Positions 1-64,000 of a DNA stretch of 64,000 nt are shown here, one piece after another. Numbering within the stretch: the stretch's first letter is position 1; every line of letters starts with the position of its first letter. The stretch is from Clostridia bacterium. GTDB taxonomy: Bacteria > Bacillota > Clostridia > Oscillospirales > Acutalibacteraceae. The DNA lies in assembly GCA_017624735.1 (NCBI GenBank), contig JAGAMK010000027.1:9280-73279 (forward strand). The letters run 5' to 3'. A program made the translations under genes and the position numbers. The notes beneath the pieces are model-generated. The model saw only the letters and a program-made list of their open reading frames with translations. It was not told where the DNA came from and made no database searches.

Positions 1-1193
1 TTTTAACTCCACAAGAAATCAGAAGTTTGTTTAAAGTATTAAGTGCAATGAGAAATGATGGTAAATCAATTATTATCATTACTCACAAGCTGAATGAGGT
101 TATGGAAATTTCTGACAGAGTTTCTGTTTTGCGTAAAGGTGAGCATATTGCTACAGTAAACACAGCAGAGACATCTGAAAAAGAACTTACTGAAATGATG
201 GTAGGCAAGAAGGTTGAACTTAATATTAATCGTACTGACCCGGTTGACAATAAAATCAGACTTTCAGTTTCGGGTTTAACTGTTGTAAATTCCGATGGTT
301 ATAAAGTACTTGACGATGTTTCATTTAATGCTTACAGTGGTGAAATTCTCGGTATCGCTGGTATCGCAGGCAGCGGTCAGAAGGAATTACTTGAAACAAT
401 TGCAGGACTTAACAACTATCAATCAGGAACATTAACATACTATCATCCTAAAAAAGATAAGCCAGTTTCCTTTTATCATAAAACATATAAACGAGTTATG
501 GAGCTTGCTCGTGAAAACGCATTTAAGGATGAAAAAGGCAACGATATTGATTTTAGCAAGTTGTCTAAAAAAGAAATTAAAGACCTTGTAAATAGTGAAA
601 GAATTATTTTTAAAGAGGACGAGGTTGTAGATTTAAAGAACAAGAACCCGAGAGAAATTCGTGAACTTGGAATTCGTTTGTCCTTTGTCCCTGAAGACAG
701 ACTTGGTATGGGTCTTGTTGGTAATATGAATATTATTGACAATATGATGCTTCGTAGTTACAGAAAAGGAAAATCAATGTTCCTTGACAGAAAGAAGCCG
801 TCAGACCTTGCTGACAGAATTATCAGTGAATTAGAGGTTAACACTCCCGATTCACATACTGCAGTCAGAAAGCTTTCAGGCGGTAATGTCCAAAAGGTTC
901 TCGTTGGTCGTGAAATTGCGGCAGCACCTGCAGTTTTAATGACCGCATATCCTGTTCGTGGGCTTGATATTAATTCTTCATATACAATTTATAATCTCCT
1001 GAATGAACAAAAGCAAAACGGTGTTGCGGTTATTTTTGTTGGTGAAGATTTGGACGTATTAATGGCATTAAGTGACAAAATATTAGTTTTAAGTGGTGGT
1101 AAAATTTCAGGTATCGTGGATGCCAGAACAGTTACCAAGGATGAAATCGGTCTTTTAATGGTTAAAACTAATAAAGATGAGGTAACGGAATGA
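1..1193 (+). CDS. ABC transporter ATP-binding protein, 3' part (5' end outside window); tandem-ATPase of BMP/nucleoside-sugar type
   Basis: Frame 3 is open to the window edge (LTPQEIRSLF...IIITHKL, the tail of a first ABC domain). The second domain has Walker A GIAGSGQKE and signature LSGGNVQK. The stop overlaps the next gene's start (ATGA). Confidence 0.85.
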   Translation, partial: LTPQEIRSLFKVLSAMRNDGKSIIIITHKLNEVMEISDRVSVLRKGEHIATVNTAETSEKELTEMMVGKKVELNINRTDPVDNKIRLSVSGLTVVNSDGYKVLDDVSFNAYSGEILGIAGIAGSGQKELLETIAGLNNYQSGTLTYYHPKKDKPVSFYHKTYKRVMELARENAFKDEKGNDIDFSKLSKKEIKDLVNSERIIFKEDEVVDLKNKNPREIRELGIRLSFVPEDRLGMGLVGNMNIIDNMMLRSYRKGKSMFLDRKKPSDLADRIISELEVNTPDSHTAVRKLSGGNVQKVLVGREIAAAPAVLMTAYPVRGLDINSSYTIYNLLNEQKQNGVAVIFVGEDLDVLMALSDKILVLSGGKISGIVDARTVTKDEIGLLMVKTNKDEVTE

Positions 1194-2290
1194 AAAAGAA
1201 TACAAATAATTTAAAAGAACCTTTTGTCCGCATTGTAAAACGTGACAATATTACAATTCCAAAAGTCATAATTGTTTATTCCGTAGCCATTGTTGCAGGA
1301 TTGCTCTTATGTGGAATAATCTGTACATTGTTTTCAGATAAAGGCTTATTTGATTTCTTTGAATCTTTGTTTAACGGGGCTTTTGGCAGTGAACGAAAAT
1401 TATGGCTTTTATTACAGGATACATCTCTTCTTCTTGGTGTTTCAATGGCTTTGCTTCCTGCCTTTAAAATGAAGTTTTGGAACTTGGGCGGAAACGGTCA
1501 GATTCTCGTGAGTTGCCTTTCAGCAGTTGCTTGTATGTATTATCTCGGAGGAAAAGTTGCGGATTCAATAATTATTCCACTTATGCTTCTTGCCAGTGTT
1601 GTCAGTGGTGCATTGTGGGCAGTTATTCCTGCAATCTTCAAAGCAAAGTTTAATACAAATGAATCATTATTTACGCTTATGATGAACTATATAGCACAAG
1701 GTCTTGTTGCTTTATTTATTACGATTTGGGTAAAAACGGGTTCAGGTGTTTTAGCGCCAATACCTTATGGTAATGTCCCTGAAATCGGCAATAAATACTT
1801 ATTACCTATCATTTTATTTGCTGTAATTACAGTATTAATGTACATATACCTTCGATTTTCAAAGCACGGTTATGAGATTTCTGTTGTTGGTGAAAGTATC
1901 AACACAGCAAAATATGTAGGTATTAAAGTTGATAAAGTTATTATTCGTACAATGATTTTATCTGGAGCAATAGCAGGTCTTGTAGGCTTTATCCTTGCCG
2001 GCTCAATTAACCATACAGTAAGTACTGCATCTGCTAATAATATGGGCTTTACAGGTATTATGACTACTTGGCTCGCTGCATTTAATCCGTTAATTGTTGT
2101 TTTAACAAGCTTTTTCATTACTTTTATTTCTAAAGGTATGATGGATGTAAGAAAAACCTTTATGTTTACAAATGATGCAATTTCAAACATAGTTGTTGGT
2201 ATTATTTATTTCATAGTAATTGTTTGTTCGTTTTTCATTAACTACAAGCTTGTGTTCAGAAAAAAAGAAAAGGAGGAAATTAAGAAATGA
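1190..2290 (+). CDS. ABC transporter permease (BMP-family/nucleoside-type, first permease)
   Basis: 366-aa polytopic hydrophobic protein, translationally coupled to the ATPase upstream and the second permease downstream. Confidence 0.8.
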   Translation: MKKNTNNLKEPFVRIVKRDNITIPKVIIVYSVAIVAGLLLCGIICTLFSDKGLFDFFESLFNGAFGSERKLWLLLQDTSLLLGVSMALLPAFKMKFWNLGGNGQILVSCLSAVACMYYLGGKVADSIIIPLMLLASVVSGALWAVIPAIFKAKFNTNESLFTLMMNYIAQGLVALFITIWVKTGSGVLAPIPYGNVPEIGNKYLLPIILFAVITVLMYIYLRFSKHGYEISVVGESINTAKYVGIKVDKVIIRTMILSGAIAGLVGFILAGSINHTVSTASANNMGFTGIMTTWLAAFNPLIVVLTSFFITFISKGMMDVRKTFMFTNDAISNIVVGIIYFIVIVCSFFINYKLVFRKKEKEEIKK

Positions 2291-3255
2291 TTGTTACATT
2301 CTTAATGAGTGCAATTGCAATTGGCACGGTTCTTCTTTTTGGTTGTGTAGGTGAAACAATTACTGAAAAAGCCGGTCATCTTAACCTTGGTATTCCCGGA
2401 ATAATGTGTACCGGTACTGTGGGTGGTTGCCTTTTCGTCAGTTTATATATACACTCTATTGAAACAGTTGAAAGTGCGTCTTGGTTTATCCTGATAGCAA
2501 TATCATTACTTGGTTCATTCCTTTTTGCAATGCTTACCGGTGCAATTTATGCTGTAATGACGATTACATTCCGTTGTAATCAAAATATTACAGGTCTGGC
2601 AATTACAATTTTTGGTAATGGTTTAACACAGTTTTTAATGCATTCCTATGTTGACAGAAGCGGTTTTTCAACAGCAGGTAAGATTATAGCTAAATGCTTA
2701 CCGTTTGCTGAAAATTCAGATGGTATTTTTAAAGTCTTATTTGGTCATGGCATATATGTTTATTTGGCAATTGCAATTGCTTTGATAACCACATTCATTT
2801 TTAATCGAACAAGAGTAGGTCTTAATCTTAGAGCGATTGGCGAAAGTGCAGCAACTGCTGATGCAATGGGTGTTAATGTTACATTATACAAGTATGTTGC
2901 AATTTTGATTGGTAGTGGTATTGCTGGTTTTGGTGGCGTATTCTACATTATGGACTATGTTAAGGGTAGTTGGGAAACAGCATTTACAATTGAGGCATTC
3001 GGTTGGCTTGCAATAGCACTTGTCATTTTCACTTTATGGAAACCAAATGTTTCAATTATTGGCTCATATATTTTTGGTGCTTTATATATTGCCGCATTTG
3101 TTTTTGGCAACATCACATCATCAGAACGAGAAATACTAAAAATGTTGCCTTATGTAATTACAATTGTTGTTTTAATCATTACCAGTATTACAAACAAAAA
3201 AGAGAATCAAGCACCGGCTTCACTTGGATTGTCGTATTTCAGAGAAGATAGGTAA
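2287..3255 (+). CDS. ABC transporter permease (second permease)
   Basis: 322-aa polytopic protein with a 4-nt overlap to the preceding permease. Confidence 0.8.
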   Translation: MIVTFLMSAIAIGTVLLFGCVGETITEKAGHLNLGIPGIMCTGTVGGCLFVSLYIHSIETVESASWFILIAISLLGSFLFAMLTGAIYAVMTITFRCNQNITGLAITIFGNGLTQFLMHSYVDRSGFSTAGKIIAKCLPFAENSDGIFKVLFGHGIYVYLAIAIALITTFIFNRTRVGLNLRAIGESAATADAMGVNVTLYKYVAILIGSGIAGFGGVFYIMDYVKGSWETAFTIEAFGWLAIALVIFTLWKPNVSIIGSYIFGALYIAAFVFGNITSSEREILKMLPYVITIVVLIITSITNKKENQAPASLGLSYFREDR

Positions 3256-3269
3256 AAGGAAGTATAATT

Positions 3270-4664
3270 ATGAATAACAATTATGACGTCATTATTATTG
3301 GCGCAGGCCCTTCTGGTATTTTCTGCGCTTATGAACTCTTGGCAAAAAGGCCTGACATCAATATTCTTATAATTGAAAAGGGCCGTTCTATTGAAAAAAG
3401 AATGTGTCCTAAAAGGACAACAAAAAAATGTGTTGGATGTAAACCTTGTTCAATAACAACTGGTTTTGCCGGTGCCGGTGCATTTTCAGATGGTAAACTT
3501 TCTCTTTCACCTGATGTAGGCGGACATCTTCCTAATATTCTTGGCTATGAAAAAACAATGGAACTTCTTAAGGAAGCAGACAGTGTTTATCTTGATTTTG
3601 GTGCTGACAAGAATGTTTATGGTGTTGATAAGCAGAAAGAGATTGAAGAAATTCGTCGAAAAGCAATCAATGCTAATCTTAAACTGATTGAGTGTCCTAT
3701 TCGTCATCTTGGCACAGAAGAAGGCTATAAGATATATGGCAGACTTCAACGTCATCTTGAAGACAATGGATGCAATATTATCTTTAACACTATGGTTGAA
3801 GATATTATTATTGAAGATAATCAGGTTAAAGGTGTTGTTGCCGGCGGTAACACATACTATTCCAACAAAATCGTTGCAGCCGTTGGTCGTGAGGGTGCAG
3901 AGTGGTTAAGCCATATTTGTAAAGACCATAACATTGAAACACAGGTTGGTACTGTTGATGTTGGAGTCAGAGTTGAGGTTCGTGACGAGGTTATGAAATT
4001 CCTCAATGAAAATCTTTATGAGGCAAAGCTTGTTTACTACTCACAGACCTTTGACGATAAAGTAAGAACCTTCTGTTCAAACCCATCAGGCGAGGTAGCA
4101 ACAGAGTATTATGACAACGGTCTTGCTGTAGTAAATGGTCACGCATATAAATCTGCAGAATATAAGACTAATAATACAAACTTTGCACTTCTTGTATCAA
4201 AGAATTTCACAAAACCATTTAAATCTCCTATTGAATATGGTAAGCATATAGCACAGTTAAGTAATATGCTTTGTGATGGTAAAATTCTTGTTCAGACTTA
4301 TGGTGACTTTAAACGCGGCAGACGAACAACTGCAGAAAGACTTTGCAGAAATAATCTTATTCCAACGCTTAAAGATGCTGTTCCCGGTGATTTGTCCCTT
4401 GTTTTCCCACACAGAATTATGGTTGATATAGCAGAAATGCTTGAAGCACTTGATAAAGTAACTCCGGGTATCGCAAGTGATGAAACATTGCTTTATGGTG
4501 TTGAAGTTAAATTCTATTCAAATAAAGTTGTTGTTGATACAAACTTTGAAACAAGCGTTAAAGGTCTTCATGCAATCGGTGATGGTGCATCCGTTACTCG
4601 TGGACTTATGCAAGCATCCTCAAACGGAATCAGCGTTGCAAGAAGTATTCTTTCAAATATGTAA
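3270..4664 (+). CDS. NAD(FAD)-dependent dehydrogenase of unknown substrate (COG2509-like)
   Basis: N-terminal dinucleotide fold YDVIIIGAGPSGIF and C-terminal GDGASVTRG flavoprotein motif. 464 aa. Confidence 0.7.
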   Translation: MNNNYDVIIIGAGPSGIFCAYELLAKRPDINILIIEKGRSIEKRMCPKRTTKKCVGCKPCSITTGFAGAGAFSDGKLSLSPDVGGHLPNILGYEKTMELLKEADSVYLDFGADKNVYGVDKQKEIEEIRRKAINANLKLIECPIRHLGTEEGYKIYGRLQRHLEDNGCNIIFNTMVEDIIIEDNQVKGVVAGGNTYYSNKIVAAVGREGAEWLSHICKDHNIETQVGTVDVGVRVEVRDEVMKFLNENLYEAKLVYYSQTFDDKVRTFCSNPSGEVATEYYDNGLAVVNGHAYKSAEYKTNNTNFALLVSKNFTKPFKSPIEYGKHIAQLSNMLCDGKILVQTYGDFKRGRRTTAERLCRNNLIPTLKDAVPGDLSLVFPHRIMVDIAEMLEALDKVTPGIASDETLLYGVEVKFYSNKVVVDTNFETSVKGLHAIGDGASVTRGLMQASSNGISVARSILSNM

Positions 4665-4674
4665 CCGTAACCAT

Positions 4675-4707
4675 GGCAGTGCATTTAGGTGTACTGCCTA
4701 ATTTTTT
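4675..4707 (+). terminator. Rho-independent terminator after the FAD oxidoreductase
   Basis: ggcagt...actgcc stem followed by taatttttt. Confidence 0.6.
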
Positions 4708-4708
4708 C

Positions 4709-4736
4709 TTGATTTTTATTATGTGGATGATATAAT
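4709..4736 (+). promoter_or_regulatory. Sigma-A-type promoter (TTGATT-16 nt-TGATATAAT) for the ECF S-component gene
   Basis: ttgatt at 4709-4714 and extended -10 tgatataat ending at 4736. Nearly the same cassette recurs at 56738-56765. Confidence 0.5.
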
Positions 4737-4803
4737 TATTATTGCAATTTTTCTTGCAACAATCAGAAATAAACAAAACAGTGTGATTGGTTAGGAATCC
4801 TAT

Positions 4804-5346
4804 ATGAAAACTAAAAAACTTGTAATAAATATATCATTATCAGGCTTGTTTTTGGCTTTGGCTTATGTAATGCCATTCATTACAGGACAAATTCCTGAGA
4901 TTGGTAAAATGCTTTGCCCAATGCATATTCCCGTTCTTCTTTGCGGGTTTATTTGTGGTGCACCTTACGGAATGGTTGTCGGTGCTATTGCTCCATTACT
5001 TCGTTCACTTACACTTGGTATGCCTCCATTTTTAACAGCAGTTACAATGGCATTTGAACTTGCGACCTATGGCTTAATAGCAGGGCTTTTATACAACGTA
5101 TTATCAAAGAAAAAAATTAATATTTATGTTTCACTTGTTGGTGCAATGGTAATTGGACGCATTGTAGAGGGATTTGCAAGTTATTGTATTTATCTGTTGG
5201 GATTTAATGTTGACCCATATACTTTTGCAACATTCTGGACCAGCACAGTTGTAAATGCAATACCAGGAATTATTGCACAAATTATACTTGTTCCAATCGT
5301 TGTGATGCTTTTAGAAAAATCAAAACTGATTTCAAAGGAAAAATAA
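4804..5346 (+). CDS. ECF transporter S component (substrate unknown)
   Basis: 180 aa, about 5-6 TM segments, small hydrophobic protein typical of ECF S components. No EcfA/T genes are adjacent. Confidence 0.6.
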   Translation: MKTKKLVINISLSGLFLALAYVMPFITGQIPEIGKMLCPMHIPVLLCGFICGAPYGMVVGAIAPLLRSLTLGMPPFLTAVTMAFELATYGLIAGLLYNVLSKKKINIYVSLVGAMVIGRIVEGFASYCIYLLGFNVDPYTFATFWTSTVVNAIPGIIAQIILVPIVVMLLEKSKLISKEK

Positions 5347-5363
5347 CTATTAAAATATTAGTA

Positions 5364-5409
5364 AAAAACAAACCTCCTATGGTCTTAGTTGACCATAGGA
5401 GGTTTTTGT
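5364..5409. terminator. Bidirectional terminator between convergent genes
   Basis: 14-bp perfect stem aacctcctatggtc/gaccataggaggtt, with an A-run upstream and a T-run downstream. Confidence 0.8.
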
Positions 5410-5424
5410 TGCCTATTTAACGCC

Positions 5425-6846
5425 TTATTTCAAAATGGAAATAGCATCACTGATTGTTTTTTCAAGTGCTTCCTTACCATATTTATCAACTTCAAGCTTG
5501 TTCTTTTCACCATGTGTAAGGCATCCTGCACCACCGATACAACCACCGGTACAAGCCATGCCTTCAATGAAGTTTGAGTCGAGCACATTCTTACTTCTTT
5601 TAAGTAATGCGACTTTACATGCTTCAATACCATCACAAACAGTAGGTTTTACAGTAAAATCAATTTTCTGTTCGTTAAGAGCTTGAACAACTGCATCCGA
5701 AAGACCACCTGAACGAGCAAAGATTCTTCCAAAATATGATGCGTTATCAAGGATGTCTTCAGGAAGTGAAGTAATGTCAATATCTTTACTGTCAAAGAGA
5801 GCCTGAAGTTCTTCAAAAGTAAGAACACTATCAATGTAATCCTTCACACTATCAAGCTTTGCTTCAGCTTTTTTTGCAGTACAAGGTCCGATGAAAACAA
5901 CCTTAGCATTCTTACTTGTTTCTTTAATATACTTTGCCAGCATTGCCATAGGAGACAAGTTGTGAGAAATATGAGGTATAAGTGTTGGGTAAGATGATTT
6001 TATATACTGTACAAAAGCAGGGCAACATGAACTTGTAAGAAATCCTTTTTCGCTAAGTTCTTTTGCTTCTTCCATTGCTACCATATCAGCACCGAGAGCT
6101 GCTTCTACAACTGTGTAGAAACCAAGTCTTTTAAGACCTGTAATGACTTGTCCGAGTTTAGCATAAGTAAACTGACTTGATATTGATGGAGCAACAACTG
6201 CATATACTTTATAATCTTTGTTATCGTTACTCTTTTTTATCATATCAATGACATCAAGAATAAATGATTTATCACTGATTGCACCAAATGGGCACTGATA
6301 TACACAAGCACCACATTGAATACATTTATTATTATCAATAGCAGCTGCGTTATCGTCGTTAATTTTAATCGCTTTTACTTTACAAGCACTCTGGCATGGA
6401 CGTTTGCGATTAACGATGGCAGAGAAAGGACAAACCTTTGCACATTGACCACATTCAACACATTTAGATTTATCAATATGAGCTACATGGTTGTGGTCAA
6501 AGGAAATTGCACCACGCTTACAAACATCTTCACATCTATGAGCAAGGCAACCACGACATGAATCGGTTACTTCATATCCTGCTGCCGGGCATTCGTCACA
6601 AGCAATATCAATAACCTCAATAACATTTGGGTTTTGCTTATCTCCACCCATAGCAAGTTTAACACGTTGAGCAAGGATTGCTCTCTCTTTGTAAACACAG
6701 CATCTCATTGTTGGTTCTTTACCGGGAGCAATTGACTTAGGAATATCCCAAAGGTTTTCAATAAGAGTGTCGTCCCAACTGTGTTTCGCGACTTCACGCA
6801 AAACTTTATACTTTAAATACTGTACTTTAGTATCAAACTTTCTCAT
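5425..6846 (-). CDS. hydA: [FeFe] hydrogenase, monomeric group-B-like (putative ferredoxin-dependent catalytic enzyme)
   Basis: Several ferredoxin-type CxxCxxCxxxCP motifs. H-cluster motifs are TSSCCP (L1), GPCTAKKAE (L2) and EGMACTGGCIGGAGC (L3). Confidence 0.85.
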   Translation of the reverse strand: MRKFDTKVQYLKYKVLREVAKHSWDDTLIENLWDIPKSIAPGKEPTMRCCVYKERAILAQRVKLAMGGDKQNPNVIEVIDIACDECPAAGYEVTDSCRGCLAHRCEDVCKRGAISFDHNHVAHIDKSKCVECGQCAKVCPFSAIVNRKRPCQSACKVKAIKINDDNAAAIDNNKCIQCGACVYQCPFGAISDKSFILDVIDMIKKSNDNKDYKVYAVVAPSISSQFTYAKLGQVITGLKRLGFYTVVEAALGADMVAMEEAKELSEKGFLTSSCCPAFVQYIKSSYPTLIPHISHNLSPMAMLAKYIKETSKNAKVVFIGPCTAKKAEAKLDSVKDYIDSVLTFEELQALFDSKDIDITSLPEDILDNASYFGRIFARSGGLSDAVVQALNEQKIDFTVKPTVCDGIEACKVALLKRSKNVLDSNFIEGMACTGGCIGGAGCLTHGEKNKLEVDKYGKEALEKTISDAISILK

Positions 6847-6859
6847 TTATGTATACTCC

Positions 6860-8032
6860 TTAGAAATAACTTACTTTTATCTTCTTGCCCATCTTCTTGA
6901 GTGCTTTTGAAAGTTCTTCAACAAGATTCATTTTAATATTAAAATTGATAGGCAAATCAGGGTTTTGATGAGCTGGGTTAATAGCTCTACCAACATAGAA
7001 ATTTATATCGGTTGCTTCTTCAAATAACAAACGACAAATAAGAGAAGCACCATCCTTCTTAAAACTCCAATGTTCGTAGTGCTTGTTTTCACCAAGATAA
7101 TCCTTTGCATACTCAACAACACGGTTGACTGTAATAACACCTTCCGTTACCAAATCAACACCTTCCAATTCTGCAATAGGAGGGATGTCGCTTTGCTCAA
7201 AATTAAGTGATGCTCTGAGAGGTTTTCTTAAGAAATTTGCTGCAATTGTAGAGGTTGTACCACCACAAATGATGTGTTTGCCTTCTTTTGAGAAGAAAAG
7301 AGACATCATTCTGTCAGCATCATCACGATTTGAAGGAGGACCAAAAAGCATATTCATTGGGATTCTCTTTCTGATTCTGACAACACAAGCTGTTGCATCA
7401 TCTCCAGGTTCGTGACCGTAAAGGTTATCACATTCATCTACAAGCATTGTTGAGAGTGTTTTTGCTGTATATCCGGCAGGAGCGAGTGTTTCAATAAAAT
7501 CAATAATATCTTCTCTCTTCCAACCGAAATTATATAACATACCTATTCCTGCATGGGGACAACCGTCACTCATCATAACAAATATATCGTTTTCTTGTAA
7601 TTTTATAACGGATTTGAATATCTTTTTACCACCGATATTCATTTCTGTTTTAGGATAATCCCAATTCTTTTCATCACGGATGATAATTATATGTGGGTTA
7701 TCATATTGAATAAGCTCTGCAGTTTGATTGTTTTTGAGATGAACAATTGTAAAAGTTGAATAAGCAACCCCTCGTATAGAGCATACAGGCAGAGTTGCAG
7801 CAATTGTTTCTACACATTCTTCGAGGGACAAACCTTCTGCAAGCATGGTTGAGATGATTTTTGATGTAAGAGTTGAGAGAATGCTTGCTTTTACACCACT
7901 ACCAAGACCGTCAGACAACACAATGACTGTGGAGTCGTCACTTGGCTCAACAATATCAACATGGTCCCCACAAAGCTCTTCACCATAATGATTTATACTT
8001 TTATATCCGATATCGGCACACAAATCATTCAT
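6860..8032 (-). CDS. PP2C/SpoIIE-family serine phosphatase with extra C-terminal domain
   Basis: ELCGDHVD...VLSDGLGSGVKAS...MMSDG...GDDATAC metal-binding Asp motifs. Its start overlaps the stop of the HydS-like gene by 8 nt. Confidence 0.8.
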   Translation of the reverse strand: MNDLCADIGYKSINHYGEELCGDHVDIVEPSDDSTVIVLSDGLGSGVKASILSTLTSKIISTMLAEGLSLEECVETIAATLPVCSIRGVAYSTFTIVHLKNNQTAELIQYDNPHIIIIRDEKNWDYPKTEMNIGGKKIFKSVIKLQENDIFVMMSDGCPHAGIGMLYNFGWKREDIIDFIETLAPAGYTAKTLSTMLVDECDNLYGHEPGDDATACVVRIRKRIPMNMLFGPPSNRDDADRMMSLFFSKEGKHIICGGTTSTIAANFLRKPLRASLNFEQSDIPPIAELEGVDLVTEGVITVNRVVEYAKDYLGENKHYEHWSFKKDGASLICRLLFEEATDINFYVGRAINPAHQNPDLPINFNIKMNLVEELSKALKKMGKKIKVSYF

Positions 8033-9698
8033 TAGTTATTGACTCCTTAAGTTTTGCAAGAGCGATTTTTGTTTCAGCCGCAGTTTCACCTAAAAGGGAA
8101 GCGATTTCTTGAACAATTCGCATCTGTTTTTCAACAACCTTGTCAGCAACTTCAACTGTCTGACGGCTGATATCTTCTTTCTTTTCACGTTCTTTTTCTT
8201 CGTCTGTAACATCACGCATAATTGTGATTAAAAGGTGAGAATCCTTATCGTGAACAACGGTTTGCTCAATATATCTCTTATACTCTGCAAGATAAACACG
8301 TTCGTCACGCACATTTCTTCCGGTACTCATAACAGTCATAAATACTGTTGGGTCAAGAATTCTGATAACTTGGTCACCAAGCACATCAGAAGCAGAGCGA
8401 ATATTCATTATTTTTCTTGCAGAATCATTTATCTGTTGAACTTCAAGTTGCTCGTTAAGAACAATAAGTCCGTTTGGAGAGTTGTTAACAATAGTATCTG
8501 AAAAGCTTTCAGCTTTATCTTTAAGGTAGGGGAGACACATTGAAATCTCTGCTTTGCCTTGAATAATTGCAATAGCTTTTTCACGACAAGTGTTGTAACC
8601 GCAAGAGCCACAGTTGAGTTCCTGTGATGGTTTGAACTTGCCCATCTGACGAAGAATATTGCTTATTTCAATTTCAGATGGTTGTGCATTCTTTTTATCG
8701 ATATAAGTAAATAATTTTTTCAGTTCAACTGAGTCCGGCTGTGATACCTCAAAATCTTTTTTACCAGCATAATTTGCAACTTCAATATAATCCTTGATAT
8801 TTGATGTGTGATGATATTTTTCGATTACAGGACCACCAACACAGCTACCAACACAAGCAGACATCTCTATAAAGCATTTATGTATTTTATCTTTTTCAAT
8901 ATCTCTTAAAACCTGAATACAGTTCTCAACACCGTCGATTGCAACGTAGGTGTAACCTTCAACTTCATTCATTGTTTTAAGTATGCCGCCAGTTGTAGGG
9001 AAGAAACGAGCACGGCTGTTGTTATTGTTATCCTGAATAGTTTCAATTTCAATGTTTTCTTCTTTAAGCCATTGTGAAAGTTCTTCAAAAGTTAAAACTG
9101 CATCAACGATATCACCATAGTGTTCAGCCTCATCTTTTTTTGCAACACAAGGACCAACGAATACGGTTTTAGCATTTGGTATTCTTCTCTTGATGTCTTG
9201 ACAATGTGCTTGCATGGGGGACATAACATCTGCGAGATACTGCAATGCCACAGGATAGTATTTCTGAATAAGTAAATTGATAGAATGACAACAAGAGGAA
9301 ATAATAACATCTCTGTCTTCGTCCTTTAACATTCTCTCGTATTCATTTTTAACGATAGTTGCACCAACTGCAGTTTCCTCTGCGTCATAAAACCCGAGTT
9401 TTTTAAGCGCTGTACGCATAGAGTCAATACCGGCGCCGTCATAGTTAGCAATAAATGAAGGTGCGATACTTACAACAACAGGGTCACCACTTTGAAGTAA
9501 TACTTTTACTTTTTCAACTTCATTAACGATTTGTTTTGCATCCTGTGGACAAACAACAAAACACTGACCACATAAAATACATTCGTTGCCGATAATATGA
9601 GCCTGGTTTCCTGAAAAGCGAATTGCTTTTACAGGACAATGGCGAATACATTTGTAGCAATTCTTACAATCTGATTTTTTTAAAGTCAAGCAATTCAT
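8025..9698 (-). CDS. hydS: Sensory-type (group C, HydS-like) [FeFe] hydrogenase with C-terminal Cys cluster and PAS domain
   Basis: Two N-terminal 4Fe-4S motifs. Degenerate H-cluster motifs SSCCHS, GPCVAKKDE and EMSACVGSCVGGP (Ser replaces the Met of MAC). Then CGSCGYNTC...C and a PAS-like region. Confidence 0.8.
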   Translation of the reverse strand: MNCLTLKKSDCKNCYKCIRHCPVKAIRFSGNQAHIIGNECILCGQCFVVCPQDAKQIVNEVEKVKVLLQSGDPVVVSIAPSFIANYDGAGIDSMRTALKKLGFYDAEETAVGATIVKNEYERMLKDEDRDVIISSCCHSINLLIQKYYPVALQYLADVMSPMQAHCQDIKRRIPNAKTVFVGPCVAKKDEAEHYGDIVDAVLTFEELSQWLKEENIEIETIQDNNNNSRARFFPTTGGILKTMNEVEGYTYVAIDGVENCIQVLRDIEKDKIHKCFIEMSACVGSCVGGPVIEKYHHTSNIKDYIEVANYAGKKDFEVSQPDSVELKKLFTYIDKKNAQPSEIEISNILRQMGKFKPSQELNCGSCGYNTCREKAIAIIQGKAEISMCLPYLKDKAESFSDTIVNNSPNGLIVLNEQLEVQQINDSARKIMNIRSASDVLGDQVIRILDPTVFMTVMSTGRNVRDERVYLAEYKRYIEQTVVHDKDSHLLITIMRDVTDEEKEREKKEDISRQTVEVADKVVEKQMRIVQEIASLLGETAAETKIALAKLKESITNE

Positions 9699-9717
9699 TT
9701 ACTGCTACTACCTTTCA

Positions 9718-9963
9718 TCAAAATTTACTTAATACGTGTTCTTCAAAGAATTCTTTAAAGTTTTCCTTTGTAATGCCTGTATGTACATCATCATCTATCT
9801 GAATTGTCACACCAACACGATTACACTTACCGATACAAAAACTACCTACAAGTGTTATTTCATCCTTTAAGTGGTTTTCTTCAATAGCTTTTTGAAGAAG
9901 TTCTACAATTTCAGGAGAGCCTTTTAAATGACAAGAACTACCGACACAAATCTGAATAATCAT
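9718..9963 (-). CDS. Thioredoxin-like [2Fe-2S] ferredoxin-domain protein
   Basis: 81 aa with CxGSSCHLKGS...C.GKC. Tandem paralogue of the next ORF. Confidence 0.7.
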   Translation of the reverse strand: MIIQICVGSSCHLKGSPEIVELLQKAIEENHLKDEITLVGSFCIGKCNRVGVTIQIDDDVHTGITKENFKEFFEEHVLSKF

Positions 9964-9964
9964 A

Positions 9965-10207
9965 TTATTTTACCTTTGCCATTACTTCATTATTGAAAAA
10001 ATCACCAACCGTGTCAGGACTTACTGAAAAGAAGTTATCATCTACAGTAACACAAACGCCTTGTTGACATTTTCCCAAGCAGAAAGTACCACCAAGTTCA
10101 ACCTTATCTTCAAGGCTGTTTTCTGTAATAAGATTTTGAATCCCTTCTACAACCTGACGTGACCCCTTAACGTGACATGAACTACCGATACATACTGTAA
10201 TTTTCAT
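9965..10207 (-). CDS. Thioredoxin-like [2Fe-2S] ferredoxin-domain protein
   Basis: 80 aa with CIGSSCHVKGS...CLGKC. First gene of the minus-strand operon, with RBS aaggaga upstream. Confidence 0.7.
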   Translation of the reverse strand: MKITVCIGSSCHVKGSRQVVEGIQNLITENSLEDKVELGGTFCLGKCQQGVCVTVDDNFFSVSPDTVGDFFNNEVMAKVK

Positions 10208-10274
10208 AATATATTTCTCCTTAATTTACTTTCGCAAATACTATGTATTTTGCGTCAAAAAGTACTAACAAAAA

Positions 10275-10302
10275 TTATACACCTTTTTTTACTTGTATTC
10301 AA
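10275..10302 (-). promoter_or_regulatory. Candidate promoter of the hydrogenase operon (TTGAAT-16 nt-TATAAT on minus strand)
   Basis: The reverse complement reads ttgaat acaagtaaaaaaaggtg tataat, about 70 nt upstream of the 10207 start. Confidence 0.45.
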
Positions 10303-10383
10303 CAAAAAAATCAAAAAACAATTTATACAAAATCTACAGAATTTATAGCTTTTTTGTAAATATATCAATCTAAAATACTGATT

Positions 10384-10403
10384 TTGTTAAAAATTTATCA
10401 CAA
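10384..10403. promoter_or_regulatory. Rex-box-like inverted repeat TTGTTAA-N6-ATCACAA (non-canonical spacing)
   Basis: Half sites resemble the Rex operator halves TTGTGAA/TTCACAA, but the spacer is 2 nt longer than the canonical 18-bp site. It lies just upstream of a TTGATT-17-TAAAAT promoter candidate (10408-10436) for rex. Confidence 0.3.
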
Positions 10404-10570
10404 TATATTGATTTTATTGACGGATATTGATAAAATACATAAGGTTATAATGGAATTGTGTAGATTTGCAAATCGATATATATATTATCGATATTTGTGG
10501 CACCGATTTAAAGTTAGCTTTAAGCAATACACCTTTTTTATTTGATTTAAACCATAAAGGAGGCACGTCA

Positions 10571-11203
10571 ATGAAAATTGTTCCTGTTTCAAAAGCAACC
10601 TTAGGGAGGTTACCAGGGTATCTTAAATTGCTTAGAAAAATATCACCTGATAAAGTCCCTTATATATCGGCTACAACTATTTCAAAAGAGCTGAATCTTG
10701 GAGAAGTTCAGGTAAGAAAAGACCTTGCAACAGTTAGTGGTGAAGGAAAGCCAAGACTGGGATATGCAACAGAGGAACTTATAAAAAAACTTGAAGATTG
10801 TCTTGGATATAATGAATTAACTGGTGCTGTGTTGGTAGGTGCCGGAAAACTTGGGGGAGCTTTGTTACAATACGAAGGTTTCGAACGTTTCGGTGTTGAA
10901 ATCATAGCAGCATTTGATAAAAATGAACATACAATAAACATTGATTCTAAAATTGAAGTTTTACCAATGAGTAGATTTGAAAGTTTCTGCAAGGAACGTA
11001 ATATTCGCATTGGAATCATCACGGTTGTTGAAGAATCGGCACAGGATGTATGTAATCAAATGGTTAGAAGTGGTATAACGGCAATATGGAATTTTGCACC
11101 TTGCAAATTACAGGTTCCTGACGGAGTTCTGCTTCAAAATGAAAACTTAGCATTATCATTGGCTCATTTAAGCAATCAACTGTCTCGCAGTGATAAAGAG
11201 TAA
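10571..11203 (+). CDS. rex: Redox-sensing transcriptional repressor Rex
   Basis: MKIVPVSKATLGRLPGYLKLL winged-helix N-terminus and Rossmann GAGKLGGAL. RBS aaaggagg sits 7 nt before this ATG. The track ORF start at 10466 is an unsupported extension. Confidence 0.9.
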   Translation: MKIVPVSKATLGRLPGYLKLLRKISPDKVPYISATTISKELNLGEVQVRKDLATVSGEGKPRLGYATEELIKKLEDCLGYNELTGAVLVGAGKLGGALLQYEGFERFGVEIIAAFDKNEHTINIDSKIEVLPMSRFESFCKERNIRIGIITVVEESAQDVCNQMVRSGITAIWNFAPCKLQVPDGVLLQNENLALSLAHLSNQLSRSDKE

Positions 11204-11293
11204 AGTGAGAAACAATATAAATCAAAAAGATAATAAACATTATTATATATGATGTTTTAATAAGAAGGATAATTTAAAAAGTGAGGTTTTAAT

Positions 11294-12235
11294 ATGAACA
11301 AAATCACAATAATCGGTTCAGGTAACGTTGGTGCAACTATTGCATATACCGCAACAGTTATGGGTCTTGCATCAGAAATCGTAATGATTGATGTCAATGA
11401 AGAAAAGGCTCTTGGCGAAGCACTTGACATCAGACAAGGTATTCCGTTCTGTAACCCAGCAACAGTTCACGCAGGTTCATATCAGGATGCTGTTGATTCA
11501 GATATCGTTATCATTACATCAGGCCTTGCAAGAAAACCAGGGCAGACAAGACTTGACTTGGCACAGGCTAACGTTAACATCATGAAGTCTATCGCTACTG
11601 AAATTGTTAAGTATGCTCCAAAGGCTACATACGTAATTGTTAGTAACCCTGTTGATATTCTTACATATGTTTTCTGTAAAACAACAGGTATTCCTGAAAA
11701 GAGAGTTATCGGTTCAGGTACAATCCTTGATACATCACGTTTACGTGCAAGAATTGCTGAATATTATTCAGTAAACCAGAAAAATGTTCATGCATATATT
11801 TTAGGTGAACACGGTGATACAGCTTTTGTTCCTTGGTCGATTGCTAATATTTCAAATGTTCCAATTGAAGATTACAGAAATGCTGTGGTGAAATCAGATT
11901 TATATCCTGAATTTAACAGAGACGAAGTAGAAGATTATGTTCGTAAATCAGGTGGACGAGTTATTCAGCGTAAAGGTGCAACATTCTATGCTGTTTCAGT
12001 TTCAGTTTGCCACCTTTGCAAATGCTTGTTGAATCCTATTGATACAACTCTTACAGTTTCAACAATGCTTCACGGTGAATATGGTATTGATGATGTTTGC
12101 TTGAGTCTTCTTAACATCGTTGGTAACAAGCAAGTTCAGGGCAAGATTCTTCTTCCTCTTAATGACCAGGAAATTTGGTCATTGAATAAGAGTGCAGAGA
12201 GCCTTAAAAATGTTATTAAACAAATTGAATTATAA
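11294..12235 (+). CDS. mdh: LDH/MDH-family 2-hydroxyacid dehydrogenase, predicted malate dehydrogenase (LDH-like MDH)
   Basis: GSGNVG Rossmann fold and GEHGD catalytic His. The specificity loop reads GLARKPGQTRLDL, with Arg where LDHs have Gln (Q102). Confidence 0.65.
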   Translation: MNKITIIGSGNVGATIAYTATVMGLASEIVMIDVNEEKALGEALDIRQGIPFCNPATVHAGSYQDAVDSDIVIITSGLARKPGQTRLDLAQANVNIMKSIATEIVKYAPKATYVIVSNPVDILTYVFCKTTGIPEKRVIGSGTILDTSRLRARIAEYYSVNQKNVHAYILGEHGDTAFVPWSIANISNVPIEDYRNAVVKSDLYPEFNRDEVEDYVRKSGGRVIQRKGATFYAVSVSVCHLCKCLLNPIDTTLTVSTMLHGEYGIDDVCLSLLNIVGNKQVQGKILLPLNDQEIWSLNKSAESLKNVIKQIEL

Positions 12236-12259
12236 GAACTTTAGAAAGGATAAATAGAA

Positions 12260-13636
12260 ATGGAATTTCGTATTGAACACGACTCTATGGGCGAGATGAA
12301 AGTCCCTGCAGACCGTCTTTGGGCTGCACAGACTCAGAGAAGCCACGAAAACTTTGAAATCGGTGTTGGTATTGAAACAATGCCTGCTGAAATTATAAAT
12401 GCATTCGGTATCCTTAAAAAGGCTGCTGCAATTGCGAACAATGCTCTTCGTCCTGAAAAGATGACAGAAGAAAAAATGAATGCAATCTGTGCTGCTTGTG
12501 ATGAAGTAAGAGAAGGTAAGCTTAACGGCCACTTCCCACTTGTTGTATGGCAGACAGGTTCAGGTACACAGTCAAATATGAACTCAAATGAGGTTATCGC
12601 TAACAGAGGTAACCAGATTCTTGGCAAAACATTACTTCATCCAAACGATGACGTAAATATGAGCCAGTCTTCAAATGACACATTCCCAACAGCTATGCAT
12701 ATCGCAGCTGTTCTTGCATTAGAAGAAAAGCTTCTACCTGCAGTTAAGGACTTGATTGAAACATTTAAGAGACTTGAAGCAGAAAACGAAGGAATTGTCA
12801 AGAGTGGTAGAACTCACTTACAGGATGCAACTCCTATAAAGTTCAGTCAGGAAATCAGCGGTTGGCGTTCAAGCCTTGAAAAGGATGTTGAATTAATCAA
12901 TCGTTCAATCGAACCTCTTTATGAACTTGCTCTTGGCGGTACTGCAGTTGGTACAGGTCTTAATGCACCTGCAGGTTTCGACACAGGTGTTGCTCAAGAA
13001 GTTGCAAAGCTTACAGGAAAGCCATTTGTAACTGCTGCAAACAAATTCCATTCACTTACATCAAAAGATGAACTTGTATTTGCACACGGTGCAATCAAAG
13101 CACTTGCTTGTGATATGATGAAAATCGCAAATGACGTTCGTTGGTTAGCCTCTGGTCCTCGTGATGGTCTTGGAGAAATCTTCATTCCTGAAAATGAGCC
13201 TGGTTCATCAATTATGCCAGGTAAGGTTAACCCAACACAGTGTGAAGCAGTAACAATGGTTGCTGTTCAGGTAATGGGTAACGATGTTGCAGTTAGTATG
13301 GCAGCATCTCAGGGAAACTTTGAATTGAATGTATTTATGCCTGTATGTATCTACAATTTCTTGCAGTCAGCAAGACTTCTTGCAGAAGCAATCGTATCAT
13401 TCAATAAAAACTGTGCTGTTGGCATTAAAGCAAACAAAGAGAAGATGCACCACAATCTTCACAACTCTTTAATGCTTGTTACCGCGCTTAACCCATACAT
13501 TGGTTATGAAAACGCAGCAAAAACAGCAAAGAAAGCATTTAAAGATAATATTTCACTTAAAGAAGCTTGTGTTGAACTCGGTTTCTTGACAGCTGAAAGA
13601 TTTGACGAAGTATTCCATCCTGAAGAAATGGTATAA
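12260..13636 (+). CDS. fumC: Class II fumarate hydratase
   Basis: GSSIMPGKVNPTQCEA signature. 458 aa with full-length similarity to the FumC pattern. Confidence 0.95.
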   Translation: MEFRIEHDSMGEMKVPADRLWAAQTQRSHENFEIGVGIETMPAEIINAFGILKKAAAIANNALRPEKMTEEKMNAICAACDEVREGKLNGHFPLVVWQTGSGTQSNMNSNEVIANRGNQILGKTLLHPNDDVNMSQSSNDTFPTAMHIAAVLALEEKLLPAVKDLIETFKRLEAENEGIVKSGRTHLQDATPIKFSQEISGWRSSLEKDVELINRSIEPLYELALGGTAVGTGLNAPAGFDTGVAQEVAKLTGKPFVTAANKFHSLTSKDELVFAHGAIKALACDMMKIANDVRWLASGPRDGLGEIFIPENEPGSSIMPGKVNPTQCEAVTMVAVQVMGNDVAVSMAASQGNFELNVFMPVCIYNFLQSARLLAEAIVSFNKNCAVGIKANKEKMHHNLHNSLMLVTALNPYIGYENAAKTAKKAFKDNISLKEACVELGFLTAERFDEVFHPEEMV

Positions 13637-13651
13637 ACCGGAGGTAAACCT

Positions 13652-14440
13652 ATGAAAGTTAGTTATTTCCCCGGATGCACTCTTAAAAACAAGGCTAAAG
13701 AACTTGATGTTTATTCAGTTAAGTCTGCCGAAGTTCTGGGTATAACTTTAGAAGAAATTGAAAATTGGCAGTGCTGTGGCGGTGTGTTCACAACAGCAAG
13801 AGATGAAGTTGCAACAAAACTTTCATCAGTTCGTGCACTCAAATATGCTCTTGATAGAGAACAGCCACTTGTTACAGTTTGTTCAGCTTGTCATAATGTA
13901 ATTAAGCAGACAAATTATGCTATGCAGAATGATAAGGAATTTGCCGATAAGGTTAACAGATACATGGCAGAAGGTGAATATAACGGAGAAACAGAAGTTT
14001 ATAATTACCTTGAAATGCTCCGTGATATGGTAGGCTTTGATGCGGTTAAGGAAAAAGTGGTCAACCCACTTAAAGGTAAAAAAATCGCAGCATACTATGG
14101 TTGTCTTCTTTTAAGACCTAACAGTGTTATGAGAATGGATGACCCTGAAAACCCAACAATCATGGAAGATTTAATTAAAGCAATGGGTGCAGAGCCGGTA
14201 GTATATGCAAAGCGTAACGAATGCTGTGGTGGTTACATCTCAGTAGAAAGTCCGGAATCAGCTAAGAGAAATAGTAATGCGATTATTGCAAATGCAAAGG
14301 CTGCAGGTGCAGAAATGATTATTACTGCATGTCCACTTTGCAAATATAACCTTATTAAAAATGGTGCGGATATTCCCGTAATTTATTTCACAGAGCTTCT
14401 TGCTGAAGCCCTTGGCGTAAAGGAGGATACAAATGAATAA
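13652..14440 (+). CDS. hdrB: HdrB-like protein with two CCG domains
   Basis: Two complete CCG patterns: C...WQCCGG...CSACHN and C...ECCGG...CPLCKYN. Confidence 0.85.
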   Translation: MKVSYFPGCTLKNKAKELDVYSVKSAEVLGITLEEIENWQCCGGVFTTARDEVATKLSSVRALKYALDREQPLVTVCSACHNVIKQTNYAMQNDKEFADKVNRYMAEGEYNGETEVYNYLEMLRDMVGFDAVKEKVVNPLKGKKIAAYYGCLLLRPNSVMRMDDPENPTIMEDLIKAMGAEPVVYAKRNECCGGYISVESPESAKRNSNAIIANAKAAGAEMIITACPLCKYNLIKNGADIPVIYFTELLAEALGVKEDTNE

Positions 14441-14822
14441 TAAAGAGTATCTTCAGGAAGAGATTATCCGTAGAAGTGGTGTGAATCCAAGCAAGTGTAT
14501 GCGTTGTGGCAAATGCTCTGCAACTTGCCCTGCATACGATGAAATGGAATATCATCCACATCAATTTGTAAATATGGTTGAAAGCGGCGACATTGAGCCG
14601 TTACTCAATTCAGAATCACTTTACAAGTGTTTATCATGTTTTGCGTGTATCGACAGATGTCCAAGAAATGTAGAACCTGCTAAATTGGTTGAAGCAGTAC
14701 GTCTTACTGCAATCAGACAGCAGGGCGCAAACAGAATGACTGCTAACGACGTTCCTCAGATGATTGAAGAGGATGTTCCACCACAGTTGCTCGTAAGTGC
14801 GTTCAGAAAATATACTAAGTAA
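14433..14822 (+). CDS. hdrC: HdrC-like 2x[4Fe-4S] ferredoxin-domain protein
   Basis: CMRCGKCSATCP and CLSCFACIDRCP. 8-nt overlap with the hdrB-like gene. Confidence 0.8.
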   Translation: MNNKEYLQEEIIRRSGVNPSKCMRCGKCSATCPAYDEMEYHPHQFVNMVESGDIEPLLNSESLYKCLSCFACIDRCPRNVEPAKLVEAVRLTAIRQQGANRMTANDVPQMIEEDVPPQLLVSAFRKYTK

Positions 14823-14836
14823 GGAGGAGAAGACAA

Positions 14837-16831
14837 ATGCAAAGAGTTGGCGTTTTTGTATGTTGGTGTGGTAGTAATATTGCAGGTACAGTTGATGTTG
14901 AAGCAGTATCAGAAGCCTTGAAAAGCGAACCAGGAGTAGTCTTTTCCACTAACTATCAATATATGTGCTCACAGGCTGGTCAGGATATGATTAAAGAAGC
15001 TGTTAAAGAGCATAATCTTACAGGAATTGTTGTTTGTTCTTGTTCACCAAGAATGCACGAAGCAACATTCCGTAAAACTGCAGCTGCTGCAGGACTCAAC
15101 CCATATATGGTTGAAATCGCAAATATCCGTGAACAGTGTTCATGGGTACATAAGGATATGCTTACAGGTACTGAAAAAGCAATTATCCTCGGTAAAGCTG
15201 CTATTGCAAAAGTGAATCTCAACACTCCACTCACTCCGGGTGAGTCACCTGTAACAAAGAGGGCTTTGGTTATCGGTGGTGGTATTGCAGGTATCCAGAC
15301 TGCACTTGATATTGCAGATGCAGGTTTCCCTGTTGATATCGTTGAGAAAAAGCCTACAATTGGCGGTAAAATGGCACAGCTTGATAAAACATTCCCAACA
15401 CTTGACTGTGCTGCTTGTATTCTCACTCCTAAAATGGTTGATGTGGCGCAGAATGAAAAAATCCGCATCTTCTCATATAGTGAAGTTTCAGAAATTAAAG
15501 GCTTTGTTGGTAACTTTGATGTAACTATCAAAAAGAATGCTCGTTTCGTTAAGGAAGATGTTTGTACAGGTTGTGGTGCTTGTGTTGATAAGTGTCCAAT
15601 GAAGAAAATCCCTAATGAATTCAATTTAGGTATGGATAATCGTAAGGCTATCTACATTCCATTTGCTCAGGCAGTGCCAAAAGTTGCAACAATCGACCCT
15701 AACGCATGTAATATGCTTAAAAATGGTAAATGCGGTCTTTGTGCAAAGGTTTGTACAGCAGGTGCTATTGACTATACACAGAAGGATGAATACATCGAAG
15801 AAAAGTATGGCGCAATCGTAGTTGCAACAGGCTTTAATCCAATCAGTATGGATAAATTTGACGAGTTTGCTTATAACCAGTCAAAGGATGTTATCACATC
15901 TCTTGAATTTGAGCGTCTTACAAATGCTGCAGGTCCTACTGCAGGTAAACTTTTAAGACCATCTGACGGAAAGCATCCTCACACAATCGTATTTGTTCAG
16001 TGCGTAGGCTCACGTTGTGATGCTTGTGCTGAAAAGGGTAAAGAGTATTGCTCAAAAATTTGTTGTATGTACACAGCAAAACACGCAATGCTTACAAGAG
16101 ATAAATATCCTGATACTGAAGTTTACGTGTTCTACATTGACGTAAGAACTCCGGGTAAGAACTTTGACGAATTCTATCGTCGTGCAGTTGAAGAATATGG
16201 AGTTAAATATATCAAGGGTATGGTAGGCAAGGTAACACCAGAAGGTGATGTACTTAAAGTTCAGGCATCAGACCTTATCGCAAACAAACAGCTTCATATT
16301 GATGCTGACTTGGTTGTTCTTGCAGCAGCAATTGAGCCTGATAAGTCTGCTCGTCCACTTGCTACAATGCTTACAGCAAGTATGGATACTAACGACTTTT
16401 TTACAGAAGCTCATCCAAAACTTCGTCCTGTTGAAAGCCCAACAGCAGGTGTCTTCCTTTCAGGTGCTTGTCAAGGACCTAAGGATATTCCTGAAACAGT
16501 TTCTCAGGCAGGTGCAGCAGCGTCAAAGGTTATCGGACTTCTTGCAAAAGATAAGTTGACAGGTAACCCATGTGTTGCTCATTCAAATGAACTTATGTGT
16601 AACGGTTGTTCATCTTGTGAAAGAGTTTGTCCTTACGGTGCAATCACTTATAGTGATAAAGAATTCCGTATGCCGGACAGAACAACTAAGATTAGAAGAG
16701 TTGCATCAGTTAACCCAGCAGTTTGTCAGGGTTGCGGTGCTTGTACAGTAGCTTGTCCATCAGGTGCTATGGACCTTAACGGATTTGCTAACTCACAGAT
16801 TATGGCGGAGGTTGACGCAATATGCAAGTAA
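14837..16831 (+). CDS. hdrA: HdrA-like FAD/FeS flavoprotein (putative bifurcating subunit)
   Basis: VFVCWCGSNIAG N-terminus and GGGIAGIQTALDIADAG FAD fold. Four CxxCxxCxxxCP-type motifs. 664 aa. Confidence 0.85.
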   Translation: MQRVGVFVCWCGSNIAGTVDVEAVSEALKSEPGVVFSTNYQYMCSQAGQDMIKEAVKEHNLTGIVVCSCSPRMHEATFRKTAAAAGLNPYMVEIANIREQCSWVHKDMLTGTEKAIILGKAAIAKVNLNTPLTPGESPVTKRALVIGGGIAGIQTALDIADAGFPVDIVEKKPTIGGKMAQLDKTFPTLDCAACILTPKMVDVAQNEKIRIFSYSEVSEIKGFVGNFDVTIKKNARFVKEDVCTGCGACVDKCPMKKIPNEFNLGMDNRKAIYIPFAQAVPKVATIDPNACNMLKNGKCGLCAKVCTAGAIDYTQKDEYIEEKYGAIVVATGFNPISMDKFDEFAYNQSKDVITSLEFERLTNAAGPTAGKLLRPSDGKHPHTIVFVQCVGSRCDACAEKGKEYCSKICCMYTAKHAMLTRDKYPDTEVYVFYIDVRTPGKNFDEFYRRAVEEYGVKYIKGMVGKVTPEGDVLKVQASDLIANKQLHIDADLVVLAAAIEPDKSARPLATMLTASMDTNDFFTEAHPKLRPVESPTAGVFLSGACQGPKDIPETVSQAGAAASKVIGLLAKDKLTGNPCVAHSNELMCNGCSSCERVCPYGAITYSDKEFRMPDRTTKIRRVASVNPAVCQGCGACTVACPSGAMDLNGFANSQIMAEVDAICK

Positions 16832-17256
16832 ATGAATATAAACCATTAATCGTTGCATTTTGTTGCAACTGGTGTTCTTATGCGGGTGCTGACCTTGCAG
16901 GTAACAACCGCCTTAACTATCCGGCAGAGGTAAAGATTATTCGTGTTCCTTGCTCATGCCGTGTAAACCCGATGTTTATTCTCCGTGCATTCCAGCGCGG
17001 TGCTGATGGTGTAATCATCTGTGGTTGTCACCCGGGTGACTGTCACTATACATCAGGTAACTACTACACTCGTCGTAGAATGGCAGCACTTTTTTCAATG
17101 CTTGATTATCTCGGTATCGAAAAAGAGCGTACTCGTGTTGAATGGGTTTCAGCTGCTGAAGGTGCAAAGTTTGCAGCAACTATGAACGATTTCGTTGAAA
17201 AGGTAGTTGCTTTAGGTGAAAACAAGAGATTGGAGGATTTACGATGCAAAAAATAA
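16822..17256 (+). CDS. mvhD: MvhD/FlxD-like [2Fe-2S] protein
   Basis: FCCNWCSYAGADLAG...VPCSCR...CGCHPGDCHY. 10-nt overlap with the hdrA-like gene. Confidence 0.85.
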   Translation: MQVNEYKPLIVAFCCNWCSYAGADLAGNNRLNYPAEVKIIRVPCSCRVNPMFILRAFQRGADGVIICGCHPGDCHYTSGNYYTRRRMAALFSMLDYLGIEKERTRVEWVSAAEGAKFAATMNDFVEKVVALGENKRLEDLRCKK

Positions 17257-18242
17257 CTCGCGAACAGTTGATTGAAAAAGCAGTTGCTTTGCTCGCAGAC
17301 GGAACAGTATCTTGTGTTCTCGGTTGGAGCAAAGGTGAGTTTGATTATGATGTAACTCCTGCAATTTTCAACAATGAAGAAGAATTAAAAGCAAATTTCG
17401 TGTTCAACGATTTCTGCGGTGTGAATTTCTCAAAATATCTTGTTGCAAAAACACAGAAATGTGAAGGCAAAATCCTTGTTTTCCTTAAACCATGTGATAC
17501 ATATAGCTTTAACCAGTTATTGACTGAACACAGATTTGACCGTGAAAAGGTTTATGCAGTTGGTATCCCTTGTGAAGGTATGGCTGATGTTGCAAAGGTT
17601 AAGACAATCTGTGGTGATGGTATCGCATCAATCAATTTTGATGGTGAAAATTTAGCAGTTACAACTCTTTATGAGGATGCGCCTGTTATGATTTCAACAA
17701 ATGATGTACTTGCAGAAAGATGTGTAAACTGCAAGAGCAAGAAACACGTCGCTTATGATGAATTAATAGGCGACGAAGGTGAAGTTATCGAGTCAAATCG
17801 TTTTGACGAAGTTGAAAAACTTGAAGCAATGACTCCTGATGAAAGATTTGCTTTCTGGCAGAATGAACTTTCTCGTTGTATTCGTTGTAATGCTTGTAGA
17901 GATGCTTGTCCTGCGTGTACTTGTGAAAAATGTGTTTTTGACAACCCTAATTCAGGTGTTGAAAATAAATCACCTGCAAATAGCTTTGAAGAAAAAATGT
18001 TCCACATTATCAGAGCATTCCACGTTGCAGGTCGTTGTACTGACTGTGGCGAATGTTCAAGAGTTTGCCCACAGAACATTCCTTTACACCTTCTTAACCG
18101 TAAGTTCATCAAAGATATGAATGAGTTCTACGGTGAGTATCAGGCTGGTGCAGAGGTTGGCTCACGTGCTCCTTTGGTTGACTACACAACTGAAGATTTA
18201 GAACCAGGTGAAGTTTTTAATAGGGGGGATATGAATGCGTAA
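17244..18242 (+). CDS. FeS protein, FlxC-like (4Fe-4S dicluster; assignment C versus B by gene order only)
   Basis: CIRCNACRDACPACTCEKC and CTDCGECSRVCP motifs. Overlaps both neighbours. Confidence 0.6.
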   Translation: MQKITREQLIEKAVALLADGTVSCVLGWSKGEFDYDVTPAIFNNEEELKANFVFNDFCGVNFSKYLVAKTQKCEGKILVFLKPCDTYSFNQLLTEHRFDREKVYAVGIPCEGMADVAKVKTICGDGIASINFDGENLAVTTLYEDAPVMISTNDVLAERCVNCKSKKHVAYDELIGDEGEVIESNRFDEVEKLEAMTPDERFAFWQNELSRCIRCNACRDACPACTCEKCVFDNPNSGVENKSPANSFEEKMFHIIRAFHVAGRCTDCGECSRVCPQNIPLHLLNRKFIKDMNEFYGEYQAGAEVGSRAPLVDYTTEDLEPGEVFNRGDMNA

Positions 18243-19263
18243 ATGTTCTCTTGATAAAATGAACCTTGTTTTTGCTGAAATCGCAAAAAATGCAGCCTTG
18301 TATCTTCCTGTTGACCAGAATGACGGCAGTGCTGTTTATAAGAAATGGGAAGAGGGTACAGTTTGGAGCAATGCTCTTAATACTGTAAGAAGCCCTAAGG
18401 ACTTCTTCTTCCCACAGACTGAAGATTTGATGAAATTCACAACTTCAGGTAAAAATATTGAAATTATTGATACAAGAAGTGAATCAGAAGATTTTGTTAT
18501 CTTCGGCGTTCGTGCTTGCGACGTAAAGAGTTTTGACATTCTTGACCGAGTTTTCTTAACAGAGCCTGTCGATAGCTTCTATGGTTCAAGAAGAGAACAT
18601 GGTGTTATCATTTCTCTTGCTTGTACAAGACCTTCAGAAACTTGCTTCTGTAAGACATTCGGTATTGATGCATCTGAACCGGCAGGGGATATCTCAGCAT
18701 GGAAAACAGAAACAGAAATTTTCTTCAAGGCTAATACAGAAAAGGGTGAAGAACTCTTAAATAAACTTTCAGCTCTGACAGAAGATTGTGATGATTCTAC
18801 TGTTAATGAACAGAAAGCAAAAATCAATGCAATTATGAACAAACTTCCACTTAAAGACCTTACAACAGATGCTTTTGGTGGTGGAAAAACAAACGAATTC
18901 TTTAATTTACCTGTGTGGGATGAGCTTTCAGGGACTTGTCTTGGTTGTGGTACTTGTACATTCGTTTGTCCTACTTGTCAATGCTATGATATTAAAGATT
19001 TCAATACAGGTAATGGTGTTATCCGTTACAGATGTTGGGACTCTTGTATGTACTCTGATTTCACTAAGATGGCTCACGGTAACAATAGACTTACTCAAAA
19101 AGAACGTTTCCGTCAGAGATTTATGCACAAACTCGTGTATTTCCCTGAAAACAATGATGGCGAATTCAGTTGTGTAGGTTGTGGACGTTGCCTTGCAAAA
19201 TGCCCGATTTCAATGAATATCGTAAAGGTTATGAAAAAGTTAGGAGGAGCAACAAATGAATAA
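18235..19263 (+). CDS. FeS protein, FlxB-like (AsrA/sulfhydrogenase-beta-like)
   Basis: CLGCGTCTFVCPTCQCYD and CVGCGRCLAKCP motifs. Overlaps both neighbours. Confidence 0.6.
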   Translation: MRKCSLDKMNLVFAEIAKNAALYLPVDQNDGSAVYKKWEEGTVWSNALNTVRSPKDFFFPQTEDLMKFTTSGKNIEIIDTRSESEDFVIFGVRACDVKSFDILDRVFLTEPVDSFYGSRREHGVIISLACTRPSETCFCKTFGIDASEPAGDISAWKTETEIFFKANTEKGEELLNKLSALTEDCDDSTVNEQKAKINAIMNKLPLKDLTTDAFGGGKTNEFFNLPVWDELSGTCLGCGTCTFVCPTCQCYDIKDFNTGNGVIRYRCWDSCMYSDFTKMAHGNNRLTQKERFRQRFMHKLVYFPENNDGEFSCVGCGRCLAKCPISMNIVKVMKKLGGATNE

Positions 19264-20089
19264 TCGTGTAGAAACATTGATTCCAAAACTTGGTGTTATT
19301 ACTGATGTTCGCATTGACACTCCCGACATTAAGACTTTTAGAGTTGTAACACCTGATGGTAAAAAAGCATTCGACCACAGACCAGGTCAGTGTGCAATGC
19401 TTTCAATCCCCGGTGTTGGTGAGGCTATGTTCTCTATTACATCCTCTCCTACAAACGAAGAATTCATGGAATTCTCAATCAAAAAATGTGGCTGTGTAAC
19501 AGATTGGTTACATCAGGCAGAAGTTGGTCAGCAGATTACAATAAGAGGACCTTATGGTAATCCATTCCCTGTTGATGATGTGTTTGCAGGAAAAGACCTT
19601 CTCTTTATTGCTGGTGGTGTTGGTTTAGCACCTCTTCGTTCAGTAATTAACTATTGTCGTCATTATCGTGACCGTTATGGCAAGATTGATATTGTTTATG
19701 GGTCAAGAAGTAAAGACGATTTGCTTGACTATCAGGAAATTATCAACGAATGGTCAACTGATGCAGGTGTTAATGTTCACCTTACAATCGACAATCCTCA
19801 GGAAGGTTGGGATGGTCACGTTGGTTTCGTTCCTAACTATGTTAAGGAATTAGGCTTTGATACAAATAAGGTTGCAGTTTTGTGTGGACCTCCAATCATG
19901 ATTAAGTTCACATTGGAAGGACTTTGTGCAATTGGATTCGAAAAGACAAACATTTACACAACTCTTGAATTGAGAATGAAATGCGGAGTTGGTAAATGCG
20001 GAAGATGTAATGTTGGTGCTAAATATGTTTGCAAAGACGGTCCTGTTTTCCGTTGCGACGAATTAGACGAACTTCCGGCAGAATATTAA
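19256..20089 (+). CDS. flxA: FlxA-like FAD/NAD(P)H-binding oxidoreductase with C-terminal [2Fe-2S] (PyrK/AsrB fold)
   Basis: FNR-like RPGQCAML...FSITSSP and GGVGLAPL motifs. C-terminal CGVGKCGRCNVG...C. Confidence 0.75.
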   Translation: MNNRVETLIPKLGVITDVRIDTPDIKTFRVVTPDGKKAFDHRPGQCAMLSIPGVGEAMFSITSSPTNEEFMEFSIKKCGCVTDWLHQAEVGQQITIRGPYGNPFPVDDVFAGKDLLFIAGGVGLAPLRSVINYCRHYRDRYGKIDIVYGSRSKDDLLDYQEIINEWSTDAGVNVHLTIDNPQEGWDGHVGFVPNYVKELGFDTNKVAVLCGPPIMIKFTLEGLCAIGFEKTNIYTTLELRMKCGVGKCGRCNVGAKYVCKDGPVFRCDELDELPAEY

Positions 20090-20103
20090 TGGAGGAGAAT
20101 ATC

Positions 20104-20778
20104 ATGGAAAAAATGGTTAATATATTCCTTTTCGGCAAAAAATACGAAGTGCCGGAAAATTTAACAATTATGACCGCTATGGAATATGCCGGTTATCAGC
20201 TTGTTCGTGGTTGCGGTTGTAGAAACGGTTTCTGTGGCGCTTGTGCAACAATTTATCGTATTAAGGGCGACAAAGAACTTAAAGCATGTCTTGCTTGCCA
20301 GACAAAGGTTGAAGATAATATGTATATTGCTACATTGCCTTTCTTCCCACTTGTTAAGCAGGTTTATGACATTGAAAAAGTGCCTGTAAATGAAACAGTT
20401 ATGATGCAACTCTATCCTGAAATTTACTCATGTATCGGTTGTAATGCTTGTACAAAGAGTTGCACTCAAGACCTTAATGTAATGCAGTATATCGCTTATG
20501 CACAACGCGGCGATTTTGAAAAATGTGCTGAAGAATCATTTGACTGCGTTATGTGTGGTGTTTGTTCATCAAGATGTCCTGCTGGTATTTCTCATCCACA
20601 GGTTGCAATGCTCGCAAGAAGAATTAATGGTAAATATCTTGCTCCTGGTTGCGGTCACCTTGAAGACAGAGTTAAGGAAATCAAAAATGGTGATTTCAAC
20701 GAATTGATTGAAGCTCTTATGCAGAAACCAATTGAAGAGATGAAAGAACTTTATAACACACGTGAAATCGAGAAGTAA
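20104..20778 (+). CDS. SdhB/FrdB-like iron-sulfur subunit (2Fe-2S plus two 4Fe-4S-type motifs)
   Basis: CGCRNGFCGACAT...C, then CIGCNACTKSC and CVMCGVCSSRCP. ATG 20104 is preceded by ggaggag. The track start at 20029 overlaps flxA and is unsupported. Confidence 0.75.
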   Translation: MEKMVNIFLFGKKYEVPENLTIMTAMEYAGYQLVRGCGCRNGFCGACATIYRIKGDKELKACLACQTKVEDNMYIATLPFFPLVKQVYDIEKVPVNETVMMQLYPEIYSCIGCNACTKSCTQDLNVMQYIAYAQRGDFEKCAEESFDCVMCGVCSSRCPAGISHPQVAMLARRINGKYLAPGCGHLEDRVKEIKNGDFNELIEALMQKPIEEMKELYNTREIEK

Positions 20779-20793
20779 GGAGGAAAGTAGTAT

Positions 20794-22392
20794 ATGTATT
20801 CAGAAAGATTTCAGAAATCAATTGCTGCAGTTGAAGCAGCAAGAGAAAAGAATATTGCTTTAGAGCCACAGCGTATGACAGCTCAGCAAAAAGAAGACTT
20901 ACTTGCAACTTTCCATCCTGACTATAAAAAAGATGAATTTGCAGTATTAAAAATCGGTGCTAATAAAGGTGATAAAGTTCCAACAGAATTAGCAGAAATG
21001 CTTCAGGCTCACAGCCGTATTACTGCTGACAGTGTTGACCTTTCAAACCCTGATTATGAAACAGATGTTCTTATTATCGGTGGTGGCGGTGCAGGTGCAT
21101 CTGCAGCTATTGAAGCAAATGAAACTGGCGCAGATGTTATGATTGTAACAAAACTCAGAATAGGTGATGCTAACACAATGATGGCTGAAGGTGGTATTCA
21201 GGCTGCAGATAAGCCAAACGATTCACCGGCAATACACTTTGTTGATGCTTTCGGTGGCGGACACTTTGCTGCTAAGAAAGAACTTCTTTCAAAGCTTGTT
21301 TGCGATGCTCCTGAAGCAATTCAGTGGCTTAGCAATCTTGGTGTTGAATTCGACAAAGATGCTGACGGCACAATGGTTACAACTCATGGTGGTGGCACTT
21401 CACGTAAACGCATGCACGCTGCTAAGGATTATTCAGGTGCAGAAATCATGAGAACTCTTCGTGATGAAGTATTCAATCGTCAGATTCCTGTAGTTGATTT
21501 CACAGCTGCAATCGAACTCATTATGGACGAAAACGGCAACGCTGCCGGTGCAGTTCTTATGAATATGGAAACAAAAGAACTTCTTGTTGCTAAGGCAAAG
21601 ACAGTTATCATTGCAACAGGTGGTGCAGGTCGTATGCACTATCAGGGCTTCCCTACATCAAACCACTATGGTGCAACTGCTGACGGTCTTGTACTTGGTT
21701 ACAGAGTAGGTGCAAAGCTTCTTTATGCTGAAACACTTCAGTACCATCCAACAGGTGTTGCATATCCGGAACAGATTTTTGGTGCTCTTGTTACTGAAAA
21801 AGTACGTTCACTTGGTGCAAAACTTGTTAACGTTAACGGTGATGTATTTATGCATCCTCTCGAAACACGTGACGTTGCTGCTGCTTCAATTATCCGTGAA
21901 TGTTCAGAACGTGGCACTGGTGTTGACACCGGAGATGGTCAAGGCGTTTGGCTTGACACTCCGATGATTGAAAAAATTGGTGGCGAAGGCACAATTATGA
22001 AGAGAATTCCTGCTATGTGGAGAATGTTTGACAAGTATGGCATTGATATTCGCAAAGAGCCAATTCTCGTTTACCCAACATTACACTATCAGAACGGAGG
22101 TCTTGATATCACTCCTGACTGTATGACAACAAATGTTGAAAACTTGTTTGTTGCTGGTGAGGCTGTTGGCGGTATCCACGGCAGAAACAGACTTATGGGT
22201 AACTCATTGCTTGATATTATCGTGTTCGGTAGAAGCGCAGGTCAAAATGCTGCTGCTAAAGCAAAGAATGTTACCGTAGGCGAGCTTACACTTAAGCACA
22301 TTGAAAAATTTGAAAATGAAATCGCAGAAGCTGGAATTGATACAGATAAAGTATCACCAAAACTTTTGCCTGATTACACAAACAAAAGATAA
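20794..22392 (+). CDS. SdhA/FrdA-family FAD flavoprotein (soluble fumarate reductase-like)
   Basis: DVLIIGGGGAGASAA FAD fold, plus QYHPTG and LHYQNGG motifs. Asn occupies the position of the covalent-FAD His (DANTMMAEGG versus RSHTVSAQGG). Confidence 0.75.
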   Translation: MYSERFQKSIAAVEAAREKNIALEPQRMTAQQKEDLLATFHPDYKKDEFAVLKIGANKGDKVPTELAEMLQAHSRITADSVDLSNPDYETDVLIIGGGGAGASAAIEANETGADVMIVTKLRIGDANTMMAEGGIQAADKPNDSPAIHFVDAFGGGHFAAKKELLSKLVCDAPEAIQWLSNLGVEFDKDADGTMVTTHGGGTSRKRMHAAKDYSGAEIMRTLRDEVFNRQIPVVDFTAAIELIMDENGNAAGAVLMNMETKELLVAKAKTVIIATGGAGRMHYQGFPTSNHYGATADGLVLGYRVGAKLLYAETLQYHPTGVAYPEQIFGALVTEKVRSLGAKLVNVNGDVFMHPLETRDVAAASIIRECSERGTGVDTGDGQGVWLDTPMIEKIGGEGTIMKRIPAMWRMFDKYGIDIRKEPILVYPTLHYQNGGLDITPDCMTTNVENLFVAGEAVGGIHGRNRLMGNSLLDIIVFGRSAGQNAAAKAKNVTVGELTLKHIEKFENEIAEAGIDTDKVSPKLLPDYTNKR

Positions 22393-22412
22393 GAAAAGAG
22401 GCAAATAGAATA

Positions 22413-23678
22413 ATGACTTTATTTGGTGGAGTTATTTCGGTTACGGGAATTTCCTTTTTAATGTTATGCGTTTTTGCGATACTCTTTGTTGGATATGCTC
22501 TCGGTAGAGTAACGATTAAGGGCGTTTCGTTAGGTGATGCAGGTGTTTTCGTTGTAGCATTATTATTTGGTGCACTTCTTTTCACACCACTTGAAAATCA
22601 ACTTGTAATTAAAGGCGAAATTGAAGTAGGATTTGCAGAAAAGGCACTTGAGATTATTGAAAGCCTTGGGTTGATTCTCTTTGTAACATCAGTTGGATTT
22701 ATTGCAGGACCTAAATTCTTTGGCAATATGAAAAAGAATTTTAAATCCTATGTCCTTTTAGGTCTTGTTATTATTCTTTCAGGTGGAATTGCAGCAGTAA
22801 CATGTATTTTCATCGGCAAGGGAATCGGTTTTGGTGCATCAATTGAAACACAAGAAGAATTTACTGCTATGATTACAGGTCTTCTTTCAGGTGCTCTTAC
22901 ATCAACACCGGCTTTCTCAGCAGCTAAAGAAAGTGTTGCCGCTGAACACGTTAGCCTTGTTTCGGTAGGCTATGGTATTGCATATATATTTGGTGTTATC
23001 GGTGTTGTTCTTTTTGTGCAGATTATGCCAAAAATCGTAAAAGCAGATATGGCTGTAGAACGAGCAAAACTCAGCACAGGTGATGATGGTACATCAAAGA
23101 AAAAAACCTTCAAGGGTAAACTTTTAGAACTTGATGACCACGGTGTTGCTGCTTTTGCACTTGCAGCTGTTATTGGTACTATGGTTGGTAAAGTGGCGGT
23201 TCCTCTCACAAGTAATGGACTTGACGGCACATGTTTCTCGCTTACAACAACAGGTGGTTGTCTTCTTACTGCATTAGTATTTGGTCACTTCGGCAGAATT
23301 GGAAAGTTGAGCATTATGCCATCACAGTCAACTCTTAAACTTTTCAGAGAGTTAGGTCTTGTGTTGTTCTTGTTGGGTGCAGGTGTTCCAGGCGGTGCAG
23401 ACTTTGTAAAATATTTTGACCCAATGTATTTCGTATATGGTATGATTATGACAATCTTGCCATTGATTATTGGTTATTTCTTCGCAAAATATGTTCTTAA
23501 ACTAAGCTTGCTTAACAGCCTTGGTTCACTTACAGGTGGTATGACAAGTACACCTGCTCTTGGAACCTTGATTTCAACAGCTGGAACAGAAGATGTGGCT
23601 GCTGCTTATGCTGCAACATATCCGATTGCACTTATTGCAGTTGTATTAGTTTCACAGCTTATAGTAATCGTATTCTGA
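22413..23678 (+). CDS. AAE-family (AspT/YidE/YbjL/SucE-like) permease, compact form
   Basis: Two homologous hydrophobic halves. GVSLGDAGVF motif near the N-terminus and GSLTGGMTSTPALG near the C-terminus, with a short hydrophilic linker. Confidence 0.65.
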   Translation: MTLFGGVISVTGISFLMLCVFAILFVGYALGRVTIKGVSLGDAGVFVVALLFGALLFTPLENQLVIKGEIEVGFAEKALEIIESLGLILFVTSVGFIAGPKFFGNMKKNFKSYVLLGLVIILSGGIAAVTCIFIGKGIGFGASIETQEEFTAMITGLLSGALTSTPAFSAAKESVAAEHVSLVSVGYGIAYIFGVIGVVLFVQIMPKIVKADMAVERAKLSTGDDGTSKKKTFKGKLLELDDHGVAAFALAAVIGTMVGKVAVPLTSNGLDGTCFSLTTTGGCLLTALVFGHFGRIGKLSIMPSQSTLKLFRELGLVLFLLGAGVPGGADFVKYFDPMYFVYGMIMTILPLIIGYFFAKYVLKLSLLNSLGSLTGGMTSTPALGTLISTAGTEDVAAAYAATYPIALIAVVLVSQLIVIVF

Positions 23679-23691
23679 TAAAAGAAAAAAT

Positions 23692-23727
23692 GACATCCTA
23701 TGGAATCTACCATGGGATGTCTTTTTT
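23692..23727 (+). terminator. Rho-independent terminator ending the long plus-strand cluster
   Basis: gacatcctatgg/ccatgggatgtc stem followed by tttttt. Confidence 0.75.
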
Positions 23728-23757
23728 ATAATGTAATTTAATTTGAATTTATACTAA

Positions 23758-24786
23758 TCAGAGCTTATCTGCAATATCAAAGATTAACTTTTCAGTTTTA
23801 TCCCATCCAAGACAAGGGTCTGTGATAGATTTACCATAGATGTGTTCTCCAATTCCTTGTGCTCCATCTTCGATATAACTTTCAATCATTAATCCCTTAA
23901 CTAATCGCTTGATGTCTCCGTTTTGATTTCGACTGTGAACAATATCTTTAGCAATACGAATCTGTTCAAGATATTTTTTGCCAGAATTGTTGTGGTTTGT
24001 GTCAACAATAACCGACGGGTTGGCAAGACCTGATTTTGCGTACATTTCACTTACTTGAATAAGGTCTTCATAATGGTAGTTTGAGACGCTCTTACCGGTA
24101 TAATCAATGTAACCACGTAAAATAGCGTGTGCCAAAGGGTTTCCTTCACTTGTGACTTCCCAACCACGATAAAGAAAGGTGTGGCTAGATTGTGCAGCAG
24201 TAATTGCATTCATCATAACACTAAGGTCTCCGCCTGTAGGGTTTTTCATACCTGCAGGAATGGCAAGTCCGCTTGCAGTCAGTCTGTGTTGTTGATTTTC
24301 TACTGAGCGAGCGCCAATGGCAACATAAGAAAGAAGGTCGGAAAGATAACGATGATTTTCAGGATAAAGCATTTCGTCAGCGCACGAGAAATCATAATCT
24401 CGTAATGCAGCTAAATGCAGTTCGCGAATTGCGACAATTCCCTTATACATATCGGGCTTGGCATCAGGGTCCGGCTGGTGAAGCATTCCTTTATATCCTT
24501 GGCCGGTTGTTCTTGGCTTGTTTGTATATATACGTGGAATAATGATGATTTTATCTGAAACCTGTTCTTCTACTTTACGAAGACGAGAAATGTAATCAAG
24601 TACAGGTTCGCTGTGGTCTGCAGAACATGGACCAATAACTAAAATGAATTTATCAGATGTTCCTTCAAATATTTTACTGATTTGCTCGTCACGCTCTGCT
24701 TTTACTTTAATCATTTTTTCTGTTACGGCATATTCTTTTTTTACTTCCTGTGGAATAGGAATCTTCCTTTGAAAATTCATACGCAT
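23758..24786 (-). CDS. 3-deoxy-7-phosphoheptulonate (DAHP) synthase, class I
   Basis: VIGPCS, KPRTT..GYKGM and IGARS.ENQ motifs. ATG 24786 lies 8 nt after gaggt. Alternative starts are TTG 24792 and ATG 24780. Confidence 0.9.
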   Translation of the reverse strand: MRMNFQRKIPIPQEVKKEYAVTEKMIKVKAERDEQISKIFEGTSDKFILVIGPCSADHSEPVLDYISRLRKVEEQVSDKIIIIPRIYTNKPRTTGQGYKGMLHQPDPDAKPDMYKGIVAIRELHLAALRDYDFSCADEMLYPENHRYLSDLLSYVAIGARSVENQQHRLTASGLAIPAGMKNPTGGDLSVMMNAITAAQSSHTFLYRGWEVTSEGNPLAHAILRGYIDYTGKSVSNYHYEDLIQVSEMYAKSGLANPSVIVDTNHNNSGKKYLEQIRIAKDIVHSRNQNGDIKRLVKGLMIESYIEDGAQGIGEHIYGKSITDPCLGWDKTEKLIFDIADKL

Positions 24787-24827
24787 ATACAATTACCTCT
24801 ACTTTCTTTTTAAGCATATGTTTGCCG

Positions 24828-24879
24828 TTGAAAATAAAAATTCCGCATATGTTTAATGCAAAAGCATAACATTTGCGGA
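24828..24879 (-). terminator. Leader terminator (attenuator) between the leader peptide and DAHP synthase
   Basis: The minus strand reads tccgcaaatgttatgc-tttt-gcattaaacatatgcgga followed by atttttatttt, about 45 nt before the DAHP synthase start. Confidence 0.65.
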
Positions 24880-24905
24880 CTGTCTGTTATATTCAACCCA
24901 AAGAT

Positions 24906-24983
24906 TTATTCTTTGGATATCACAAAAGATGGGCAGCCCTTTTTAGAATAATAAAAGTAATAAAAGAATATATTATTTTTCAT
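24906..24983 (-). CDS. Candidate leader peptide MKNNIFFYYFYYSKKGCPSFVISKE (aromatic-codon run)
   Basis: My manual reverse-complement translation. GGAGG lies 8 nt upstream of the ATG. Seven consecutive Phe/Tyr codons (FFYYFYY). The stop sits in a ccaaaga/tctttgg hairpin. Confidence 0.6.
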   Translation of the reverse strand: MKNNIFFYYFYYSKKGCPSFVISKE

Positions 24984-25015
24984 TATTGCTACCTCCGTTG
25001 TGATTTAATATGTTC

Positions 25016-25044
25016 ACTATATCATGTTAAAGCGATAAAGTCAA
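25016..25044 (-). promoter_or_regulatory. Candidate promoter for the leader-DAHP synthase transcript (TTGACT-17 nt-TGATATAGT)
   Basis: The reverse complement reads ttgact ttatcgctttaacatga tatagt, about 25 nt upstream of the leader RBS. Confidence 0.5.
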
Positions 25045-25197
25045 TACCTTTTTAATATCTTTTGACGGATTGTTGAAGCTATTATATACTTTGTATTGCT
25101 TTTAATTTTATTTGAGTTATAATTATTTTAATGATACAATTAAAGTGTTAAGTATTTAGATTATTATCAAAGTGTAAATTGAAAGGAGAAATACGCT

Positions 25198-26457
25198 GTG
25201 GCAAAAGAGAAAAATAAGAAGTTAAAAAAGGGCTTAATCATTTTCATTTCTGTTGTTATGGTAATTGCAATTGTAATAACAGGTGTTAATGTTTTATCGG
25301 TTCAGAATCTTTTGAAAAAGGGAGCTGCGTATAATAAAGTTGAAATTGAAAATCAGCTTGTTCCCGAAAAGGATGAAAACGGAAACTGGTATTTTACTAC
25401 CGATAGTGATTTCAAGGTAATGCACCTTACCGATATTCATATCGGCGGCGGATTTCTTTCAAAAACTGTGGATGAAAAAGCTCTTAATGCAGTTGCAGCT
25501 ATGGTGACAAAAGAAAAACCTGACCTTGTTATTGCAACAGGAGATATTACCTTCCCCGTGCCTTACAGGGCAGGAACATTCAATAATCATAGCGGGATAA
25601 AGGCATTTGCAAATCTTATGGAAAGCCTTGGTGTTTATTGGGACGTTACCTTCGGTAATCATGATGCAGAGGCATATTCATATTTTGACAGAGAAGCCGT
25701 TGCAGAGTTTTATGAAAACGAAGATTATAAGTATTGTTTGTTCCAGGCAGGTCCTGAAGATGTTGACGGTTATGGAAACCACACCATTGAAGTTAAAAAT
25801 TCAAAGGGTATTATTACTCAGGCGATAATTTTAATTGATTCTCAGGCATATATTGAAGACAACATCATTGAAAGCATTAAGGGGACATATGATAACATTC
25901 ACCCTAATCAGGTTGAGTGGTATGAGTCAGAAATCAAGAGAATGAATGCTGAAAATGAAAAAATCAATAAAGATGCAACACCGGTTAAATCGCTTGCATT
26001 CTTCCATATTCCTCTTGTTGAAATGGACGATGCATGGACTGAATTTAAGAATAACGGATATAATGACACAGACAACTTTAAGTATACTGAAGGTATAATC
26101 GGTGAACTTGGCAGACAGGTTTGTTGCGGGTACGGTGAAGACGATATGTTTGAAAAGATGCAGGAACTCGACTCAACAAAGGCAATGTTCAATGGTCACG
26201 ACCATGTTAACAATACAACCTTTGAATATAAGGGAATCACTTTTAGTTACGGTTACAGTATTGACTACTTTGCATATTCTGGTATTGATAAACTCGGCTC
26301 ACAGAGAGGATGCACAATGATTACCTGTAAGCCTGATACAAGTTTTACCATTGATAAATACAACTACTATTCCGACAGATATGACCTCGAAGGCTTCAGT
26401 CGAGAAGAAGTAACAATGCAGTTTGAAGATATTACAAATCAGGTTATACCTGAATAA
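25198..26457 (+). CDS. Membrane-anchored calcineurin-like metallophosphoesterase
   Basis: GTG start after aaaggaga, with an N-terminal TM helix. Motifs HLTDIHIGG, GDITF, GNHD, FFHIP and GHDH. Confidence 0.8.
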   Translation: MAKEKNKKLKKGLIIFISVVMVIAIVITGVNVLSVQNLLKKGAAYNKVEIENQLVPEKDENGNWYFTTDSDFKVMHLTDIHIGGGFLSKTVDEKALNAVAAMVTKEKPDLVIATGDITFPVPYRAGTFNNHSGIKAFANLMESLGVYWDVTFGNHDAEAYSYFDREAVAEFYENEDYKYCLFQAGPEDVDGYGNHTIEVKNSKGIITQAIILIDSQAYIEDNIIESIKGTYDNIHPNQVEWYESEIKRMNAENEKINKDATPVKSLAFFHIPLVEMDDAWTEFKNNGYNDTDNFKYTEGIIGELGRQVCCGYGEDDMFEKMQELDSTKAMFNGHDHVNNTTFEYKGITFSYGYSIDYFAYSGIDKLGSQRGCTMITCKPDTSFTIDKYNYYSDRYDLEGFSREEVTMQFEDITNQVIPE

Positions 26458-26496
26458 AAATCCTATATATCTTTTGTGCAAAAGGAATGATAAGGT

Positions 26497-27891
26497 ATGG
26501 TTAAAGATAAATTGAGTAAAAAGAATTGGTTTATAATTACCATGTTCTGCTTTATGGGTGGTATTGCTTGGAATACTGAAAATATGTATTTCAACACTTT
26601 TATCACCAATGAAATATATGCCGATGTGTCACAGGTGGCAATTCTCGGTTCTATGGAAGCAACAACAGCGGTAGCACGTATGGTGGCTCTTTCTGCTATT
26701 GCAGCGGTGATTACAACATTTATAATGGGTGCCCTCAGCGATAAACTGAAAAATCGTAAGATGTTTATTTCTGTGGGTTACATATTATGGGGTATTGTTA
26801 CTGCTATGTTTGGTTTCATCACAAAAGAAAATGTAGCAAACCTTTTTAACCTTACGGATGAAGCAAAAATTCTCGGCACAACGGTCTGGTTTGTTATTCT
26901 TATGGATATTGTTATGACCTTTATGGGCTCAACCAGTAACGACGCCGCTTTTCAGGCTTGGGTAACTGATATTACTGTACCAAAACAACGCCCAATTGTT
27001 GAAACTGTGTTATCCGTTGTAGGTACTATATCTTCATTTGCAGTAACCGGTGTGGGCAGTTTTGCTCAGGCAGGGACCATTACATACAAAGTATTTTTCA
27101 TAGGGCTTGGTCTTGTAGTTACTTTATGTGGTGTGTTGGGATTATTCCTTATTAAAGACCCGCCTCGCACACAACAAATTAAAACCTCTTCTAATTATTG
27201 GGCTGACCTTTTATATGGTTTTAGACCATCCGTTATTAAAGAAAATTCAAGACTTTATCTTGCTCTCCTCTCATTCTGTTTTGCAATTATTGCATTCCAG
27301 GTTTTCTATCCGTATCTTCTTACTTATGTCCAGTATGTAGTTATTCCTGATAATGGGGGTATAGAAAACATTCTTAAACCATCTGTTATTATAACTGCTG
27401 TGGTTGTTATAGCAATACTTCTCTTCTGCATCGTAAAGCTTCTCAAACTTTCAACAGAGAAAAAGGGTTTCTGTCTTGTAGTTGGTGTTATTGCAATGAC
27501 ATTGGGATTCTTGCTTCTTTCAACAAGCACAAATATTTATGTTATTCTCGTAAGCGTATTGCCCGTGGTTGTTGGTAATGCTATGGTCAACATTCTCTTT
27601 GGTGCTGCTGTCAAGGACTTTATTCCTGAAGGCAAAGCAGGCCTTTTCCAAGGTATAAGAATGATTTTTGCCGTACTTCTGCCGATGGTTATAGGCCCTG
27701 TTATTGGTGATATGGCTTGTCAAGCTGCTGCACAGACTATCATAAATGAAGCAAATGCAGAAGTAATAGTACCCGCAAAATATATGTTCCTTTGGGCAGG
27801 TGTGGTAAGTATATTAGCACTCATTCCGCTTTATTTTCTTATTAAAAAAGGCTTTGCTATTGAAGAAAAGAAGAATGTTGAGGTAGCATAA
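26497..27891 (+). CDS. MFS-type transporter (possibly glycoside/oligosaccharide)
   Basis: 464 aa with about 12 hydrophobic segments. Followed 1 nt later by a glycosidase-like gene. Confidence 0.6.
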   Translation: MVKDKLSKKNWFIITMFCFMGGIAWNTENMYFNTFITNEIYADVSQVAILGSMEATTAVARMVALSAIAAVITTFIMGALSDKLKNRKMFISVGYILWGIVTAMFGFITKENVANLFNLTDEAKILGTTVWFVILMDIVMTFMGSTSNDAAFQAWVTDITVPKQRPIVETVLSVVGTISSFAVTGVGSFAQAGTITYKVFFIGLGLVVTLCGVLGLFLIKDPPRTQQIKTSSNYWADLLYGFRPSVIKENSRLYLALLSFCFAIIAFQVFYPYLLTYVQYVVIPDNGGIENILKPSVIITAVVVIAILLFCIVKLLKLSTEKKGFCLVVGVIAMTLGFLLLSTSTNIYVILVSVLPVVVGNAMVNILFGAAVKDFIPEGKAGLFQGIRMIFAVLLPMVIGPVIGDMACQAAAQTIINEANAEVIVPAKYMFLWAGVVSILALIPLYFLIKKGFAIEEKKNVEVA

Positions 27892-27892
27892 T

Positions 27893-29716
27893 ATGAATAA
27901 ATGGAGTTTTTATACATCAAAAGAAATAAAACCACAGGGTTGGCTTAAACGTCAGCTCGAAATTCAAGCGAATGGTTTAAGTGGTAATCTTCATAAAATC
28001 TGGCCCGATATCCGCGATAGTGCTTGGATTGGTGGCGACCGTGAGGGTTGGGAAAGAGTACCTTACTGGCTTGATGGCTTTATTCCTCTTGCATATCTTT
28101 TAGAAAATGAAGAAATGATTGCAACGGTAAAAAAGTATATTGATGCCATTGTTTCAGCACAGGAAGAAGATGGCTGGATTTGTCCGTGCAAAAAAGAAGA
28201 AAGAGCAAAGTATGACACTTGGGCAATACAACTTATATGCAAAACGCTCAAGGTTTATTACGATTGCTCAGGGGATGAGAGAATCCCACAAGTAATATAT
28301 AAAGTACTTAAAAACTATTATGAACTTCTTAAAAGTGGTGAAATCAAGTTATTCCAGTGGGCTAAATACAGATGGTTTGAGTCTTTCATTTCACTTAATT
28401 TCTTATACGAAAAATATCAAGAAGACTGGATTTGTGACCTTGCAAAAATTATTAAGGAGCAAGGCTTTGACTATAACAGAACAACTGAAAACTGGAAAAA
28501 ACCAAGTCACGTATGGAAATTGAACACACACATAGTTAATATGGCTATGATGCTTAAAAGTGAAGCTGTTTCTCACGATTTGCTGGGCGAAGAGTATACA
28601 GACAATGCTGAAAAACTCCGTGAAATTCTCGACAGATACAATGGTACTGCTTTTGAAAGTTTTACGGGTGACGAGGTGCTTTCAGGTCTTGACCCAACGA
28701 AGGGCACAGAATGTTGTGCAGTAGTTGAGCAGATGTATTCCTATGAAGAAATTTTTGCTCATACAGGTGATAATAAATGGGCAGAACGTCTTGAAATGCT
28801 TGGTTTTAACGCTCTTCCTGCCACACTCAGCGAGGATATGTGGACTCATCAGTATGTTCAGCAGGTAAATCAGATTGCCTGCCAGAAGACAATGATTATG
28901 GCTCCGTGGAGTACCAACGGCCCTTATGCGCATACATTCGGACTTGAGCCGAATTTTGGCTGTTGTACTGCAAATTTTAATCAAGGCTGGCCTAAATTTG
29001 CACTTTCATCATTCATGCATAAGGACAATACAGTATTAAGTTCAGTTATGTTGCCGTCTGTTCTGAAAGATGATGGTGTTATAATCAGACTTGAAACAGA
29101 TTACCCGTTTAACAATAAAATGCACTATTATATAGATGCAGAAAAGGATTTTAACTTTGTAATCCGTATTCCGTCATTTGCAAAAAATCTTAAAGTTAAT
29201 GGTGAAAATACAGAGATTAAAGACCTTGAATTTGCAATAACACAAGGTAAAACCGAAGTTGAAATTGAGTTTGAAACAACACCATATTTCAAAAAAAGGC
29301 CAAATGACCTTTATGTTTTACAGATGGGCTCTTTGTTATTCTCTGTGCCGATTAAATACGAAAAGCAAATGAGAGAATATACGAAAAAAGGTGTTGAACG
29401 CAAATTCCCGTATTGCGATTATCAGTTTATACCAAAAACGCCTTGGAATTATGGCTTTGCAGATGATGTTTTTGAAATAAATTATCATACATCAGGCGAC
29501 ATTCCGTTTTCACAAGATAACCCACCGGTAACAATAAAAGCAAAAATGCAGCAAATCAACTGGGGACTTAAATTCCCATACAGAAGTATTGCAAGAAAGA
29601 TACCTAAATCAAGAGTGCCGATAAGTGAAGTACAGGAAATAGAACTTTGCCCATACGGTTGTGCAAGACTTAGAATGACAGAATTGCCATTTCTCAATAA
29701 AGGCTTGTCTAAATAA
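27893..29716 (+). CDS. DUF1680/GH127-like putative glycoside hydrolase
   Basis: My recollection of the family N-terminus (GWLKRQLEIQANGLSG...WERVPYWLDG). 607 aa with no signal peptide. Not verified by search. Confidence 0.45.
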   Translation: MNKWSFYTSKEIKPQGWLKRQLEIQANGLSGNLHKIWPDIRDSAWIGGDREGWERVPYWLDGFIPLAYLLENEEMIATVKKYIDAIVSAQEEDGWICPCKKEERAKYDTWAIQLICKTLKVYYDCSGDERIPQVIYKVLKNYYELLKSGEIKLFQWAKYRWFESFISLNFLYEKYQEDWICDLAKIIKEQGFDYNRTTENWKKPSHVWKLNTHIVNMAMMLKSEAVSHDLLGEEYTDNAEKLREILDRYNGTAFESFTGDEVLSGLDPTKGTECCAVVEQMYSYEEIFAHTGDNKWAERLEMLGFNALPATLSEDMWTHQYVQQVNQIACQKTMIMAPWSTNGPYAHTFGLEPNFGCCTANFNQGWPKFALSSFMHKDNTVLSSVMLPSVLKDDGVIIRLETDYPFNNKMHYYIDAEKDFNFVIRIPSFAKNLKVNGENTEIKDLEFAITQGKTEVEIEFETTPYFKKRPNDLYVLQMGSLLFSVPIKYEKQMREYTKKGVERKFPYCDYQFIPKTPWNYGFADDVFEINYHTSGDIPFSQDNPPVTIKAKMQQINWGLKFPYRSIARKIPKSRVPISEVQEIELCPYGCARLRMTELPFLNKGLSK

Positions 29717-29748
29717 ATATAACCCCTGATAATAATCAGGGGTTATAT
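29717..29748. terminator. Bidirectional terminator
   Basis: Perfect 14-bp stem atataacccctgat/atcaggggttatat with a 4-nt loop between convergent genes. Confidence 0.8.
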
Positions 29749-29768
29749 TCGTTTATTTTTAAAGTCTT

Positions 29769-31613
29769 TTATCTTTTTACTGTTAATAGAACGCCACTGG
29801 ATAAGTCCTGTCTTGTGAAGTCAAACATTTCATCCACTAAATCCATAGTGTATTTAATGGCTTGACTATTGAAATTAGGTGATTCAATATAAATGTATTT
29901 AGGTCTTTTTTCAGGATTTTCTTTGTAGTAAGCCTTCAACAAATCTACATCAAGACTGCCTCTGTACCATGTCGTATATGTTGCCATAGGACGGTCCACG
30001 TGAAGATACATCCAATTTTCATATGTTGCTAACAAAACAGGGTCGTCTTTTCTACTGATACTTTTTATATAATCCAAATCGTTTATTAGTTTATTATAAT
30101 GTTCATACTGTTCTTTGCTCATGTACAATCCGGAATAAGGACCGGTTGTCGCTTTAGTAGCATCCTGTATTGGGACTTGAGCATACATATAGAATATGCC
30201 ATAGAATAACATCTGCAAACAAAAAACTACGGCTATTATTTTGCGACTAAGACCATATTTCTCTTTGCCATCAGTTGTTTCAGAGTCGTTTTCTTTAGCA
30301 ATACGTGTTTCTTTCCACAAATCCATTGTATAAAACACGCCTGCCACGTTAGCAACAGCAAGTACAACACCGATTGCCGCTAAATGTGTATCCGCTGCGA
30401 GATAATGAATAACAGCCGCAATTAAACATGGCATTGTCATGCAATAGAAAAGGGTTTTGTTTTTTTTCTCTGTCAACAGATAGCATATGGTTGAAAATAC
30501 GAAAAACGGTAAAGAAATCGCGAATAATTTGAACTCTGCCGATATCAAAATTGCAAATATAAATAATATTGACCATATAACCGTAGCGGTAAGATAGGCG
30601 AATCGATGCGTGTTGTTTCTTCTTTTTTTATCAAATAATAATGCAATGAAGATTATAGGTAATATCCATGGCATACCGAGATTAGCAGTACTGAAATATT
30701 CAAATGTTTGTCCAAGTTTTGAAGAGCCGGGATTGGAAGCAATATCATACTCGCTACTTCCTAAAAGATTTTCTATGTTGTTAAAAACTGAATCAATTGT
30801 TCCACCTGTTGAGAAGAAGAAAACAAGTGCGATAACAGCAATTATAAGAATTCCGCCAGAGAATCGCAAAATTGCTTCCTTGTTAAAGAAACAAGTATAT
30901 TCTTCTATATTGGGAAAGTTTTCAAACAACTGTTGCTTTTGTTCTCTTTTTTGTCTTTTTGTGAGCTTTTTACCCTTTTTTTCAGTGCGTGAAGCCTTAC
31001 GATTAAGTATGGACTCTATAATATCTTGTCGCTTTGTCCATATTGCACACCCAATTAGATATATCACGAATGCAAGACAGAAAAGTGGATTGCAAACGCA
31101 ACAACAACCAAAACAAATACCTGCAAGAACATATGAAATAACAGACTGTTTCTTATAAATTGATAAAAGACAGAGTGTGAATAACAACAAGAACACCACA
31201 AACATTGATTGGTAACTTATAGCTTGAATTCTATATGTTATCTGCACATAAAACATCATGGATGCCAAAACTGCCCACTTTCCGTATTCTTTAAAGCAAC
31301 GATAAATTGCAACTGCAACTGTTGTGTGAATCAAAAGATATACACATCTCAAGAAAATGAACATTCCGTCAGCAGAACCTTTAATGAAATTCCAAATTCG
31401 TACAGGTAAATAGGAAAATAATGACGCAAATTGTGTAAGATGCCATTCATGCTGAATTAAACTATCACCATTCATAATACGGAATGGTACAGTTGCATAA
31501 TGCGTTTCATCATGAAAATATGGAATTATAAAAAGAAAAAAGATATGTATTAACAAACCCGACAATAAAGCTATTCCAAATAACAGGTTTGTATTTTTTT
31601 GTTTTTTCATCAC
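29769..31613 (-). CDS. Polytopic membrane protein, GT-C-fold glycosyltransferase-like
   Basis: 614 aa with more than 10 TM segments. A YFHDETHYA motif sits after TM1 (compare the DE motif of PMT/ArnT-type GT-C enzymes). Contains a Lys/Gln-rich cytoplasmic loop. Confidence 0.5.
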   Translation of the reverse strand: MMKKQKNTNLLFGIALLSGLLIHIFFLFIIPYFHDETHYATVPFRIMNGDSLIQHEWHLTQFASLFSYLPVRIWNFIKGSADGMFIFLRCVYLLIHTTVAVAIYRCFKEYGKWAVLASMMFYVQITYRIQAISYQSMFVVFLLLFTLCLLSIYKKQSVISYVLAGICFGCCCVCNPLFCLAFVIYLIGCAIWTKRQDIIESILNRKASRTEKKGKKLTKRQKREQKQQLFENFPNIEEYTCFFNKEAILRFSGGILIIAVIALVFFFSTGGTIDSVFNNIENLLGSSEYDIASNPGSSKLGQTFEYFSTANLGMPWILPIIFIALLFDKKRRNNTHRFAYLTATVIWSILFIFAILISAEFKLFAISLPFFVFSTICYLLTEKKNKTLFYCMTMPCLIAAVIHYLAADTHLAAIGVVLAVANVAGVFYTMDLWKETRIAKENDSETTDGKEKYGLSRKIIAVVFCLQMLFYGIFYMYAQVPIQDATKATTGPYSGLYMSKEQYEHYNKLINDLDYIKSISRKDDPVLLATYENWMYLHVDRPMATYTTWYRGSLDVDLLKAYYKENPEKRPKYIYIESPNFNSQAIKYTMDLVDEMFDFTRQDLSSGVLLTVKR

Positions 31614-31775
31614 AAATACCCTCTAAATACTAACTGCAATATATAATCTAATATTATCATAAAATATAAATCAAGTCAAACCTAATATAAATTAATAATA
31701 ATTGATTACAAACACTTGATATTAGTTTAATTTCTGTGATATAATACTATGAATAATAATTTGGAGACGTATGCG

Positions 31776-33215
31776 ATGAATAGAGTAATGTTGCTTTACC
31801 CACCAGGGAGAGCGTATCAACGAAGCGAAGACCGAGCACAATGTAATATTGAGGATTCTGCGGTGGCATCTACTCACGCATGTAATGATATTGGTTATGC
31901 AGCGGCTGTTTTGTTAGAAAAAGAGTATTCTGTTTTTCTCAAAGATTATCAGACAGAACTTGCTACTAAAGAGCAGGTAAAAGCAGATATTGAAGAGTTT
32001 AAACCTGACTTGATATTTATAAGTATCACAAATGCAACTATATATGAAGACCTTGATTTTATCAACTGGATAAAGTCTTTCCACGATTGTAAATTTGTTA
32101 TAAAGGGTGCTATTTTCTATAACCCCAAAAAGAGTCTCCTCGAAACACTTGACCTTAGTAATGTTTCTTGCTTGGTTGGTGGCGAAATTGAGTTTATAAT
32201 GGGCCCTGTTACTGATTATCTTTTAAGAGGTATTGGAAATATTGATGATATTCCGGGAATCATTTATAACAATGGTAATGAGTTTGTTGCAACAAAATTT
32301 GACTGCTGGAGTAAAAATCTGGACGAGCTTCCTTTCCCTGCAAGACATTTAATGAATAACGATATTTACACACGTCCTGACACTGGTGAACCCATGGCGA
32401 CAATTTCCGTTGCTAAGGGCTGTCCTTCACAGTGTATATATTGTCTTACTCCTATTATTTCAGGTAAAAATGTACGTTTGAGAAGTGTAGAAAACGTTTT
32501 TGCTGAAATAGAAGAATGTTACTATAAGTTTAACATCAGAAATTTCTTTTTTAAGGCAGATACATTTACCATTGATAACGAGTGGGCATCAGAGTTGTGT
32601 GATAAAATCATCAATTCTCCACTTAATGGAAAAATTGAATTTACTGCAAACTCTCGTACAAAGCCATTGTCTTTTGAATTGCTACAGAAAATGAAGGCTG
32701 CAGGTTGCTTTATGATTGCTGTTGGCTTTGAAACCGGCTCCGAAAAGACAATGAAGCTTATTAAAAAGGGTGCTACCCTTGAGGATAGCATTCGTGCAGC
32801 ATCGCTTATCAGAAAAGCAGGAATTCCTTTGTTTGGTTTCTTTATGGTAGGCTTTCCTTGGGAAACAAAAGAGGATATTAAGGCAACTGAAAAATTTATT
32901 CTTAAATTAAATCCTGACTTTATTGAAATACATATTGCTATGCCATACTACGGCACAGAGTTATATCAATACTGTGTGGACTACAACACATTGAGTGATT
33001 TGGCTTGGGGTAATGATTATTATGCTCCAAATACTATTGGTACAAGCACAGTAAGTCTTGAAGAAGTAACAAAAATGAAAAAGCAGATGCAGCTTAAATT
33101 CTATCTGCGACCAATATATATTTTAAAAACATTAAAAAAGTGCATAACATCTTTTACTCAGTTTAAAAACTATGCACAACACGCAATTAAACTTTTAAAG
33201 AAAAATCTTTTTTGA
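31776..33215 (+). CDS. B12-binding-domain radical SAM protein
   Basis: N-terminal Rossmann-like B12 domain, then CPSQCIYC (CxxxCxxC). ATG 31776 follows ggag. An alternative ATG is at 31749. Confidence 0.8.
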   Translation: MNRVMLLYPPGRAYQRSEDRAQCNIEDSAVASTHACNDIGYAAAVLLEKEYSVFLKDYQTELATKEQVKADIEEFKPDLIFISITNATIYEDLDFINWIKSFHDCKFVIKGAIFYNPKKSLLETLDLSNVSCLVGGEIEFIMGPVTDYLLRGIGNIDDIPGIIYNNGNEFVATKFDCWSKNLDELPFPARHLMNNDIYTRPDTGEPMATISVAKGCPSQCIYCLTPIISGKNVRLRSVENVFAEIEECYYKFNIRNFFFKADTFTIDNEWASELCDKIINSPLNGKIEFTANSRTKPLSFELLQKMKAAGCFMIAVGFETGSEKTMKLIKKGATLEDSIRAASLIRKAGIPLFGFFMVGFPWETKEDIKATEKFILKLNPDFIEIHIAMPYYGTELYQYCVDYNTLSDLAWGNDYYAPNTIGTSTVSLEEVTKMKKQMQLKFYLRPIYILKTLKKCITSFTQFKNYAQHAIKLLKKNLF

Positions 33216-33223
33216 GGTAAAAA

Positions 33224-34702
33224 ATGAAAGTTTTATTCATTAACCCATCTGTTGGCTATTATACAAGAGCCCTTTCAAATCCATTGGGGCTTCTCTCAAT
33301 AGCCACTCATGTAAAAAACAATGGACACGAGGTAAAACTCGAAGACCGTTGTGTTCACAAATCAAATATCAATAAACTTTTAGATTCATATAAGCCTGAC
33401 ATTATCGGTGTATCTCTTATGTCATCCCGTGGTCTTATAGATGCTGAAAAGATATCAAAAGCTGCAAGAGCAAAGGGAATACCTGTTGTATGGGGTGGAC
33501 AGATGCCATCTCTTCAAATGGAGCAGGTGTTATCTCTTGACCTTGTTGATTATATTTCTTATGGTGAAGGTGAAGAAACCTGGCTTGAAATGATGAATGC
33601 ACTCCAGAAGGGTGAATCATTTGCTAATATTCAGGGCTTGGCATACAAGGAAAACGGAAAAATAGTTGTTACTCCTTGTCGCAAATTTGCTGACCTTCGA
33701 GATATGCCGGTTTCTGACTATACACTCATTGACCCATCAAAATATATGCAGACATATCTTGGTTGTAAAAAGATGATGTACATATATTCTGCAAAGGGTT
33801 GTCCTTGCAGATGTGCTTTCTGTTCAAATATGAATTTCCACAAAAGCACTTACAGAAAGCGTCCCAATGAGTATGTATTGGAAGAAATTCGTTATCTTAT
33901 AGAAAATCATGGTGCAGATGGTTTCTTCTTCTCGGACGAACTTTGGGTTGTCAAGAAAAGTGATTTAGTTGATTTCTGTGAGAAAGTTCATGAAAGTGGC
34001 TTAAAATTCCAGTGGGGTATCGAGCTTCGAATCGGCATGTTTGGTGAAGAAGAATATCAAATGCTTTATGATGCAGGTTGCAGATGGATTTTCTTCGGCA
34101 TTGAAACTGGCTCAGAGGAAATGCAAAAGATTGTCCACAAAAATATTGACTATTCAAAAATCGCACCTACCTTTGAAATTCTTAACAAAATTGGTATTAC
34201 AACTATTGGCTCATTTATTATCGGGTTCCCAAATGAAACTGTTGACCAGTTGAGAGATACTGTTAAATTGCTCAATACAGTTAAAGCAAATCTTACACCG
34301 GTTTTCCATTTCACACCTATTCCTGGTACTGAACTTTATGACCAGGTTGTGGCAAATGGAACTTATAAAGCGCCAAAAACACTTAAAGCAATGAGTAAGG
34401 TTGTTGCAACTGAATCCTTGGGTGTAAACCTTTCTGCTGTTCCAAGTGTGGATTTACGAGTTATCAGAAGCTGGTACTTGTGGAAGAGTTTCTCAAACAA
34501 AGGTGCTTTACAGGAACATGGTGCATTTGAGTTTGCAAAAGAAACAATTCTTAATGGATTGCACTCTATTTCACTTAAAGGTCCTATTAATTTCTTCATT
34601 GACGGCTTTAAGGCTTTATATGAATTCCTTTATATTTTCTGGTTTTCACACGCATACCCAAAAATTATTAAAAAATATGATTTAGACAAAACTTACGATT
34701 AA
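33224..34702 (+). CDS. B12-binding-domain radical SAM protein (second, divergent paralogue)
   Basis: MKVLFINPS...DIIGVSLMS B12-like domain and CPCRCAFC cluster motif. Confidence 0.8.
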   Translation: MKVLFINPSVGYYTRALSNPLGLLSIATHVKNNGHEVKLEDRCVHKSNINKLLDSYKPDIIGVSLMSSRGLIDAEKISKAARAKGIPVVWGGQMPSLQMEQVLSLDLVDYISYGEGEETWLEMMNALQKGESFANIQGLAYKENGKIVVTPCRKFADLRDMPVSDYTLIDPSKYMQTYLGCKKMMYIYSAKGCPCRCAFCSNMNFHKSTYRKRPNEYVLEEIRYLIENHGADGFFFSDELWVVKKSDLVDFCEKVHESGLKFQWGIELRIGMFGEEEYQMLYDAGCRWIFFGIETGSEEMQKIVHKNIDYSKIAPTFEILNKIGITTIGSFIIGFPNETVDQLRDTVKLLNTVKANLTPVFHFTPIPGTELYDQVVANGTYKAPKTLKAMSKVVATESLGVNLSAVPSVDLRVIRSWYLWKSFSNKGALQEHGAFEFAKETILNGLHSISLKGPINFFIDGFKALYEFLYIFWFSHAYPKIIKKYDLDKTYD

Positions 34703-34712
34703 GGTGACAAAA

Positions 34713-35648
34713 ATGAGTAAAAAACTAATTTCAATTGTTGTTCCCAATTTCAACGAGGCTGATACTCTTGACGAGTTATACGAAAGAACAACAAAAGTAA
34801 TGCAAACTCTCGATAAATACGATTATGAAATCGTGTTTTTTGACGATGGCTCAACAGACGGGTCAAAAAAGAAAATAGAAGAGCTTTGCAATAAGGATGA
34901 CCATATAAAAGCAGTTTTTTATTCAAAGAATTTCGGTTATGCAAAGGGTACTTTCTATTGTTTCCAACAGGCAAAAGGGGATTGTGCTGTAATTCTACAC
35001 GCAGATTTACAGAATCCACCTGAGGAAATTCCAAAACTTGTTGAGAAATGGGAAACTGGTGCTCAAATCGTTTTCGGCGTTAAAAACCAAAGCCGAGAAA
35101 ACAAAATCGTTTATTTTATCCGAACAATTTTCTATTGGGTAATAAATAACATTTTTGGTGTAAAAATGGTGCCACATGCAACTGAATTTGAGTTGTTTGA
35201 TAAGAGCTTTATTGATGTACTCAAAAGAATTAACACAAACGAGCCTTTCCTTCGTGGCCTTATTTATGAATATGGTTCATCCTTTGAGTTTGTTTATTAT
35301 ACTCAGGAAAAGCGTAAAAAGGGCAAGAGCAAATTCACCTTGTCAAAATACTATGACTTTGCAGTTTGCGGTATCGTAAATGCTTCAAAGGTATTGCCAA
35401 GACGAGTTATTTGGGTGTCAATAATTATGATGCTTTTAACCATTGCAGAATTATTCATTTGCTGTTTGCCAAACGCATTTGATTTAACTCTTAACGAAGC
35501 ACTCAGCAGTATTATGTTGAGATTGGCAATCATTTTTATGGGATTACTTTTGTTGATGGTTTGTTTCTGTGCAGAGCATCTTATTTCACTTCCTCGCAAC
35601 AATGGAGAAAAGCCAATCATCATTGAAGAGAGAAGAATTAATTACTAA
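34713..35648 (+). CDS. Family 2 glycosyltransferase with C-terminal TM helices (polyprenol-phosphate sugar synthase-like, GtrB/DPM1 type)
   Basis: ISIVVPNFNE...DDGSTDGS...HADLQNPPEE motifs and two C-terminal TM segments. An alternative GTG is at 34704. Confidence 0.75.
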   Translation: MSKKLISIVVPNFNEADTLDELYERTTKVMQTLDKYDYEIVFFDDGSTDGSKKKIEELCNKDDHIKAVFYSKNFGYAKGTFYCFQQAKGDCAVILHADLQNPPEEIPKLVEKWETGAQIVFGVKNQSRENKIVYFIRTIFYWVINNIFGVKMVPHATEFELFDKSFIDVLKRINTNEPFLRGLIYEYGSSFEFVYYTQEKRKKGKSKFTLSKYYDFAVCGIVNASKVLPRRVIWVSIIMMLLTIAELFICCLPNAFDLTLNEALSSIMLRLAIIFMGLLLLMVCFCAEHLISLPRNNGEKPIIIEERRINY

Positions 35649-35684
35649 AATAATCAATCACCAAAGCAGAAAAGAGGGATGTTT

Positions 35685-36410
35685 ATGGTTGGTGTTATAT
35701 TAGCTGCTGGTGATGGCACTCGTTTGAAGATGAGCTCCGGTCAGGACATCTGCAAGTCATTAAGAAAAATAAATGACAAACACTTAATAGAATATGCACT
35801 TGATAATTTGATTGATTTAGGCATAACTGATGCTTATGTAGTTGTTGGTAAACAAGGCGATTTAATCAAAAAGGCAATCGGTAAGAAGTATGAGAGTTTA
35901 ACTATTCATTATGTTCACCAAGCACAACAAAATGGTTTAGTAAACGCCTTTGTACAAGCCTTGAATGTTATTGACGACAGTAAAACTGTTGTTTTACAGT
36001 TAGCAGATGAAATTTTTGTTAATTTGAAAACCGAATCAATTAAAAATGCATTGAACTTAGATAAATCCCACTTCTTCTGTGGTGTTACATACGAAGAAAA
36101 CCTTGAAAAAATCATGAACAACTTTTCAGTTGAAATAGATGATAATTCAATACTTGTAAAATGTATAGAAAAACCAAAGGTTGTTACAGGCAATATAAAA
36201 GGTACGGGATTCAGCATTTTTAACGGCAAATCACAGACGATTATAAAAGAAACATACGCAACAACCCCTGAGAAACTCTACGATTTATGCGACTGCTTCA
36301 ATTATCTAACAACATTGGGCTATCATGGCTCAACACTCTTTGTTGCAGAAAGAGAATTTAATATAAATACGATTTCTGATTTAACAGAAGCAGAATTCTT
36401 TTTTAAATAA
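35685..36410 (+). CDS. Sugar-phosphate nucleotidyltransferase
   Basis: VGVILAAGDGTRL signature. ATG 35685 lies 7 nt after agaggg. Confidence 0.75.
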   Translation: MVGVILAAGDGTRLKMSSGQDICKSLRKINDKHLIEYALDNLIDLGITDAYVVVGKQGDLIKKAIGKKYESLTIHYVHQAQQNGLVNAFVQALNVIDDSKTVVLQLADEIFVNLKTESIKNALNLDKSHFFCGVTYEENLEKIMNNFSVEIDDNSILVKCIEKPKVVTGNIKGTGFSIFNGKSQTIIKETYATTPEKLYDLCDCFNYLTTLGYHGSTLFVAEREFNINTISDLTEAEFFFK

Positions 36411-36447
36411 AAAACCGAAATCCCTTGAATTTGGGGTTTCGGTTTTT
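36411..36447. terminator. Bidirectional terminator
   Basis: aaccgaaatccc/ggggtttcggtt stem flanked by A- and T-runs. Confidence 0.7.
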
Positions 36448-36461
36448 GCTTTATATTTGCA

Positions 36462-37250
36462 CTATATCAACAATTTGTAGTCTTCTGCACATTTTTTTAA
36501 TCCATCTTCAACACTACTGAAAACTATACCATGTTTTCTTGCCTTTTCACAATTCATCCATAAATTATGTCTTGGTGGTGTATCTTCAACTGCTATATCT
36601 TTCCCAATGAGAGTTAAAAACTCCTTTGTTATCTCATACATAGACTTTGATGTTTCGCTTCCAAAGTTATATACACCACCGGGGAGAAGTATAACATTTT
36701 CCATGTTTTCAGCAACTTCTTTTACATATGTAATCCCTCTGAATTGCTGAGAACTAAAACAGACTGAATCCTTTGCATTTATGATATTCATAAAATAGTT
36801 AGGTTTTTTCAGGTAATAATCGTACATCCACTCTGCACGTAGCATGACTGCATCTGGAGAAATATCAAGAACATGTTGTTCCATTTCCAGTTTGTGTTCG
36901 GCATATATATTGTTTGGGTTTACCATATCTTCCAAATATGGACCATCCTCATTAGTTCCGCTGTAAACTTGGTCAGAACTGAAGCAAATAAGCTTTATGT
37001 TTTTTGATGATTTTGCTAAAAACACGGGAATCTGTACATTTGCAAAATAGGAAGCCTCGGGATTAGCTTGACACACTCCAATATCTGAAATAGCAGCAGT
37101 ATGAATAATCGTATCAACGCAATTTTCTTCTACAATACGCTTAATATCATTTTCCGATATGTTTCGGAGTGACGGACATGCAACGACATCCTTGCAAACC
37201 TGCATTATCTTGCTTCCGACAAATCCACTTGCACCAGTAACAAGCACCAT
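36462..37250 (-). CDS. NAD-dependent epimerase/reductase (SDR, RmlD-like)
   Basis: MVLVTGASGFVGS Rossmann motif and YAEHK catalytic Tyr-x3-Lys. RBS aaggaga precedes ATG 37250. Confidence 0.7.
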   Translation of the reverse strand: MVLVTGASGFVGSKIMQVCKDVVACPSLRNISENDIKRIVEENCVDTIIHTAAISDIGVCQANPEASYFANVQIPVFLAKSSKNIKLICFSSDQVYSGTNEDGPYLEDMVNPNNIYAEHKLEMEQHVLDISPDAVMLRAEWMYDYYLKKPNYFMNIINAKDSVCFSSQQFRGITYVKEVAENMENVILLPGGVYNFGSETSKSMYEITKEFLTLIGKDIAVEDTPPRHNLWMNCEKARKHGIVFSSVEDGLKKCAEDYKLLI

Positions 37251-37364
37251 AAAAATTCTCCTTATAGACACTTAATACTTTGTCTTAAAATAATTGTACC
37301 ATAATGGTTATTACTTTTCAATCTTGAACCATAATTGTGTTTGAAATCAAATCAATCAATAAAT

Positions 37365-37416
37365 AAAAAGCGTTGTAAAAGAGAAACGATACTCCCAAAT
37401 ACAATGCTTGTGTTTT
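37365..37416. repeat. Hairpin repeat family, degenerate copy A (aaaaagcgttgta...tacaatgctt)
   Basis: Alignable with the copies at 48272, 56617 and 58723. Confidence 0.5.
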
Positions 37417-37418
37417 AT

Positions 37419-37447
37419 TTGCTTTTTATTTATGGGGATGATATAAT
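37419..37447 (+). promoter_or_regulatory. Candidate promoter TTGCTT-17 nt-TGATATAAT
   Basis: Shares the gatgatataat extended -10 block with 4726-4736. Confidence 0.4.
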
Positions 37448-37486
37448 AATTTATGAATAAAAAAGTTTATCATTGGAGATGGGACA

Positions 37487-38740
37487 GTGAAAAAACGAAT
37501 TATAACAGTAATTTTATTGGTATTGGTGGTTGTTATGGCAACGTGGATTTTATTACCCCTATTAAGACCTGAATATAGTGGAGTCAACTACAATCCCGCA
37601 GTTATTCAGAACAAAACGGACAAAACAATTAAGTTTGATTCAAACGGAAAACTCAAAATTTTGCACATAACTGACACTCATCTCAATCTTAACCATAACT
37701 TTGACCCGACAATCTGGTTGGTTGAGAGAGCTTGTGATACAGAAAAACCCGATATTGTGATGATAACAGGCGACAATGTTGTGAATTGCGAAAATGCAGA
37801 AGATACAAAGAAAATGATTAACGCATTGATGAATATTTTTGATTCAAGAAATATTCCTGTGGCAGTAACTTTTGGTAATCACGATTCGGAGCAAGGTGCA
37901 ATGACACGAGAAGAGCTTATGGCATATTACAACACATTCTCTTGCTCCGTTTCTGTTGATGATGGTGAAACTCTTTCAGGTTGTGGTACGTACAATGTTC
38001 CTGTGTTTTCCTCCGATGGTGAAAAGGTGAAATTTAACCTCTGGGTTTTCGATTCGGGTGATTATGACGAAGAGGGAAGATACAGTTGTGTAAAGCCTGA
38101 CCAGATTGAGTGGTATAAACAAACATCCGATAAACTTAAGGTGGAGAATAACGGAGAAAAAGTAAATTCTCTTGTATTCCAGCATATAATTGTAGGCGAA
38201 ATCTATGATGTACTCAAAAAGTCAGATTCTTGGAAGCCTTATGCATATAAGCATTTATATAACAAAGACGAATACTATATGTTTGACCCTGACCGTGTGA
38301 ATTACGGTACATTAAGAGAATACCCTTGCCCCGGATATGAAAACTATGGTCAGTTTGACGCTATGGTTGAGCAGGGCGATGTACTTGCAATGTTCACAGG
38401 TCACGACCACACAAATGCCTTTGCAGTAGAGCATAAAGGGATTGATATTGTCAATTCTCTCAGTACACGTTATATAGGACTTTGTCATTCTACACAATGT
38501 GGCTACCGCGTAATTGAAATTGACGAAAATGACACCTCAACTTACAAAACAAGAGTAGCTCGCATATATGATATGTTCAATTCTGAAACTGTAAAAGAGG
38601 AAAAGCAAAATGGCGATAAGTTTACTTACAGAATGGCTCGTGAGTTTGCATTCAAAGGAAAGATTCAGAAAACTGCAAGTAACATTTACCGTAAAAATGT
38701 TGAAACATTTACAGACAGACAAGTAACTTATTCGGATTAA
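37487..38740 (+). CDS. Membrane-anchored calcineurin-like metallophosphoesterase (paralogue of 25198-26457)
   Basis: GTG start and N-terminal TM helix. Motifs HITDTHL, GDNV, GNHD, VFQHI and GHDH. Confidence 0.8.
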   Translation: MKKRIITVILLVLVVVMATWILLPLLRPEYSGVNYNPAVIQNKTDKTIKFDSNGKLKILHITDTHLNLNHNFDPTIWLVERACDTEKPDIVMITGDNVVNCENAEDTKKMINALMNIFDSRNIPVAVTFGNHDSEQGAMTREELMAYYNTFSCSVSVDDGETLSGCGTYNVPVFSSDGEKVKFNLWVFDSGDYDEEGRYSCVKPDQIEWYKQTSDKLKVENNGEKVNSLVFQHIIVGEIYDVLKKSDSWKPYAYKHLYNKDEYYMFDPDRVNYGTLREYPCPGYENYGQFDAMVEQGDVLAMFTGHDHTNAFAVEHKGIDIVNSLSTRYIGLCHSTQCGYRVIEIDENDTSTYKTRVARIYDMFNSETVKEEKQNGDKFTYRMAREFAFKGKIQKTASNIYRKNVETFTDRQVTYSD

Positions 38741-38742
38741 AA

Positions 38743-38960
38743 CTTGGCAGATACATTCGCATCTTCGGTACAAAGGGTGAATTATATGCTAATATGTCCG
38801 ATACTCAAAAATTCGTTTATATATTTGATGATGACAAGCATCGCAAAGTGAGAATTAAAGATACAGGAAAAATCATCTCATTGGCTTCGCTGTTGGAAAA
38901 GCAGGAACAGTTGAAAGTGTTGATGATTTTTTCAAAGAATACGGAATGATAAACGATTGA
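38743..38960 (+). pseudogene. Possible 3' remnant of a Gfo/Idh/MocA-like oxidoreductase gene
   Basis: Open frame GRYIRIFGTKGELYANMSD..., without start or RBS, begins right after the preceding stop. A second frame carries ...VESVDDFFKEYGMIND, which suggests a frameshift. Confidence 0.3.
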
Positions 38961-39028
38961 AAATCCATTTGTTGATTTTTCCTTATACAGATGTTATAAT
39001 TTTATAAATTGATTTAGGAGAGTGAAAA

Positions 39029-39166
39029 ATGGCTTTAGTCAATAAGGTTAAAGATGGTTTTTCCTATGTAAAAAATACAGAATATGAGGTTGATGAAGCC
39101 CATACATCTGTGACCTTCCTTCAACTAATGTGGGCTCACTTCTCCGAGCTATCGGTTAAACAGTAG
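39029..39166 (+). CDS. Small hypothetical ORF (45 aa)
   Basis: RBS ggagag 7 nt upstream, followed by a terminator. No recognisable motif, so it may be part of the decayed region. Confidence 0.25.
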   Translation: MALVNKVKDGFSYVKNTEYEVDEAHTSVTFLQLMWAHFSELSVKQ

Positions 39167-39188
39167 GTATTTATTATTGATAAAACAG

Positions 39189-39221
39189 AGCCTCACATTG
39201 TGTGAACAGTGTGAGGCTTTT
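39189..39221 (+). terminator. Rho-independent terminator
   Basis: agcctcac/gtgaggct stem followed by ttttgc. Confidence 0.6.
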
Positions 39222-39237
39222 GCAAAGGAGATATATT

Positions 39238-40686
39238 ATGAAAGTTATTAAAGAGGGCTGGTGTTTCGGCAATAATTCTTACCCGATAAACGGTGTAGAT
39301 GTTGAAAGGTATATAAAGGTCACACCTTCTGAGCGCCAACTTGAGTTTATGAAGCTTGAGTACTATAATTTCATTCACTTCGGTATAAATACAATGACCA
39401 ATCGGGAATGGGGCGAGGGTAATGAGGATATTTCCTGCTTTAACCCGAAAAAACTTGATACTGACCAGTGGTGCAGTGTGCTCAAGGCGACTGGGAGTAA
39501 GGGTATAATAATAACTGCAAAGCACCACGATGGTTTTTGCCTTTTTGATACAAAATTTACTGACCACAATGTAATTAACACACCTTTCGGCAAGGATATA
39601 GTGAAAATGCTTTCGGAAAGTTGCAAGAAATATGACCTCAAACTCGGCATTTATCTTTCGCCATGGGACAGACGCGAAAAAACTTATGGCACTGAGGAGT
39701 ATAATGATTTCTTTGTAAATCAGTTGACAGAGCTTTGTTGCAACTACGGTGATATATTCTGCTTTTGGTTTGATGGAGCTTGTGGTGAAGGGAAAAACGG
39801 CAAAAAACAGAGTTATGATTGGGAAAGATACTACTCGGTTATAAGGAAATACCACCCCAACGCCGTGATTTCCATCTGTGGTCCTGATGTGCGATGGATA
39901 GGTAACGAGGGTGGCAGAGTCAGAAAAAGTGAATGGAGTGTAATTCCCGTTGAAAAGGACAGCACCGATACGGTTGCAGATAATTCACAAACTGCCGCAG
40001 ACCAGACCAAACTTATGGCTGAGAAGTTGAGTGACACAACCGAAGACCTCGGTTCAAGAGAGGTGCTAAAAAAATATGAAAATCTTGTTTTTAAGCCTGC
40101 AGAGGCTGATGTTTCAATAAATCTCGGCTGGTTCTGGCATAATAATCTTTATTACCTTTTCAAAAAGCAAAGAACGGCTGAAGACCTTGCAAAAATATAT
40201 TTTGACTCTGTGGGGGGGAATGCTTCAATGCTTCTCAATGTACCTCCTAATAAAGATGGTCTTATAGACAAGCGTGAAATTAAAACCCTAAAAAAATTCA
40301 CTGAGCTTATCACTGAACCTTTTAAGAATGAAATAAAAAATAAAATGTTTTTTGCATACTCTCCCGAAAAAAACACAAGAGAGATAAGCGAGGCGGATAT
40401 TTGTCTTGCCGATGGTGAATCAGGTGTAACGGTTGATTTTTCTTCAAAAAAACAAGTGAAGCTTATCACTTTTTCAGAAGACATGACATACAGTCAACGT
40501 ATTGAAGAATTTAAAGTTTATGCAAAAAAAGAAGACTTGGACTATGAACTTATTTATACAGGTACTGTTGTAGGCTCAAAGAGAATCGTGAAACTTGATT
40601 CTCCTGTAACAACGGATAGAATTGTTATCATCGTAACACAGTCAAGGTCAAATCCTATACTGAAAGATATAAGAATATACGAATAA
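39238..40686 (+). CDS. GH29 alpha-L-fucosidase with C-terminal beta-sandwich domain
   Basis: YYNFIHFGINT...ITAKHHDGFCLFDT...YLSPWD motifs. ATG 39238 follows aaaggaga. The track start at 39202 lies inside the terminator. Confidence 0.85.
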   Translation: MKVIKEGWCFGNNSYPINGVDVERYIKVTPSERQLEFMKLEYYNFIHFGINTMTNREWGEGNEDISCFNPKKLDTDQWCSVLKATGSKGIIITAKHHDGFCLFDTKFTDHNVINTPFGKDIVKMLSESCKKYDLKLGIYLSPWDRREKTYGTEEYNDFFVNQLTELCCNYGDIFCFWFDGACGEGKNGKKQSYDWERYYSVIRKYHPNAVISICGPDVRWIGNEGGRVRKSEWSVIPVEKDSTDTVADNSQTAADQTKLMAEKLSDTTEDLGSREVLKKYENLVFKPAEADVSINLGWFWHNNLYYLFKKQRTAEDLAKIYFDSVGGNASMLLNVPPNKDGLIDKREIKTLKKFTELITEPFKNEIKNKMFFAYSPEKNTREISEADICLADGESGVTVDFSSKKQVKLITFSEDMTYSQRIEEFKVYAKKEDLDYELIYTGTVVGSKRIVKLDSPVTTDRIVIIVTQSRSNPILKDIRIYE

Positions 40687-40692
40687 AGAACA

Positions 40693-40725
40693 GGACCTGC
40701 CCCCCCCCAAAAAAAAGCAGGTCTT
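40693..40725 (+). terminator. Hairpin terminator with C9-A8 homopolymer loop
   Basis: aggacctgc / gcaggtctt stem, with loop cccccccc aaaaaaaa. Confidence 0.5.
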
Positions 40726-40865
40726 ATTCTTTGCAATTATACTTGCAGTTTCTGGAACCTTATTGTTTCACAATAAAAGCGTTGCAAAATCTATATTTCT
40801 TGTGTGATTATGCATCATATAAGAAACTCAACCTGTATTTACCTTTTGTCGTACGCCCTAAAGTC

Positions 40866-40893
40866 TTGACAAAAAATTAGCATATGTTATAAT
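40866..40893 (+). promoter_or_regulatory. Near-consensus promoter TTGACA-16 nt-TGTTATAAT upstream of the V-ATPase operon
   Basis: ttgaca at 40866-40871 and tgttataat at 40885-40893. Confidence 0.6.
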
Positions 40894-40916
40894 AAAATAC
40901 AAGCAATATATATTCG

Positions 40917-40959
40917 ATGGAACCAGCTGACTGCAGAGGACTTTGGTTCCATTTTTTTT
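40917..40959 (+). promoter_or_regulatory. Terminator-like leader hairpin (possible attenuator, riboswitch expression platform or short sRNA 3' end)
   Basis: 9-bp stem atggaacca/tggttccat with an 18-nt loop, followed by T8. It starts about 20 nt after the predicted TSS and ends 52 nt before the ntpE start. Confidence 0.45.
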
Positions 40960-41011
40960 ATAAGAAATATAGAATTATTGCAATTAGAAAATAATAAAAG
41001 GAGAAAACCTT

Positions 41012-41620
41012 ATGGAAATACAATTACAAGAACTTATTGACCAAATTAAAAAAGATGGTGTAGAGGTAGCAGAAACTGAAGCGAAAGCCATTGTTGATTC
41101 TGCAAAAGCAGAGGCTGAAAAGATTATTGCAGATGCAAAGGCACAGGCAGATAAAATCCTGGCTGATGCTAAAATTGAAAACGAAAGAATGGTAAAATCG
41201 AGTGATGATGCAATCCGTCAGGCAGGAAGAAATCTTCTTATTTCTTTTAGAGAAAGTGTTACAAGAGAGCTTAATGCCATTGTTGGAGAAACAGTTAATT
41301 CGGTTTATTCTGCTGATTCATTATCACAAATTGTCATAAATGTTGTTGAAAGCTGGGCAAACAAACCAGATGTGGAAAATATCGAAGTGATTTTGAACAC
41401 CAACGACGTTGAGTTGCTTGAGAAAACTGCACATAGCACCTTAAAAGAAAAAATCTCAAAAGGTGTTACTCTTAAAGCTAACGATAATTTTGACGGAGGA
41501 TTCCGTATTGCAGTTAATAATGGCGGTGCATATTACGATTACTCTACTGATGCTGTTGTGGATATGATGTCAAGTTATCTTAGCCCAAAGGTTGTTAAAC
41601 TTTTGAAAGAGGCGGAATAA
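41012..41620 (+). CDS. ntpE: V-type ATPase subunit E
   Basis: 202 aa with an Ala/Lys/Glu-rich coiled-coil N-terminus. First gene of the operon. Confidence 0.75.
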   Translation: MEIQLQELIDQIKKDGVEVAETEAKAIVDSAKAEAEKIIADAKAQADKILADAKIENERMVKSSDDAIRQAGRNLLISFRESVTRELNAIVGETVNSVYSADSLSQIVINVVESWANKPDVENIEVILNTNDVELLEKTAHSTLKEKISKGVTLKANDNFDGGFRIAVNNGGAYYDYSTDAVVDMMSSYLSPKVVKLLKEAE

Positions 41621-41622
41621 TT

Positions 41623-42177
41623 ATGTCAGAATACTATTTAATATCACAGCTACCATCTTTGGATGGAATTAGTGAAAATATACCGTTGCCAATTACAGAA
41701 GAACGATTTTTCGAGTTGTGTAACGAGATTTCAGGCAAAAGGATATGTAATGAAATAAACAAAATGACTCTTTTACCACCGAAAACATATGAAAAGTCAA
41801 GTTCTTTGTTAATTGAAACTTGGAACAATAACGAAAGAAGTTTACGACTTGCTCTTGCTAAAGTCCGAGCAGATAAAATGAAAAAGTCATTTGATACAGA
41901 AAACAACGTATTGTCAAGTGAACTTATAAAGGTTGCAAATACTGCAATAGAGATTGAAAGTCCCTTGGAAGCGGAAAAATTCCTTAATAATTATCGATTG
42001 GAGTTTTTGGAAACCCTTAGACCGATGGACAATTTTTCTGAGGAATTTGTTTATTATTATGGATTGAAACTTAAATTGATTTCACACATAAGACAATTTG
42101 ATACAAATGCAGGTGAAATCGCATACAGAAATATTTATGATTCCATTATGAATGGAGATAGGTTGGAGGCTATATAA
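41623..42177 (+). CDS. DUF2764-like V-ATPase-associated protein (occupies the subunit C position)
   Basis: 184 aa with an MSEYYLISQLPSL start. Its position between E and A matches the 7-gene Bacteroidetes-type operon (recollection, not searched). Confidence 0.55.
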   Translation: MSEYYLISQLPSLDGISENIPLPITEERFFELCNEISGKRICNEINKMTLLPPKTYEKSSSLLIETWNNNERSLRLALAKVRADKMKKSFDTENNVLSSELIKVANTAIEIESPLEAEKFLNNYRLEFLETLRPMDNFSEEFVYYYGLKLKLISHIRQFDTNAGEIAYRNIYDSIMNGDRLEAI

Positions 42178-43946
42178 TGACCGAAAATACAGGAAAGGTT
42201 GTAAGCATAAATGGTAACCTTGTGTCTGTTGAATTTCAGGGCAATGTTTCTATGAATGAAATTTGCTTTGTTAAAGTAGGTGACACAACGCTTAAAAGTG
42301 AGGTTATCCGTATAAGAGGAAATGTCGCACAAATTCAGGTTTATGAAATGACTGATGGTATTCAGTGTGGCGATGAGGTAGAATTTACAGGAGATATGTT
42401 GTCAGCAGAACTTGGTCCGGGATTGTTAGGTCAGGTTTATGATGGTCTTCAGAATCCATTACCTGTATTGGCAGAACAAGCAGGTTGGTTCTTGGAACGT
42501 GGTATTTATGCTGACGGACTTGATTCTGAGAAAAAATGGGAATTTACACCTGTTGCAAAAGTTGGTGATACTTTACGTGCAGGTGAATATATCGGTACAG
42601 TTCCTGAAGGACCATTTACCCATAAAATTTTTGTTCCGTTTTATCTTCTTGGAAAATACACATTAAAATCAATTGCAGAAAAAGGCGAATACACGGTAAA
42701 AGAAACTATTGCAGTTCTTACAGACGAACGAGGACGTGAAGTCTCTGTTTCTATGTCCTTTAAATGGCCTGTAAAACGAGCTGTTAAATGTTATAGTGAA
42801 AGATTAGCACCAGTTGAAACAATGGAAACAAAGGTGCGTCTTATTGACTCGTTTTTCCCTGTGGCTAAAGGCGGAACATATTGTACGCCCGGACCTTTTG
42901 GTGCAGGTAAAACTGTGTTACAGCATACAACTTCTAAATATGCAGATGTTGACATTGTTATAATTGCTGCTTGTGGTGAACGTGCAGGTGAAGTTGTAGA
43001 AACATTGACAGAATTTCCTGAACTTACAGACCCTAAAACAGGTCGTTCACTTATGGAACGTACAATTATTATCTGTAACACATCTTCCATGCCGGTTGCC
43101 TCTCGAGAAGCATCAGTATATACTTCGGTAACTCTTGCAGAATATTATCGTCAGATGGGACTTAATGTTCTTCTTCTTGCTGACTCAACATCACGTTGGG
43201 CACAGGCTCTCAGAGAAATGTCAGGACGTCTTGAAGAAATTCCTGGTGAAGAGGCATTCCCTGCATATCTTGAATCATATATTGCAGCATTTTATGAAAG
43301 AGCAGGTTATGTCCGTTTGCCTGACGGAAGTACAGGCTCCGTAACAATTGGTGGTACTGTTTCTCCTGCAGGTGGTAACTTCGAAGAACCTGTTACTCAG
43401 GCAACACTCAAGGTTGTCGGTGCATTCCATGGTTTATCCCGTGAACGTTCAGATGCTAGAAAATATCCTGCTATTGACCCACTTATTTCGTGGTCGAAAT
43501 ACAAGAGCGTAATTGATAGCAAAAAGTCTGAGTATTGCAAAAAGATTCTTCATCACGGAAACGAAATCGGTTCTATGATGAAGGTCGTAGGTGAAGAAGG
43601 TACAAGCATTTCCGACTATATCATTTATCTTAAAGCAGAAATGCTTGATGCAGTATATCTTCAGCAGAACTCTTTTGATTTAGTTGATGCAAACTGCGGA
43701 ACTATGCGTCAACGTTATGTTACAGATAAACTCATATATGTTTTAGGTAGCGAGTACGAAATTGATAATAAAGATGATGCTCGTAGTTTTCTTAATCGTA
43801 TGCGTCAAAAATTCATTGACTGGAATTATACTGAATTTGAAAGTGATGCTTTTAATAAGGTTGAAAACGAAATTGACGCATTATATAACGAAAAAAATGG
43901 TGAATTAGGCTTTGAAGCAGAGCATCTATTAAAGGACGGTGAGTGA
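42177..43946 (+). CDS. ntpA: V-type ATPase catalytic subunit A
   Basis: Walker A GPFGAGKT and Walker [12 protein letters not shown]. 589 aa. Confidence 0.95.
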
Positions 43947-43948
43947 GA

Positions 43949-45241
43949 ATGAATAAAGTTTTTAATCGAATTGAATCAATCACCGGTAACGTTATTACTG
44001 TTAAGGCTCAAAATGTTCAATATAAGGAATTAGCACAGATTAACACTCGTTTTGGTAAATCACTTGCACAAGTTAATAAAATTGATGGTGACGTTGTTTC
44101 CCTTCAGGTTTTCGCAGGTGGTCAGGGTATTTCAACCGGTGACGAAGTTCGCTTTTTAGGTCGTGAAATGCGTGTGTCATTCAGCGAAGATTTGTTAGGT
44201 CGCATTTTTAACGGTTCAGGCGAACCAAGGGATAAGGGCCCTGCACTTACAGAAAATATGAAACCTGTTGGTGGACCATCTGTTAACCCAACCAAACGAA
44301 TTCTTGCTAACCGAATGATGAGAACAAATATCCCAATGATTGATATGTTCAATACACTGGTTGTTTCACAGAAATTGCCTATTTTCTCAATTTCAGGTGA
44401 ACCATATAACCAGCTTCTTGCACGAATTGCTATGCAGGCAGAAGCGGATGTAATTGTCCTTGGTGGCATGGGTCTTAAATACGACGATTTTCTTTATTTT
44501 AAAGATGAGCTTTCTCAGGGTGGAGCATTAAGTAAAACTGTTATGTTTATTCATACTGCATCTGACCCTACTGTTGAATGTATGATGATTCCTGATATGG
44601 TATTGGCTGTTGCAGAACAGTTTGCTTTGCAGGATAAAGATGTATTGGTATTGCTTACTGATATGACTAACTTTGCCGATGCTATGAAAGAGATTGCAAT
44701 CACTCAGGAACAAGTTCCATCTAATCGTGGTTATCCCGGTGACCTTTATTCACAGTTAGCAGCTCGTTACGAAAAGGCTGTTGACTTTGCAAATTCAGGT
44801 TCAGTAACTGTTCTTGCTGTTACTACTATGCCAGGCGACGACGTAACACATCCCGTACCTGATAACACAGGTTACATTACTGAAGGACAGTATTACCTTA
44901 AGGGTGGACGTATTGAGCCATTTGGTTCTCTTTCACGACTTAAACAGAATGTTAATGGTAAAACAAGAAAAGACCATAGAGCTCTTATGGATGGTATGAT
45001 TCGTTTATATTCTTCATATAAAGAAACACTGGAAAAGAAAAATATGGGCTTTTCAATGAATAAGTGGGACGAAAAACTTCTTAAATATGGTAATCTTTTT
45101 GAAAACAAAATGATGGATTTGTCAATTAACTTGTCACTCGAAAAGTCCCTTGATTTAGGTTGGGAAATTTTAGCAGATTGTTTCCAGAAGGATGAAACTG
45201 GTATTAAGTCAGACCTTACTGATGAATTCTGGCCTAAGTAA
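43949..45241 (+). CDS. ntpB: V-type ATPase subunit B
   Basis: 432 aa. Has the [11 protein letters not shown] and GYPGDLYS motifs and lacks a canonical P-loop. An alternative GTG is at 43943. Confidence 0.9.
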
Positions 45242-45249
45242 GGAGGACT

Positions 45250-45888
45250 GTGGTTTTGGCAAAAATCAAATTAACAAAAAATGAGTTAAAGGTACAAAAA
45301 GATGCTCTTAAAATGTACCAGAGATATTTGCCTACTCTGACACTAAAAAAACAACAACTACAAGCAGAAATTCGTACAATAGAAGCTAAAGCTAAAGCGG
45401 TAAGAGAAGAAAAAGAGAAACTTGAAATGGGTTTCAAAGATTGGATTGCTGTTTTTAGTGAAAAGGATGTTTTCCCTGATGGAATAATCACTGTCAGCAA
45501 TATCCGTAAAGGAAAAGGAAATATTGCAGGTGTTGCTATTCCAACTTATGAGGGAGCAGATTTTTCAAGAGGGGACTATGACTTGTACGAAACTCCTTTG
45601 TGGGTTGATATTGCTGCAAATCATATGGAAAGAGCAATGTCACTCGATTTGGAGGCGGAAGTGTTAGACGAACAAGTAAGGCTTTTAGGTGCAGAACTCC
45701 TTGCAACCAGTCAAAGAGTCAATTTGTTTGAAAAGGTAAAAATCCCTGAAACAGAAAGAAATATTAAAAAAATATCAATTTATATGGCAGACCAACAAGT
45801 CAGTGCCGTAGTGCGTTCTAAAATATCAAAACGCAAAATTGCCCAACGTAATGCTGAGGCTTCCGAAAAGGAGGTTTACGCATTATGA
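45250..45888 (+). CDS. ntpD: V-type ATPase subunit D
   Basis: 212-aa coiled-coil protein starting KLTKNELK. GTG start after aaggagga. Confidence 0.85.
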   Translation: MVLAKIKLTKNELKVQKDALKMYQRYLPTLTLKKQQLQAEIRTIEAKAKAVREEKEKLEMGFKDWIAVFSEKDVFPDGIITVSNIRKGKGNIAGVAIPTYEGADFSRGDYDLYETPLWVDIAANHMERAMSLDLEAEVLDEQVRLLGAELLATSQRVNLFEKVKIPETERNIKKISIYMADQQVSAVVRSKISKRKIAQRNAEASEKEVYAL

Positions 45889-47801
45889 TTGTTCCTATGA
45901 AAAAAGTTTCCCTCATAATTATGGGAGATAAAAAAACAGAAACACTTAAAAAACTTCGAAAACTTGGAATGGTTCATATTGAAATAACCGAGGGTTCGGG
46001 TGAAAGACTCAATGAACTTAAAGAACAGATATCCTTGCTTGAAAGTGCAATTTTCATTGTGGAAAACAAAAAAAGTACAGACGAAAAAGAGATAACTGTT
46101 GATGAAAGTTTGAATATTGCAAGAGAAATAGCTTTTTTGACAGAAGAAAAGAAAAATTGTCAGTCAGAACAAATTGCCCTTAATTCAGAACTTGAACGAC
46201 TGAAAGAATGGGGTGAACTTGAACCATCTAGTATTGCAGATTTAGTCAATAAGGGTGTTGATGTTTCATTCTACGAAATGCCTAAAACAGAATATGAATC
46301 CTTGGATGATAGTGTAAAAACCATTAAGCTAAGCTCAAATAAAAATTCTGTAAAATGCCTTTTGATAAAATCAGAGCACGAAGGTGAAATACTTACATTT
46401 TTGAACAATTACAAGTTGGAGTTGCCACAAATTTCTACTGAAGAAATGAAACAAAAGCTTGTTGTACTTGGTGATAAGATTAAATCCATAGACGAAAAAA
46501 TTCTCTCTTACGGAAGTTGTACAAATGCACTTAAAAATGCGATTAAAGCTTGTGAAAAGGAAATAGAATTTGAAATCTATGCGACGGGTATGGCAGATGA
46601 AAACTTGTCAGATGATAACAACAGAAATGTTTCTGTGGCATACTTCAAAGGATATATTGAAACAGACAATCTTGACAAATTAAAAGATACTGCTAAATCG
46701 AATTCTTGGGGACTTATCGTAGAAGAGCCAACTCAGGAAGATGATGTACCAACCAAACTTAAAAACAACAAGTTTGTCAGTCTGATATATCCGTTAACTG
46801 ACTTTTTAGGTGCTGTTCCCGGATATTTTGAGTATGATATTTCAGGTTGGTTCCTAGCATTTATTCTTATTTTCTTTGGCATAATTTTTGGCGATGGCGG
46901 ATACGGATTGTTCATTTGTGCTGTTGCAGCTATTCCAATCATAAAATCCCTTGCTGCAAAGAAAACAGTTTCACCAACATTTTTGCTTATAGGACTTTTA
47001 GGTTTGTCAACTGTATTATGGGGAACGCTGACTTGTACTTGGTTTGGACTTTCTCCTGAACAAATACCACAATGGTTACAGAATTTGTCAATCCCTGTCA
47101 TTTCAAACGTTTATGAAGACAGAATCTGGCATCCTTTCTGGACACAAGGTGATGTAGGGCTTACCACAGCGCAGAATTTACAAATATTCTGTTTCTCGTT
47201 GGCACTTATTCAGTTGACGATAGCACATATAAAAGGAGCAAAAAGAAACAAGAGTTCACTCAAAATGCTTGGTGACATTGGTTCAATATTACAACTGTTT
47301 GGAATTTACTATCTTGTATTAAGCCTTGTTGTAAATCCTGAAGTGTTCAGTTTTGGACTTGTAATCAGTGGTATTCCTATTGGTGCGGTTGCTATTGCTC
47401 TTATAGGATTAGGCTTTGTTTTAAGCTTTGTATTTTCAAATTACGAAGGGAACATTGTGAAATCTATACTTGCAAGTCTTACTAATATAGTTTCTGTCTT
47501 GCTTGGTGTAGTTAATGTTTTCTCGGATATAGTTTCCTATATACGACTTTGGGCTGTTGGACTTGCAGGGGCTGCAATTGCTGCTACCGTAAACGAGTTG
47601 GCAGGACCATTGTTTGGAAACTTCTTATTTATGATTATTGCGATTGTTCTTTTAGTATTTGGTCACGGACTAAATATGATATTGAATGTCTTGTCCGTTA
47701 TTGTACACGGTATAAGACTTAACACTTTGGAATTTTCATCGCATCTCGATATGTCCTGGAGTGGGCATAAATTTAAACCATTTAATGAACAAATAGATTA
47801 A
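45885..47801 (+). CDS. ntpI: V-type ATPase subunit I (a-subunit, stator/proton-sodium channel)
   Basis: 638 aa with a soluble N-terminal half and a polytopic C-terminal half containing the conserved SYIRLWA Arg. Confidence 0.9.
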   Translation: MIVPMKKVSLIIMGDKKTETLKKLRKLGMVHIEITEGSGERLNELKEQISLLESAIFIVENKKSTDEKEITVDESLNIAREIAFLTEEKKNCQSEQIALNSELERLKEWGELEPSSIADLVNKGVDVSFYEMPKTEYESLDDSVKTIKLSSNKNSVKCLLIKSEHEGEILTFLNNYKLELPQISTEEMKQKLVVLGDKIKSIDEKILSYGSCTNALKNAIKACEKEIEFEIYATGMADENLSDDNNRNVSVAYFKGYIETDNLDKLKDTAKSNSWGLIVEEPTQEDDVPTKLKNNKFVSLIYPLTDFLGAVPGYFEYDISGWFLAFILIFFGIIFGDGGYGLFICAVAAIPIIKSLAAKKTVSPTFLLIGLLGLSTVLWGTLTCTWFGLSPEQIPQWLQNLSIPVISNVYEDRIWHPFWTQGDVGLTTAQNLQIFCFSLALIQLTIAHIKGAKRNKSSLKMLGDIGSILQLFGIYYLVLSLVVNPEVFSFGLVISGIPIGAVAIALIGLGFVLSFVFSNYEGNIVKSILASLTNIVSVLLGVVNVFSDIVSYIRLWAVGLAGAAIAATVNELAGPLFGNFLFMIIAIVLLVFGHGLNMILNVLSVIVHGIRLNTLEFSSHLDMSWSGHKFKPFNEQID

Positions 47802-47822
47802 AATCACGAAGGAGAAATAATT

Positions 47823-48248
47823 ATGAATTTCGGATTATTAGGAACATCTTTGGCAATGGGTATTGCTGCGATAGGTTCAGCTATCGGTATAGGTATTGCC
47901 GGTCAGGCATCAATTGGTGCTTGGAAAAAGTGCTATATGAGTAATAAGGCAGCGCCATTTATTCTTACAGTTTTTGCAGGTGCACCTCTTACACAGACAA
48001 TTTACGGTTTCCTTTTGATGCAGCAGATGAAATCTTCAACAGCAGACCCTGCATTTTTGATTGGTCTTGGTATTGCATCAGGTCTTGCAATGGCTTTCTC
48101 AGCAGTATTTCAAGGTAAAGCAGGTGCAGCAGGTGCAGATGCTTTAGCAGAAACAGGAAAAGGATTCTCACAGTACATTACGGTAGTTGGTCTTTGCGAA
48201 ACAGTTGCTTTGTTTGCACTTGTTTTCAGCATGGTGGCACTCGGATAA
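47823..48248 (+). CDS. ntpK: V-type ATPase proteolipid subunit K
   Basis: 141 aa with 4 TM helices and Gly/Ala-rich. PLTQTIYG, FQGK and CETVA align with the Na+-site residues of Enterococcus hirae NtpK. Confidence 0.9.
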   Translation: MNFGLLGTSLAMGIAAIGSAIGIGIAGQASIGAWKKCYMSNKAAPFILTVFAGAPLTQTIYGFLLMQQMKSSTADPAFLIGLGIASGLAMAFSAVFQGKAGAAGADALAETGKGFSQYITVVGLCETVALFALVFSMVALG

Positions 48249-48271
48249 AATAAAAGCATAGTTGATAAACT

Positions 48272-48327
48272 AAAAAAGCGTTGCAAGAGGGGAATGGAGA
48301 TTTCCCAAATGCAACGCGTTTTGTTTT
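48272..48327. repeat. Hairpin repeat family copy B, doubling as a bidirectional terminator
   Basis: aaaaaagcgttgca-aga-ggggaa...tttccc-aaa-tgcaacgc-gttttgtttt between convergent ntpK and the 5'-nucleotidase gene. Confidence 0.7.
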
Positions 48328-48353
48328 ACTTAATTATTTTTTTACAAAAAAAC

Positions 48354-50141
48354 TTAATAGTGGTCAACACCACAGTCACAAATATGATTGATACGGAAGA
48401 GTTTGTTGAAGAAATTAGTGAGAGACCAAATTATATTGACAAAGAAACCATCTTTATGACATATATGGTCACACACACTTACTGGGTCAACATCAATAAT
48501 TTTTATTCTTCCTTCGCCATTTGGGTTACCATATTGTTCAGCGGTAATTTTGCCGTTAAGAGTTTCTGTAAAATACTTAATCAACATCTCAGAATCACAA
48601 GGAAGACCGTCTTTTTGAACAATTCTTGCATCATCAAGCATTGTGAGTCCATCGCCACCCTGAAGAAGCACATACGTACTACCAGCTAATGTGTATTTCT
48701 TATCAAGGTTGATAGGTTCATCGCCTACTCGAACATTCTGAATTCGGCGTTCCTTCGTATTGTCAACTCCAATAAAATTATCGAGTTGGTCAGTAATAAT
48801 GGGGCTTTCTCTGTAAGTGTGGATTTCAAATGTCACACCAGAAACTTGGAAGAAACTGCCGAGAACTTCGGGACATTTACGAGCACCGTGTTCAAGTATA
48901 TCAATAATCTGTTGTCCTGTAACCTCAAGAACACACATTTCATTGTTGAACGCATTCACATCCATAAGATTTTTTCTTGATACACCTCCGACCTCAATCT
49001 CTGCACGAATACCGCCACCATTTGCTATTGCAACATCTGCACCGGTTACAGCACGATAAGCATCGGCAACAAAATCGCCTGCATTCGTTTCTCTCTTCCT
49101 TATAGCCCTACTTCCGTCAGACTCATAGATAATAAGTTTTGCTTCTGAAATGCCGATATCTTCATAAAGATATGCTATGTCTTTGTTGTAACCGTCAACC
49201 TTTTTCTTAACGGTATCGTAAGCTGATTTTGCGTTTGATGACATTGCTTCAATATCAACTTCATCAGGATTTATAAGTTTAAATTCGGCACTGTTATTGG
49301 TGATTGTCAACACACCGAAGTTTGCGAATTTCGTACCTGTTGATGTAAGAATAACATCTTCGTTATCGTTGTTTTTATAAACATTACCTTGGATTGTTTC
49401 ATGAGAATGTGCATCAATAAAATAGTCAATTCCGTCTGTATTGGCAATGATATCGGTCGATTTCCAGCCATCCATCGAACCAATAATACCTGCGTGACCT
49501 ATCGCAACAACACAATCTGCACCATCGTCAATGGCATTATCAACACTTTTCTGAATATTCTCATAAAGGTCTTCATTTTTTAAAGCACCGGGATAAACAG
49601 GAAAGCCGTAAATAAAGTTGCCACTTTCATCCTTAAAGTATTCCGGAGTTGATGAGGTAACTGTTTCCGGAGTTGAGATACCCACAAAAGCAATCTGATA
49701 ACTACCGAAATCTTCAATTGTATAGGGAACTAACACAGGCGAAACTGTTGTGAGATTATAGAAATTAGAACTGATATAATCATATTCAGCCTTGTTCTGT
49801 GCAAGGTCAAGGAAAACTTCCATACCATAATCAAATTCGTGGTTACCCGGTACAGCATAGTCATATCCAACTGCATTCATAATATCTACCACGGCTTCAC
49901 CTTTGGTCATTGAGCCGATAACTTCACCCTGAATTGCATCCCCTGCATCAACGGTTATGACGCTTTTACCCTGTGAGATTAACTCTGCTCTGTAAGCAGC
50001 AAGAACTGCATAATCATCAATTGCACAATGAACATCATTTGTGTAGAGTATTACCACATCCTGCTCCGCCCCTGTAACAACCAACGGCAAAGCGGATATT
50101 ATCATTAAAACTGATAGAATTACTGATAATAATTTTTTCAT
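48354..50141 (-). CDS. Secreted bifunctional metallophosphatase/5'-nucleotidase (UshA-like) with extra Cys/His-rich C-terminal tail
   Basis: Signal peptide, then NDVH, GDAIQG, GNHEFD and GHAG motifs. C-terminal nucleotidase domain, then CDHICHKDG...ICDCGVDHY. Confidence 0.85.
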   Translation of the reverse strand: MKKLLSVILSVLMIISALPLVVTGAEQDVVILYTNDVHCAIDDYAVLAAYRAELISQGKSVITVDAGDAIQGEVIGSMTKGEAVVDIMNAVGYDYAVPGNHEFDYGMEVFLDLAQNKAEYDYISSNFYNLTTVSPVLVPYTIEDFGSYQIAFVGISTPETVTSSTPEYFKDESGNFIYGFPVYPGALKNEDLYENIQKSVDNAIDDGADCVVAIGHAGIIGSMDGWKSTDIIANTDGIDYFIDAHSHETIQGNVYKNNDNEDVILTSTGTKFANFGVLTITNNSAEFKLINPDEVDIEAMSSNAKSAYDTVKKKVDGYNKDIAYLYEDIGISEAKLIIYESDGSRAIRKRETNAGDFVADAYRAVTGADVAIANGGGIRAEIEVGGVSRKNLMDVNAFNNEMCVLEVTGQQIIDILEHGARKCPEVLGSFFQVSGVTFEIHTYRESPIITDQLDNFIGVDNTKERRIQNVRVGDEPINLDKKYTLAGSTYVLLQGGDGLTMLDDARIVQKDGLPCDSEMLIKYFTETLNGKITAEQYGNPNGEGRIKIIDVDPVSVCDHICHKDGFFVNIIWSLTNFFNKLFRINHICDCGVDHY

Positions 50142-50172
50142 AATTTACTCCTATTTTATATATAAATTTTGC

Positions 50173-50934
50173 TTAATAATGTGCTATACCACATTCGCAA
50201 ATTTGGTTTATACCAAAGATTTTGGAGAAGAAAAGTTTGATTTTCCAAAAGCAACCTGCAATTCCGTCTTTGTGACAATTGTGGTCGCAATTATTATATT
50301 TATCAATTTTTTCAGAAACAGAATCAATTTCTATATTAAGTGTAGCAAGTTCATCTGCAATTTCAGCCATTGATTCGGGATTTGTTGCTTTGATTTGCTG
50401 AAGTTCTGTCTTGATAGAACCAATTTCATCTTTAAATTGATTATCGACATCTTTTTCTTCAAGTTCTGCTATTTTAGCTTCAATTTGAGTATAGTCAGGC
50501 TTAATAAACGAGCCATCTGCTATACCTGCTTCAAGGTCGTCACACAAATTGTTGAAACCTTCTTCAAGACCATCAAGGATGTACTGTTCTTCTTCAGAAT
50601 AGTTATTTCTGAGCCACATACCATCTAAGTACTCATCAATCATATCATTCATTTTTTCGTATAAGTAGTCTTTCGCAGTGTCGTTTAAATCGTTGTTAGC
50701 AACGATTTCATCATAACGGTGTTTTGCTTCCTGATATCCACTATAATCAGCTTTTTTCAATCCGCAGATGCATTCATTATCTCCGTCAAAACTATGCTTG
50801 TGTGTATCAACCTTAGGTTCAAGATACTGTTTATTGATTGTGGTCGTCACACCATCATTTTCTGTTGCAAAGGACACTAGTCCTAAGCAAAAGAGCATCG
50901 CTGAAACTAATAAAACACTTAAAATTTTCTTCAT
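50173..50934 (-). CDS. Secreted hypothetical protein with the same Cys/His-rich C-terminal tail
   Basis: Signal peptide MKKILSVLLVSAMLF... and an acidic helical body. C-terminus CDHNCHKDG...ICECGIAHY. Confidence 0.6.
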   Translation of the reverse strand: MKKILSVLLVSAMLFCLGLVSFATENDGVTTTINKQYLEPKVDTHKHSFDGDNECICGLKKADYSGYQEAKHRYDEIVANNDLNDTAKDYLYEKMNDMIDEYLDGMWLRNNYSEEEQYILDGLEEGFNNLCDDLEAGIADGSFIKPDYTQIEAKIAELEEKDVDNQFKDEIGSIKTELQQIKATNPESMAEIADELATLNIEIDSVSEKIDKYNNCDHNCHKDGIAGCFWKIKLFFSKIFGINQICECGIAHY

Positions 50935-50949
50935 ATAATTCTCCTCCGT

Positions 50950-52641
50950 TTAAACGGTTTCTTCTTTATTTAAAAGTTTTTTAAAGCCCTCAATTACAAC
51001 ACATATACCAAGCATAATAATTAGTGTTGCAAATACAAGTTGTAAAACATCACCAAATACATCTATAGATGTTGACGTTATGAGTAATGTCGCTTTTTTA
51101 TAAATCGTCATACCAAGTGCAGAGAAAGTTACTGCAAGCATAATCCCAAGTGGAATATACATAAACCAACGAACTTTCTTTGTGCGTTTAAGAAATACTG
51201 CACAAGCAAGGAAAGCGAATACTGACAAAAGTTGATTTGATGCACCGAAAAGTGCCCATATATTTTTGTAACCTACAAGTGTCAAGCCGTATGCCAACAC
51301 AAGTGTTATAATTGTTGCGAAGTATTTGTTTGTAAGCACCTTTCTGACTTTCCCCATATTTTCATCCTTTATTGAATCGTCAAGGAAAAGTTCCTGAAAT
51401 GAAAGTCTGCCAACTCTTGCAACAGAATCAAGTGAAGTAAGCGCAAACGCTGAAATCGAAAGAGTGATTAGTGTATAAACTATGTCCGAAGAAATTCCGA
51501 GTGTTGTTAAAAAGCCTGATACTGCACCTGCAAAAACCTGTGCCGGTGTGTTCCAACCCTGCGCTGCCGCTTCACCGTTTGCAAATGATGCAACTGCAAT
51601 AAGAGCAATTACAGCCAACATACTTTCAAGTAACATTGAGCCGAAAGATACAGGCAACATATCCTTTTCATTTTTTATCTGTTTGGATGCTGTGCCTGAT
51701 GAAACAAGTGAATGAAATCCTGAAACAGCACCGCAGGCAATTGTTACAAAGAGAATTGGGAAAAGATAGTTCCCGTCAACCTCAAAGCCAACAAATGCAG
51801 GTAAATTAATCTGTGGATTTGCTACAAAAACACCGATAACCGCTGCAATTATCATAGCTACAAGGAGATAGCTATTGAGATAATCTCTTGGCTGAAGAAG
51901 AATCCATACAGGCACAACCGATGCAACAAAAATATAGACAAATACAAATATATGCCACACATCAAGAGATAGAAATATGGGAAGTTTCAGACCTATTGCA
52001 ATTGACACAATCAACATTACTATGGCAATAACTGTATTAACTGCCGTAGGAAGTTTTATGTGTTTTAAAATAAGACCAAGAACCACGGCAAAAATGATAA
52101 ACATCATTGATGTTGTTGCAACTGCACCATTGGCTGCTATGTTAGCACTTTTAACCCTTTCGGTCACAGTAAATCCCATAAAAGTACCTGCAACAATGTC
52201 TGCAAATGCTGCAACAACAAGGATGCAGAAAAGCCAACAGAAAAGCAGGAACATTTTTTTGCCTGTTTTACCAATGTATTTTTCGATTATGTAGCCAATA
52301 CTTCTGCCTTTGTTTCTGACGGATGCATACATTGCCGCAAAATCTTGTACTGCACCAAAAAATACGCCACCAATCAAAACCCATAAAAGTACGGGCACCC
52401 AACCAAACATAGCAGCCTGAATGGGTCCGTTAATTGGTCCTGCACCTGCGATAGATGCAAATTGATGACCAAAAACAACGCTTTTGGGTGCCGGTTCATA
52501 GTCAACTCCGTCACGTTGTTCATAAGCAGGAGTTTTTCTTTTAGGGTCAACACCCCATTTTTTCGCAATCCACCTACCATATAAAATGTATGCAAGAAGC
52601 AACACCGCAAGTGAAATAATCATTATTGTTATACCGTTCAT
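50950..52641 (-). CDS. cstA: Carbon starvation protein A family transporter
   Basis: 563-aa polytopic protein with the characteristic HQFASIAGAGPINGPI motif. Confidence 0.9.
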   Translation of the reverse strand: MNGITIMIISLAVLLLAYILYGRWIAKKWGVDPKRKTPAYEQRDGVDYEPAPKSVVFGHQFASIAGAGPINGPIQAAMFGWVPVLLWVLIGGVFFGAVQDFAAMYASVRNKGRSIGYIIEKYIGKTGKKMFLLFCWLFCILVVAAFADIVAGTFMGFTVTERVKSANIAANGAVATTSMMFIIFAVVLGLILKHIKLPTAVNTVIAIVMLIVSIAIGLKLPIFLSLDVWHIFVFVYIFVASVVPVWILLQPRDYLNSYLLVAMIIAAVIGVFVANPQINLPAFVGFEVDGNYLFPILFVTIACGAVSGFHSLVSSGTASKQIKNEKDMLPVSFGSMLLESMLAVIALIAVASFANGEAAAQGWNTPAQVFAGAVSGFLTTLGISSDIVYTLITLSISAFALTSLDSVARVGRLSFQELFLDDSIKDENMGKVRKVLTNKYFATIITLVLAYGLTLVGYKNIWALFGASNQLLSVFAFLACAVFLKRTKKVRWFMYIPLGIMLAVTFSALGMTIYKKATLLITSTSIDVFGDVLQLVFATLIIMLGICVVIEGFKKLLNKEETV

Positions 52642-52652
52642 TTTGTTCTCTC

Positions 52653-54701
52653 CTATGGTTCAATTATGTTGAATTTTGCATTATCCGTTACGCTGAATTG
52701 ATTAAGGTTATCGACGATAAGATTAAGCTTTGTAGTATCGCCTTCAAGTTTCATTGAGGCACTGATTTTCTTCATATCTCTGCCAAGAATCAGTGCAAGT
52801 GCGTTTTTAGGGCATGTTATTGTAAGGTCAGCAGAATCAGATAAGCAGTTATGATACTGAAGTAATGCCCCGTTTACAAAGCGTAACATATATTTTTCAC
52901 CGGTATCTGATAACTCTACATTTATAACAAAATCCTCATTTGCAAGGGCTTCTTTATCAAGAAGAATTCCAATATAGTCGAATATCATTCCAGGAGTCAT
53001 ATTTTTTAACATGCTACCATCGGTTTTTGCATTTTGACCTTTTTCTGCGGCATTACCGGTTCTAAGCTCAAGAGCCGCTGAAAGATATGCATTTCTCCAT
53101 GTGCCTGACTCGGACTGATACCCAAGTTGTTCCAGTGCGTCTGCACAAAGGAATCTTGCAGCTGTGTTTGAAGGGTCAGCATAGACTAAAACATTGGTTA
53201 CCTCTGCTACCCATTGATATTCACCCTTGTTATAATCTTCCTTGGCTTTACGCAACACTTCGTTTGTATCACCAAGATATTCAACCCATTTTTTTGCACT
53301 TTCTGTGGGTTCAAGAGGATTGAGATTTACTGGGTTAGCATCATACCAGCCGAGGTACTTTTGATAAACTGCCTTTGAGTTGTGAGCAACAGTTCCGTAA
53401 TATTGGCGTGTAAACCAATTCTTTTCAAGCTCTTTTGGGAGTTTTATCATATTTGAAATTTCATCAGAAGTGTAACCCTGATTAATATATGTAAGGGTCT
53501 GGTCATTAATAAATTTATAAACAGCAGCAGTGTCCGTGAGATAATCATTTACAATTTCATTGCCCCAATGTGGCCAATTGTGTGATTGGAAAGTAAGTTC
53601 AACTTCCTTCCCGTAAAGATTTATTGCCTCCGTAATATACCTTGCCCACGCACTTCCATCGCGAACTTGTGCACCTCTTAAAGTGTAGAGGTTATGAAGC
53701 GTTGCAGTACAGTTTTCAGCAACCCAAAGAGCGTTCATCTGTGGGAACCAGATATTCATTTCAGCAGGAGCTTCCGTTCCGGGAGTCATTTGAAATTCCA
53801 TAGTTATACCATCAATAGTGTATGTTTCACCGGTTTCTTTTATTTCGTAAGTGGGAGCAACAAATGAAACTGTACCTGTTGATTGCCCCATTCCAATTCC
53901 CATAGCCACTTTGCCTTTTTCTGATTGCTCAAGAAAAACACCATACTGATAAGATGCTCTTCTGCCCATACCTTTACCTGCGTAAATATTTTCACTTACC
54001 GCATGTTCAGTAAAATGCTGTGGAACAATTATTGGGACAAGTCCGCTTTCTAATTGCTTTTCAAGAGATAATGAACTGTCAGCAATGACGTTTTCAGTAA
54101 TAACACCCTTAATTCCACCATAATGGTCAACATGGGGATGTGAAATAATAACGGCTTTAACAGGTAACTTGCCAAGATTTTTTTCAACAAGTTGCATCGC
54201 CGCTTGAGTGCATTCAACACTCATAAGAGGGTCAAATATAATCCATCCCGTATTGCCTTTGATAAGTGTGAGATTTGCCATGTCATAACCTCTCACCTGA
54301 TAGATATTTTCGCAAACCTCAAACAATCCGTATGCGTGATTATTCTTTGTATTTTCCCAAAGGCTTGGATTCACCGTATCGGGACATTCTTTATAATTAT
54401 CAACAAAGCTATATGCCTTCTGACTCCAGATAACATCTCCGTTTTCATTTTTTATCTCCAGAGCCTCAGGAGCATCAATAAGACCTTTCGTTGCAAATTC
54501 ATATTCTGTTTTATCATTGAAATCAAGAGAGTTATAAAGTGAAGAATTGACCTCAACAGTATATTCAGTTGCTCCTTTACTCTCGGCAGTTAAACCAAGC
54601 TCTGCAACCATATCTTTATCAGTTTTCAAACCACAACCAGCGAAGGCAATTAACAAAGTCGCAGTAAGAGAGATAGAGATTATTTTTTTATTAATTCTCA
54701 T
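52653..54701 (-). CDS. Alkyl/aryl-sulfatase-like MBL-fold lipoprotein (SdsA1-like)
   Basis: Lipobox LLIAFAGC, MBL motif HPHVDHYGG and a C-terminal SCP2-like region. ATG 54701 follows aaaggaga. The track start at 54746 overlaps the upstream gene. Confidence 0.75.
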   Translation of the reverse strand: MRINKKIISISLTATLLIAFAGCGLKTDKDMVAELGLTAESKGATEYTVEVNSSLYNSLDFNDKTEYEFATKGLIDAPEALEIKNENGDVIWSQKAYSFVDNYKECPDTVNPSLWENTKNNHAYGLFEVCENIYQVRGYDMANLTLIKGNTGWIIFDPLMSVECTQAAMQLVEKNLGKLPVKAVIISHPHVDHYGGIKGVITENVIADSSLSLEKQLESGLVPIIVPQHFTEHAVSENIYAGKGMGRRASYQYGVFLEQSEKGKVAMGIGMGQSTGTVSFVAPTYEIKETGETYTIDGITMEFQMTPGTEAPAEMNIWFPQMNALWVAENCTATLHNLYTLRGAQVRDGSAWARYITEAINLYGKEVELTFQSHNWPHWGNEIVNDYLTDTAAVYKFINDQTLTYINQGYTSDEISNMIKLPKELEKNWFTRQYYGTVAHNSKAVYQKYLGWYDANPVNLNPLEPTESAKKWVEYLGDTNEVLRKAKEDYNKGEYQWVAEVTNVLVYADPSNTAARFLCADALEQLGYQSESGTWRNAYLSAALELRTGNAAEKGQNAKTDGSMLKNMTPGMIFDYIGILLDKEALANEDFVINVELSDTGEKYMLRFVNGALLQYHNCLSDSADLTITCPKNALALILGRDMKKISASMKLEGDTTKLNLIVDNLNQFSVTDNAKFNIIEP

Positions 54702-54714
54702 TTTATATTCTCCT

Positions 54715-55062
54715 TTATTTATTTTTTTCGTGTGTGCATATTCCAATCAAATCATCGCCATGAGAATAATATTCACATTCTGCACACTCATTGAATTTAC
54801 TCGGTTTGCCTTTATAGTGCTTGCAAGCATCTTGCATTTTTGTTACAAATGCCTGACCACTGTCTGTATATTCCGGTATTTTAATAAAGTCAGGATAAAT
54901 AGGCATTGGCTCAACTGCGGGATTTTCCCTTTCACATTCCTCATAATAACCGTAATACAGTTTGAATGTATGCCCTTGGATATTCAAAACTTTATAGAGG
55001 TCTCCCTCTTTTATTTGTTTCCTTGTTTCTTTAAAAGAAGAATTACCTAACATCTCATTCAC
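54715..55062 (-). CDS. Hypothetical cytoplasmic protein (115 aa)
   Basis: Long ORF in an operon position upstream of the sulfatase-like gene. No motif recognised. Confidence 0.5.
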   Translation of the reverse strand: MNEMLGNSSFKETRKQIKEGDLYKVLNIQGHTFKLYYGYYEECERENPAVEPMPIYPDFIKIPEYTDSGQAFVTKMQDACKHYKGKPSKFNECAECEYYSHGDDLIGICTHEKNK

Positions 55063-55074
55063 CTTTCTTTCTCA

Positions 55075-55113
55075 ATAAAAAATGCTATACCGTTTCATTG
55101 ACAACAGTATAGC
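55075..55113 (-). terminator. Terminator after the LuxR-type regulator
   Basis: gctatac/gtatagc stem. The minus strand is followed by attttttatt. Confidence 0.5.
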
Positions 55114-55210
55114 AAAGAAATTTTTATTTTTTTACTACCTAAAAAGGCATTTTGGGGTCATATTTTTGAAAGTAATATATATCTTTTATGACATATTTTG
55201 GATATGATTT

Positions 55211-56458
55211 TTATAAGAATGCAGCAAATTCATCACGACTTACACCAGTTTTTTCAGAAACAATGCGAATTGCTTGTTTAACACCCGATAGGGACATATG
55301 AAGTTTTTCGGCGATTTCGCTGTTTTGCAGACCAAAAGAAGCAAGTTTTGCAACTTCTCTCTCTCTTTGTGAAAGTGTTGTGATAATTGTTTTTCCACGA
55401 ACACATCCACTAAGCTTTGACCACCCTGTATTATATATTTTATAAAGTGATTTGATCTTATTCCATACATCAGGGTCAAGCCGAGTTAATCGATTTTCTA
55501 AAAGAGGATATAAAGCACGGCAATACTCTGCAAGTAGTCCATAAAGCTTATCCGGTAGAGCCAATGCTATGGCACGGTCTATATGATAAATTGCCTGCTC
55601 ATCATTTCCGATAGTATTATATACGGCAGCACAAGTCATTCGTAGATAAATTTCTGCAATAAGAGATTTATCTGCCATCGCTTGAGAAATCATAGGCTCA
55701 ATGGTAGATGGTATTATAGTCAACAGAGAAAGTCCGTAAACACCCGGCAATTCAATTTGTTTTGTGGCTAAAGCATATCCTACGGCATATAAATACTTCG
55801 CATAAAATACCTTTGCAGCAGGGAGAGCATCATCTGGCAAAACCTCAAAACGACCAATTTTAAACCATTCCGGAAATGTTTCAATATTATAGAGCATACT
55901 GTCAACTGCCGTAATTGAAAATGCCATAATATCACGGTCTTTATCTGTTTTTCCCGGCGCTTCTGCAATATGCATCTTAGCTTTTCTCCACATATTAAGG
56001 TCACCGTGCCAGATAGCACAAAGTGCTAAAAGCATACCTGCAGAAAGAACGGCATAGAAACCAGAGTGCTTGTTTAATAAGTAATTTGCACTTTCATAAA
56101 CCTTATCAATTTCACCACGGGAATACGCAATTTCTGCAGCAAAAAGAACTTGAGCTTCGTGATTATCAGAAAGTTGTAATATACTTTCCTCAGCGGTGCC
56201 GGGGGTGTTGTATAAATCACTCATATAAAGAAAAGGTGTTTTTCTCGGTAGCGGAAGATTTACATTTAATAAATTAAGCGCTTCTTTTCTGCCCGCTTTT
56301 GTTCTTCCATCTGTGGGACGATTAGCATCTTTTGGAATCATCCAATCTCTGCCAAAGCGAAATGCACCCTCAACTTTCCCCTGAGAACAAAGCACCTGAA
56401 CTCTTCGAGTGGATAAACCCCATTTATTCGCAACATCTTCAATCTTTAAATAATCCAT
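55211..56458 (-). CDS. Transcriptional regulator with N-terminal MerR/excisionase-like HTH, helical repeat middle and C-terminal LuxR/GerE HTH
   Basis: N-terminus LKIEDVANKWGLSTRRVQVLCSQGKV. C-terminus LSQREREVAKLASFGLQNSEIAEKLHMSLSGVKQ. Confidence 0.75.
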   Translation of the reverse strand: MDYLKIEDVANKWGLSTRRVQVLCSQGKVEGAFRFGRDWMIPKDANRPTDGRTKAGRKEALNLLNVNLPLPRKTPFLYMSDLYNTPGTAEESILQLSDNHEAQVLFAAEIAYSRGEIDKVYESANYLLNKHSGFYAVLSAGMLLALCAIWHGDLNMWRKAKMHIAEAPGKTDKDRDIMAFSITAVDSMLYNIETFPEWFKIGRFEVLPDDALPAAKVFYAKYLYAVGYALATKQIELPGVYGLSLLTIIPSTIEPMISQAMADKSLIAEIYLRMTCAAVYNTIGNDEQAIYHIDRAIALALPDKLYGLLAEYCRALYPLLENRLTRLDPDVWNKIKSLYKIYNTGWSKLSGCVRGKTIITTLSQREREVAKLASFGLQNSEIAEKLHMSLSGVKQAIRIVSEKTGVSRDEFAAFL

Positions 56459-56556
56459 TTTTTGCCTCGCAATTGTTATTGTTCGTTTTAACGATTAATA
56501 TATTATTCGTTATGACGTTATATATTATATAGGACCTAAAACAAATTTTCAATAAG

Positions 56557-56699
56557 TTATCAGTAATTTAACGATAGGTTGGATAGATTTTCTTACTAAT
56601 CAAGTAAATAACACATAAAAAGCATTGCAATAGGGGAGCGACATTTCCCCAATGCAACGCTTGATTTGTTTAAATGGCTTAAATACTATATAAAACAAC
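56557..56699 (+). repeat. ~145-bp direct repeat, copy C (contains hairpin core 56617-56670)
   Basis: Alignable end to end with 58663-58807 (ttatcagtaatttaacga ... aaatggcttaaatactatataaaacaac). Confidence 0.85.
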
Positions 56700-56737
56700 A
56701 ATATTACTATCTAAGAAATGCGATGGAGTTTGAACTA

Positions 56738-56765
56738 TTGATTTTTGTTGTGTGAATGATATAAT
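56738..56765 (+). promoter_or_regulatory. Promoter cassette TTGATT-16 nt-TGATATAAT for the GH32 gene
   Basis: ttgatttttgttgtgtgaatgatataat, near-identical to 4709-4736. Confidence 0.5.
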
Positions 56766-56820
56766 TATCTCAATAAACTTAAAGTTTATGAATCGGGATT
56801 TATACTAAAAGAGGGTTTAT

Positions 56821-57903
56821 ATGAATTATCGTACACCGCTAAAATATCATTTTGCAACCCAAAAGGGCTGGATAAATGACCCAAACGGACTTGTATATTT
56901 TAATGGCTATTACCATATTTTTTATCAGCATTCGCCCAATTTTGAAAAGCCTTGGCAGGAAAATATGCATTGGGGACACGCAAGGACAAAGGACTTTTTG
57001 AATTTTGAGGAATTGCCGGTTGCACTTTTCCCTGATAAGCCATACGATAAAGACGGTTGTTGGTCGGGCACAGCAATTACCAAGGATGATACACTTTTTC
57101 TCTTTTATGCGTCCATTCATGACGGCGTTCAGTCAGTAAGCGTTGCTTATTCAACTGACGGAATCAACTTTGAAAAATATGAAGGTAATCCCGTAATCAG
57201 CGGATTTCCAACTGATGGTTGTCCTGATTTTCGCGACCCTGCCGTGTGTTATTCCGATGGCAGATACTATTGTGTAATGGCATCGGGTAACCGTGAAAAG
57301 AAAACCGCACATCTTCTTTTATATGAAAGCGAAGACCTGTTTAATTGGGAATATAAAGGAATTCTTTGTGAATGGGAAAACTCAAAATTTGCCGAGTGCC
57401 CGTCTTTTATGAAATCAGGAGATAAATATCTGCTTACTGCTTCTGTTTGCAAAGAAGACAGCCACCGTTTTTCTGTAATGTATGGCACCTTTGAAGACGG
57501 AAAATTCACACCCGAATACATAGGTGAAGTGGATAAAGGACCTGACCAATACGCAGGACAAGTTTTTCTTGACCATAAAGGCAGAACTATTCTTATTTCT
57601 TGGATTCCCGGTTGGAAATATGCGGGATACAAGAAAAAGGACATTGGTTGTATGTCTGTTCCTCGTGAAATCAAATTGATTGACGGCAAAATTTATGGTT
57701 ATCCGGTAGAAGAAGTACAGCATTTGCTCAAAGACAGCGATTCAGCAGTTATCCGCAACAAAAACGGATTTAAAATCAAACGTGCACACCGTAAGAGTGT
57801 TGTTTATGAGGGCGAAATCAATGACCTTAAAATCATTCGTGACGGATATATTTTAGAAGTCTTTGTCAACGGTGGAGAAGAAATCTATTCAGTCTTGCTA
57901 TAA
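56821..57903 (+). CDS. GH32 beta-fructofuranosidase/sucrose-6-phosphate hydrolase-like, short form
   Basis: WINDPNG nucleophile motif, FRDP, and ECP in FAECPSF. Only 360 aa. Confidence 0.85.
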   Translation: MNYRTPLKYHFATQKGWINDPNGLVYFNGYYHIFYQHSPNFEKPWQENMHWGHARTKDFLNFEELPVALFPDKPYDKDGCWSGTAITKDDTLFLFYASIHDGVQSVSVAYSTDGINFEKYEGNPVISGFPTDGCPDFRDPAVCYSDGRYYCVMASGNREKKTAHLLLYESEDLFNWEYKGILCEWENSKFAECPSFMKSGDKYLLTASVCKEDSHRFSVMYGTFEDGKFTPEYIGEVDKGPDQYAGQVFLDHKGRTILISWIPGWKYAGYKKKDIGCMSVPREIKLIDGKIYGYPVEEVQHLLKDSDSAVIRNKNGFKIKRAHRKSVVYEGEINDLKIIRDGYILEVFVNGGEEIYSVLL

Positions 57904-57927
57904 AAATTACAGAGTAAAGGTGATAAT

Positions 57928-58659
57928 ATGAACAGACCATATATTATTTGTCATATGGTAACATCTCTTGATGGAAAAGTTACGGGAGATTTCTTATTCA
58001 CTCCAGAATGCGAGGGTGCAACAGAAATCTACTATGATATTAACCGAAAACTTAAATGTAACGGTTTTATCTGCGGTCGTGTTACTATGGAAGGCAGTTT
58101 CACACAAGGGTATTATCCTGATTTATCAAATTATGAGCCTGTACGTCATGGTATTGGCCATAAAATGGATTTTATGCTTGATTCAGAAGATATGACAGGA
58201 TTTTATGCAGTTGCTTTTGACCCGAAAGGAAAATTAGGTTGGAAATCAAATAAAATCATTGACCCTGACGAAGACCCGGGTTATGACGGAGCGCAGATTG
58301 TTGAGGTGCTTACTGAACAAGTTGATGAAAGATATTTAGGTTATCTTGAAAGCCTTGATATTCCATATATTTTTGCAGGTGAAACTGAAATTGATGTGGA
58401 TTTTGCATTGTTCAAACTTAAAAATATGATAGGTTGTGAAACCCTGCTTTTAGAAGGTGGAAGTATCATAAATGGCTCATTCCAACGAGCAGATGTTATT
58501 GATGAGTTAAGTCTTGTTGTAGCACCAACCGTAGCCGATAAAGATGACAAGCCGTTATTTATGGATAGCACCATTTCAAACTATGAACTCACCGATGCCC
58601 AACCTATTAACGGAAATCTTGTTTTGAATTATAAGAGAAATAATAATTCAGTAAAATAA
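57928..58659 (+). CDS. Dihydrofolate reductase-family protein (RibD C-terminal domain-like)
   Basis: MVTSLDGKVTG...LLEGGSIINGSF pattern typical of RibD_C/DHFR-like reductases. Confidence 0.65.
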   Translation: MNRPYIICHMVTSLDGKVTGDFLFTPECEGATEIYYDINRKLKCNGFICGRVTMEGSFTQGYYPDLSNYEPVRHGIGHKMDFMLDSEDMTGFYAVAFDPKGKLGWKSNKIIDPDEDPGYDGAQIVEVLTEQVDERYLGYLESLDIPYIFAGETEIDVDFALFKLKNMIGCETLLLEGGSIINGSFQRADVIDELSLVVAPTVADKDDKPLFMDSTISNYELTDAQPINGNLVLNYKRNNNSVK

Positions 58660-58662
58660 CGA

Positions 58663-58807
58663 TTATCAGTAATTTAACGACAGGTAAGAGAGATTTTCTC
58701 AGTTATAAACTAAATAACACATAAAAAAGCGTTGCAAGAGGGGCGTGAGATTATCCCAAATGCAACGCTTAATTCTTGTAAATGGCTTAAATACTATATA
58801 AAACAAC
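58663..58807 (+). repeat. ~145-bp direct repeat, copy D (contains hairpin core 58723-58775)
   Basis: See copy C. It begins 4 nt after the stop of the preceding gene. Confidence 0.85.
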
Positions 58808-58937
58808 GATACCACCATTGACCTAAACTGTATCAATAGTGGTATCTGATTTGGCATTGACTACGCTATTTAATACAATTCGTCATTTTTGAGATAACGT
58901 TGCATCAAAATTCAAAATTATTAAAAGAGGTTTTTCA

Positions 58938-59930
58938 TTACTCTTTAAAGTAATCTTTTGCGTTTTCAAACAATTCAGAACGATTGTTAATGTTAAGCTT
59001 TTTGAAAATGCTTGATGTATGTTTTTTGATAGTGCTTTCTGTTACAAAAAGTTCATCGGCAATATCTTTTCGCTTTTTGTTTTGCATAATCAGTCTTAAA
59101 ACCTCTTTTTCGCGTTGAGAAAGGGAACAAATATCTTCCCAGTTTTCAAAAATAACATCAATCTGATTTTGCTCAAAATACCTGATATTTGTCATTTGTT
59201 CATTAGAAACAGTTTGTGCTGTTTCAGTTTGGATTACAACAGATTCGGAAGAAAGTCCTTGAGTATCTGCAAGACCGTAATCCTGTAAAATCCCGTATAG
59301 GAATAATATTAAGCCCTCTGTGATTATATATGATATGGACATAAATTCAAATCCTGCATTTATGCTGTTTTCAATAAGCCAGATTGCAATATTGCCGATA
59401 ACAACAAATGCGAGAAAAATAGAGTGTTTGATAGATACGACAGTCTTTTTAATTGCTGTGTATATGATAATTGCAATCATTGCAGAAAAATATGCAAACA
59501 GAAAAACCTTATATAAATTATGTAAGGGACCGTAATCTTTAACAAGAGTACCAACACCGCTTATGATATCAAAAGAAACATTTTTATAGTAAATCGGCAA
59601 CCATCCGCCACTTGAAGCAATGAAAAACATTATCATATTGTTGCCGATTAAAATACCCGGCAGACACTTCGGATAAGTGAATCTTGACAGATTCATTATC
59701 ATCATCAGTATGGAAAAAGGCAGAAATATGCTTCCAAAGTACGCAATTCGGTTTGCCCATAAAGCAAAATCAAGACTTTTTGCAACGGAGAGAAGAAAAT
59801 AACCTAAATCACATACTGCTACACAAGCAAAAAGAAGCAGCAACCATATATCGCGTTTTCTGTCAACTAAAAAATATGCAATAATCATCAAAAGAGAAAT
59901 AACAAAAATAATACCGTAAAGTGTAGTCAT
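58938..59930 (-). CDS. Membrane-embedded LuxR-family regulator (about 6-7 TM N-terminal domain plus C-terminal LuxR HTH)
   Basis: ATG 59930 is preceded by aaggagga. It has a hydrophobic N-terminal two thirds and C-terminal LSQREKEVLRLIMQNKKRKDIADELFVTESTIKKH. The track extension to 60074 overlaps the XRE gene. Confidence 0.75.
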   Translation of the reverse strand: MTTLYGIIFVISLLMIIAYFLVDRKRDIWLLLLFACVAVCDLGYFLLSVAKSLDFALWANRIAYFGSIFLPFSILMMIMNLSRFTYPKCLPGILIGNNMIMFFIASSGGWLPIYYKNVSFDIISGVGTLVKDYGPLHNLYKVFLFAYFSAMIAIIIYTAIKKTVVSIKHSIFLAFVVIGNIAIWLIENSINAGFEFMSISYIITEGLILFLYGILQDYGLADTQGLSSESVVIQTETAQTVSNEQMTNIRYFEQNQIDVIFENWEDICSLSQREKEVLRLIMQNKKRKDIADELFVTESTIKKHTSSIFKKLNINNRSELFENAKDYFKE

Positions 59931-59931
59931 A

Positions 59932-60156
59932 TTATTCCTCCTTTGTCGTCTTAATCTCAATTCCGTTACGCATACAGAATGAATAGAATTTACCCACCAT
60001 TGCAAGATGCGGTGTTCTGTTTTCTCTTTCCCAACGGCTGACAGTTGCATATGAAATGCCGATTTGCTCAGCAAGTTCAGTCTGTGTCAGTTGTAAAAGA
60101 ACACGAACAGTTTTAACCTGTTCTGGAAAGTTTAAGTTTTTTATATCAAGTTTCAT
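59932..60156 (-). CDS. XRE-family HTH protein (74 aa)
   Basis: LTQTELAEQIGISYATVSRWE HTH. Its stop lies 1 nt before the next gene's start. Confidence 0.8.
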   Translation of the reverse strand: MKLDIKNLNFPEQVKTVRVLLQLTQTELAEQIGISYATVSRWERENRTPHLAMVGKFYSFCMRNGIEIKTTKEE

Positions 60157-60400
60157 AGTTTAACTCCATAACTTTATATATCATAATATAGCATAATTTG
60201 AATTTTGTGTCAATTTATGCGTTAAATTGTTATATATCTTTTCGTTTATGCAATATGTACAAATGGATAGTTTGCTTTTTGACATGGTAGCCCTAAAGGT
60301 AGCCTTCTTTTTAAGAAAGTAACCTTTAAGGCTACTTATTTTAATGAGTTTTAACAAGTAAAATTGTATTGTAAATACTTATATAAGGAGGTTGCTAAAA

Positions 60401-60739
60401 ATGCTGAAAGCTGTAACAAAAAGATTTACTGACAAGTCAACGATAAAGCAGTTTGAGTTTGAGTTCTATTGTGACTGTTGCGGTAAACCAATTAAAACAG
60501 ATGTTCACGAATTTGTTTCAGGTTTCAAAGATAAAAAGTTTTTAAGTAATGATGAACGAGAAGCAAGAGCAATCATTTACGCAAATGACCACGGAAAAGC
60601 TTATGAGCGTGCAAACAATGAAGTACGACTTGAACTTAATAAATGTGAAATTTGCGGAAATATGGTTTGTGAAGAATGCACGGTATATGGGGTGGACCTT
60701 CAAGGAGGCCTATGCTGTAAAAACTGTGCTGAAAAATAA
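60401..60739 (+). CDS. Cys-rich hypothetical protein (two CxxC pairs at each end)
   Basis: CDCCGKP... and CEICGNMVCEEC...CCKNC. ATG 60401 lies 9 nt after aaggagg. Confidence 0.55.
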   Translation: MLKAVTKRFTDKSTIKQFEFEFYCDCCGKPIKTDVHEFVSGFKDKKFLSNDEREARAIIYANDHGKAYERANNEVRLELNKCEICGNMVCEECTVYGVDLQGGLCCKNCAEK

Positions 60740-60766
60740 AATAGTTAGCTGAAGGGAGAAATAAAT

Positions 60767-62161
60767 ATGGGACTTATTAAAGCAGGCGTAGGAGCACTCG
60801 GTGGTGTTCTTGCCGACCAATGGAAGGAATTTTTCTATTGTGATTCAATGGACAAGGATGTAATGGTGGTAAAAGGAACAAAGCGTGTAGGCGGACGTTC
60901 CTCAAACACAAAAGGAAGCGACAATATCATTTCAAACGGTTCAGGCATCGCAGTTGCTGACGGACAATGTATGATTATTGTTGAACAGGGCAAGATTGTT
61001 GAAATCTGTGCAGAGCCCGGTGAGTTTACTTATGATACATCAACTGAACCAAGTATTTTTTCGGGCAAGCTCGGTGACAGCATAAAAGAATCTTTCAGAA
61101 CAATCGGCAAACGATTTGCTTATGGTGGCGACACGGGAAAAGACCAAAGAGTTTACTATTTCAACACAAAAGAACTTGTTGGCAATATGTTTGGTACTCC
61201 AAATCCTGTTCCGTTCAGAGTTGTTGACAGAAATATCGGATTAGATATTGATATTTCAGTTCGTTGTAACGGTACATATTCATATAAAATCAGCGACCCT
61301 ATTTTGTTCTACACAAATGTATGCGGTAATGTTGAAAGAGAATACACAAGAGAAGAAATTGATGCTCAATTAAAGTCAGAATTTTTAAATGCTTTACAAC
61401 CTGCATTTTCAAAAATTTCTGATATGGGAATCCGTTACAGTGCATTACCCGGTCACACAATGGAACTTTCTGATGCGATGAATGAAGTTCTTACTGAAAA
61501 ATGGGTAAATCTTCGCGGACTTTCAGTAGTGTCTGTTGCAATCAATTCAATTACAGCACCTAAAGAAGACGAAGATATGATTAAACAGCTTCAAAGAAAT
61601 GCTGTTATGCGTGACCCGACAATGGCTGCTGCAACACTCGTTGGTGCTCAGGCTCAGGCTATGCAGGATGCTGCAAAGAATGAAGCAGGTGCTATGACAG
61701 GCTTTATGGGTATGGGTATGGCGATGAATGCAGGTGGCGGTATGAATGCACAGAACCTTTTTGCAATGGGACAACAACAAGCCGTGCAGCAAGCACCTGT
61801 ACAGAATGGTTGGAGTTGTTCTTGCGGTAATACAGTTTCAGGCAATTTCTGTCCTAACTGTGGTGCCAAGAAGCCTGAACCTAAACCTGCGGGAGATAGC
61901 TGGAAATGCTCTTGCGGTGCAACGGTAAACGGTAAATTCTGCCCTGAATGTGGTTCACCAAAACCTGCTGATGAAGGCTGGACTTGTTCCTGCGGTGCAG
62001 TAAACAAAGGCAAATTCTGTCAGAATTGTGGAGCACAGAAACCTGTAGGTGCACCTCTTTATCAATGTGATAAATGTGGTTGGAAACCTGCTGACCCACA
62101 CAATCCACCAAAATTCTGCCCTGAATGTGGCGACATTTTCGATGTAAACGATGCTAAATAA
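60767..62161 (+). CDS. SPFH/Band-7-like protein of the YdjI/COG4260 type with four C-terminal zinc-ribbon repeats
   Basis: MGLIKAGVGALGGVLADQWKEFF N-terminus and an Ala/Gln/Met-rich linker. Then three W.CSCG..V.G.FC..CG..KP repeats plus CDKCG...CPECG. Confidence 0.7.
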   Translation: MGLIKAGVGALGGVLADQWKEFFYCDSMDKDVMVVKGTKRVGGRSSNTKGSDNIISNGSGIAVADGQCMIIVEQGKIVEICAEPGEFTYDTSTEPSIFSGKLGDSIKESFRTIGKRFAYGGDTGKDQRVYYFNTKELVGNMFGTPNPVPFRVVDRNIGLDIDISVRCNGTYSYKISDPILFYTNVCGNVEREYTREEIDAQLKSEFLNALQPAFSKISDMGIRYSALPGHTMELSDAMNEVLTEKWVNLRGLSVVSVAINSITAPKEDEDMIKQLQRNAVMRDPTMAAATLVGAQAQAMQDAAKNEAGAMTGFMGMGMAMNAGGGMNAQNLFAMGQQQAVQQAPVQNGWSCSCGNTVSGNFCPNCGAKKPEPKPAGDSWKCSCGATVNGKFCPECGSPKPADEGWTCSCGAVNKGKFCQNCGAQKPVGAPLYQCDKCGWKPADPHNPPKFCPECGDIFDVNDAK

Positions 62162-62180
62162 TTATTAGGAGGAAAATATA

Positions 62181-63077
62181 ATGGGACTTTTTGATAAAAA
62201 ATATTGTGATATCTGTGGTGAAAAAATTGGTCTTTTAGGCAACAGAAAGCTTGAAGACGGCAATATGTGTAAGGATTGTGCAAAGAAACTTTCACCTTTC
62301 TTCAGCGACAGAAGAAGTTCAACTGTTGACGAAATCAAACAACAGCTTGCATACAGAGAGCAGAACAAGCAGGTTCTTGCAGGCTTTTCACCGATGTTCA
62401 CCTTTGGTGAAGACGATAAAATCTACATCGACCCGATGAAACAGAGCTTTGTTGTTTCACGTCGTAATCCCGGAAGCTGGAGTGACGAAAACCCTGATGT
62501 TATTCCGATTTCAAGTGTTACGGGCTGTAATCTCAGGGTTGATGAAGACCGTGAAGAAATCTATACACAGGGCAAAGACGGAGAAAGAGTAAGCTACAAT
62601 CCGCCACGATACAAATTTACATATGATTTCTATATTGATATCAAGGTAAACAATCCTTATTTCGACGAAATTACTGCAAGACTCAATGACAGCGACGTTG
62701 AGGGTATGGGCACAATGGAATATAACCGCTATCAGCAGACTGCACAGCAGGTTATAAACAACCTTACACAAAACGGTAATGCAGGAATGAATAATGGCTT
62801 TAATCAACCAATGAATAACGGTTACAATCAGCCAATGAATAATGGCTACAACCAACCTATGAATAATGCTTATAATCAACCGATGAATAACGGTTACAAT
62901 CAGCCAATGAACAGTGGCTATAATCAACCGATGAACAACGGTTACAATCAGCAACCGGCTTATGGTCAGCCTGTTCAACCGCAAGCACCTGTATCTCAGG
63001 CTTGGGTTTGTCCTGCTTGTAATGCTACAAATGAGGGTGGCAGATTCTGTATGGCTTGTGGTACACCACGAGGATAA
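62181..63077 (+). CDS. DUF4428-like zinc-ribbon protein with N/Q-rich octapeptide repeats and a C-terminal zinc ribbon
   Basis: N-terminus MGLFDKKYCDICGEKIG...GNMCKDCAKKL, then 7 x (MNNGYNQP). C-terminus WVCPACNATNEGGRFCMACG. Confidence 0.6.
   Translation: MGLFDKKYCDICGEKIGLLGNRKLEDGNMCKDCAKKLSPFFSDRRSSTVDEIKQQLAYREQNKQVLAGFSPMFTFGEDDKIYIDPMKQSFVVSRRNPGSWSDENPDVIPISSVTGCNLRVDEDREEIYTQGKDGERVSYNPPRYKFTYDFYIDIKVNNPYFDEITARLNDSDVEGMGTMEYNRYQQTAQQVINNLTQNGNAGMNNGFNQPMNNGYNQPMNNGYNQPMNNAYNQPMNNGYNQPMNSGYNQPMNNGYNQQPAYGQPVQPQAPVSQAWVCPACNATNEGGRFCMACGTPRG
62787..62954 (+). repeat. Seven tandem 24-bp units encoding MNNGYNQP variants
   Basis: Units start at 62787, 62811, 62835, 62859, 62883, 62907 and 62931. 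Units 2 and 5 are identical and the others differ mostly at synonymous positions. Confidence 0.9.
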
Positions 63078-63080
63078 ACA

Positions 63081-63251
63081 ATGAAAAATAAAATTATACT
63101 CGCAATAATTATTATTCTTGTAATCATTTTAATCGGAGTAATATATTACGTGAAAAATGTAATGATTGTCCGTGATAAAGACGGAATGGTCTATAAACCC
63201 CAAAATCAGATTACTATGAATGATGAAACTTATGATAAAGGAGATGATTGA
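63081..63251 (+). CDS. Small single-pass membrane protein (56 aa)
   Basis: My manual translation: MKNKIILAIIIILVIILIGVIYYV... then a polar tail. It fits the 3-nt gaps to both neighbours and is below the ORF-track length cutoff. Confidence 0.5.
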   Translation: MKNKIILAIIIILVIILIGVIYYVKNVMIVRDKDGMVYKPQNQITMNDETYDKGDD

Positions 63252-63253
63252 CA

Positions 63254-64000
63254 GTGCCAACAATTGCTGAACAAAAATGTCCTTGTTGTGGCGGTGGAGT
63301 ACAGTTTGACGCAGGTGTACAAAAACTAAAATGTCCCTATTGTGAAACTGAGTTTGAAATTAATCAGTTAAATCAAGAAACTGCTGACAATGTTGATACA
63401 ATAAACTGGTCTGCACAGGATAATCAATGGTCATCAGGTGAAACTGACGGAATGAATGTTTATTCCTGTCAGTCATGTGGTGGCGAAATCGTTGCCGACA
63501 GTACAACAGGTGCTTCAAAATGTCCGTATTGTGACAATCCTGTTGTAATGAAAGGTCAGTTTTCAGGTGCTTTGCGTCCCGATTTGGTTATTCCTTTCAA
63601 GCTTGATAAAAAAGCCGCAAAGGAAGCATTGAAAAAACATCTTGCTGACAAGAAGTTCGTTCCAAAAGCATTTCTTGACAACAACAGAATAGAAGAAATC
63701 AAAGGTGTTTATGTTCCTCACTGGCTTTTCACCTGTGATGCAATAGGAAATGCTAATTTTAAAGCGACACAGGTAAGAACCTGGTCGGACAACAATTACA
63801 ATTATAAAGAAACATCATATTACGATGTTTACAGAAGCGGAAACATTAGCTTTGACAACATTCCTGTTGACGGTTCAACAAAAATGCCCGATGATCTTAT
63901 GGAATCCGTAGAGCCCTTTGACTTGTCACAGGCAGTTGATTTCAACACAGCATATCTGGCAGGTTATCTTGCAGATAAATATGATGTCACAGCAGAAGAA
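63254..64000 (+). CDS. Double zinc-ribbon protein, 5' part (runs off window; YdjG-like by context)
   Basis: Open frame from GTG 63254 to the window end, not in the track because it has no stop. CPCCGG...CPYCETEF and CQSCGG...CPYCDNPV, then ...GVYVPHWLF. Confidence 0.6.
   Translation, partial: MPTIAEQKCPCCGGGVQFDAGVQKLKCPYCETEFEINQLNQETADNVDTINWSAQDNQWSSGETDGMNVYSCQSCGGEIVADSTTGASKCPYCDNPVVMKGQFSGALRPDLVIPFKLDKKAAKEALKKHLADKKFVPKAFLDNNRIEEIKGVYVPHWLFTCDAIGNANFKATQVRTWSDNNYNYKETSYYDVYRSGNISFDNIPVDGSTKMPDDLMESVEPFDLSQAVDFNTAYLAGYLADKYDVTAEE

What the first reader, a model, noticed from the sequence alone, without database searches (positions are those of the whole stretch)
11294..23678. Operon-level coupling of an HdrCBA-MvhD-FlxCBA module to a soluble FrdAB-like fumarate reductase, with MDH, fumarase and a succinate-exporter-type permease
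Seen in sequence: 12 same-strand genes are separated by 14-24 nt, or overlap by 8-13 nt at 14433/14440, 16822/16831, 17244/17256, 18235/18242 and 19256/19263. The first clear terminator is at 23692-23727. The products give a complete oxaloacetate-to-succinate route (MDH-like, FumC, FrdA/B-like). A full Flx-Hdr set is inserted between fumarase and FrdB: HdrB with two CCG motifs, HdrC, HdrA, MvhD, two AsrA-like FeS proteins and an FNR/PyrK-like NAD(P)H flavoprotein. An AAE-family permease follows. No SdhC/D-type membrane anchor is present. Established: FlxABCD-HdrABC was described in Desulfovibrio as an NADH-linked, proposed ferredoxin-reducing bifurcating complex. Methanogen thiol:fumarate reductase TfrAB joins a fumarate-reductase flavoprotein to HdrB-type CCG domains. 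Corynebacterium SucE is an AAE-family succinate exporter. The fumarate/succinate couple (about +30 mV) is far more positive than NAD+/NADH (about -320 mV). Inference: the HdrBC arm may deliver the high-potential electrons to FrdAB instead of to a heterodisulfide. NADH oxidation would then drive both fumarate reduction and ferredoxin reduction. That would be a quinone-independent, energy-conserving soluble fumarate reductase. I am not aware of a biochemical description of this arrangement, but I cannot search to confirm novelty.
Basis: partly seen in the sequence, partly recalled or inferred. Interest (0 to 1): 0.85.

Follow-up and report, generated by a model that had tools for sequence, protein, structure and literature searches.

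The report
Soluble fumarate reductase wired to Flx-Hdr
This is a real, strongly conserved operon of an uncultured gut or rumen Clostridium that links a membrane-free fumarate reductase to an NADH-oxidising Flx-Hdr module, probably so that succinate formation also yields reduced ferredoxin; that idea has already been published for a related bacterium and has not been tested biochemically.

Summary
Twelve same-strand genes (11294-23678) have the stated 14-24 nt gaps and 8-13 nt overlaps and end at a strong terminator (23692-23721). They encode an LDH-like malate dehydrogenase, class II fumarase, HdrB, HdrC, HdrA, MvhD/FlxD, FlxC, FlxB, FlxA, FrdB, FrdA and an AAE permease. None of the 11 enzymes has a membrane segment.

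FrdA keeps every fumarate-binding and catalytic residue. It lacks the covalent-FAD histidine and the usual C-terminal domain, carries a conserved 88-residue N-terminal extension, and lacks the aspartate-oxidase glutamate.

The hdrBCA-mvhD-flxCBA-frdBA core is complete and colinear in 54 of 55 related genomes with enough flank. These genomes span 35-59 % GC, yet FrdA stays at least 80 % identical.

The most likely function is a quinone-independent, flavin-based electron-bifurcating NADH:fumarate/ferredoxin oxidoreductase. This is inferred, not shown.

It is not a new idea. The same "succinate operon" and mechanism were proposed for Pseudoclostridium thermosuccinogenes (2019 preprint; PMC7282089), and an analogous cluster was described in Ca. 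Endoriftia. I found no biochemical or structural proof. This window is a new member of a predicted but uncharacterised kind, which appears to be widespread in gut and rumen Clostridia.

The parts
10384..10401 (.). Rex-box-like palindrome TTGTTAAAAATTTATCAC in the divergent intergenic region
   Evidence: It has 2 mismatches to TTGTTAANNNNTTAACAA. It lies 170 nt upstream of rex and faces the divergent hydrogenase cluster. Similar boxes lie upstream of the operon in 9 of 48 related loci. The regulatory role is inferred.
10571..11203 (+). rex, redox-sensing (NADH/NAD+) repressor; probable start is ATG 10571, not TTG 10466
   Evidence: NF003994 Rex at 261 bits against a cut-off of 130; the match starts at residue 39 of the long ORF. 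An RBS (aaaggagg) precedes ATG 10571. A 90-nt gap with no terminator separates it from mdh.
11294..12235 (+). LDH-like malate dehydrogenase (oxaloacetate to malate)
   Evidence: Ldh_1_N/C. GLARKPGQTRLDL has Arg where the LDH of 4m1q has Gln (GAAQKPGETRLDL). NCBIfam gives LDH 349/339 and MDH subfamily 282.7/283. It lies upstream of fumC in 45 of 53 loci.
12260..13636 (+). class II fumarase FumC (malate to fumarate)
   Evidence: TIGR00979 at 712.5 bits, cut-off 664.75. Present in 50 of 53 loci.
13652..14440 (+). HdrB-like subunit with two CCG domains; proposed exit of the high-potential electrons toward FrdB
   Evidence: PF02754 x2. Cys pattern C9-x31-CC-x34-CxxC and C151-x38-CC-x34-CxxC. Best models are SdhE of methylmenaquinol:fumarate reductase (168 bits) and HdrB (150 bits); it also matches TfrB 262-487. 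PDB HdrB 8rvv_B at 1e-36.
14433..14822 (+). HdrC-like protein with two [4Fe-4S] clusters
   Evidence: Matches TIGR03290 and NF041779, and TfrB 134-220. Two CxxCxxCxxxCP motifs.
14837..16831 (+). HdrA, FAD/FeS subunit; proposed bifurcation site
   Evidence: Full-length match to methanogen bifurcating HdrA 5odc_A: 682 bits, residues 3-661 against 5-648 of 654. NF040770 at 782 bits.
16822..17256 (+). FlxD / MvhD-type [2Fe-2S] connector
   Evidence: PF02662 FlpD at 187.6 bits. 86-97 % identical across related loci.
17244..18242 (+). FlxC-position FeS protein, FdhB/FrhB-like in its C-terminal part
   Evidence: Fer4_8/9. PDB FdhB beta subunits of Fdh-Hdr complexes 8rvu_E and 7bkb_E at about 77 bits. 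Only weakly related to the next gene.
18235..19263 (+). FlxB-position FeS protein, AsrA / sulfhydrogenase-beta-like
   Evidence: Fer4_22. ShyB 183 bits, HydB 167, AsrA 147. PDB 9nez_B at 1.4e-45.
19256..20089 (+). FlxA, NAD(P)H-binding FAD/[2Fe-2S] flavoprotein (electron entry)
   Evidence: FAD_binding_6, NAD_binding_1 and DHODB_Fe-S_bind. Matches the HydG, AsrB and PyrK families.
20104..20778 (+). FrdB-like iron-sulfur subunit: SdhB-type [2Fe-2S] plus two four-Cys [4Fe-4S] motifs (no 3Fe-4S motif)
   Evidence: CRNGFCGAC...C, then CIGCNACTKSC and CVMCGVCSSRCP. Matches TfrB 19-94, E 4.8e-10, and dhsB, E 1.9e-7. Natural FrdB-FrdA fusion P0122. The frdB to frdA gap has a median of 14 nt in 77 loci.
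20794..22392 (+). FrdA-like soluble fumarate reductase flavoprotein with an 88-aa N-terminal extension and no C-terminal helical domain
   Evidence: FAD_binding_2 at 229 bits. Best model TfrA at 347 bits, positions 6-427 of 546. H318, T334, E335, R359, H431 and R466 are conserved; Asn127 replaces the covalent-FAD His. AF2 model pLDDT 94.2; best fold match is E. coli FrdA 1kf6_A, TM 0.72.
22413..23678 (+). AAE-family permease, candidate succinate exporter
   Evidence: Asp-Al_Ex x2 at 184 bits. TIGR01625 at 125 bits, cut-off 72. 9 hydrophobic segments. Directly downstream of frdA in 51 of 76 loci. The substrate is inferred.
23692..23731 (+). intrinsic terminator ending the operon
   Evidence: 12-bp stem with 6 GC pairs and a 6-nt loop, then TTTTTTATAA.

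Best explanation
The operon encodes the reductive branch from oxaloacetate to exported succinate. MDH makes malate and FumC makes fumarate. A soluble multi-subunit enzyme, FlxABCD-HdrABC-FrdAB, then reduces fumarate. Proposed electron path (inferred): NADH reduces FlxA (FAD, 2Fe-2S). Electrons pass through the FlxB and FlxC FeS clusters and the MvhD/FlxD 2Fe-2S cluster to the FAD of HdrA, which bifurcates them. The low-potential electron leaves through the HdrA ferredoxin domains to ferredoxin. The high-potential electron runs HdrC to HdrB (CCG, noncubane clusters) to FrdB (2Fe-2S, two 4Fe-4S) to the non-covalent FAD of FrdA and then to fumarate. Net reaction: 2 NADH + fumarate + Fd(ox) gives 2 NAD+ + succinate + Fd(red, 2 e-). 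With E0' values of +33, -320 and about -420 to -500 mV, this is roughly -33 to -49 kJ/mol. The reduced ferredoxin can then drive Rnf or the neighbouring [FeFe] hydrogenase, so fumarate reduction conserves energy without quinones. The AAE permease exports succinate. Rex probably ties expression to the NADH/NAD+ ratio. Shown here: gene content, cofactor motifs, catalytic residues, absence of an anchor, synteny and purifying selection. Inferred: complex formation, bifurcation, ferredoxin as co-acceptor, NADH rather than NADPH, and the transport substrate.
For: All parts are present with intact cofactor motifs. HdrA is a full-length homologue of the structurally proven bifurcating HdrA. The fumarate catalytic set is conserved in FrdA, and its fold matches E. 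coli FrdA. The missing covalent-FAD His fits a one-way reductase (general knowledge of Frd/Sdh). No membrane segment or anchor gene exists. The core hdrBCA-mvhD-flxCBA-frdBA is colinear in 54 of 55 loci, and the median flxA to frdB gap is 16 nt. These loci span GC 35-59 % and frdA GC3 0.26-0.71, while FrdA stays at least 80 % and HdrA at least 74 % identical. At least 589 genomes of the one-genome-per-species collection gave confirmed FrdA matches. Rosetta-stone logic also applies. The single methanogen protein TfrB aligns to FrdB (19-94), HdrC (134-220) and HdrB (262-487). The best model for HdrB is the CCG subunit SdhE of a fumarate reductase. In the distant locus L081, hdrB directly precedes frdB. 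A FrdB-FrdA fusion exists. Independent physiology comes from PMC7282089: the homologous P. thermosuccinogenes operon is co-regulated, and that paper notes that the earlier report of H2 addition abolishing succinate formation fits a ferredoxin-reducing fumarate reductase.
Against: No enzyme assay, co-purification or structure exists for any member. The FrdBA pair of this subfamily also occurs without Hdr: with a NuoF-like NADH module (L082-84), alone (L085-87), or with only a CitMHS transporter (L047). Frd therefore does not intrinsically need Hdr. Bifurcation has not been demonstrated with purified enzyme even for Desulfovibrio Flx-Hdr (my knowledge of Ramos 2015). HdrB keeps all 10 Cys of the heterodisulfide site, so a thiol/disulfide intermediate is not excluded.
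Confidence: 0.6

Rival explanations
1. Non-bifurcating soluble NADH:fumarate reductase. Flx, MvhD and Hdr act only as an electron wire from NADH to FrdAB (1 NADH per fumarate), with no ferredoxin reduction and no energy conservation.
For: A soluble five-subunit NADH-dependent fumarate reductase is known in Hydrogenobacter thermophilus (Miura 2008, cited in PMC13147460; details are from my memory because the paper is not held). A related FrdBA sits next to a NuoF-like NADH module without HdrA in L082-84.
Against: A direct NADH module needs one extra gene (L082-84), yet this lineage maintains seven under strong purifying selection. HdrA keeps the full bifurcating architecture, including both ferredoxin domains. 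About 68 kJ/mol would be wasted in organisms that live on fermentation.
Confidence: 0.15
2. Two separate enzymes are co-expressed. Flx-Hdr bifurcates NADH electrons to ferredoxin and an unidentified disulfide or thiol carrier. FrdAB is an independent reductase fed by reduced ferredoxin or by that carrier, giving a TfrAB-like thiol loop.
For: HdrB retains the complete double CCG site used for heterodisulfide chemistry. A DsrC-like carrier is one option discussed for Endoriftia (PMC11636981). Stand-alone FrdBA pairs exist, so FrdB can presumably accept electrons from a diffusible donor.
Against: FrdB has no CCG domain of its own, so it has no thiol-oxidising site. No candidate carrier gene lies in the operon: the genes are packed with gaps of 24 nt or less. 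If Frd consumed Fd(red), the net reaction would gain nothing from bifurcation.
Confidence: 0.15
3. The flavoprotein is not a fumarate reductase. It could be an L-aspartate oxidase or a reductase for another enoate such as urocanate, acrylate or itaconate.
For: It is below the curated cut-off of every NCBIfam Sdh, Frd, Tfr and NadB model. It lacks the C-terminal domain, like the flavocytochrome and urocanate-reductase-type enzymes.
Against: The dicarboxylate-binding and catalytic residues H318, T334/E335, R359, H431 and R466 are all present. His198 replaces NadB Glu121. The best models are TfrA and then SdhA/FrdA. The best fold match is E. coli FrdA. It has a dedicated SdhB-type partner and lies in an operon with fumarase and MDH in 50 of 53 and 45 of 53 loci. 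No nadA or nadC is nearby.
Confidence: 0.04
4. The complex runs in reverse: succinate oxidation to fumarate is driven by confurcation with reduced ferredoxin to make NADH.
For: Hdr-type complexes are reversible in principle.
Against: The reverse reaction is endergonic by roughly 33-49 kJ/mol under standard conditions (inference from the E0' values in PMC5861303). Non-covalent FAD (Asn127) disfavours succinate oxidation (general knowledge). The operon carries MDH, fumarase and an exporter-type permease, and the P. thermosuccinogenes homologue belongs to a succinate producer.
Confidence: 0.02

Closest known systems
'Succinate operon' of Pseudoclostridium thermosuccinogenes (CDQ83_RS03365-03315; Koendjbiharie and van Kranenburg 2019 preprint; PMC7282089)
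   Same: The gene series is the same: fumarase, seven Flx-Hdr genes, two fumarate reductase genes, then a putative succinate transporter. The proposed mechanism is the same: NADH to fumarate plus ferredoxin. The operon is co-regulated in RNA-seq.
   Different: The organism differs: an uncultured mesophilic gut or rumen Clostridium, found only in metagenome assemblies. Here an MDH gene is part of the operon and rex lies directly upstream.
Ca. Endoriftia persephone rTCA cluster (Hdr-Flx, tfrAB-like frdAB, korABCD; Rubin-Blum 2019, PMC11636981, PMC13147460)
   Same: AB-type fumarate reductase genes are co-located and partly co-expressed with Hdr-Flx, and a bifurcating fumarate/ferredoxin model has been proposed. 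Locus L081 found here (OFOR-hdrA-mvhD-hdrC-hdrB-frdB-frdA) is of this type.
   Different: It is an autotrophic rTCA context with 2-oxoglutarate:ferredoxin oxidoreductase as the proposed ferredoxin consumer. It is not a fermentative succinate pathway with MDH, fumarase and an exporter.
FlxABCD-HdrABC of Desulfovibrio vulgaris (Ramos et al. 2015)
   Same: The same seven subunit types are present. It is proposed to be NADH-oxidising and ferredoxin-reducing.
   Different: The acceptor there is thought to be the DsrC disulfide, and the complex is linked to ethanol metabolism. Gene order also differs: flxABCD-hdrABC there against hdrBCA-flxDCBA here. No Frd genes are attached (my knowledge of that paper).
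Thiol:fumarate reductase TfrAB of methanogens
   Same: TfrA is the best-scoring model for FrdA (347 bits). TfrB aligns piecewise to FrdB, HdrC and HdrB. The enzyme is soluble and quinone-independent.
   Different: TfrB is one fused polypeptide and the donor is CoM-SH plus CoB-SH. Here the three parts are separate proteins, FrdA lacks the TfrA C-terminal domain (model positions 428-546 are unmatched), and scores are far below the cut-offs (347 against 718; 38.7 against 385).
MvhAGD-HdrABC and Fdh-Hdr bifurcating complexes of methanogens (5odc, 7bkb, 8rvu)
   Same: HdrA, HdrB, HdrC and MvhD are homologous along their full lengths. The FdhB-like subunit occupies the donor side.
   Different: The donor there is H2 or formate, and the high-potential acceptor is CoM-S-S-CoB. 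Here the donor is NAD(P)H through FlxA, and the proposed acceptor is fumarate through FrdAB.
Type E succinate:quinone / methylmenaquinol:fumarate reductases with the CCG subunit SdhE
   Same: A two-CCG-domain protein partners an SdhAB/FrdAB pair. SdhE is the top NCBIfam model for the HdrB-like protein (168.5 bits).
   Different: Those enzymes are membrane-associated and quinone-linked. The score is well below the cut-off (500), and no quinone-related or membrane component is encoded here.
Soluble five-subunit NADH-dependent fumarate reductase of Hydrogenobacter thermophilus (Miura 2008)
   Same: It is a soluble, NADH-dependent, multi-subunit fumarate reductase without a membrane anchor.
   Different: It is not reported to reduce ferredoxin and has a different accessory subunit set (from memory; the paper is not held).
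Bcd-EtfAB and caffeyl-CoA reductase CarCDE (functional analogues)
   Same: NADH-driven bifurcation uses an enoate-type acceptor of about 0 mV to reduce ferredoxin (PMC5861303).
   Different: These are unrelated proteins with an Etf-based bifurcating flavin, not HdrA.

Membership tests
Flx-Hdr (FlxABCD-HdrABC) NADH dehydrogenase/heterodisulfide reductase | All seven subunit types are encoded together | tested here: met
   hdrB, hdrC, hdrA, flxD(mvhD), flxC, flxB and flxA are contiguous at 13652-20089. Assigning the two FeS proteins to FlxB and FlxC by position is tentative.
Flx-Hdr (FlxABCD-HdrABC) NADH dehydrogenase/heterodisulfide reductase | HdrA has the full bifurcating architecture: N-terminal domain, FAD domain, and inserted plus C-terminal ferredoxin domains | tested here: met
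   Residues 3-661 align to 5-648 of 654 in 5odc_A at 682 bits.
Flx-Hdr (FlxABCD-HdrABC) NADH dehydrogenase/heterodisulfide reductase | HdrB has two complete CCG motifs (10 Cys) | tested here: met
   C9, C41, C42, C77, C80 and C151, C190, C191, C226, C229. PF02754 matches in two stretches.
Flx-Hdr (FlxABCD-HdrABC) NADH dehydrogenase/heterodisulfide reductase | NADH oxidation coupled to ferredoxin reduction (bifurcation) | not testable with these tools
   This needs anaerobic enzyme assays.
Complex-II-type fumarate reductase flavoprotein (FrdA/SdhA/TfrA) | Fumarate-binding and catalytic residues (E. coli FrdA H232, T244/E245, R287, H355, R390) | tested here: met
   H318, T334/E335, R359, H431 and R466 in the alignments to 3p4p and 1nek. 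They are invariant or nearly invariant in alignments A1 and A2.
Complex-II-type fumarate reductase flavoprotein (FrdA/SdhA/TfrA) | Histidine for covalent 8-alpha-FAD linkage (E. coli FrdA H44) | tested here: not met
   SHTVAAEGG aligns to ANTMMAEGG, giving Asn127. Asn127 is invariant in the close family.
Complex-II-type fumarate reductase flavoprotein (FrdA/SdhA/TfrA) | C-terminal helical domain and a score above the curated family cut-off | tested here: not met
   The TfrA model matches only positions 6-427 of 546, at 347 bits against a cut-off of 718. sdhA_frdA scores 282 against 567. No Succ_DH_flav_C Pfam hit. An 88-aa N-terminal extension is present instead.
Complex-II-type fumarate reductase flavoprotein (FrdA/SdhA/TfrA) | Overall fold of the FAD-binding and capping domains | tested here: met
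   AF2 model pLDDT 94.2. Foldseek top hit is 1kf6_A, TM 0.72 over 450 columns.
SdhB/FrdB iron-sulfur subunit | N-terminal C-x4-C-x2-C-x(n)-C [2Fe-2S] motif | tested here: met
   C39RNGFC44GAC47...C62. Matches TfrB 19-94 and dhsB 42-99.
SdhB/FrdB iron-sulfur subunit | Second ferredoxin motif with a missing Cys (the [3Fe-4S] cluster next to the quinone site) | tested here: not met
   Both motifs have four Cys: CIGCNACTKSC and CVMCGVCSSRCP. Scores are below the cut-offs (30.8 against 88).
Thiol:fumarate reductase TfrAB | TfrB has FeS and CCG domains fused in one polypeptide | tested here: not met
   FrdB (224 aa) has no CCG domain. The CCG domains are on the separate HdrB-like protein.
L-aspartate oxidase NadB | Glu121 (E. 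coli), and a score above the NadB cut-off | tested here: not met
   His198 aligns to Glu121 (the NadB sequence was recalled from memory, and its length of 540 matches 1chu). TIGR00551 scores 267 against 452.75.
Class II fumarase | Equivalog HMM above the cut-off, and a FumaraseC_C domain | tested here: met
   TIGR00979 at 712.5 against 664.75. PF10415.
LDH-like malate dehydrogenase | Arg at the substrate-discriminating position (LDH Gln102) | tested here: met
   GLARKPG against GAAQKPG of LDH 4m1q. The MDH subfamily HMM scores 282.7 against 283 and the LDH HMMs are above their cut-offs, so the assignment rests on this residue and on context.
AAE (aspartate:alanine exchanger) transporter family, including SucE | Two Asp-Al_Ex membrane repeats | tested here: met
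   PF06826 matches in 2 stretches at 184 bits. TIGR01625 at 125 against 72.
AAE (aspartate:alanine exchanger) transporter family, including SucE | Succinate export activity | not testable with these tools
   The protein is 421 aa, and the full-length AspT/YidE models (553-562 positions) match only its two membrane repeats. The substrate is inferred from context only.

The most novel reading that the evidence does not exclude
This would be the first fumarate-dependent flavin-based electron-bifurcating enzyme: an HdrA-centred complex whose HdrB noncubane clusters serve as a pure electron relay into a complex-II-type FrdAB rather than doing thiol chemistry. It would be the main, quinone-free, energy-conserving route to succinate in hundreds of gut and rumen Clostridia species. 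That would change how succinate, H2 and ferredoxin budgets of these ecosystems are modelled.
Probability: 0.55. Interest if true: 0.75.

Novelty: new member of a known kind. Interest (0 to 1): 0.5.

Why it matters
If the mechanism is right, fumarate reduction in quinone-free Clostridia is not a plain redox sink. It would be an energy-conserving step that turns NADH into reduced ferredoxin, usable by Rnf or for H2 production. The operon is very widespread. At least 589 genomes of the one-genome-per-species collection gave confirmed FrdA matches, and the 80 best are all gut, rumen or faecal Clostridia. It is also under strong purifying selection. It is therefore likely to shape succinate, propionate-precursor and hydrogen fluxes in ruminant and human guts. 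It also offers a tractable bacterial HdrABC whose high-potential substrate is a cheap, stable metabolite, which would make the HdrB exit path easier to study than with CoM-S-S-CoB. The idea has been in print since 2019-2020, so the value here is in showing breadth, conservation and subunit logic. It is not a discovery of the concept.

Tried and rejected
- **First AlphaFold run.** The FrdA alignment held only 87-94 % identical sequences and gave pLDDT 52, so I discarded it. A diverse alignment fixed this.
- **Papers not held.** The 2019 preprint (10.20944/preprints201912.0288.v1) and Miura 2008 (PMC2580677) are not held. Their content is cited second-hand or from memory.
- **Literature searches.** Searches for 'bifurcating fumarate reductase', 'Flx-Hdr' plus fumarate reductase, MvhD plus fumarate reductase, and Ruminococcus plus heterodisulfide plus fumarate reductase found no biochemical characterisation. 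They also found nothing on the gut and rumen Clostridia operon.
- **Rex box.** There is none in the 90-nt rex-mdh gap. The only good box is upstream of rex.
- **Rfam.** No RNA family, riboswitch or leader was found anywhere in the window.
- **Yeguia hominis.** The protologue gives no fermentation products, so it cannot confirm succinate production by a cultured carrier.
- **Rejected: FrdA as L-aspartate oxidase**.
- **Rejected: a membrane-anchored enzyme**.
- **Rejected: frdB starting at TTG 20029.** That start would overlap flxA by 61 nt, and an independent gene call uses ATG 20104.
- **Source organism.** The genome-contig scan gave no identical genome (best 92 %). The window's FrdA is found only in metagenome assemblies.

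Full report
**Observation.** These are 11294-12235, 12260-13636, 13652-14440, 14433-14822, 14837-16831, 16822-17256, 17244-18242, 18235-19263, 19256-20089, 20104-20778, 20794-22392 and 22413-23678. Gaps are 14-24 nt and overlaps are 8-13 nt at the stated junctions. The only strong + strand intrinsic terminator in 9900-24900 is a 12-bp stem at 23692-23721 followed by a T-run. The frdB start at ATG 20104 (224 aa) is also what an independent gene caller chose on an identical metagenome contig. None of the eleven enzymes has a hydrophobic segment, while the last protein has nine. The statement that there is no SdhC/D anchor therefore holds.

**What the genes are.**
- **Gene 1** has LDH/MDH domains. 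NCBIfam places it just above the L-LDH cut-offs and 0.3 bits below the MDH subfamily cut-off. Its loop reads GLARKPGQTRLDL where a genuine LDH (4m1q) has GAAQKPGETRLDL. That is Arg at the Gln102 position, the classical MDH determinant (my knowledge: Wilks 1988).
- **Gene 2** is a class II fumarase (TIGR00979 at 712 bits, cut-off 665).
- **Gene 3** is an HdrB-type protein with two complete five-Cys CCG motifs. Its best models are the CCG subunit SdhE of methylmenaquinol:fumarate reductase (168 bits) and HdrB (150 bits).
- **Gene 4** is HdrC-like, with two 4Fe-4S motifs.
- **Gene 5** is HdrA. It aligns end to end (3-661 against 5-648 of 654, 682 bits) with the HdrA of the crystallised bifurcating MvhAGD-HdrABC (5odc_A).
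- **Gene 6** is MvhD/FlxD.
- **Gene 7** is an FeS protein whose C-terminal part resembles the FdhB subunits that feed MvhD-HdrA in Fdh-Hdr complexes (about 77 bits).
- **Gene 8** is AsrA/sulfhydrogenase-beta-like (9nez_B at 1e-45).
- **Gene 9** is the AsrB/HydG/PyrK-type FAD/NAD(P)H/2Fe-2S flavoprotein, FlxA.

**The fumarate reductase pair is atypical.**
- **FrdB** (224 aa) has the SdhB-type CRxGxCGxC...C 2Fe-2S motif. Both ferredoxin motifs carry four Cys, so I predict two 4Fe-4S clusters and no 3Fe-4S cluster.
- **FrdA scores.** FrdA (532 aa) scores best against TfrA (347 bits), then SdhA/FrdA (282), then NadB (267). It is below every curated cut-off.
- **FrdA residues.** Alignments to E. 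coli FrdA and SdhA and to 31 relatives show the full dicarboxylate and catalytic set: H318, T334/E335, R359, H431 and R466. Asn127 replaces the covalent-FAD histidine. His198 sits where E. coli NadB has Glu121 (the NadB sequence was recalled from memory).
- **FrdA domains.** It lacks the C-terminal helical domain of SdhA, FrdA and TfrA, and has a conserved 88-residue N-terminal extension with the motif HPDY...G.N.G..P.EL.
- **FrdA structure.** With a diverse alignment, AlphaFold gave pLDDT 94.2. The best PDB fold match is E. coli FrdA (1kf6_A, TM 0.72, 450 columns).

**Comparative evidence.**
- **Breadth.** The 80 best loci are all gut, rumen or faecal Clostridia. They include Ructibacterium, Congzhengia, Acutalibacteraceae, Ca. 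Parachristensenella and the cultured Yeguia hominis NSJ-40. Their FrdA is 80-92 % identical to the window's.
- **Synteny.** I mapped all window proteins onto these loci. The core hdrBCA-mvhD-flxCBA-frdBA is complete and colinear in 54 of 55 loci with enough flank. fumC lies upstream in 50 of 53, mdh in 45 of 53, and the AAE gene directly downstream in 51 of 76. The median flxA-frdB gap is 16 nt and the median frdB-frdA gap is 14 nt.
- **Selection.** The loci range from 35 to 59 % GC, and frdA GC3 runs from 0.26 to 0.71. The proteins nevertheless stay at 80 % identity or more for FrdA, 74 % or more for HdrA and 76 % or more for MvhD. This points to strong purifying selection on an ameliorated, native gene set.
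- **More distant relatives.** At greater distance the N-extended FrdA has other partners. In L081 the order is OFOR-hdrA-mvhD-hdrC-hdrB-frdB-frdA. In proteobacterial L082-84 it is frdB-frdA followed by a NuoF-like gene. In L085 and L086 FrdAB stands alone. L087 (P0122) carries a fused FrdB-FrdA. L047 has frdBA with a CitMHS transporter and no flx-hdr within 10 kb.
- **Conclusion.** FrdBA is a portable soluble module that different lineages plug into different electron-input modules.

**Mechanism.** In it, NADH enters at FlxA and HdrA-FAD bifurcates. Ferredoxin takes the low-potential electron. The high-potential electron flows HdrC, HdrB, FrdB, FrdA-FAD and then fumarate.

Beyond synteny, three Rosetta-stone-type observations support a direct HdrB-FrdB contact:
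- The single methanogen protein TfrB aligns piecewise to FrdB (19-94), HdrC (134-220) and HdrB (262-487).
- CCG proteins (SdhE) are established partners of SdhAB in type E enzymes, and SdhE is the best model for this HdrB.
- hdrB immediately precedes frdB in L081.

The energetics allow it (inference from E0' values quoted in PMC5861303). The exergonic branch gives about -68 kJ/mol and the ferredoxin branch costs about +19 to +35 kJ/mol.

The window also places rex directly upstream, with a Rex-box-like palindrome at 10384-10401. Across the divergent intergenic region lie a ferredoxin-type [FeFe] hydrogenase, a PP2C phosphatase and a HydS-like sensory hydrogenase. This neighbourhood is coherent with NADH/ferredoxin/H2 balancing. 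All of these steps are inferred, and nothing here measures activity or association.

**Rivals.**
- **A non-bifurcating NADH:fumarate reductase.** There are precedents: the H. thermophilus enzyme, and the NuoF-linked variant found here. It is hard to reconcile with seven conserved accessory genes that include a full bifurcating HdrA.
- **Two separate enzymes linked by a thiol carrier or by ferredoxin.** HdrB keeps the heterodisulfide-site cysteines, and stand-alone FrdBA pairs exist. However, FrdB has no thiol site and no carrier gene fits in the operon.
- **A different substrate.** The catalytic residues, the His in place of NadB Glu121, the fold and the fumarase/MDH context all argue against this.
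- **Reverse operation.** This is thermodynamically unfavourable, and the FAD is non-covalent.

**Comparison with what is known.** The concept is not new.
- PMC7282089 describes the 'succinate operon' of Pseudoclostridium thermosuccinogenes. It comprises fumarate hydratase, a seven-gene Flx-Hdr complex, a two-gene fumarate reductase and a putative succinate transporter, which is the same series as here.
[quoted passage not shown] It reports about four-fold co-induction under CO2 limitation. It also notes that the reported inhibition of succinate formation by H2 fits a ferredoxin-reducing enzyme.
- Independently, an AB-type fumarate reductase next to Hdr-Flx and OGOR in Ca. Endoriftia has been proposed to bifurcate. 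This appears in Rubin-Blum 2019 as summarised in PMC13147460, with co-expression data in PMC11636981.
- A 2024 preprint lists a STRING link between HdrA and an Sdh/Frd flavoprotein in Ruminococcus champanellensis.
- I found no enzymology and no solved structure of any Flx-Hdr or Hdr-Frd complex. A 2026 review still says the mechanism 'has been suggested'.

**Verdict.** The mechanism is untested and the idea has been published before. This window is a new, uncultured gut or rumen member of a predicted but uncharacterised kind.

What this analysis adds:
- the breadth of the operon, with hundreds of species carrying the FrdA;
- the strength of conservation;
- the split-TfrB and SdhE logic for an HdrB-FrdB contact;
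- the atypical FrdAB features: non-covalent FAD, an N-terminal extension in place of the C-terminal domain, and two 4Fe-4S clusters;
- the modular partners of this FrdAB subfamily.

Interest is moderate (0.5). The biology would be important if proven, but the finding does not open a question that is not already on record.

Noticed in passing
window 5425-10207 (- strand): A cluster divergent from rex and the succinate operon holds a 473-aa [FeFe] hydrogenase, a SpoIIE/PP2C phosphatase, a HydS-like sensory [FeFe] hydrogenase with a C-terminal FeS and PAS domain, and two small thioredoxin-like 2Fe-2S proteins. This resembles the hydA2-hydS-phosphatase-rex arrangement described for Ruminococcus albus (from memory). 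It suggests joint H2/NADH-responsive control of ferredoxin-consuming and ferredoxin-producing enzymes.
   Followed up: partly
window 10384-10401; related loci L002, L007, L019, L029, L038, L040, L050, L052, L059: A Rex-box-like palindrome lies in the shared intergenic region upstream of rex. Boxes with 2 or fewer mismatches occur within 350 nt upstream of the operon in 9 of 48 related loci. A rex gene sits next to the operon, upstream or downstream, in many genomes.
   Followed up: partly
L082-L084 10001-12891: In proteobacterial contigs a 48 %-identical N-extended FrdA and its FrdB are followed by a NuoF-like gene (Complex1_51K, NADH_4Fe-4S) that overlaps frdA by 4 nt. This looks like a three-subunit soluble NADH:fumarate reductase without Hdr.
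   Followed up: no
L081 811-9771: The gene order is four-subunit 2-oxoacid:ferredoxin oxidoreductase, hdrA, mvhD, hdrC, hdrB, frdB, frdA, with no flx genes on the 10-kb contig. This is an Endoriftia-like rTCA-type arrangement with a 55 %-identical FrdA.
   Followed up: no
L087 5250-7433 (P0122): A natural FrdB-FrdA fusion protein of 727 aa stands alone, without hdr or flx neighbours.
   Followed up: partly
L047 8079-11605: One Congzhengia genome has frdBA (84-85 % identical) preceded by a CitMHS-family transporter. It has no flx-hdr, fumC or mdh within 10 kb. This is the single exception among 55 loci.
   Followed up: partly
L001-L080 versus window 11294-23678: The loci span 35-59 % GC, and frdA GC3 runs from 0.26 to 0.71. 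MvhD stays 76-97 % identical, HdrA 74-96 % and FrdA 80-92 %. This is unusually strong protein conservation across compositionally very different genomes.
   Followed up: partly
window 20794-21057 (FrdA residues 1-88): A conserved N-terminal extension (two helices, a small beta hairpin and a helix; motif HPDY...G.N.G..P.EL) defines this FrdA subfamily down to 39 % identity, while the usual C-terminal domain is absent. Its role is unknown; it may form an interface with FrdB or Hdr.
   Followed up: partly
window 25198-29716: Downstream of the convergent DAHP synthase gene lie a metallophosphoesterase, an MFS transporter and a GH127-like beta-L-arabinofuranosidase. These fit a plant-polysaccharide-degrading gut organism.
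   Followed up: no
window 29769-31613 (- strand): A 614-aa ORF has no Pfam family at E <= 1e-5.
   Followed up: no

Follow-up and report, generated by a model that had tools for sequence, protein, structure and literature searches.

The gene for DAHP synthase (3-deoxy-7-phosphoheptulonate synthase, DAHPS) in the window, that is, the whole 64-kb stretch of DNA analysed, is preceded by a leader that we read, with a probability of roughly 0.8, as a ribosome-mediated leader-peptide transcription attenuator tying transcription of the gene to the availability of charged tRNA-Phe and tRNA-Tyr. On the minus strand, a promoter, a GGAGG sequence, a 25-codon open reading frame (ORF), a stop-codon hairpin, a terminator hairpin with a U-tract and the DAHPS gene follow one another. 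This order and the positions of the elements, including the ribosome-binding site (RBS) of the DAHPS gene and the seven consecutive Phe/Tyr codons ahead of it, had been given in a preliminary description of the locus and were confirmed base for base. The features are as follows.

25044-25016, minus strand: sigma-70-type promoter TTGACT-17-(TG)aTATAGT, 10/12 matches, with the upstream TG
24988-25006, minus strand: 5′-terminal segment A of the transcript (AAAUCACAACGGAGGUAGC), holding the Shine-Dalgarno (SD) sequence and acting as the partner of segment B in helix P1
24996-24992, minus strand: SD sequence GGAGG, 8 nt before the ATG at 24983
24983-24906, minus strand: leader ORF, 25 codons plus TAA (MKNNIFFYYFYYSKKGCPSFVISKE), with homologous ORFs in 41 distinct leaders
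24948-24968, minus strand: sensor, UUC UUU UAU UAC UUU UAU UAU, seven consecutive Phe/Tyr codons
24919-24939, minus strand: segment B (GGGCUGCCCAUCUUUUGUGAU), starting 8 nt past the last aromatic codon
24918-24896, minus strand: hairpin P2 (AUCCAAAGA / UCUUUGGGU; ccaaaga/tctttgg), with the UAA in its loop
24908-24906, minus strand: stop codon TAA of the leader ORF, in the P2 loop
24877-24895, minus strand: A-rich linker and segment C (ACAGACAGUCC, 24887-24877)
24831-24878, minus strand: predicted intrinsic terminator, consisting of an imperfect hairpin (24878-24843, CCGCA...UGCGG), AA and UUUUUAUUUU (24840-24831)
24854-24845, minus strand: first copy of a 10-mer (AAACATATGC), in the 3′ arm of the terminator
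24814-24823, minus strand: second copy of the 10-mer (AAACAUAUGC), outside the conserved element
24786-23758, minus strand: regulated gene, DAHPS coding sequence (342 aa), with its RBS GAGG at 24799-24796

The encoded DAHPS is of the aroFGH type (TIGR00034, 262.8 bits against a cut-off of 173.2; also PF00793), and the gene that follows is convergent, which leaves DAHPS monocistronic here. Transcription probably starts at about 25009, about 25 nt 5′ of the leader AUG; in the orthologous leaders, TTGAC(T/A)-17-TAnnAT lies at an equal distance. The 25-codon ORF thus has its own SD sequence and start codon within the 5′ leader of a biosynthetic gene, and a predicted intrinsic terminator lies between it and the structural gene. 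Both the ORF and the terminator are left uncalled at present.

The run of seven Phe/Tyr codons is the longest in any frame across the 64-kb window, and of 200 locally shuffled windows, only 5 contained a run of at least seven such codons anywhere. In 41 distinct orthologous leaders, the run is found again, in frame and preceded by an SD sequence and an ATG, and chance is therefore excluded. All 41 leaders have five to eight Phe/Tyr codons in an 8-codon window, and Phe or Tyr accounts for 277 of the 328 codons in the best of these windows. Across the leaders, the run shows a codon-periodic U-(U/A)-(U/C) pattern, with U at position 1 in 86%, U or A at position 2 in 94%, and U or C at position 3 in 94%. 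Phe and Tyr are freely interchanged among the leaders, no Trp occurs in the 41 leader peptides, and the other two frames of the run read I/F/T/L, or L with stops. The results show that a cluster of codons for the pathway's own amino acids is conserved as codons ahead of the genes concerned (DAHPS, tyrA, pheA and aroB).

The leader is present at 16 of the 19 closest orthologous DAHPS loci, all from Oscillospirales metagenome-assembled genomes and chosen through the DAHPS protein rather than the leader, and about 30 metagenome contigs also carry it; the short ORF with the aromatic run, whose presence in orthologues the preliminary description had proposed as a check, is thus found well beyond this strain. 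By contrast, no ORF with a Phe/Tyr run was present in about 24 sequences that matched the same DNA pattern by chance. The family, comprising more than 50 sequences, was described by covariance model R1. Its members always directly precede genes of the aromatic pathway and share their strand: at locus L015, the leader heads tyrA-DAHPS-pheA-aroB, and at L128, it heads DAHPS-pheA. At L013 and L018, where the DAHPS is 83% and 81% identical, respectively, a T-box with a UUC (Phe) specifier stands at the position of the leader. A Phe T-box thus replaces the leader in sibling species, implying that another device there responds to the same signal. Tandem pairs of leaders occur at eight loci, and the second copies have no promoter.

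Downstream of the run, conservation applies to the RNA and not to the reading frame of the peptide tail. The frame is shifted by one-base deletions in L003 and L004, and early stops occur in L002, L010 and L012; in all five, the sequence of segment B is kept. These findings bear on the possibility that the ORF is a small gene in its own right and encodes a hydrophobic, Phe/Tyr-rich micropeptide, that the hairpin and U-tract are its own terminator, and that the DAHPS gene is transcribed from another promoter. Such a gene would account for the strong promoter, the SD sequence, the terminator and a KGCP motif that recurs past the run. It would account neither for the frameshifted tails in L003 and L004 nor for the constant location immediately 5′ of aromatic-pathway genes, the promoter-less second copies in tandem or the substitution by a Phe T-box, and no promoter-like site on the gene strand was found from the terminator to the DAHPS start. 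We therefore regard a separate micropeptide gene as extremely unlikely.

The leader RNA folds more stably than expected by chance (z = -5.9; none of 200 shuffles was as good). In the minimum free energy structures, helix P1 arises from segment A, including the SD sequence, and segment B (duplex of -18.1 kcal/mol; z = -4.3 compared with shuffled A), and compensatory changes were found in P1 (helices 1 and 2). In hairpin P2 (helix 3), all nine pairs show changes on both sides among 51 sequences; the stop codon lies 31 nt from the start of segment B in 30 of the 41 leaders. The base of the terminator (helix 4) is conserved, with compensations of G-C to A-U. Taken together, P1, P2 and the terminator base are paired in 80.6% of cells compared to 33-45% in slid alignments, and 22 of their 30 pairs show changes on both sides; the observed values were reached by none of 500 shuffles.

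The terminator hairpin folds at -14.9 kcal/mol and is followed by AAUUUUUAUUUU (24842-24831), and an equivalent hairpin (-14 to -21 kcal/mol) with a U-tract after it is present in all orthologous leaders. A simple consensus terminator scan did not flag the hairpin at 24878-24843 because its stem is imperfect; the terminator was therefore assessed by thermodynamic folding and comparative analysis instead. The last two C residues of segment C (24878-24877) double as the basal bases of the 5′ arm of the terminator.

Segment B, which is nearly invariant in alignments A1-A3, has two alternative partners, namely segment A (P1) or the linker with segment C, the latter being the proposed antiterminator. 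The complementarity of B and C holds in 95.4% of cells compared to 27-40% in slid alignments, the RNAalifold consensus pairs B with C, and for the B:C duplex, the median energy is -15 kcal/mol and the median z is -3.4. No compensatory changes were detected in B:C (the observed score was reached by 116 of 500 shuffles), since B and C are almost invariant, and the metagenome sequences were picked by a pattern that fixes B and C. B:C is weaker in the window strain than in its relatives (-10.2 kcal/mol) because C reads ACAGAC there, whereas the consensus ACGGAC is found in conspecific strains. The search for mutually exclusive terminator and antiterminator folds suggested in the preliminary description thus yielded conserved pairings of this kind. 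The competition that it had envisaged exists, although not within the terminator region: it is a three-way competition, in which the pairing of the SD region with the post-run segment is set against the pairing of the post-run segment with the terminator base.

Other pairings were considered and rejected. An antiterminator formed by UCACAA in the 5′-UTR and UUGUG in the 5′ arm of the terminator, seen by eye, comprises about 5 bp and shows no joint change across the leaders. Pairing of the Phe/Tyr run either with the A-rich codons of the N terminus or with the 3′ arm of the terminator involves low-complexity sequence, and for the latter, the regulatory sign would be wrong. The 10-mer aaacatatgc occurs twice, as the preliminary description had stated, but the role in alternative pairing that it had been offered did not hold: the repeat is absent from 14 orthologous leaders and is broken by an SNP in two strains of the same species. 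Being strain-specific, it is not part of the mechanism.

A leader as structured as this one, with covarying helices, might instead act through direct binding of a metabolite, a protein or a tRNA, as a riboswitch or a TRAP-like or T-box-like RNA would, the short ORF being incidental. The nearly invariant, single-stranded-looking GGGCUGCCCG and ACGGACAGUCC are conserved in the manner of ligand-binding RNAs, and the SD sequence of the small ORF lies inside a helix. Comparison with the Rfam 15 families, however, gave no match of the window leader to any riboswitch, T-box or leader model even at E ≤ 10. Amino acid leader families (Phe_leader, RF01743 and others) gave no match at E ≤ 10 between 24000 and 26000, and none reached the gathering score in the window or in the 18 leader-bearing loci. 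A T-box leader has a Stem I with a specifier loop and a T-box sequence forming the antiterminator bulge. The T-box model (RF00230) matched neither at the gathering threshold nor at E ≤ 10, and no Stem I, specifier or GGUGGNACC core was found in the leader; the same scan returned T-boxes of 110-115 bits in L013 and L018. The earlier observation that the leader has no T-box core is therefore borne out. TRAP leaders of the Bacillus trp type contain about 9-11 (G/U)AG triplets spaced 2-3 nt apart, whereas the 224-nt leader contains no chain of even three. In addition, the invariant segments are explained by the overlapping pairings A:B, B:C and the terminator base, and RNA structure alone explains neither the U-(U/A)-(U/C) periodicity nor the in-frame interchange of Phe and Tyr in 41 leaders. 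Direct ligand binding thus appears very improbable.

An attenuator that reads ribosome position is the preferred reading, and the pairings point to the following mode of action. The SD sequence of the nascent transcript would take up a ribosome and the leader would then be translated; as the SD sequence is sequestered in P1, the ribosome must load before segment B is transcribed. When Phe and Tyr are plentiful, the ribosome would pass the seven Phe/Tyr codons and then segment B and reach the stop codon in the P2 loop, where it would mask B or stand between B and C. Behind the ribosome, B would re-pair with the SD-containing segment A (P1), leaving C free, so that the full terminator hairpin (24878-24843) could form beside the U-tract and transcription would end at about 24831-24835. 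Because P1 forms first, a leader without any translation is also predicted to end in termination. If Phe-tRNA or Tyr-tRNA runs short, the ribosome would stall within the run and separate A from B; the exposed B and its U-rich tail could then pair with the A-rich linker and C in a long helix capped by P2. This helix would take the two basal C residues of the terminator and leave the end of the terminator stem 2 bp farther from the U-tract, and the shortened stem would allow RNA polymerase to read through into the DAHPS gene. We infer that the leader ORF is translated, that stalling and premature termination take place, and that the loss of two basal pairs suffices to relieve termination.

The effect of ribosome position on folding was computed for 15 leaders. 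The result showed that the probability of the basal terminator pair was 0.01-0.35 with the A site at positions up to about the second-last aromatic codon, apart from one higher value (0.49, in L004), and jumped to about 0.95 once the ribosome was past the run. In all 15 leaders, the in silico switch falls where the run ends; it involves an overlap of 2 bp, about 1.7 kcal/mol and a B:C pairing without covariation. With no ribosome, the probability was about 0.9 in 10 of the 15 leaders; for untranslated L001, L008, L005 and L012, termination was not predicted to be efficient (0.09-0.62). The proposed antiterminator shares only 2 bp with the terminator and its computed preference is about 1.7 kcal/mol, and the predicted switch is therefore thermodynamically shallow.

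This small overlap would fit a mechanism in which translation of the leader acts otherwise than by intrinsic termination, through Rho-dependent polarity, mRNA stability or initiation of DAHPS translation; in the window strain, the extra copy of the terminator 3′-arm sequence could also re-pair after readthrough. Against this, a hairpin with a U-tract is found in every leader, with compensatory changes, the SD sequence of the DAHPS gene is unpaired in the predicted structures, and the 10-mer that forms the extra copy is not conserved. We consider an effect other than on termination quite improbable.

Attenuators of this general kind are known. In E. coli pheL-pheA and pheM-pheST (Rfam Phe_leader), a short ORF with Phe codons, alternative hairpins and a terminator read tRNA charging through the position of the ribosome. 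The window leader has in common with them the ORF with an aromatic run, the alternative hairpins and the intrinsic terminator; the Phe_leader model does not match it. It differs from pheL-pheA in that the run is of mixed Phe/Tyr codons, the regulated enzyme is the first of the common pathway rather than of the Phe branch, the leader SD sequence is locked with the post-run segment, and no more than 2 bp are shared between antiterminator and terminator. The Phe T-box of L013 and L018 shares with the leader the uncharged tRNA-Phe signal, the intrinsic terminator and the position before the DAHPS gene, whereas it binds the tRNA directly and needs no translation. In Firmicutes, textbook control of the aromatic amino acid genes is by T-box and TRAP. 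The contrast that the preliminary description drew with this pattern holds in part, since leader-peptide devices outside Proteobacteria have precedents in aroR-aroF, the Lactococcus Leu/phe leader and an Acholeplasma motif.

The Leu/phe leader RF01743 we take to be an attenuator whose leader peptide has many Leu or Phe codons; its model does not match the window leader at E ≤ 10, and clade and sequence differ. It is a Firmicute leader-type element listed for Lactococcus lactis (Weinberg et al., 2010, PMC2864571). As described in PMC11802643 (citing Neshat et al., 2014), a leader peptide with Phe and Tyr codons precedes an operon containing a DAHP synthase gene in Corynebacterium glutamicum (aroR-aroF), and ribosome stalling raises transcription. 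By that description, the two systems share a Phe/Tyr leader peptide before DAHP synthase; C. glutamicum, however, is an actinobacterium, its sensor is only Phe-Tyr-Phe compared to five to eight Phe/Tyr codons here, and the account reports that Tyr availability has no effect there. A further precedent is uORFC-13-1 (Brewer et al., 2021, PMC8632094), a candidate uORF attenuator with 24 representatives in Acholeplasma and environmental sequences, located exclusively upstream of DAHP synthase/aroF. It comprises -35/-10 boxes, an RBS, a start codon, U-rich Phe codons and an extra paired element, with an intrinsic terminator next to it. It agrees with the window leader in gene association and general layout; compared by description only, it has a U run coding for at least one Phe in Acholeplasma, whereas the present family has five to eight mixed Phe/Tyr codons in Oscillospirales. 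The protein search made for the Acholeplasma comparison returned only relatives at least 85% identical.

The kind of leader is thus known, and the Oscillospirales family, set apart from uORFC-13-1 by description only, appears to be undescribed. A broader reading, to which we give about even odds, is that it forms an undescribed family in gut and rumen Oscillospirales that senses both Phe and Tyr and is unusual in three points of design. First, the post-run segment would lock the leader SD sequence, allowing one ribosome per transcript and termination by default. Second, the modelled antiterminator would take from the terminator no more than its two basal G-C pairs. Third, tandem duplications are frequent and their second copy is without the SD lock. 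On the same reading, the family is evolutionarily interchangeable with the Phe T-box, and it may also control an operon for a ligase and indolepyruvate:ferredoxin oxidoreductase and thereby the reductive formation of aromatic amino acids from arylacetates.

A conserved leader-peptide attenuator in gut and rumen Clostridia would mean that the classical proteobacterial solution is used there too, and sibling species with either the leader or a Phe T-box before the same gene offer a natural comparison of two readers of tRNA charging. With its mixed run, 2-bp overlap and tandem copies, the family raises the questions of how strong a competing structure must be to overcome a terminator and of how a dynamic range arises. 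Adding the family to RNA libraries would improve the annotation of thousands of uncultured Oscillospirales genomes. A covariance-model search found no further copies of the leader elsewhere in the 64-kb window or in loci L020-L080. Small Phe/Tyr-rich ORFs with an SD sequence do occur in L020-L080, none of them in the leader position: two in L067 and one in L070 are all downstream of the DAHPS gene, and a further one in L079 lies about 2.2 kb upstream.

The region upstream of the DAHP synthase gene (minus strand, 24600-25300) was re-read base by base, and every element listed in the preliminary description was present:

25044-25016, minus strand: promoter TTGACT-17-TATAGT with TG upstream (10 of 12 consensus matches)
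24996-24992, minus strand: Shine-Dalgarno sequence (SD) GGAGG, then an 8-nt spacer (sequence reading)
24983-24906, minus strand: leader ORF of 25 codons, ATG at 24983, MKNNIFFYYFYYSKKGCPSFVISKE (sequence reading)
24918-24896, minus strand: 9-bp hairpin (P2) with the TAA stop (24908-24906) in its loop (folding)
24878-24843, minus strand: terminator, an imperfect hairpin followed by AAUUUUUAUUUU (folding, -14.9 kcal/mol)
24799-24796, minus strand: DAHP synthase RBS GAGG (sequence reading)
ATG at 24786, minus strand: DAHP synthase gene, 342 aa, aroFGH type

The protein matched TIGR00034 with 262.8 bits (cut-off 173.2) and also PF00793. The gene is monocistronic in the window, with a convergent Asp-Al_Ex permease gene downstream and a divergent metallophosphoesterase gene upstream. 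A promoter-like TTGACG-17-TATACT (25062-25090, plus strand) adjoins the leader promoter, points the opposite way and is positioned for the metallophosphoesterase gene (25198-26457). The 231-nt leader fold had a z of -5.9 against shuffles. The run of seven Phe/Tyr (F/Y) codons exceeds every other in the whole window, whichever the frame; among 200 locally shuffled windows, 5 contained a run of at least seven such codons, so the run by itself is only modestly improbable, and the case rests on context and conservation.

Relatives were gathered by a scan with the DAHP synthase protein, one genome per species, which gave 80 loci, all from uncultured Clostridia (named Acutalibacteraceae, Oscillospiraceae, Eubacteriales and similar) and with a DAHP synthase 68-85% identical to that of the window. 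The window protein is present on 11 contigs of the assembly collection (ENA, NCBI, Logan) and is attributed in NCBI to a Clostridia bacterium MAG. The aromatic run, pointed out earlier in the window alone, recurs in the leaders of orthologues: of the 19 closest loci (L001-L019), 16 have a short ORF with SD, ATG and F/Y run ahead of the gene (for example MNNMFFFYFYFKKDCPISEFSQK, MRANKFFYYFYYFAKGCPSSVNSRA and MFVSNASYYYYYFCKGCPSFVNAEL). A metagenome search with a DNA pattern from two conserved blocks returned 56 stretches. About 30 are true leaders, each with an F/Y ORF and a terminator and nearly all standing before a DAHP synthase orthologue; the other 24 or so are GC-rich chance matches, none with an F/Y ORF. 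A covariance model of the leader found one copy in the window and 52 across the related loci overall, and zero in the more distant loci L020-L080. Two copies are degenerate or truncated, suggesting leader decay in some lineages: the copy at L136:227-421 has an eroded run (MFIFYSFSFLRGCP...) and lacks a clear SD, and the DAHP synthase-like ORF behind it is disrupted; at L106:1642-1803 the terminator is lost.

Across 41 distinct leaders, Phe and Tyr fill 5-8 codons of the best 8-codon window (277 of 328 codons overall). Within the run, 86% of first codon positions are U, 94% of second positions are U or A and 94% of third positions are U or C; the alternative frames read I/F/T/L, or Leu with stop codons. 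Phe and Tyr exchange freely along it, from FYFYFYF to FYYYYYYF, and Trp occurs in none of the 41 peptides. This constraint on the run as codons argues against the ORF being incidental. The block after the run, AAGGGCUGCCCG, is nearly invariant as RNA, and the peptide there is not conserved: one-base deletions shift the frame in loci L003 and L004, where KAAR and KGCRHMR replace KGCP, and several leader ORFs stop early. That the post-run RNA is kept while the peptide frame varies argues against a functional micropeptide as the product of the ORF. In 30 of the 41 leaders the stop codon lies 31 nt past the start of this block, inside the P2 loop. The pattern fits a run that acts as a sensor, followed by a structural RNA segment.

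The leader is ordered as segment A (5′ end with the SD, 25006-24988 in the window), AUG, A-rich Asn/Lys codons and the F/Y run, followed by segment B (24939-24919) with a U-rich tail, P2, an A-rich linker, segment C (24887-24877) and the terminator. In a model-fitted alignment of 51 distinct sequences, which is biased toward the model structure, P1 (the A:B helix), P2 and the terminator base were paired in 80.6% of cells compared with 33-45% for slid partners, with changes on both sides in 22 of 30 pairs; none of 500 shuffles reached these figures. P2 stands out as the strongest helix, with double changes in 9 of 9 pairs (for example AU to GC), and compensatory arms are evident in the raw sequences (CCAAAGA/UCUUUGG, CUCAAAA/UUUUGAG and CCGAAAA/UUUUCGG). 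These comparisons show that the three helices covary.

RNAalifold on 14 leaders paired B with segment C (GGGCUG.CCGU with ACGG.CAGUCC), and the terminator stem begins with the two C that end segment C. Only one of A:B and B:C can thus form at a time, and B:C is in competition with the terminator's two basal G-C pairs, so that alternative terminator and antiterminator structures, which the preliminary description had suggested looking for, are indeed predicted. B and C were complementary in 95.4% of cells compared with 27-40% when slid, although 116 of 500 shuffles reached this score and the metagenome sequences had been chosen by a pattern that itself fixes B and C. Since B and C hardly vary, B:C lacks compensatory evidence and is the least proven helix of the model; the invariance is understandable, since B pairs with both A and C, and C also belongs to the terminator.

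Duplex calculations put A:B at -12 to -22 kcal/mol in single leaders and first tandem copies, and B:C at about -14 to -18 kcal/mol in almost every copy; in the window strain B:C is weaker, at -10.2 kcal/mol. To model the ribosome, all RNA as far as 13 nt beyond the first nucleotide of the codon in the A site was removed, and the remainder was folded to the end of the terminator stem. For A-site positions no further along than roughly the penultimate aromatic codon, the basal terminator pair had a probability of 0.01-0.35 in 15 of 15 leaders (with a single 0.49, in L004); with the ribosome past the run this probability was about 0.95. Without a ribosome it was about 0.9 in 10 of 15 leaders, because A:B holds B; the exceptions were L001 (0.09), L008 (0.36), L005 and L012 (about 0.6) and L014b, a second tandem copy (0.00). 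The stalled-state minimum free energy structure has a long helix with P2 as its cap, formed by B plus its U-rich tail on one side and the A-rich linker plus C on the other; this helix adjoins a terminator lacking its two basal pairs. The structure is favoured over the complete terminator by only about 1.7 kcal/mol. In this folding model the switch point is shown to coincide with the end of the F/Y run. For the specific A:B/B:C/terminator switch we regard the odds as about even.

Ribosome-mediated attenuation, as proposed in the preliminary description, is favoured by the conserved F/Y-codon run and the covarying helices, and on this comparative support we put leader-peptide attenuation in general at a probability of about 0.8. 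When Phe and Tyr are plentiful, the ribosome would cross B and reach the stop codon in P2, P1 would re-form behind it, the terminator would be completed and transcription would end near 24831-24835. A ribosome stalled in the run would keep A and B apart, exposing B and allowing B:C to form; the terminator stem would then stop two pairs plus the usual 1-2 nt spacer short of the U-tract, and polymerase would read through. The stem of an intrinsic terminator must reach near the U-tract, the basal G-C pairs mattering most, and the overlap in the Bacillus subtilis trp leader is likewise small (4 nt). Locking of the SD in A:B implies that ribosome loading has to precede the transcription of B, which comes about 60-75 nt later, and that an untranslated leader terminates. 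So shallow a switch would have a modest dynamic range, which may be why tandem copies exist.

Two tandem leaders precede a single DAHP synthase gene in eight loci (L014, 2555-2975; L016, L081, L085, L092, L107, L110 and L114). The first copy has the promoter and the SD-sequestering helix, and the second has neither. The SD region of the second copy, AAGGAGAAA, cannot pair with B (A:B -2 to -6 kcal/mol, compared with -12 to -22), and for this reason the second copy is predicted to allow readthrough except when B is actively covered by a ribosome. Strains of the window's own species (L137-L140, compared with 24787-25050) differ at only 3 of 264 leader positions: one is the top pair of P2, another changes ACAGAC of segment C in the window to ACGGAC, the family consensus, and the third breaks the second copy of the 10-mer aaacatatgc. 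The two copies of this 10-mer noted earlier do exist in the window, but the role in alternative pairing suggested for them does not hold: the repeat is absent from 14 orthologous leaders, and is thus not part of the mechanism, and it is broken within the species.

Rfam 15 gave zero matches at gathering score across the entire window. At E <= 10, 24000-26000 gave only weak sub-gathering matches, with no amino acid leader (neither Phe_leader nor Leu/phe leader) and no T-box, and 18 related leader-bearing loci gave no match on the leader. T-box or TRAP control of the window leader was considered and rejected: the leader has no TRAP-type triplet array, and the Rfam scan and a motif search bore out the first impression that it has no T-box core.

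Classical leader-peptide attenuators include E. coli trpL, pheL-pheA and pheM-pheST, and by mechanism class the window leader is probably one of them; none of the Rfam leader models matched it. The closest system in function is a Corynebacterium glutamicum leader, aroR (Phe-Tyr-Phe), which precedes the aroF operon and reacts when Phe is limiting (PMC11802643, citing Neshat et al. 2014). The closest in gene association and layout, compared by description only, is uORFC-13-1, a candidate motif of Acholeplasma and environmental sequences found exclusively upstream of aroF beside a terminator (PMC8632094). Another Firmicute, Lactococcus lactis, has a Leu/phe leader (RF01743; PMC2864571), and Firmicutes are said to control such genes by T-boxes, not classical attenuation (PMC1262725). 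The proposed mechanism is classical, yet it stands in an under-studied, abundant gut/rumen clade and in a family absent from Rfam, whose unusual features, namely the mixed F/Y run, the SD lock, the 2-bp overlap, the tandem copies and the T-box swap, are worth testing.

That swap is seen in two sibling species (L013 and L018, DAHP synthase 83% and 81% identical to the window's), where a T-box (RF00230) takes the leader's place (L013:2651-2902, 110 bits; L018:908-1155, 115 bits) with a specifier region GAA-UUC-A, that is, Phe. It occupies the same position, and close relatives thus sense the same signal with a different device, an apparent evolutionary swap of two tRNA-charging sensors. At L015:1784-6168 the leader stands in front of an operon of four genes, tyrA (prephenate dehydrogenase), DAHP synthase, pheA (chorismate mutase-prephenate dehydratase-ACT) and aroB, which fits a sensor reading both Tyr and Phe; in L128 it heads a tyrA remnant, DAHP synthase and pheA.

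A Tyr-rich leader copy, MIFNNKFYYYYYYFEKGCPSFVKNEI, at L089:5342-5531 (minus strand, downstream genes to 1088) and also in L120, lies upstream of genes for an acyl-CoA ligase and the alpha and beta subunits of indolepyruvate:ferredoxin oxidoreductase (TIGR03336, 713.8 bits; NF005325, 287.8 bits), which may form a route from arylacetates to aromatic amino acids. The regulatory link is uncertain because a second promoter-like site lies between the leader terminator and the ligase. Elsewhere in the window, seven same-strand genes (14837-22392, plus strand) include, by eye, HdrA-like, MvhD-like, iron-sulfur and flavoprotein (AprA/fumarate-reductase-like) subunits, and the cluster appears to resemble an electron-bifurcating or sulfur-redox complex.
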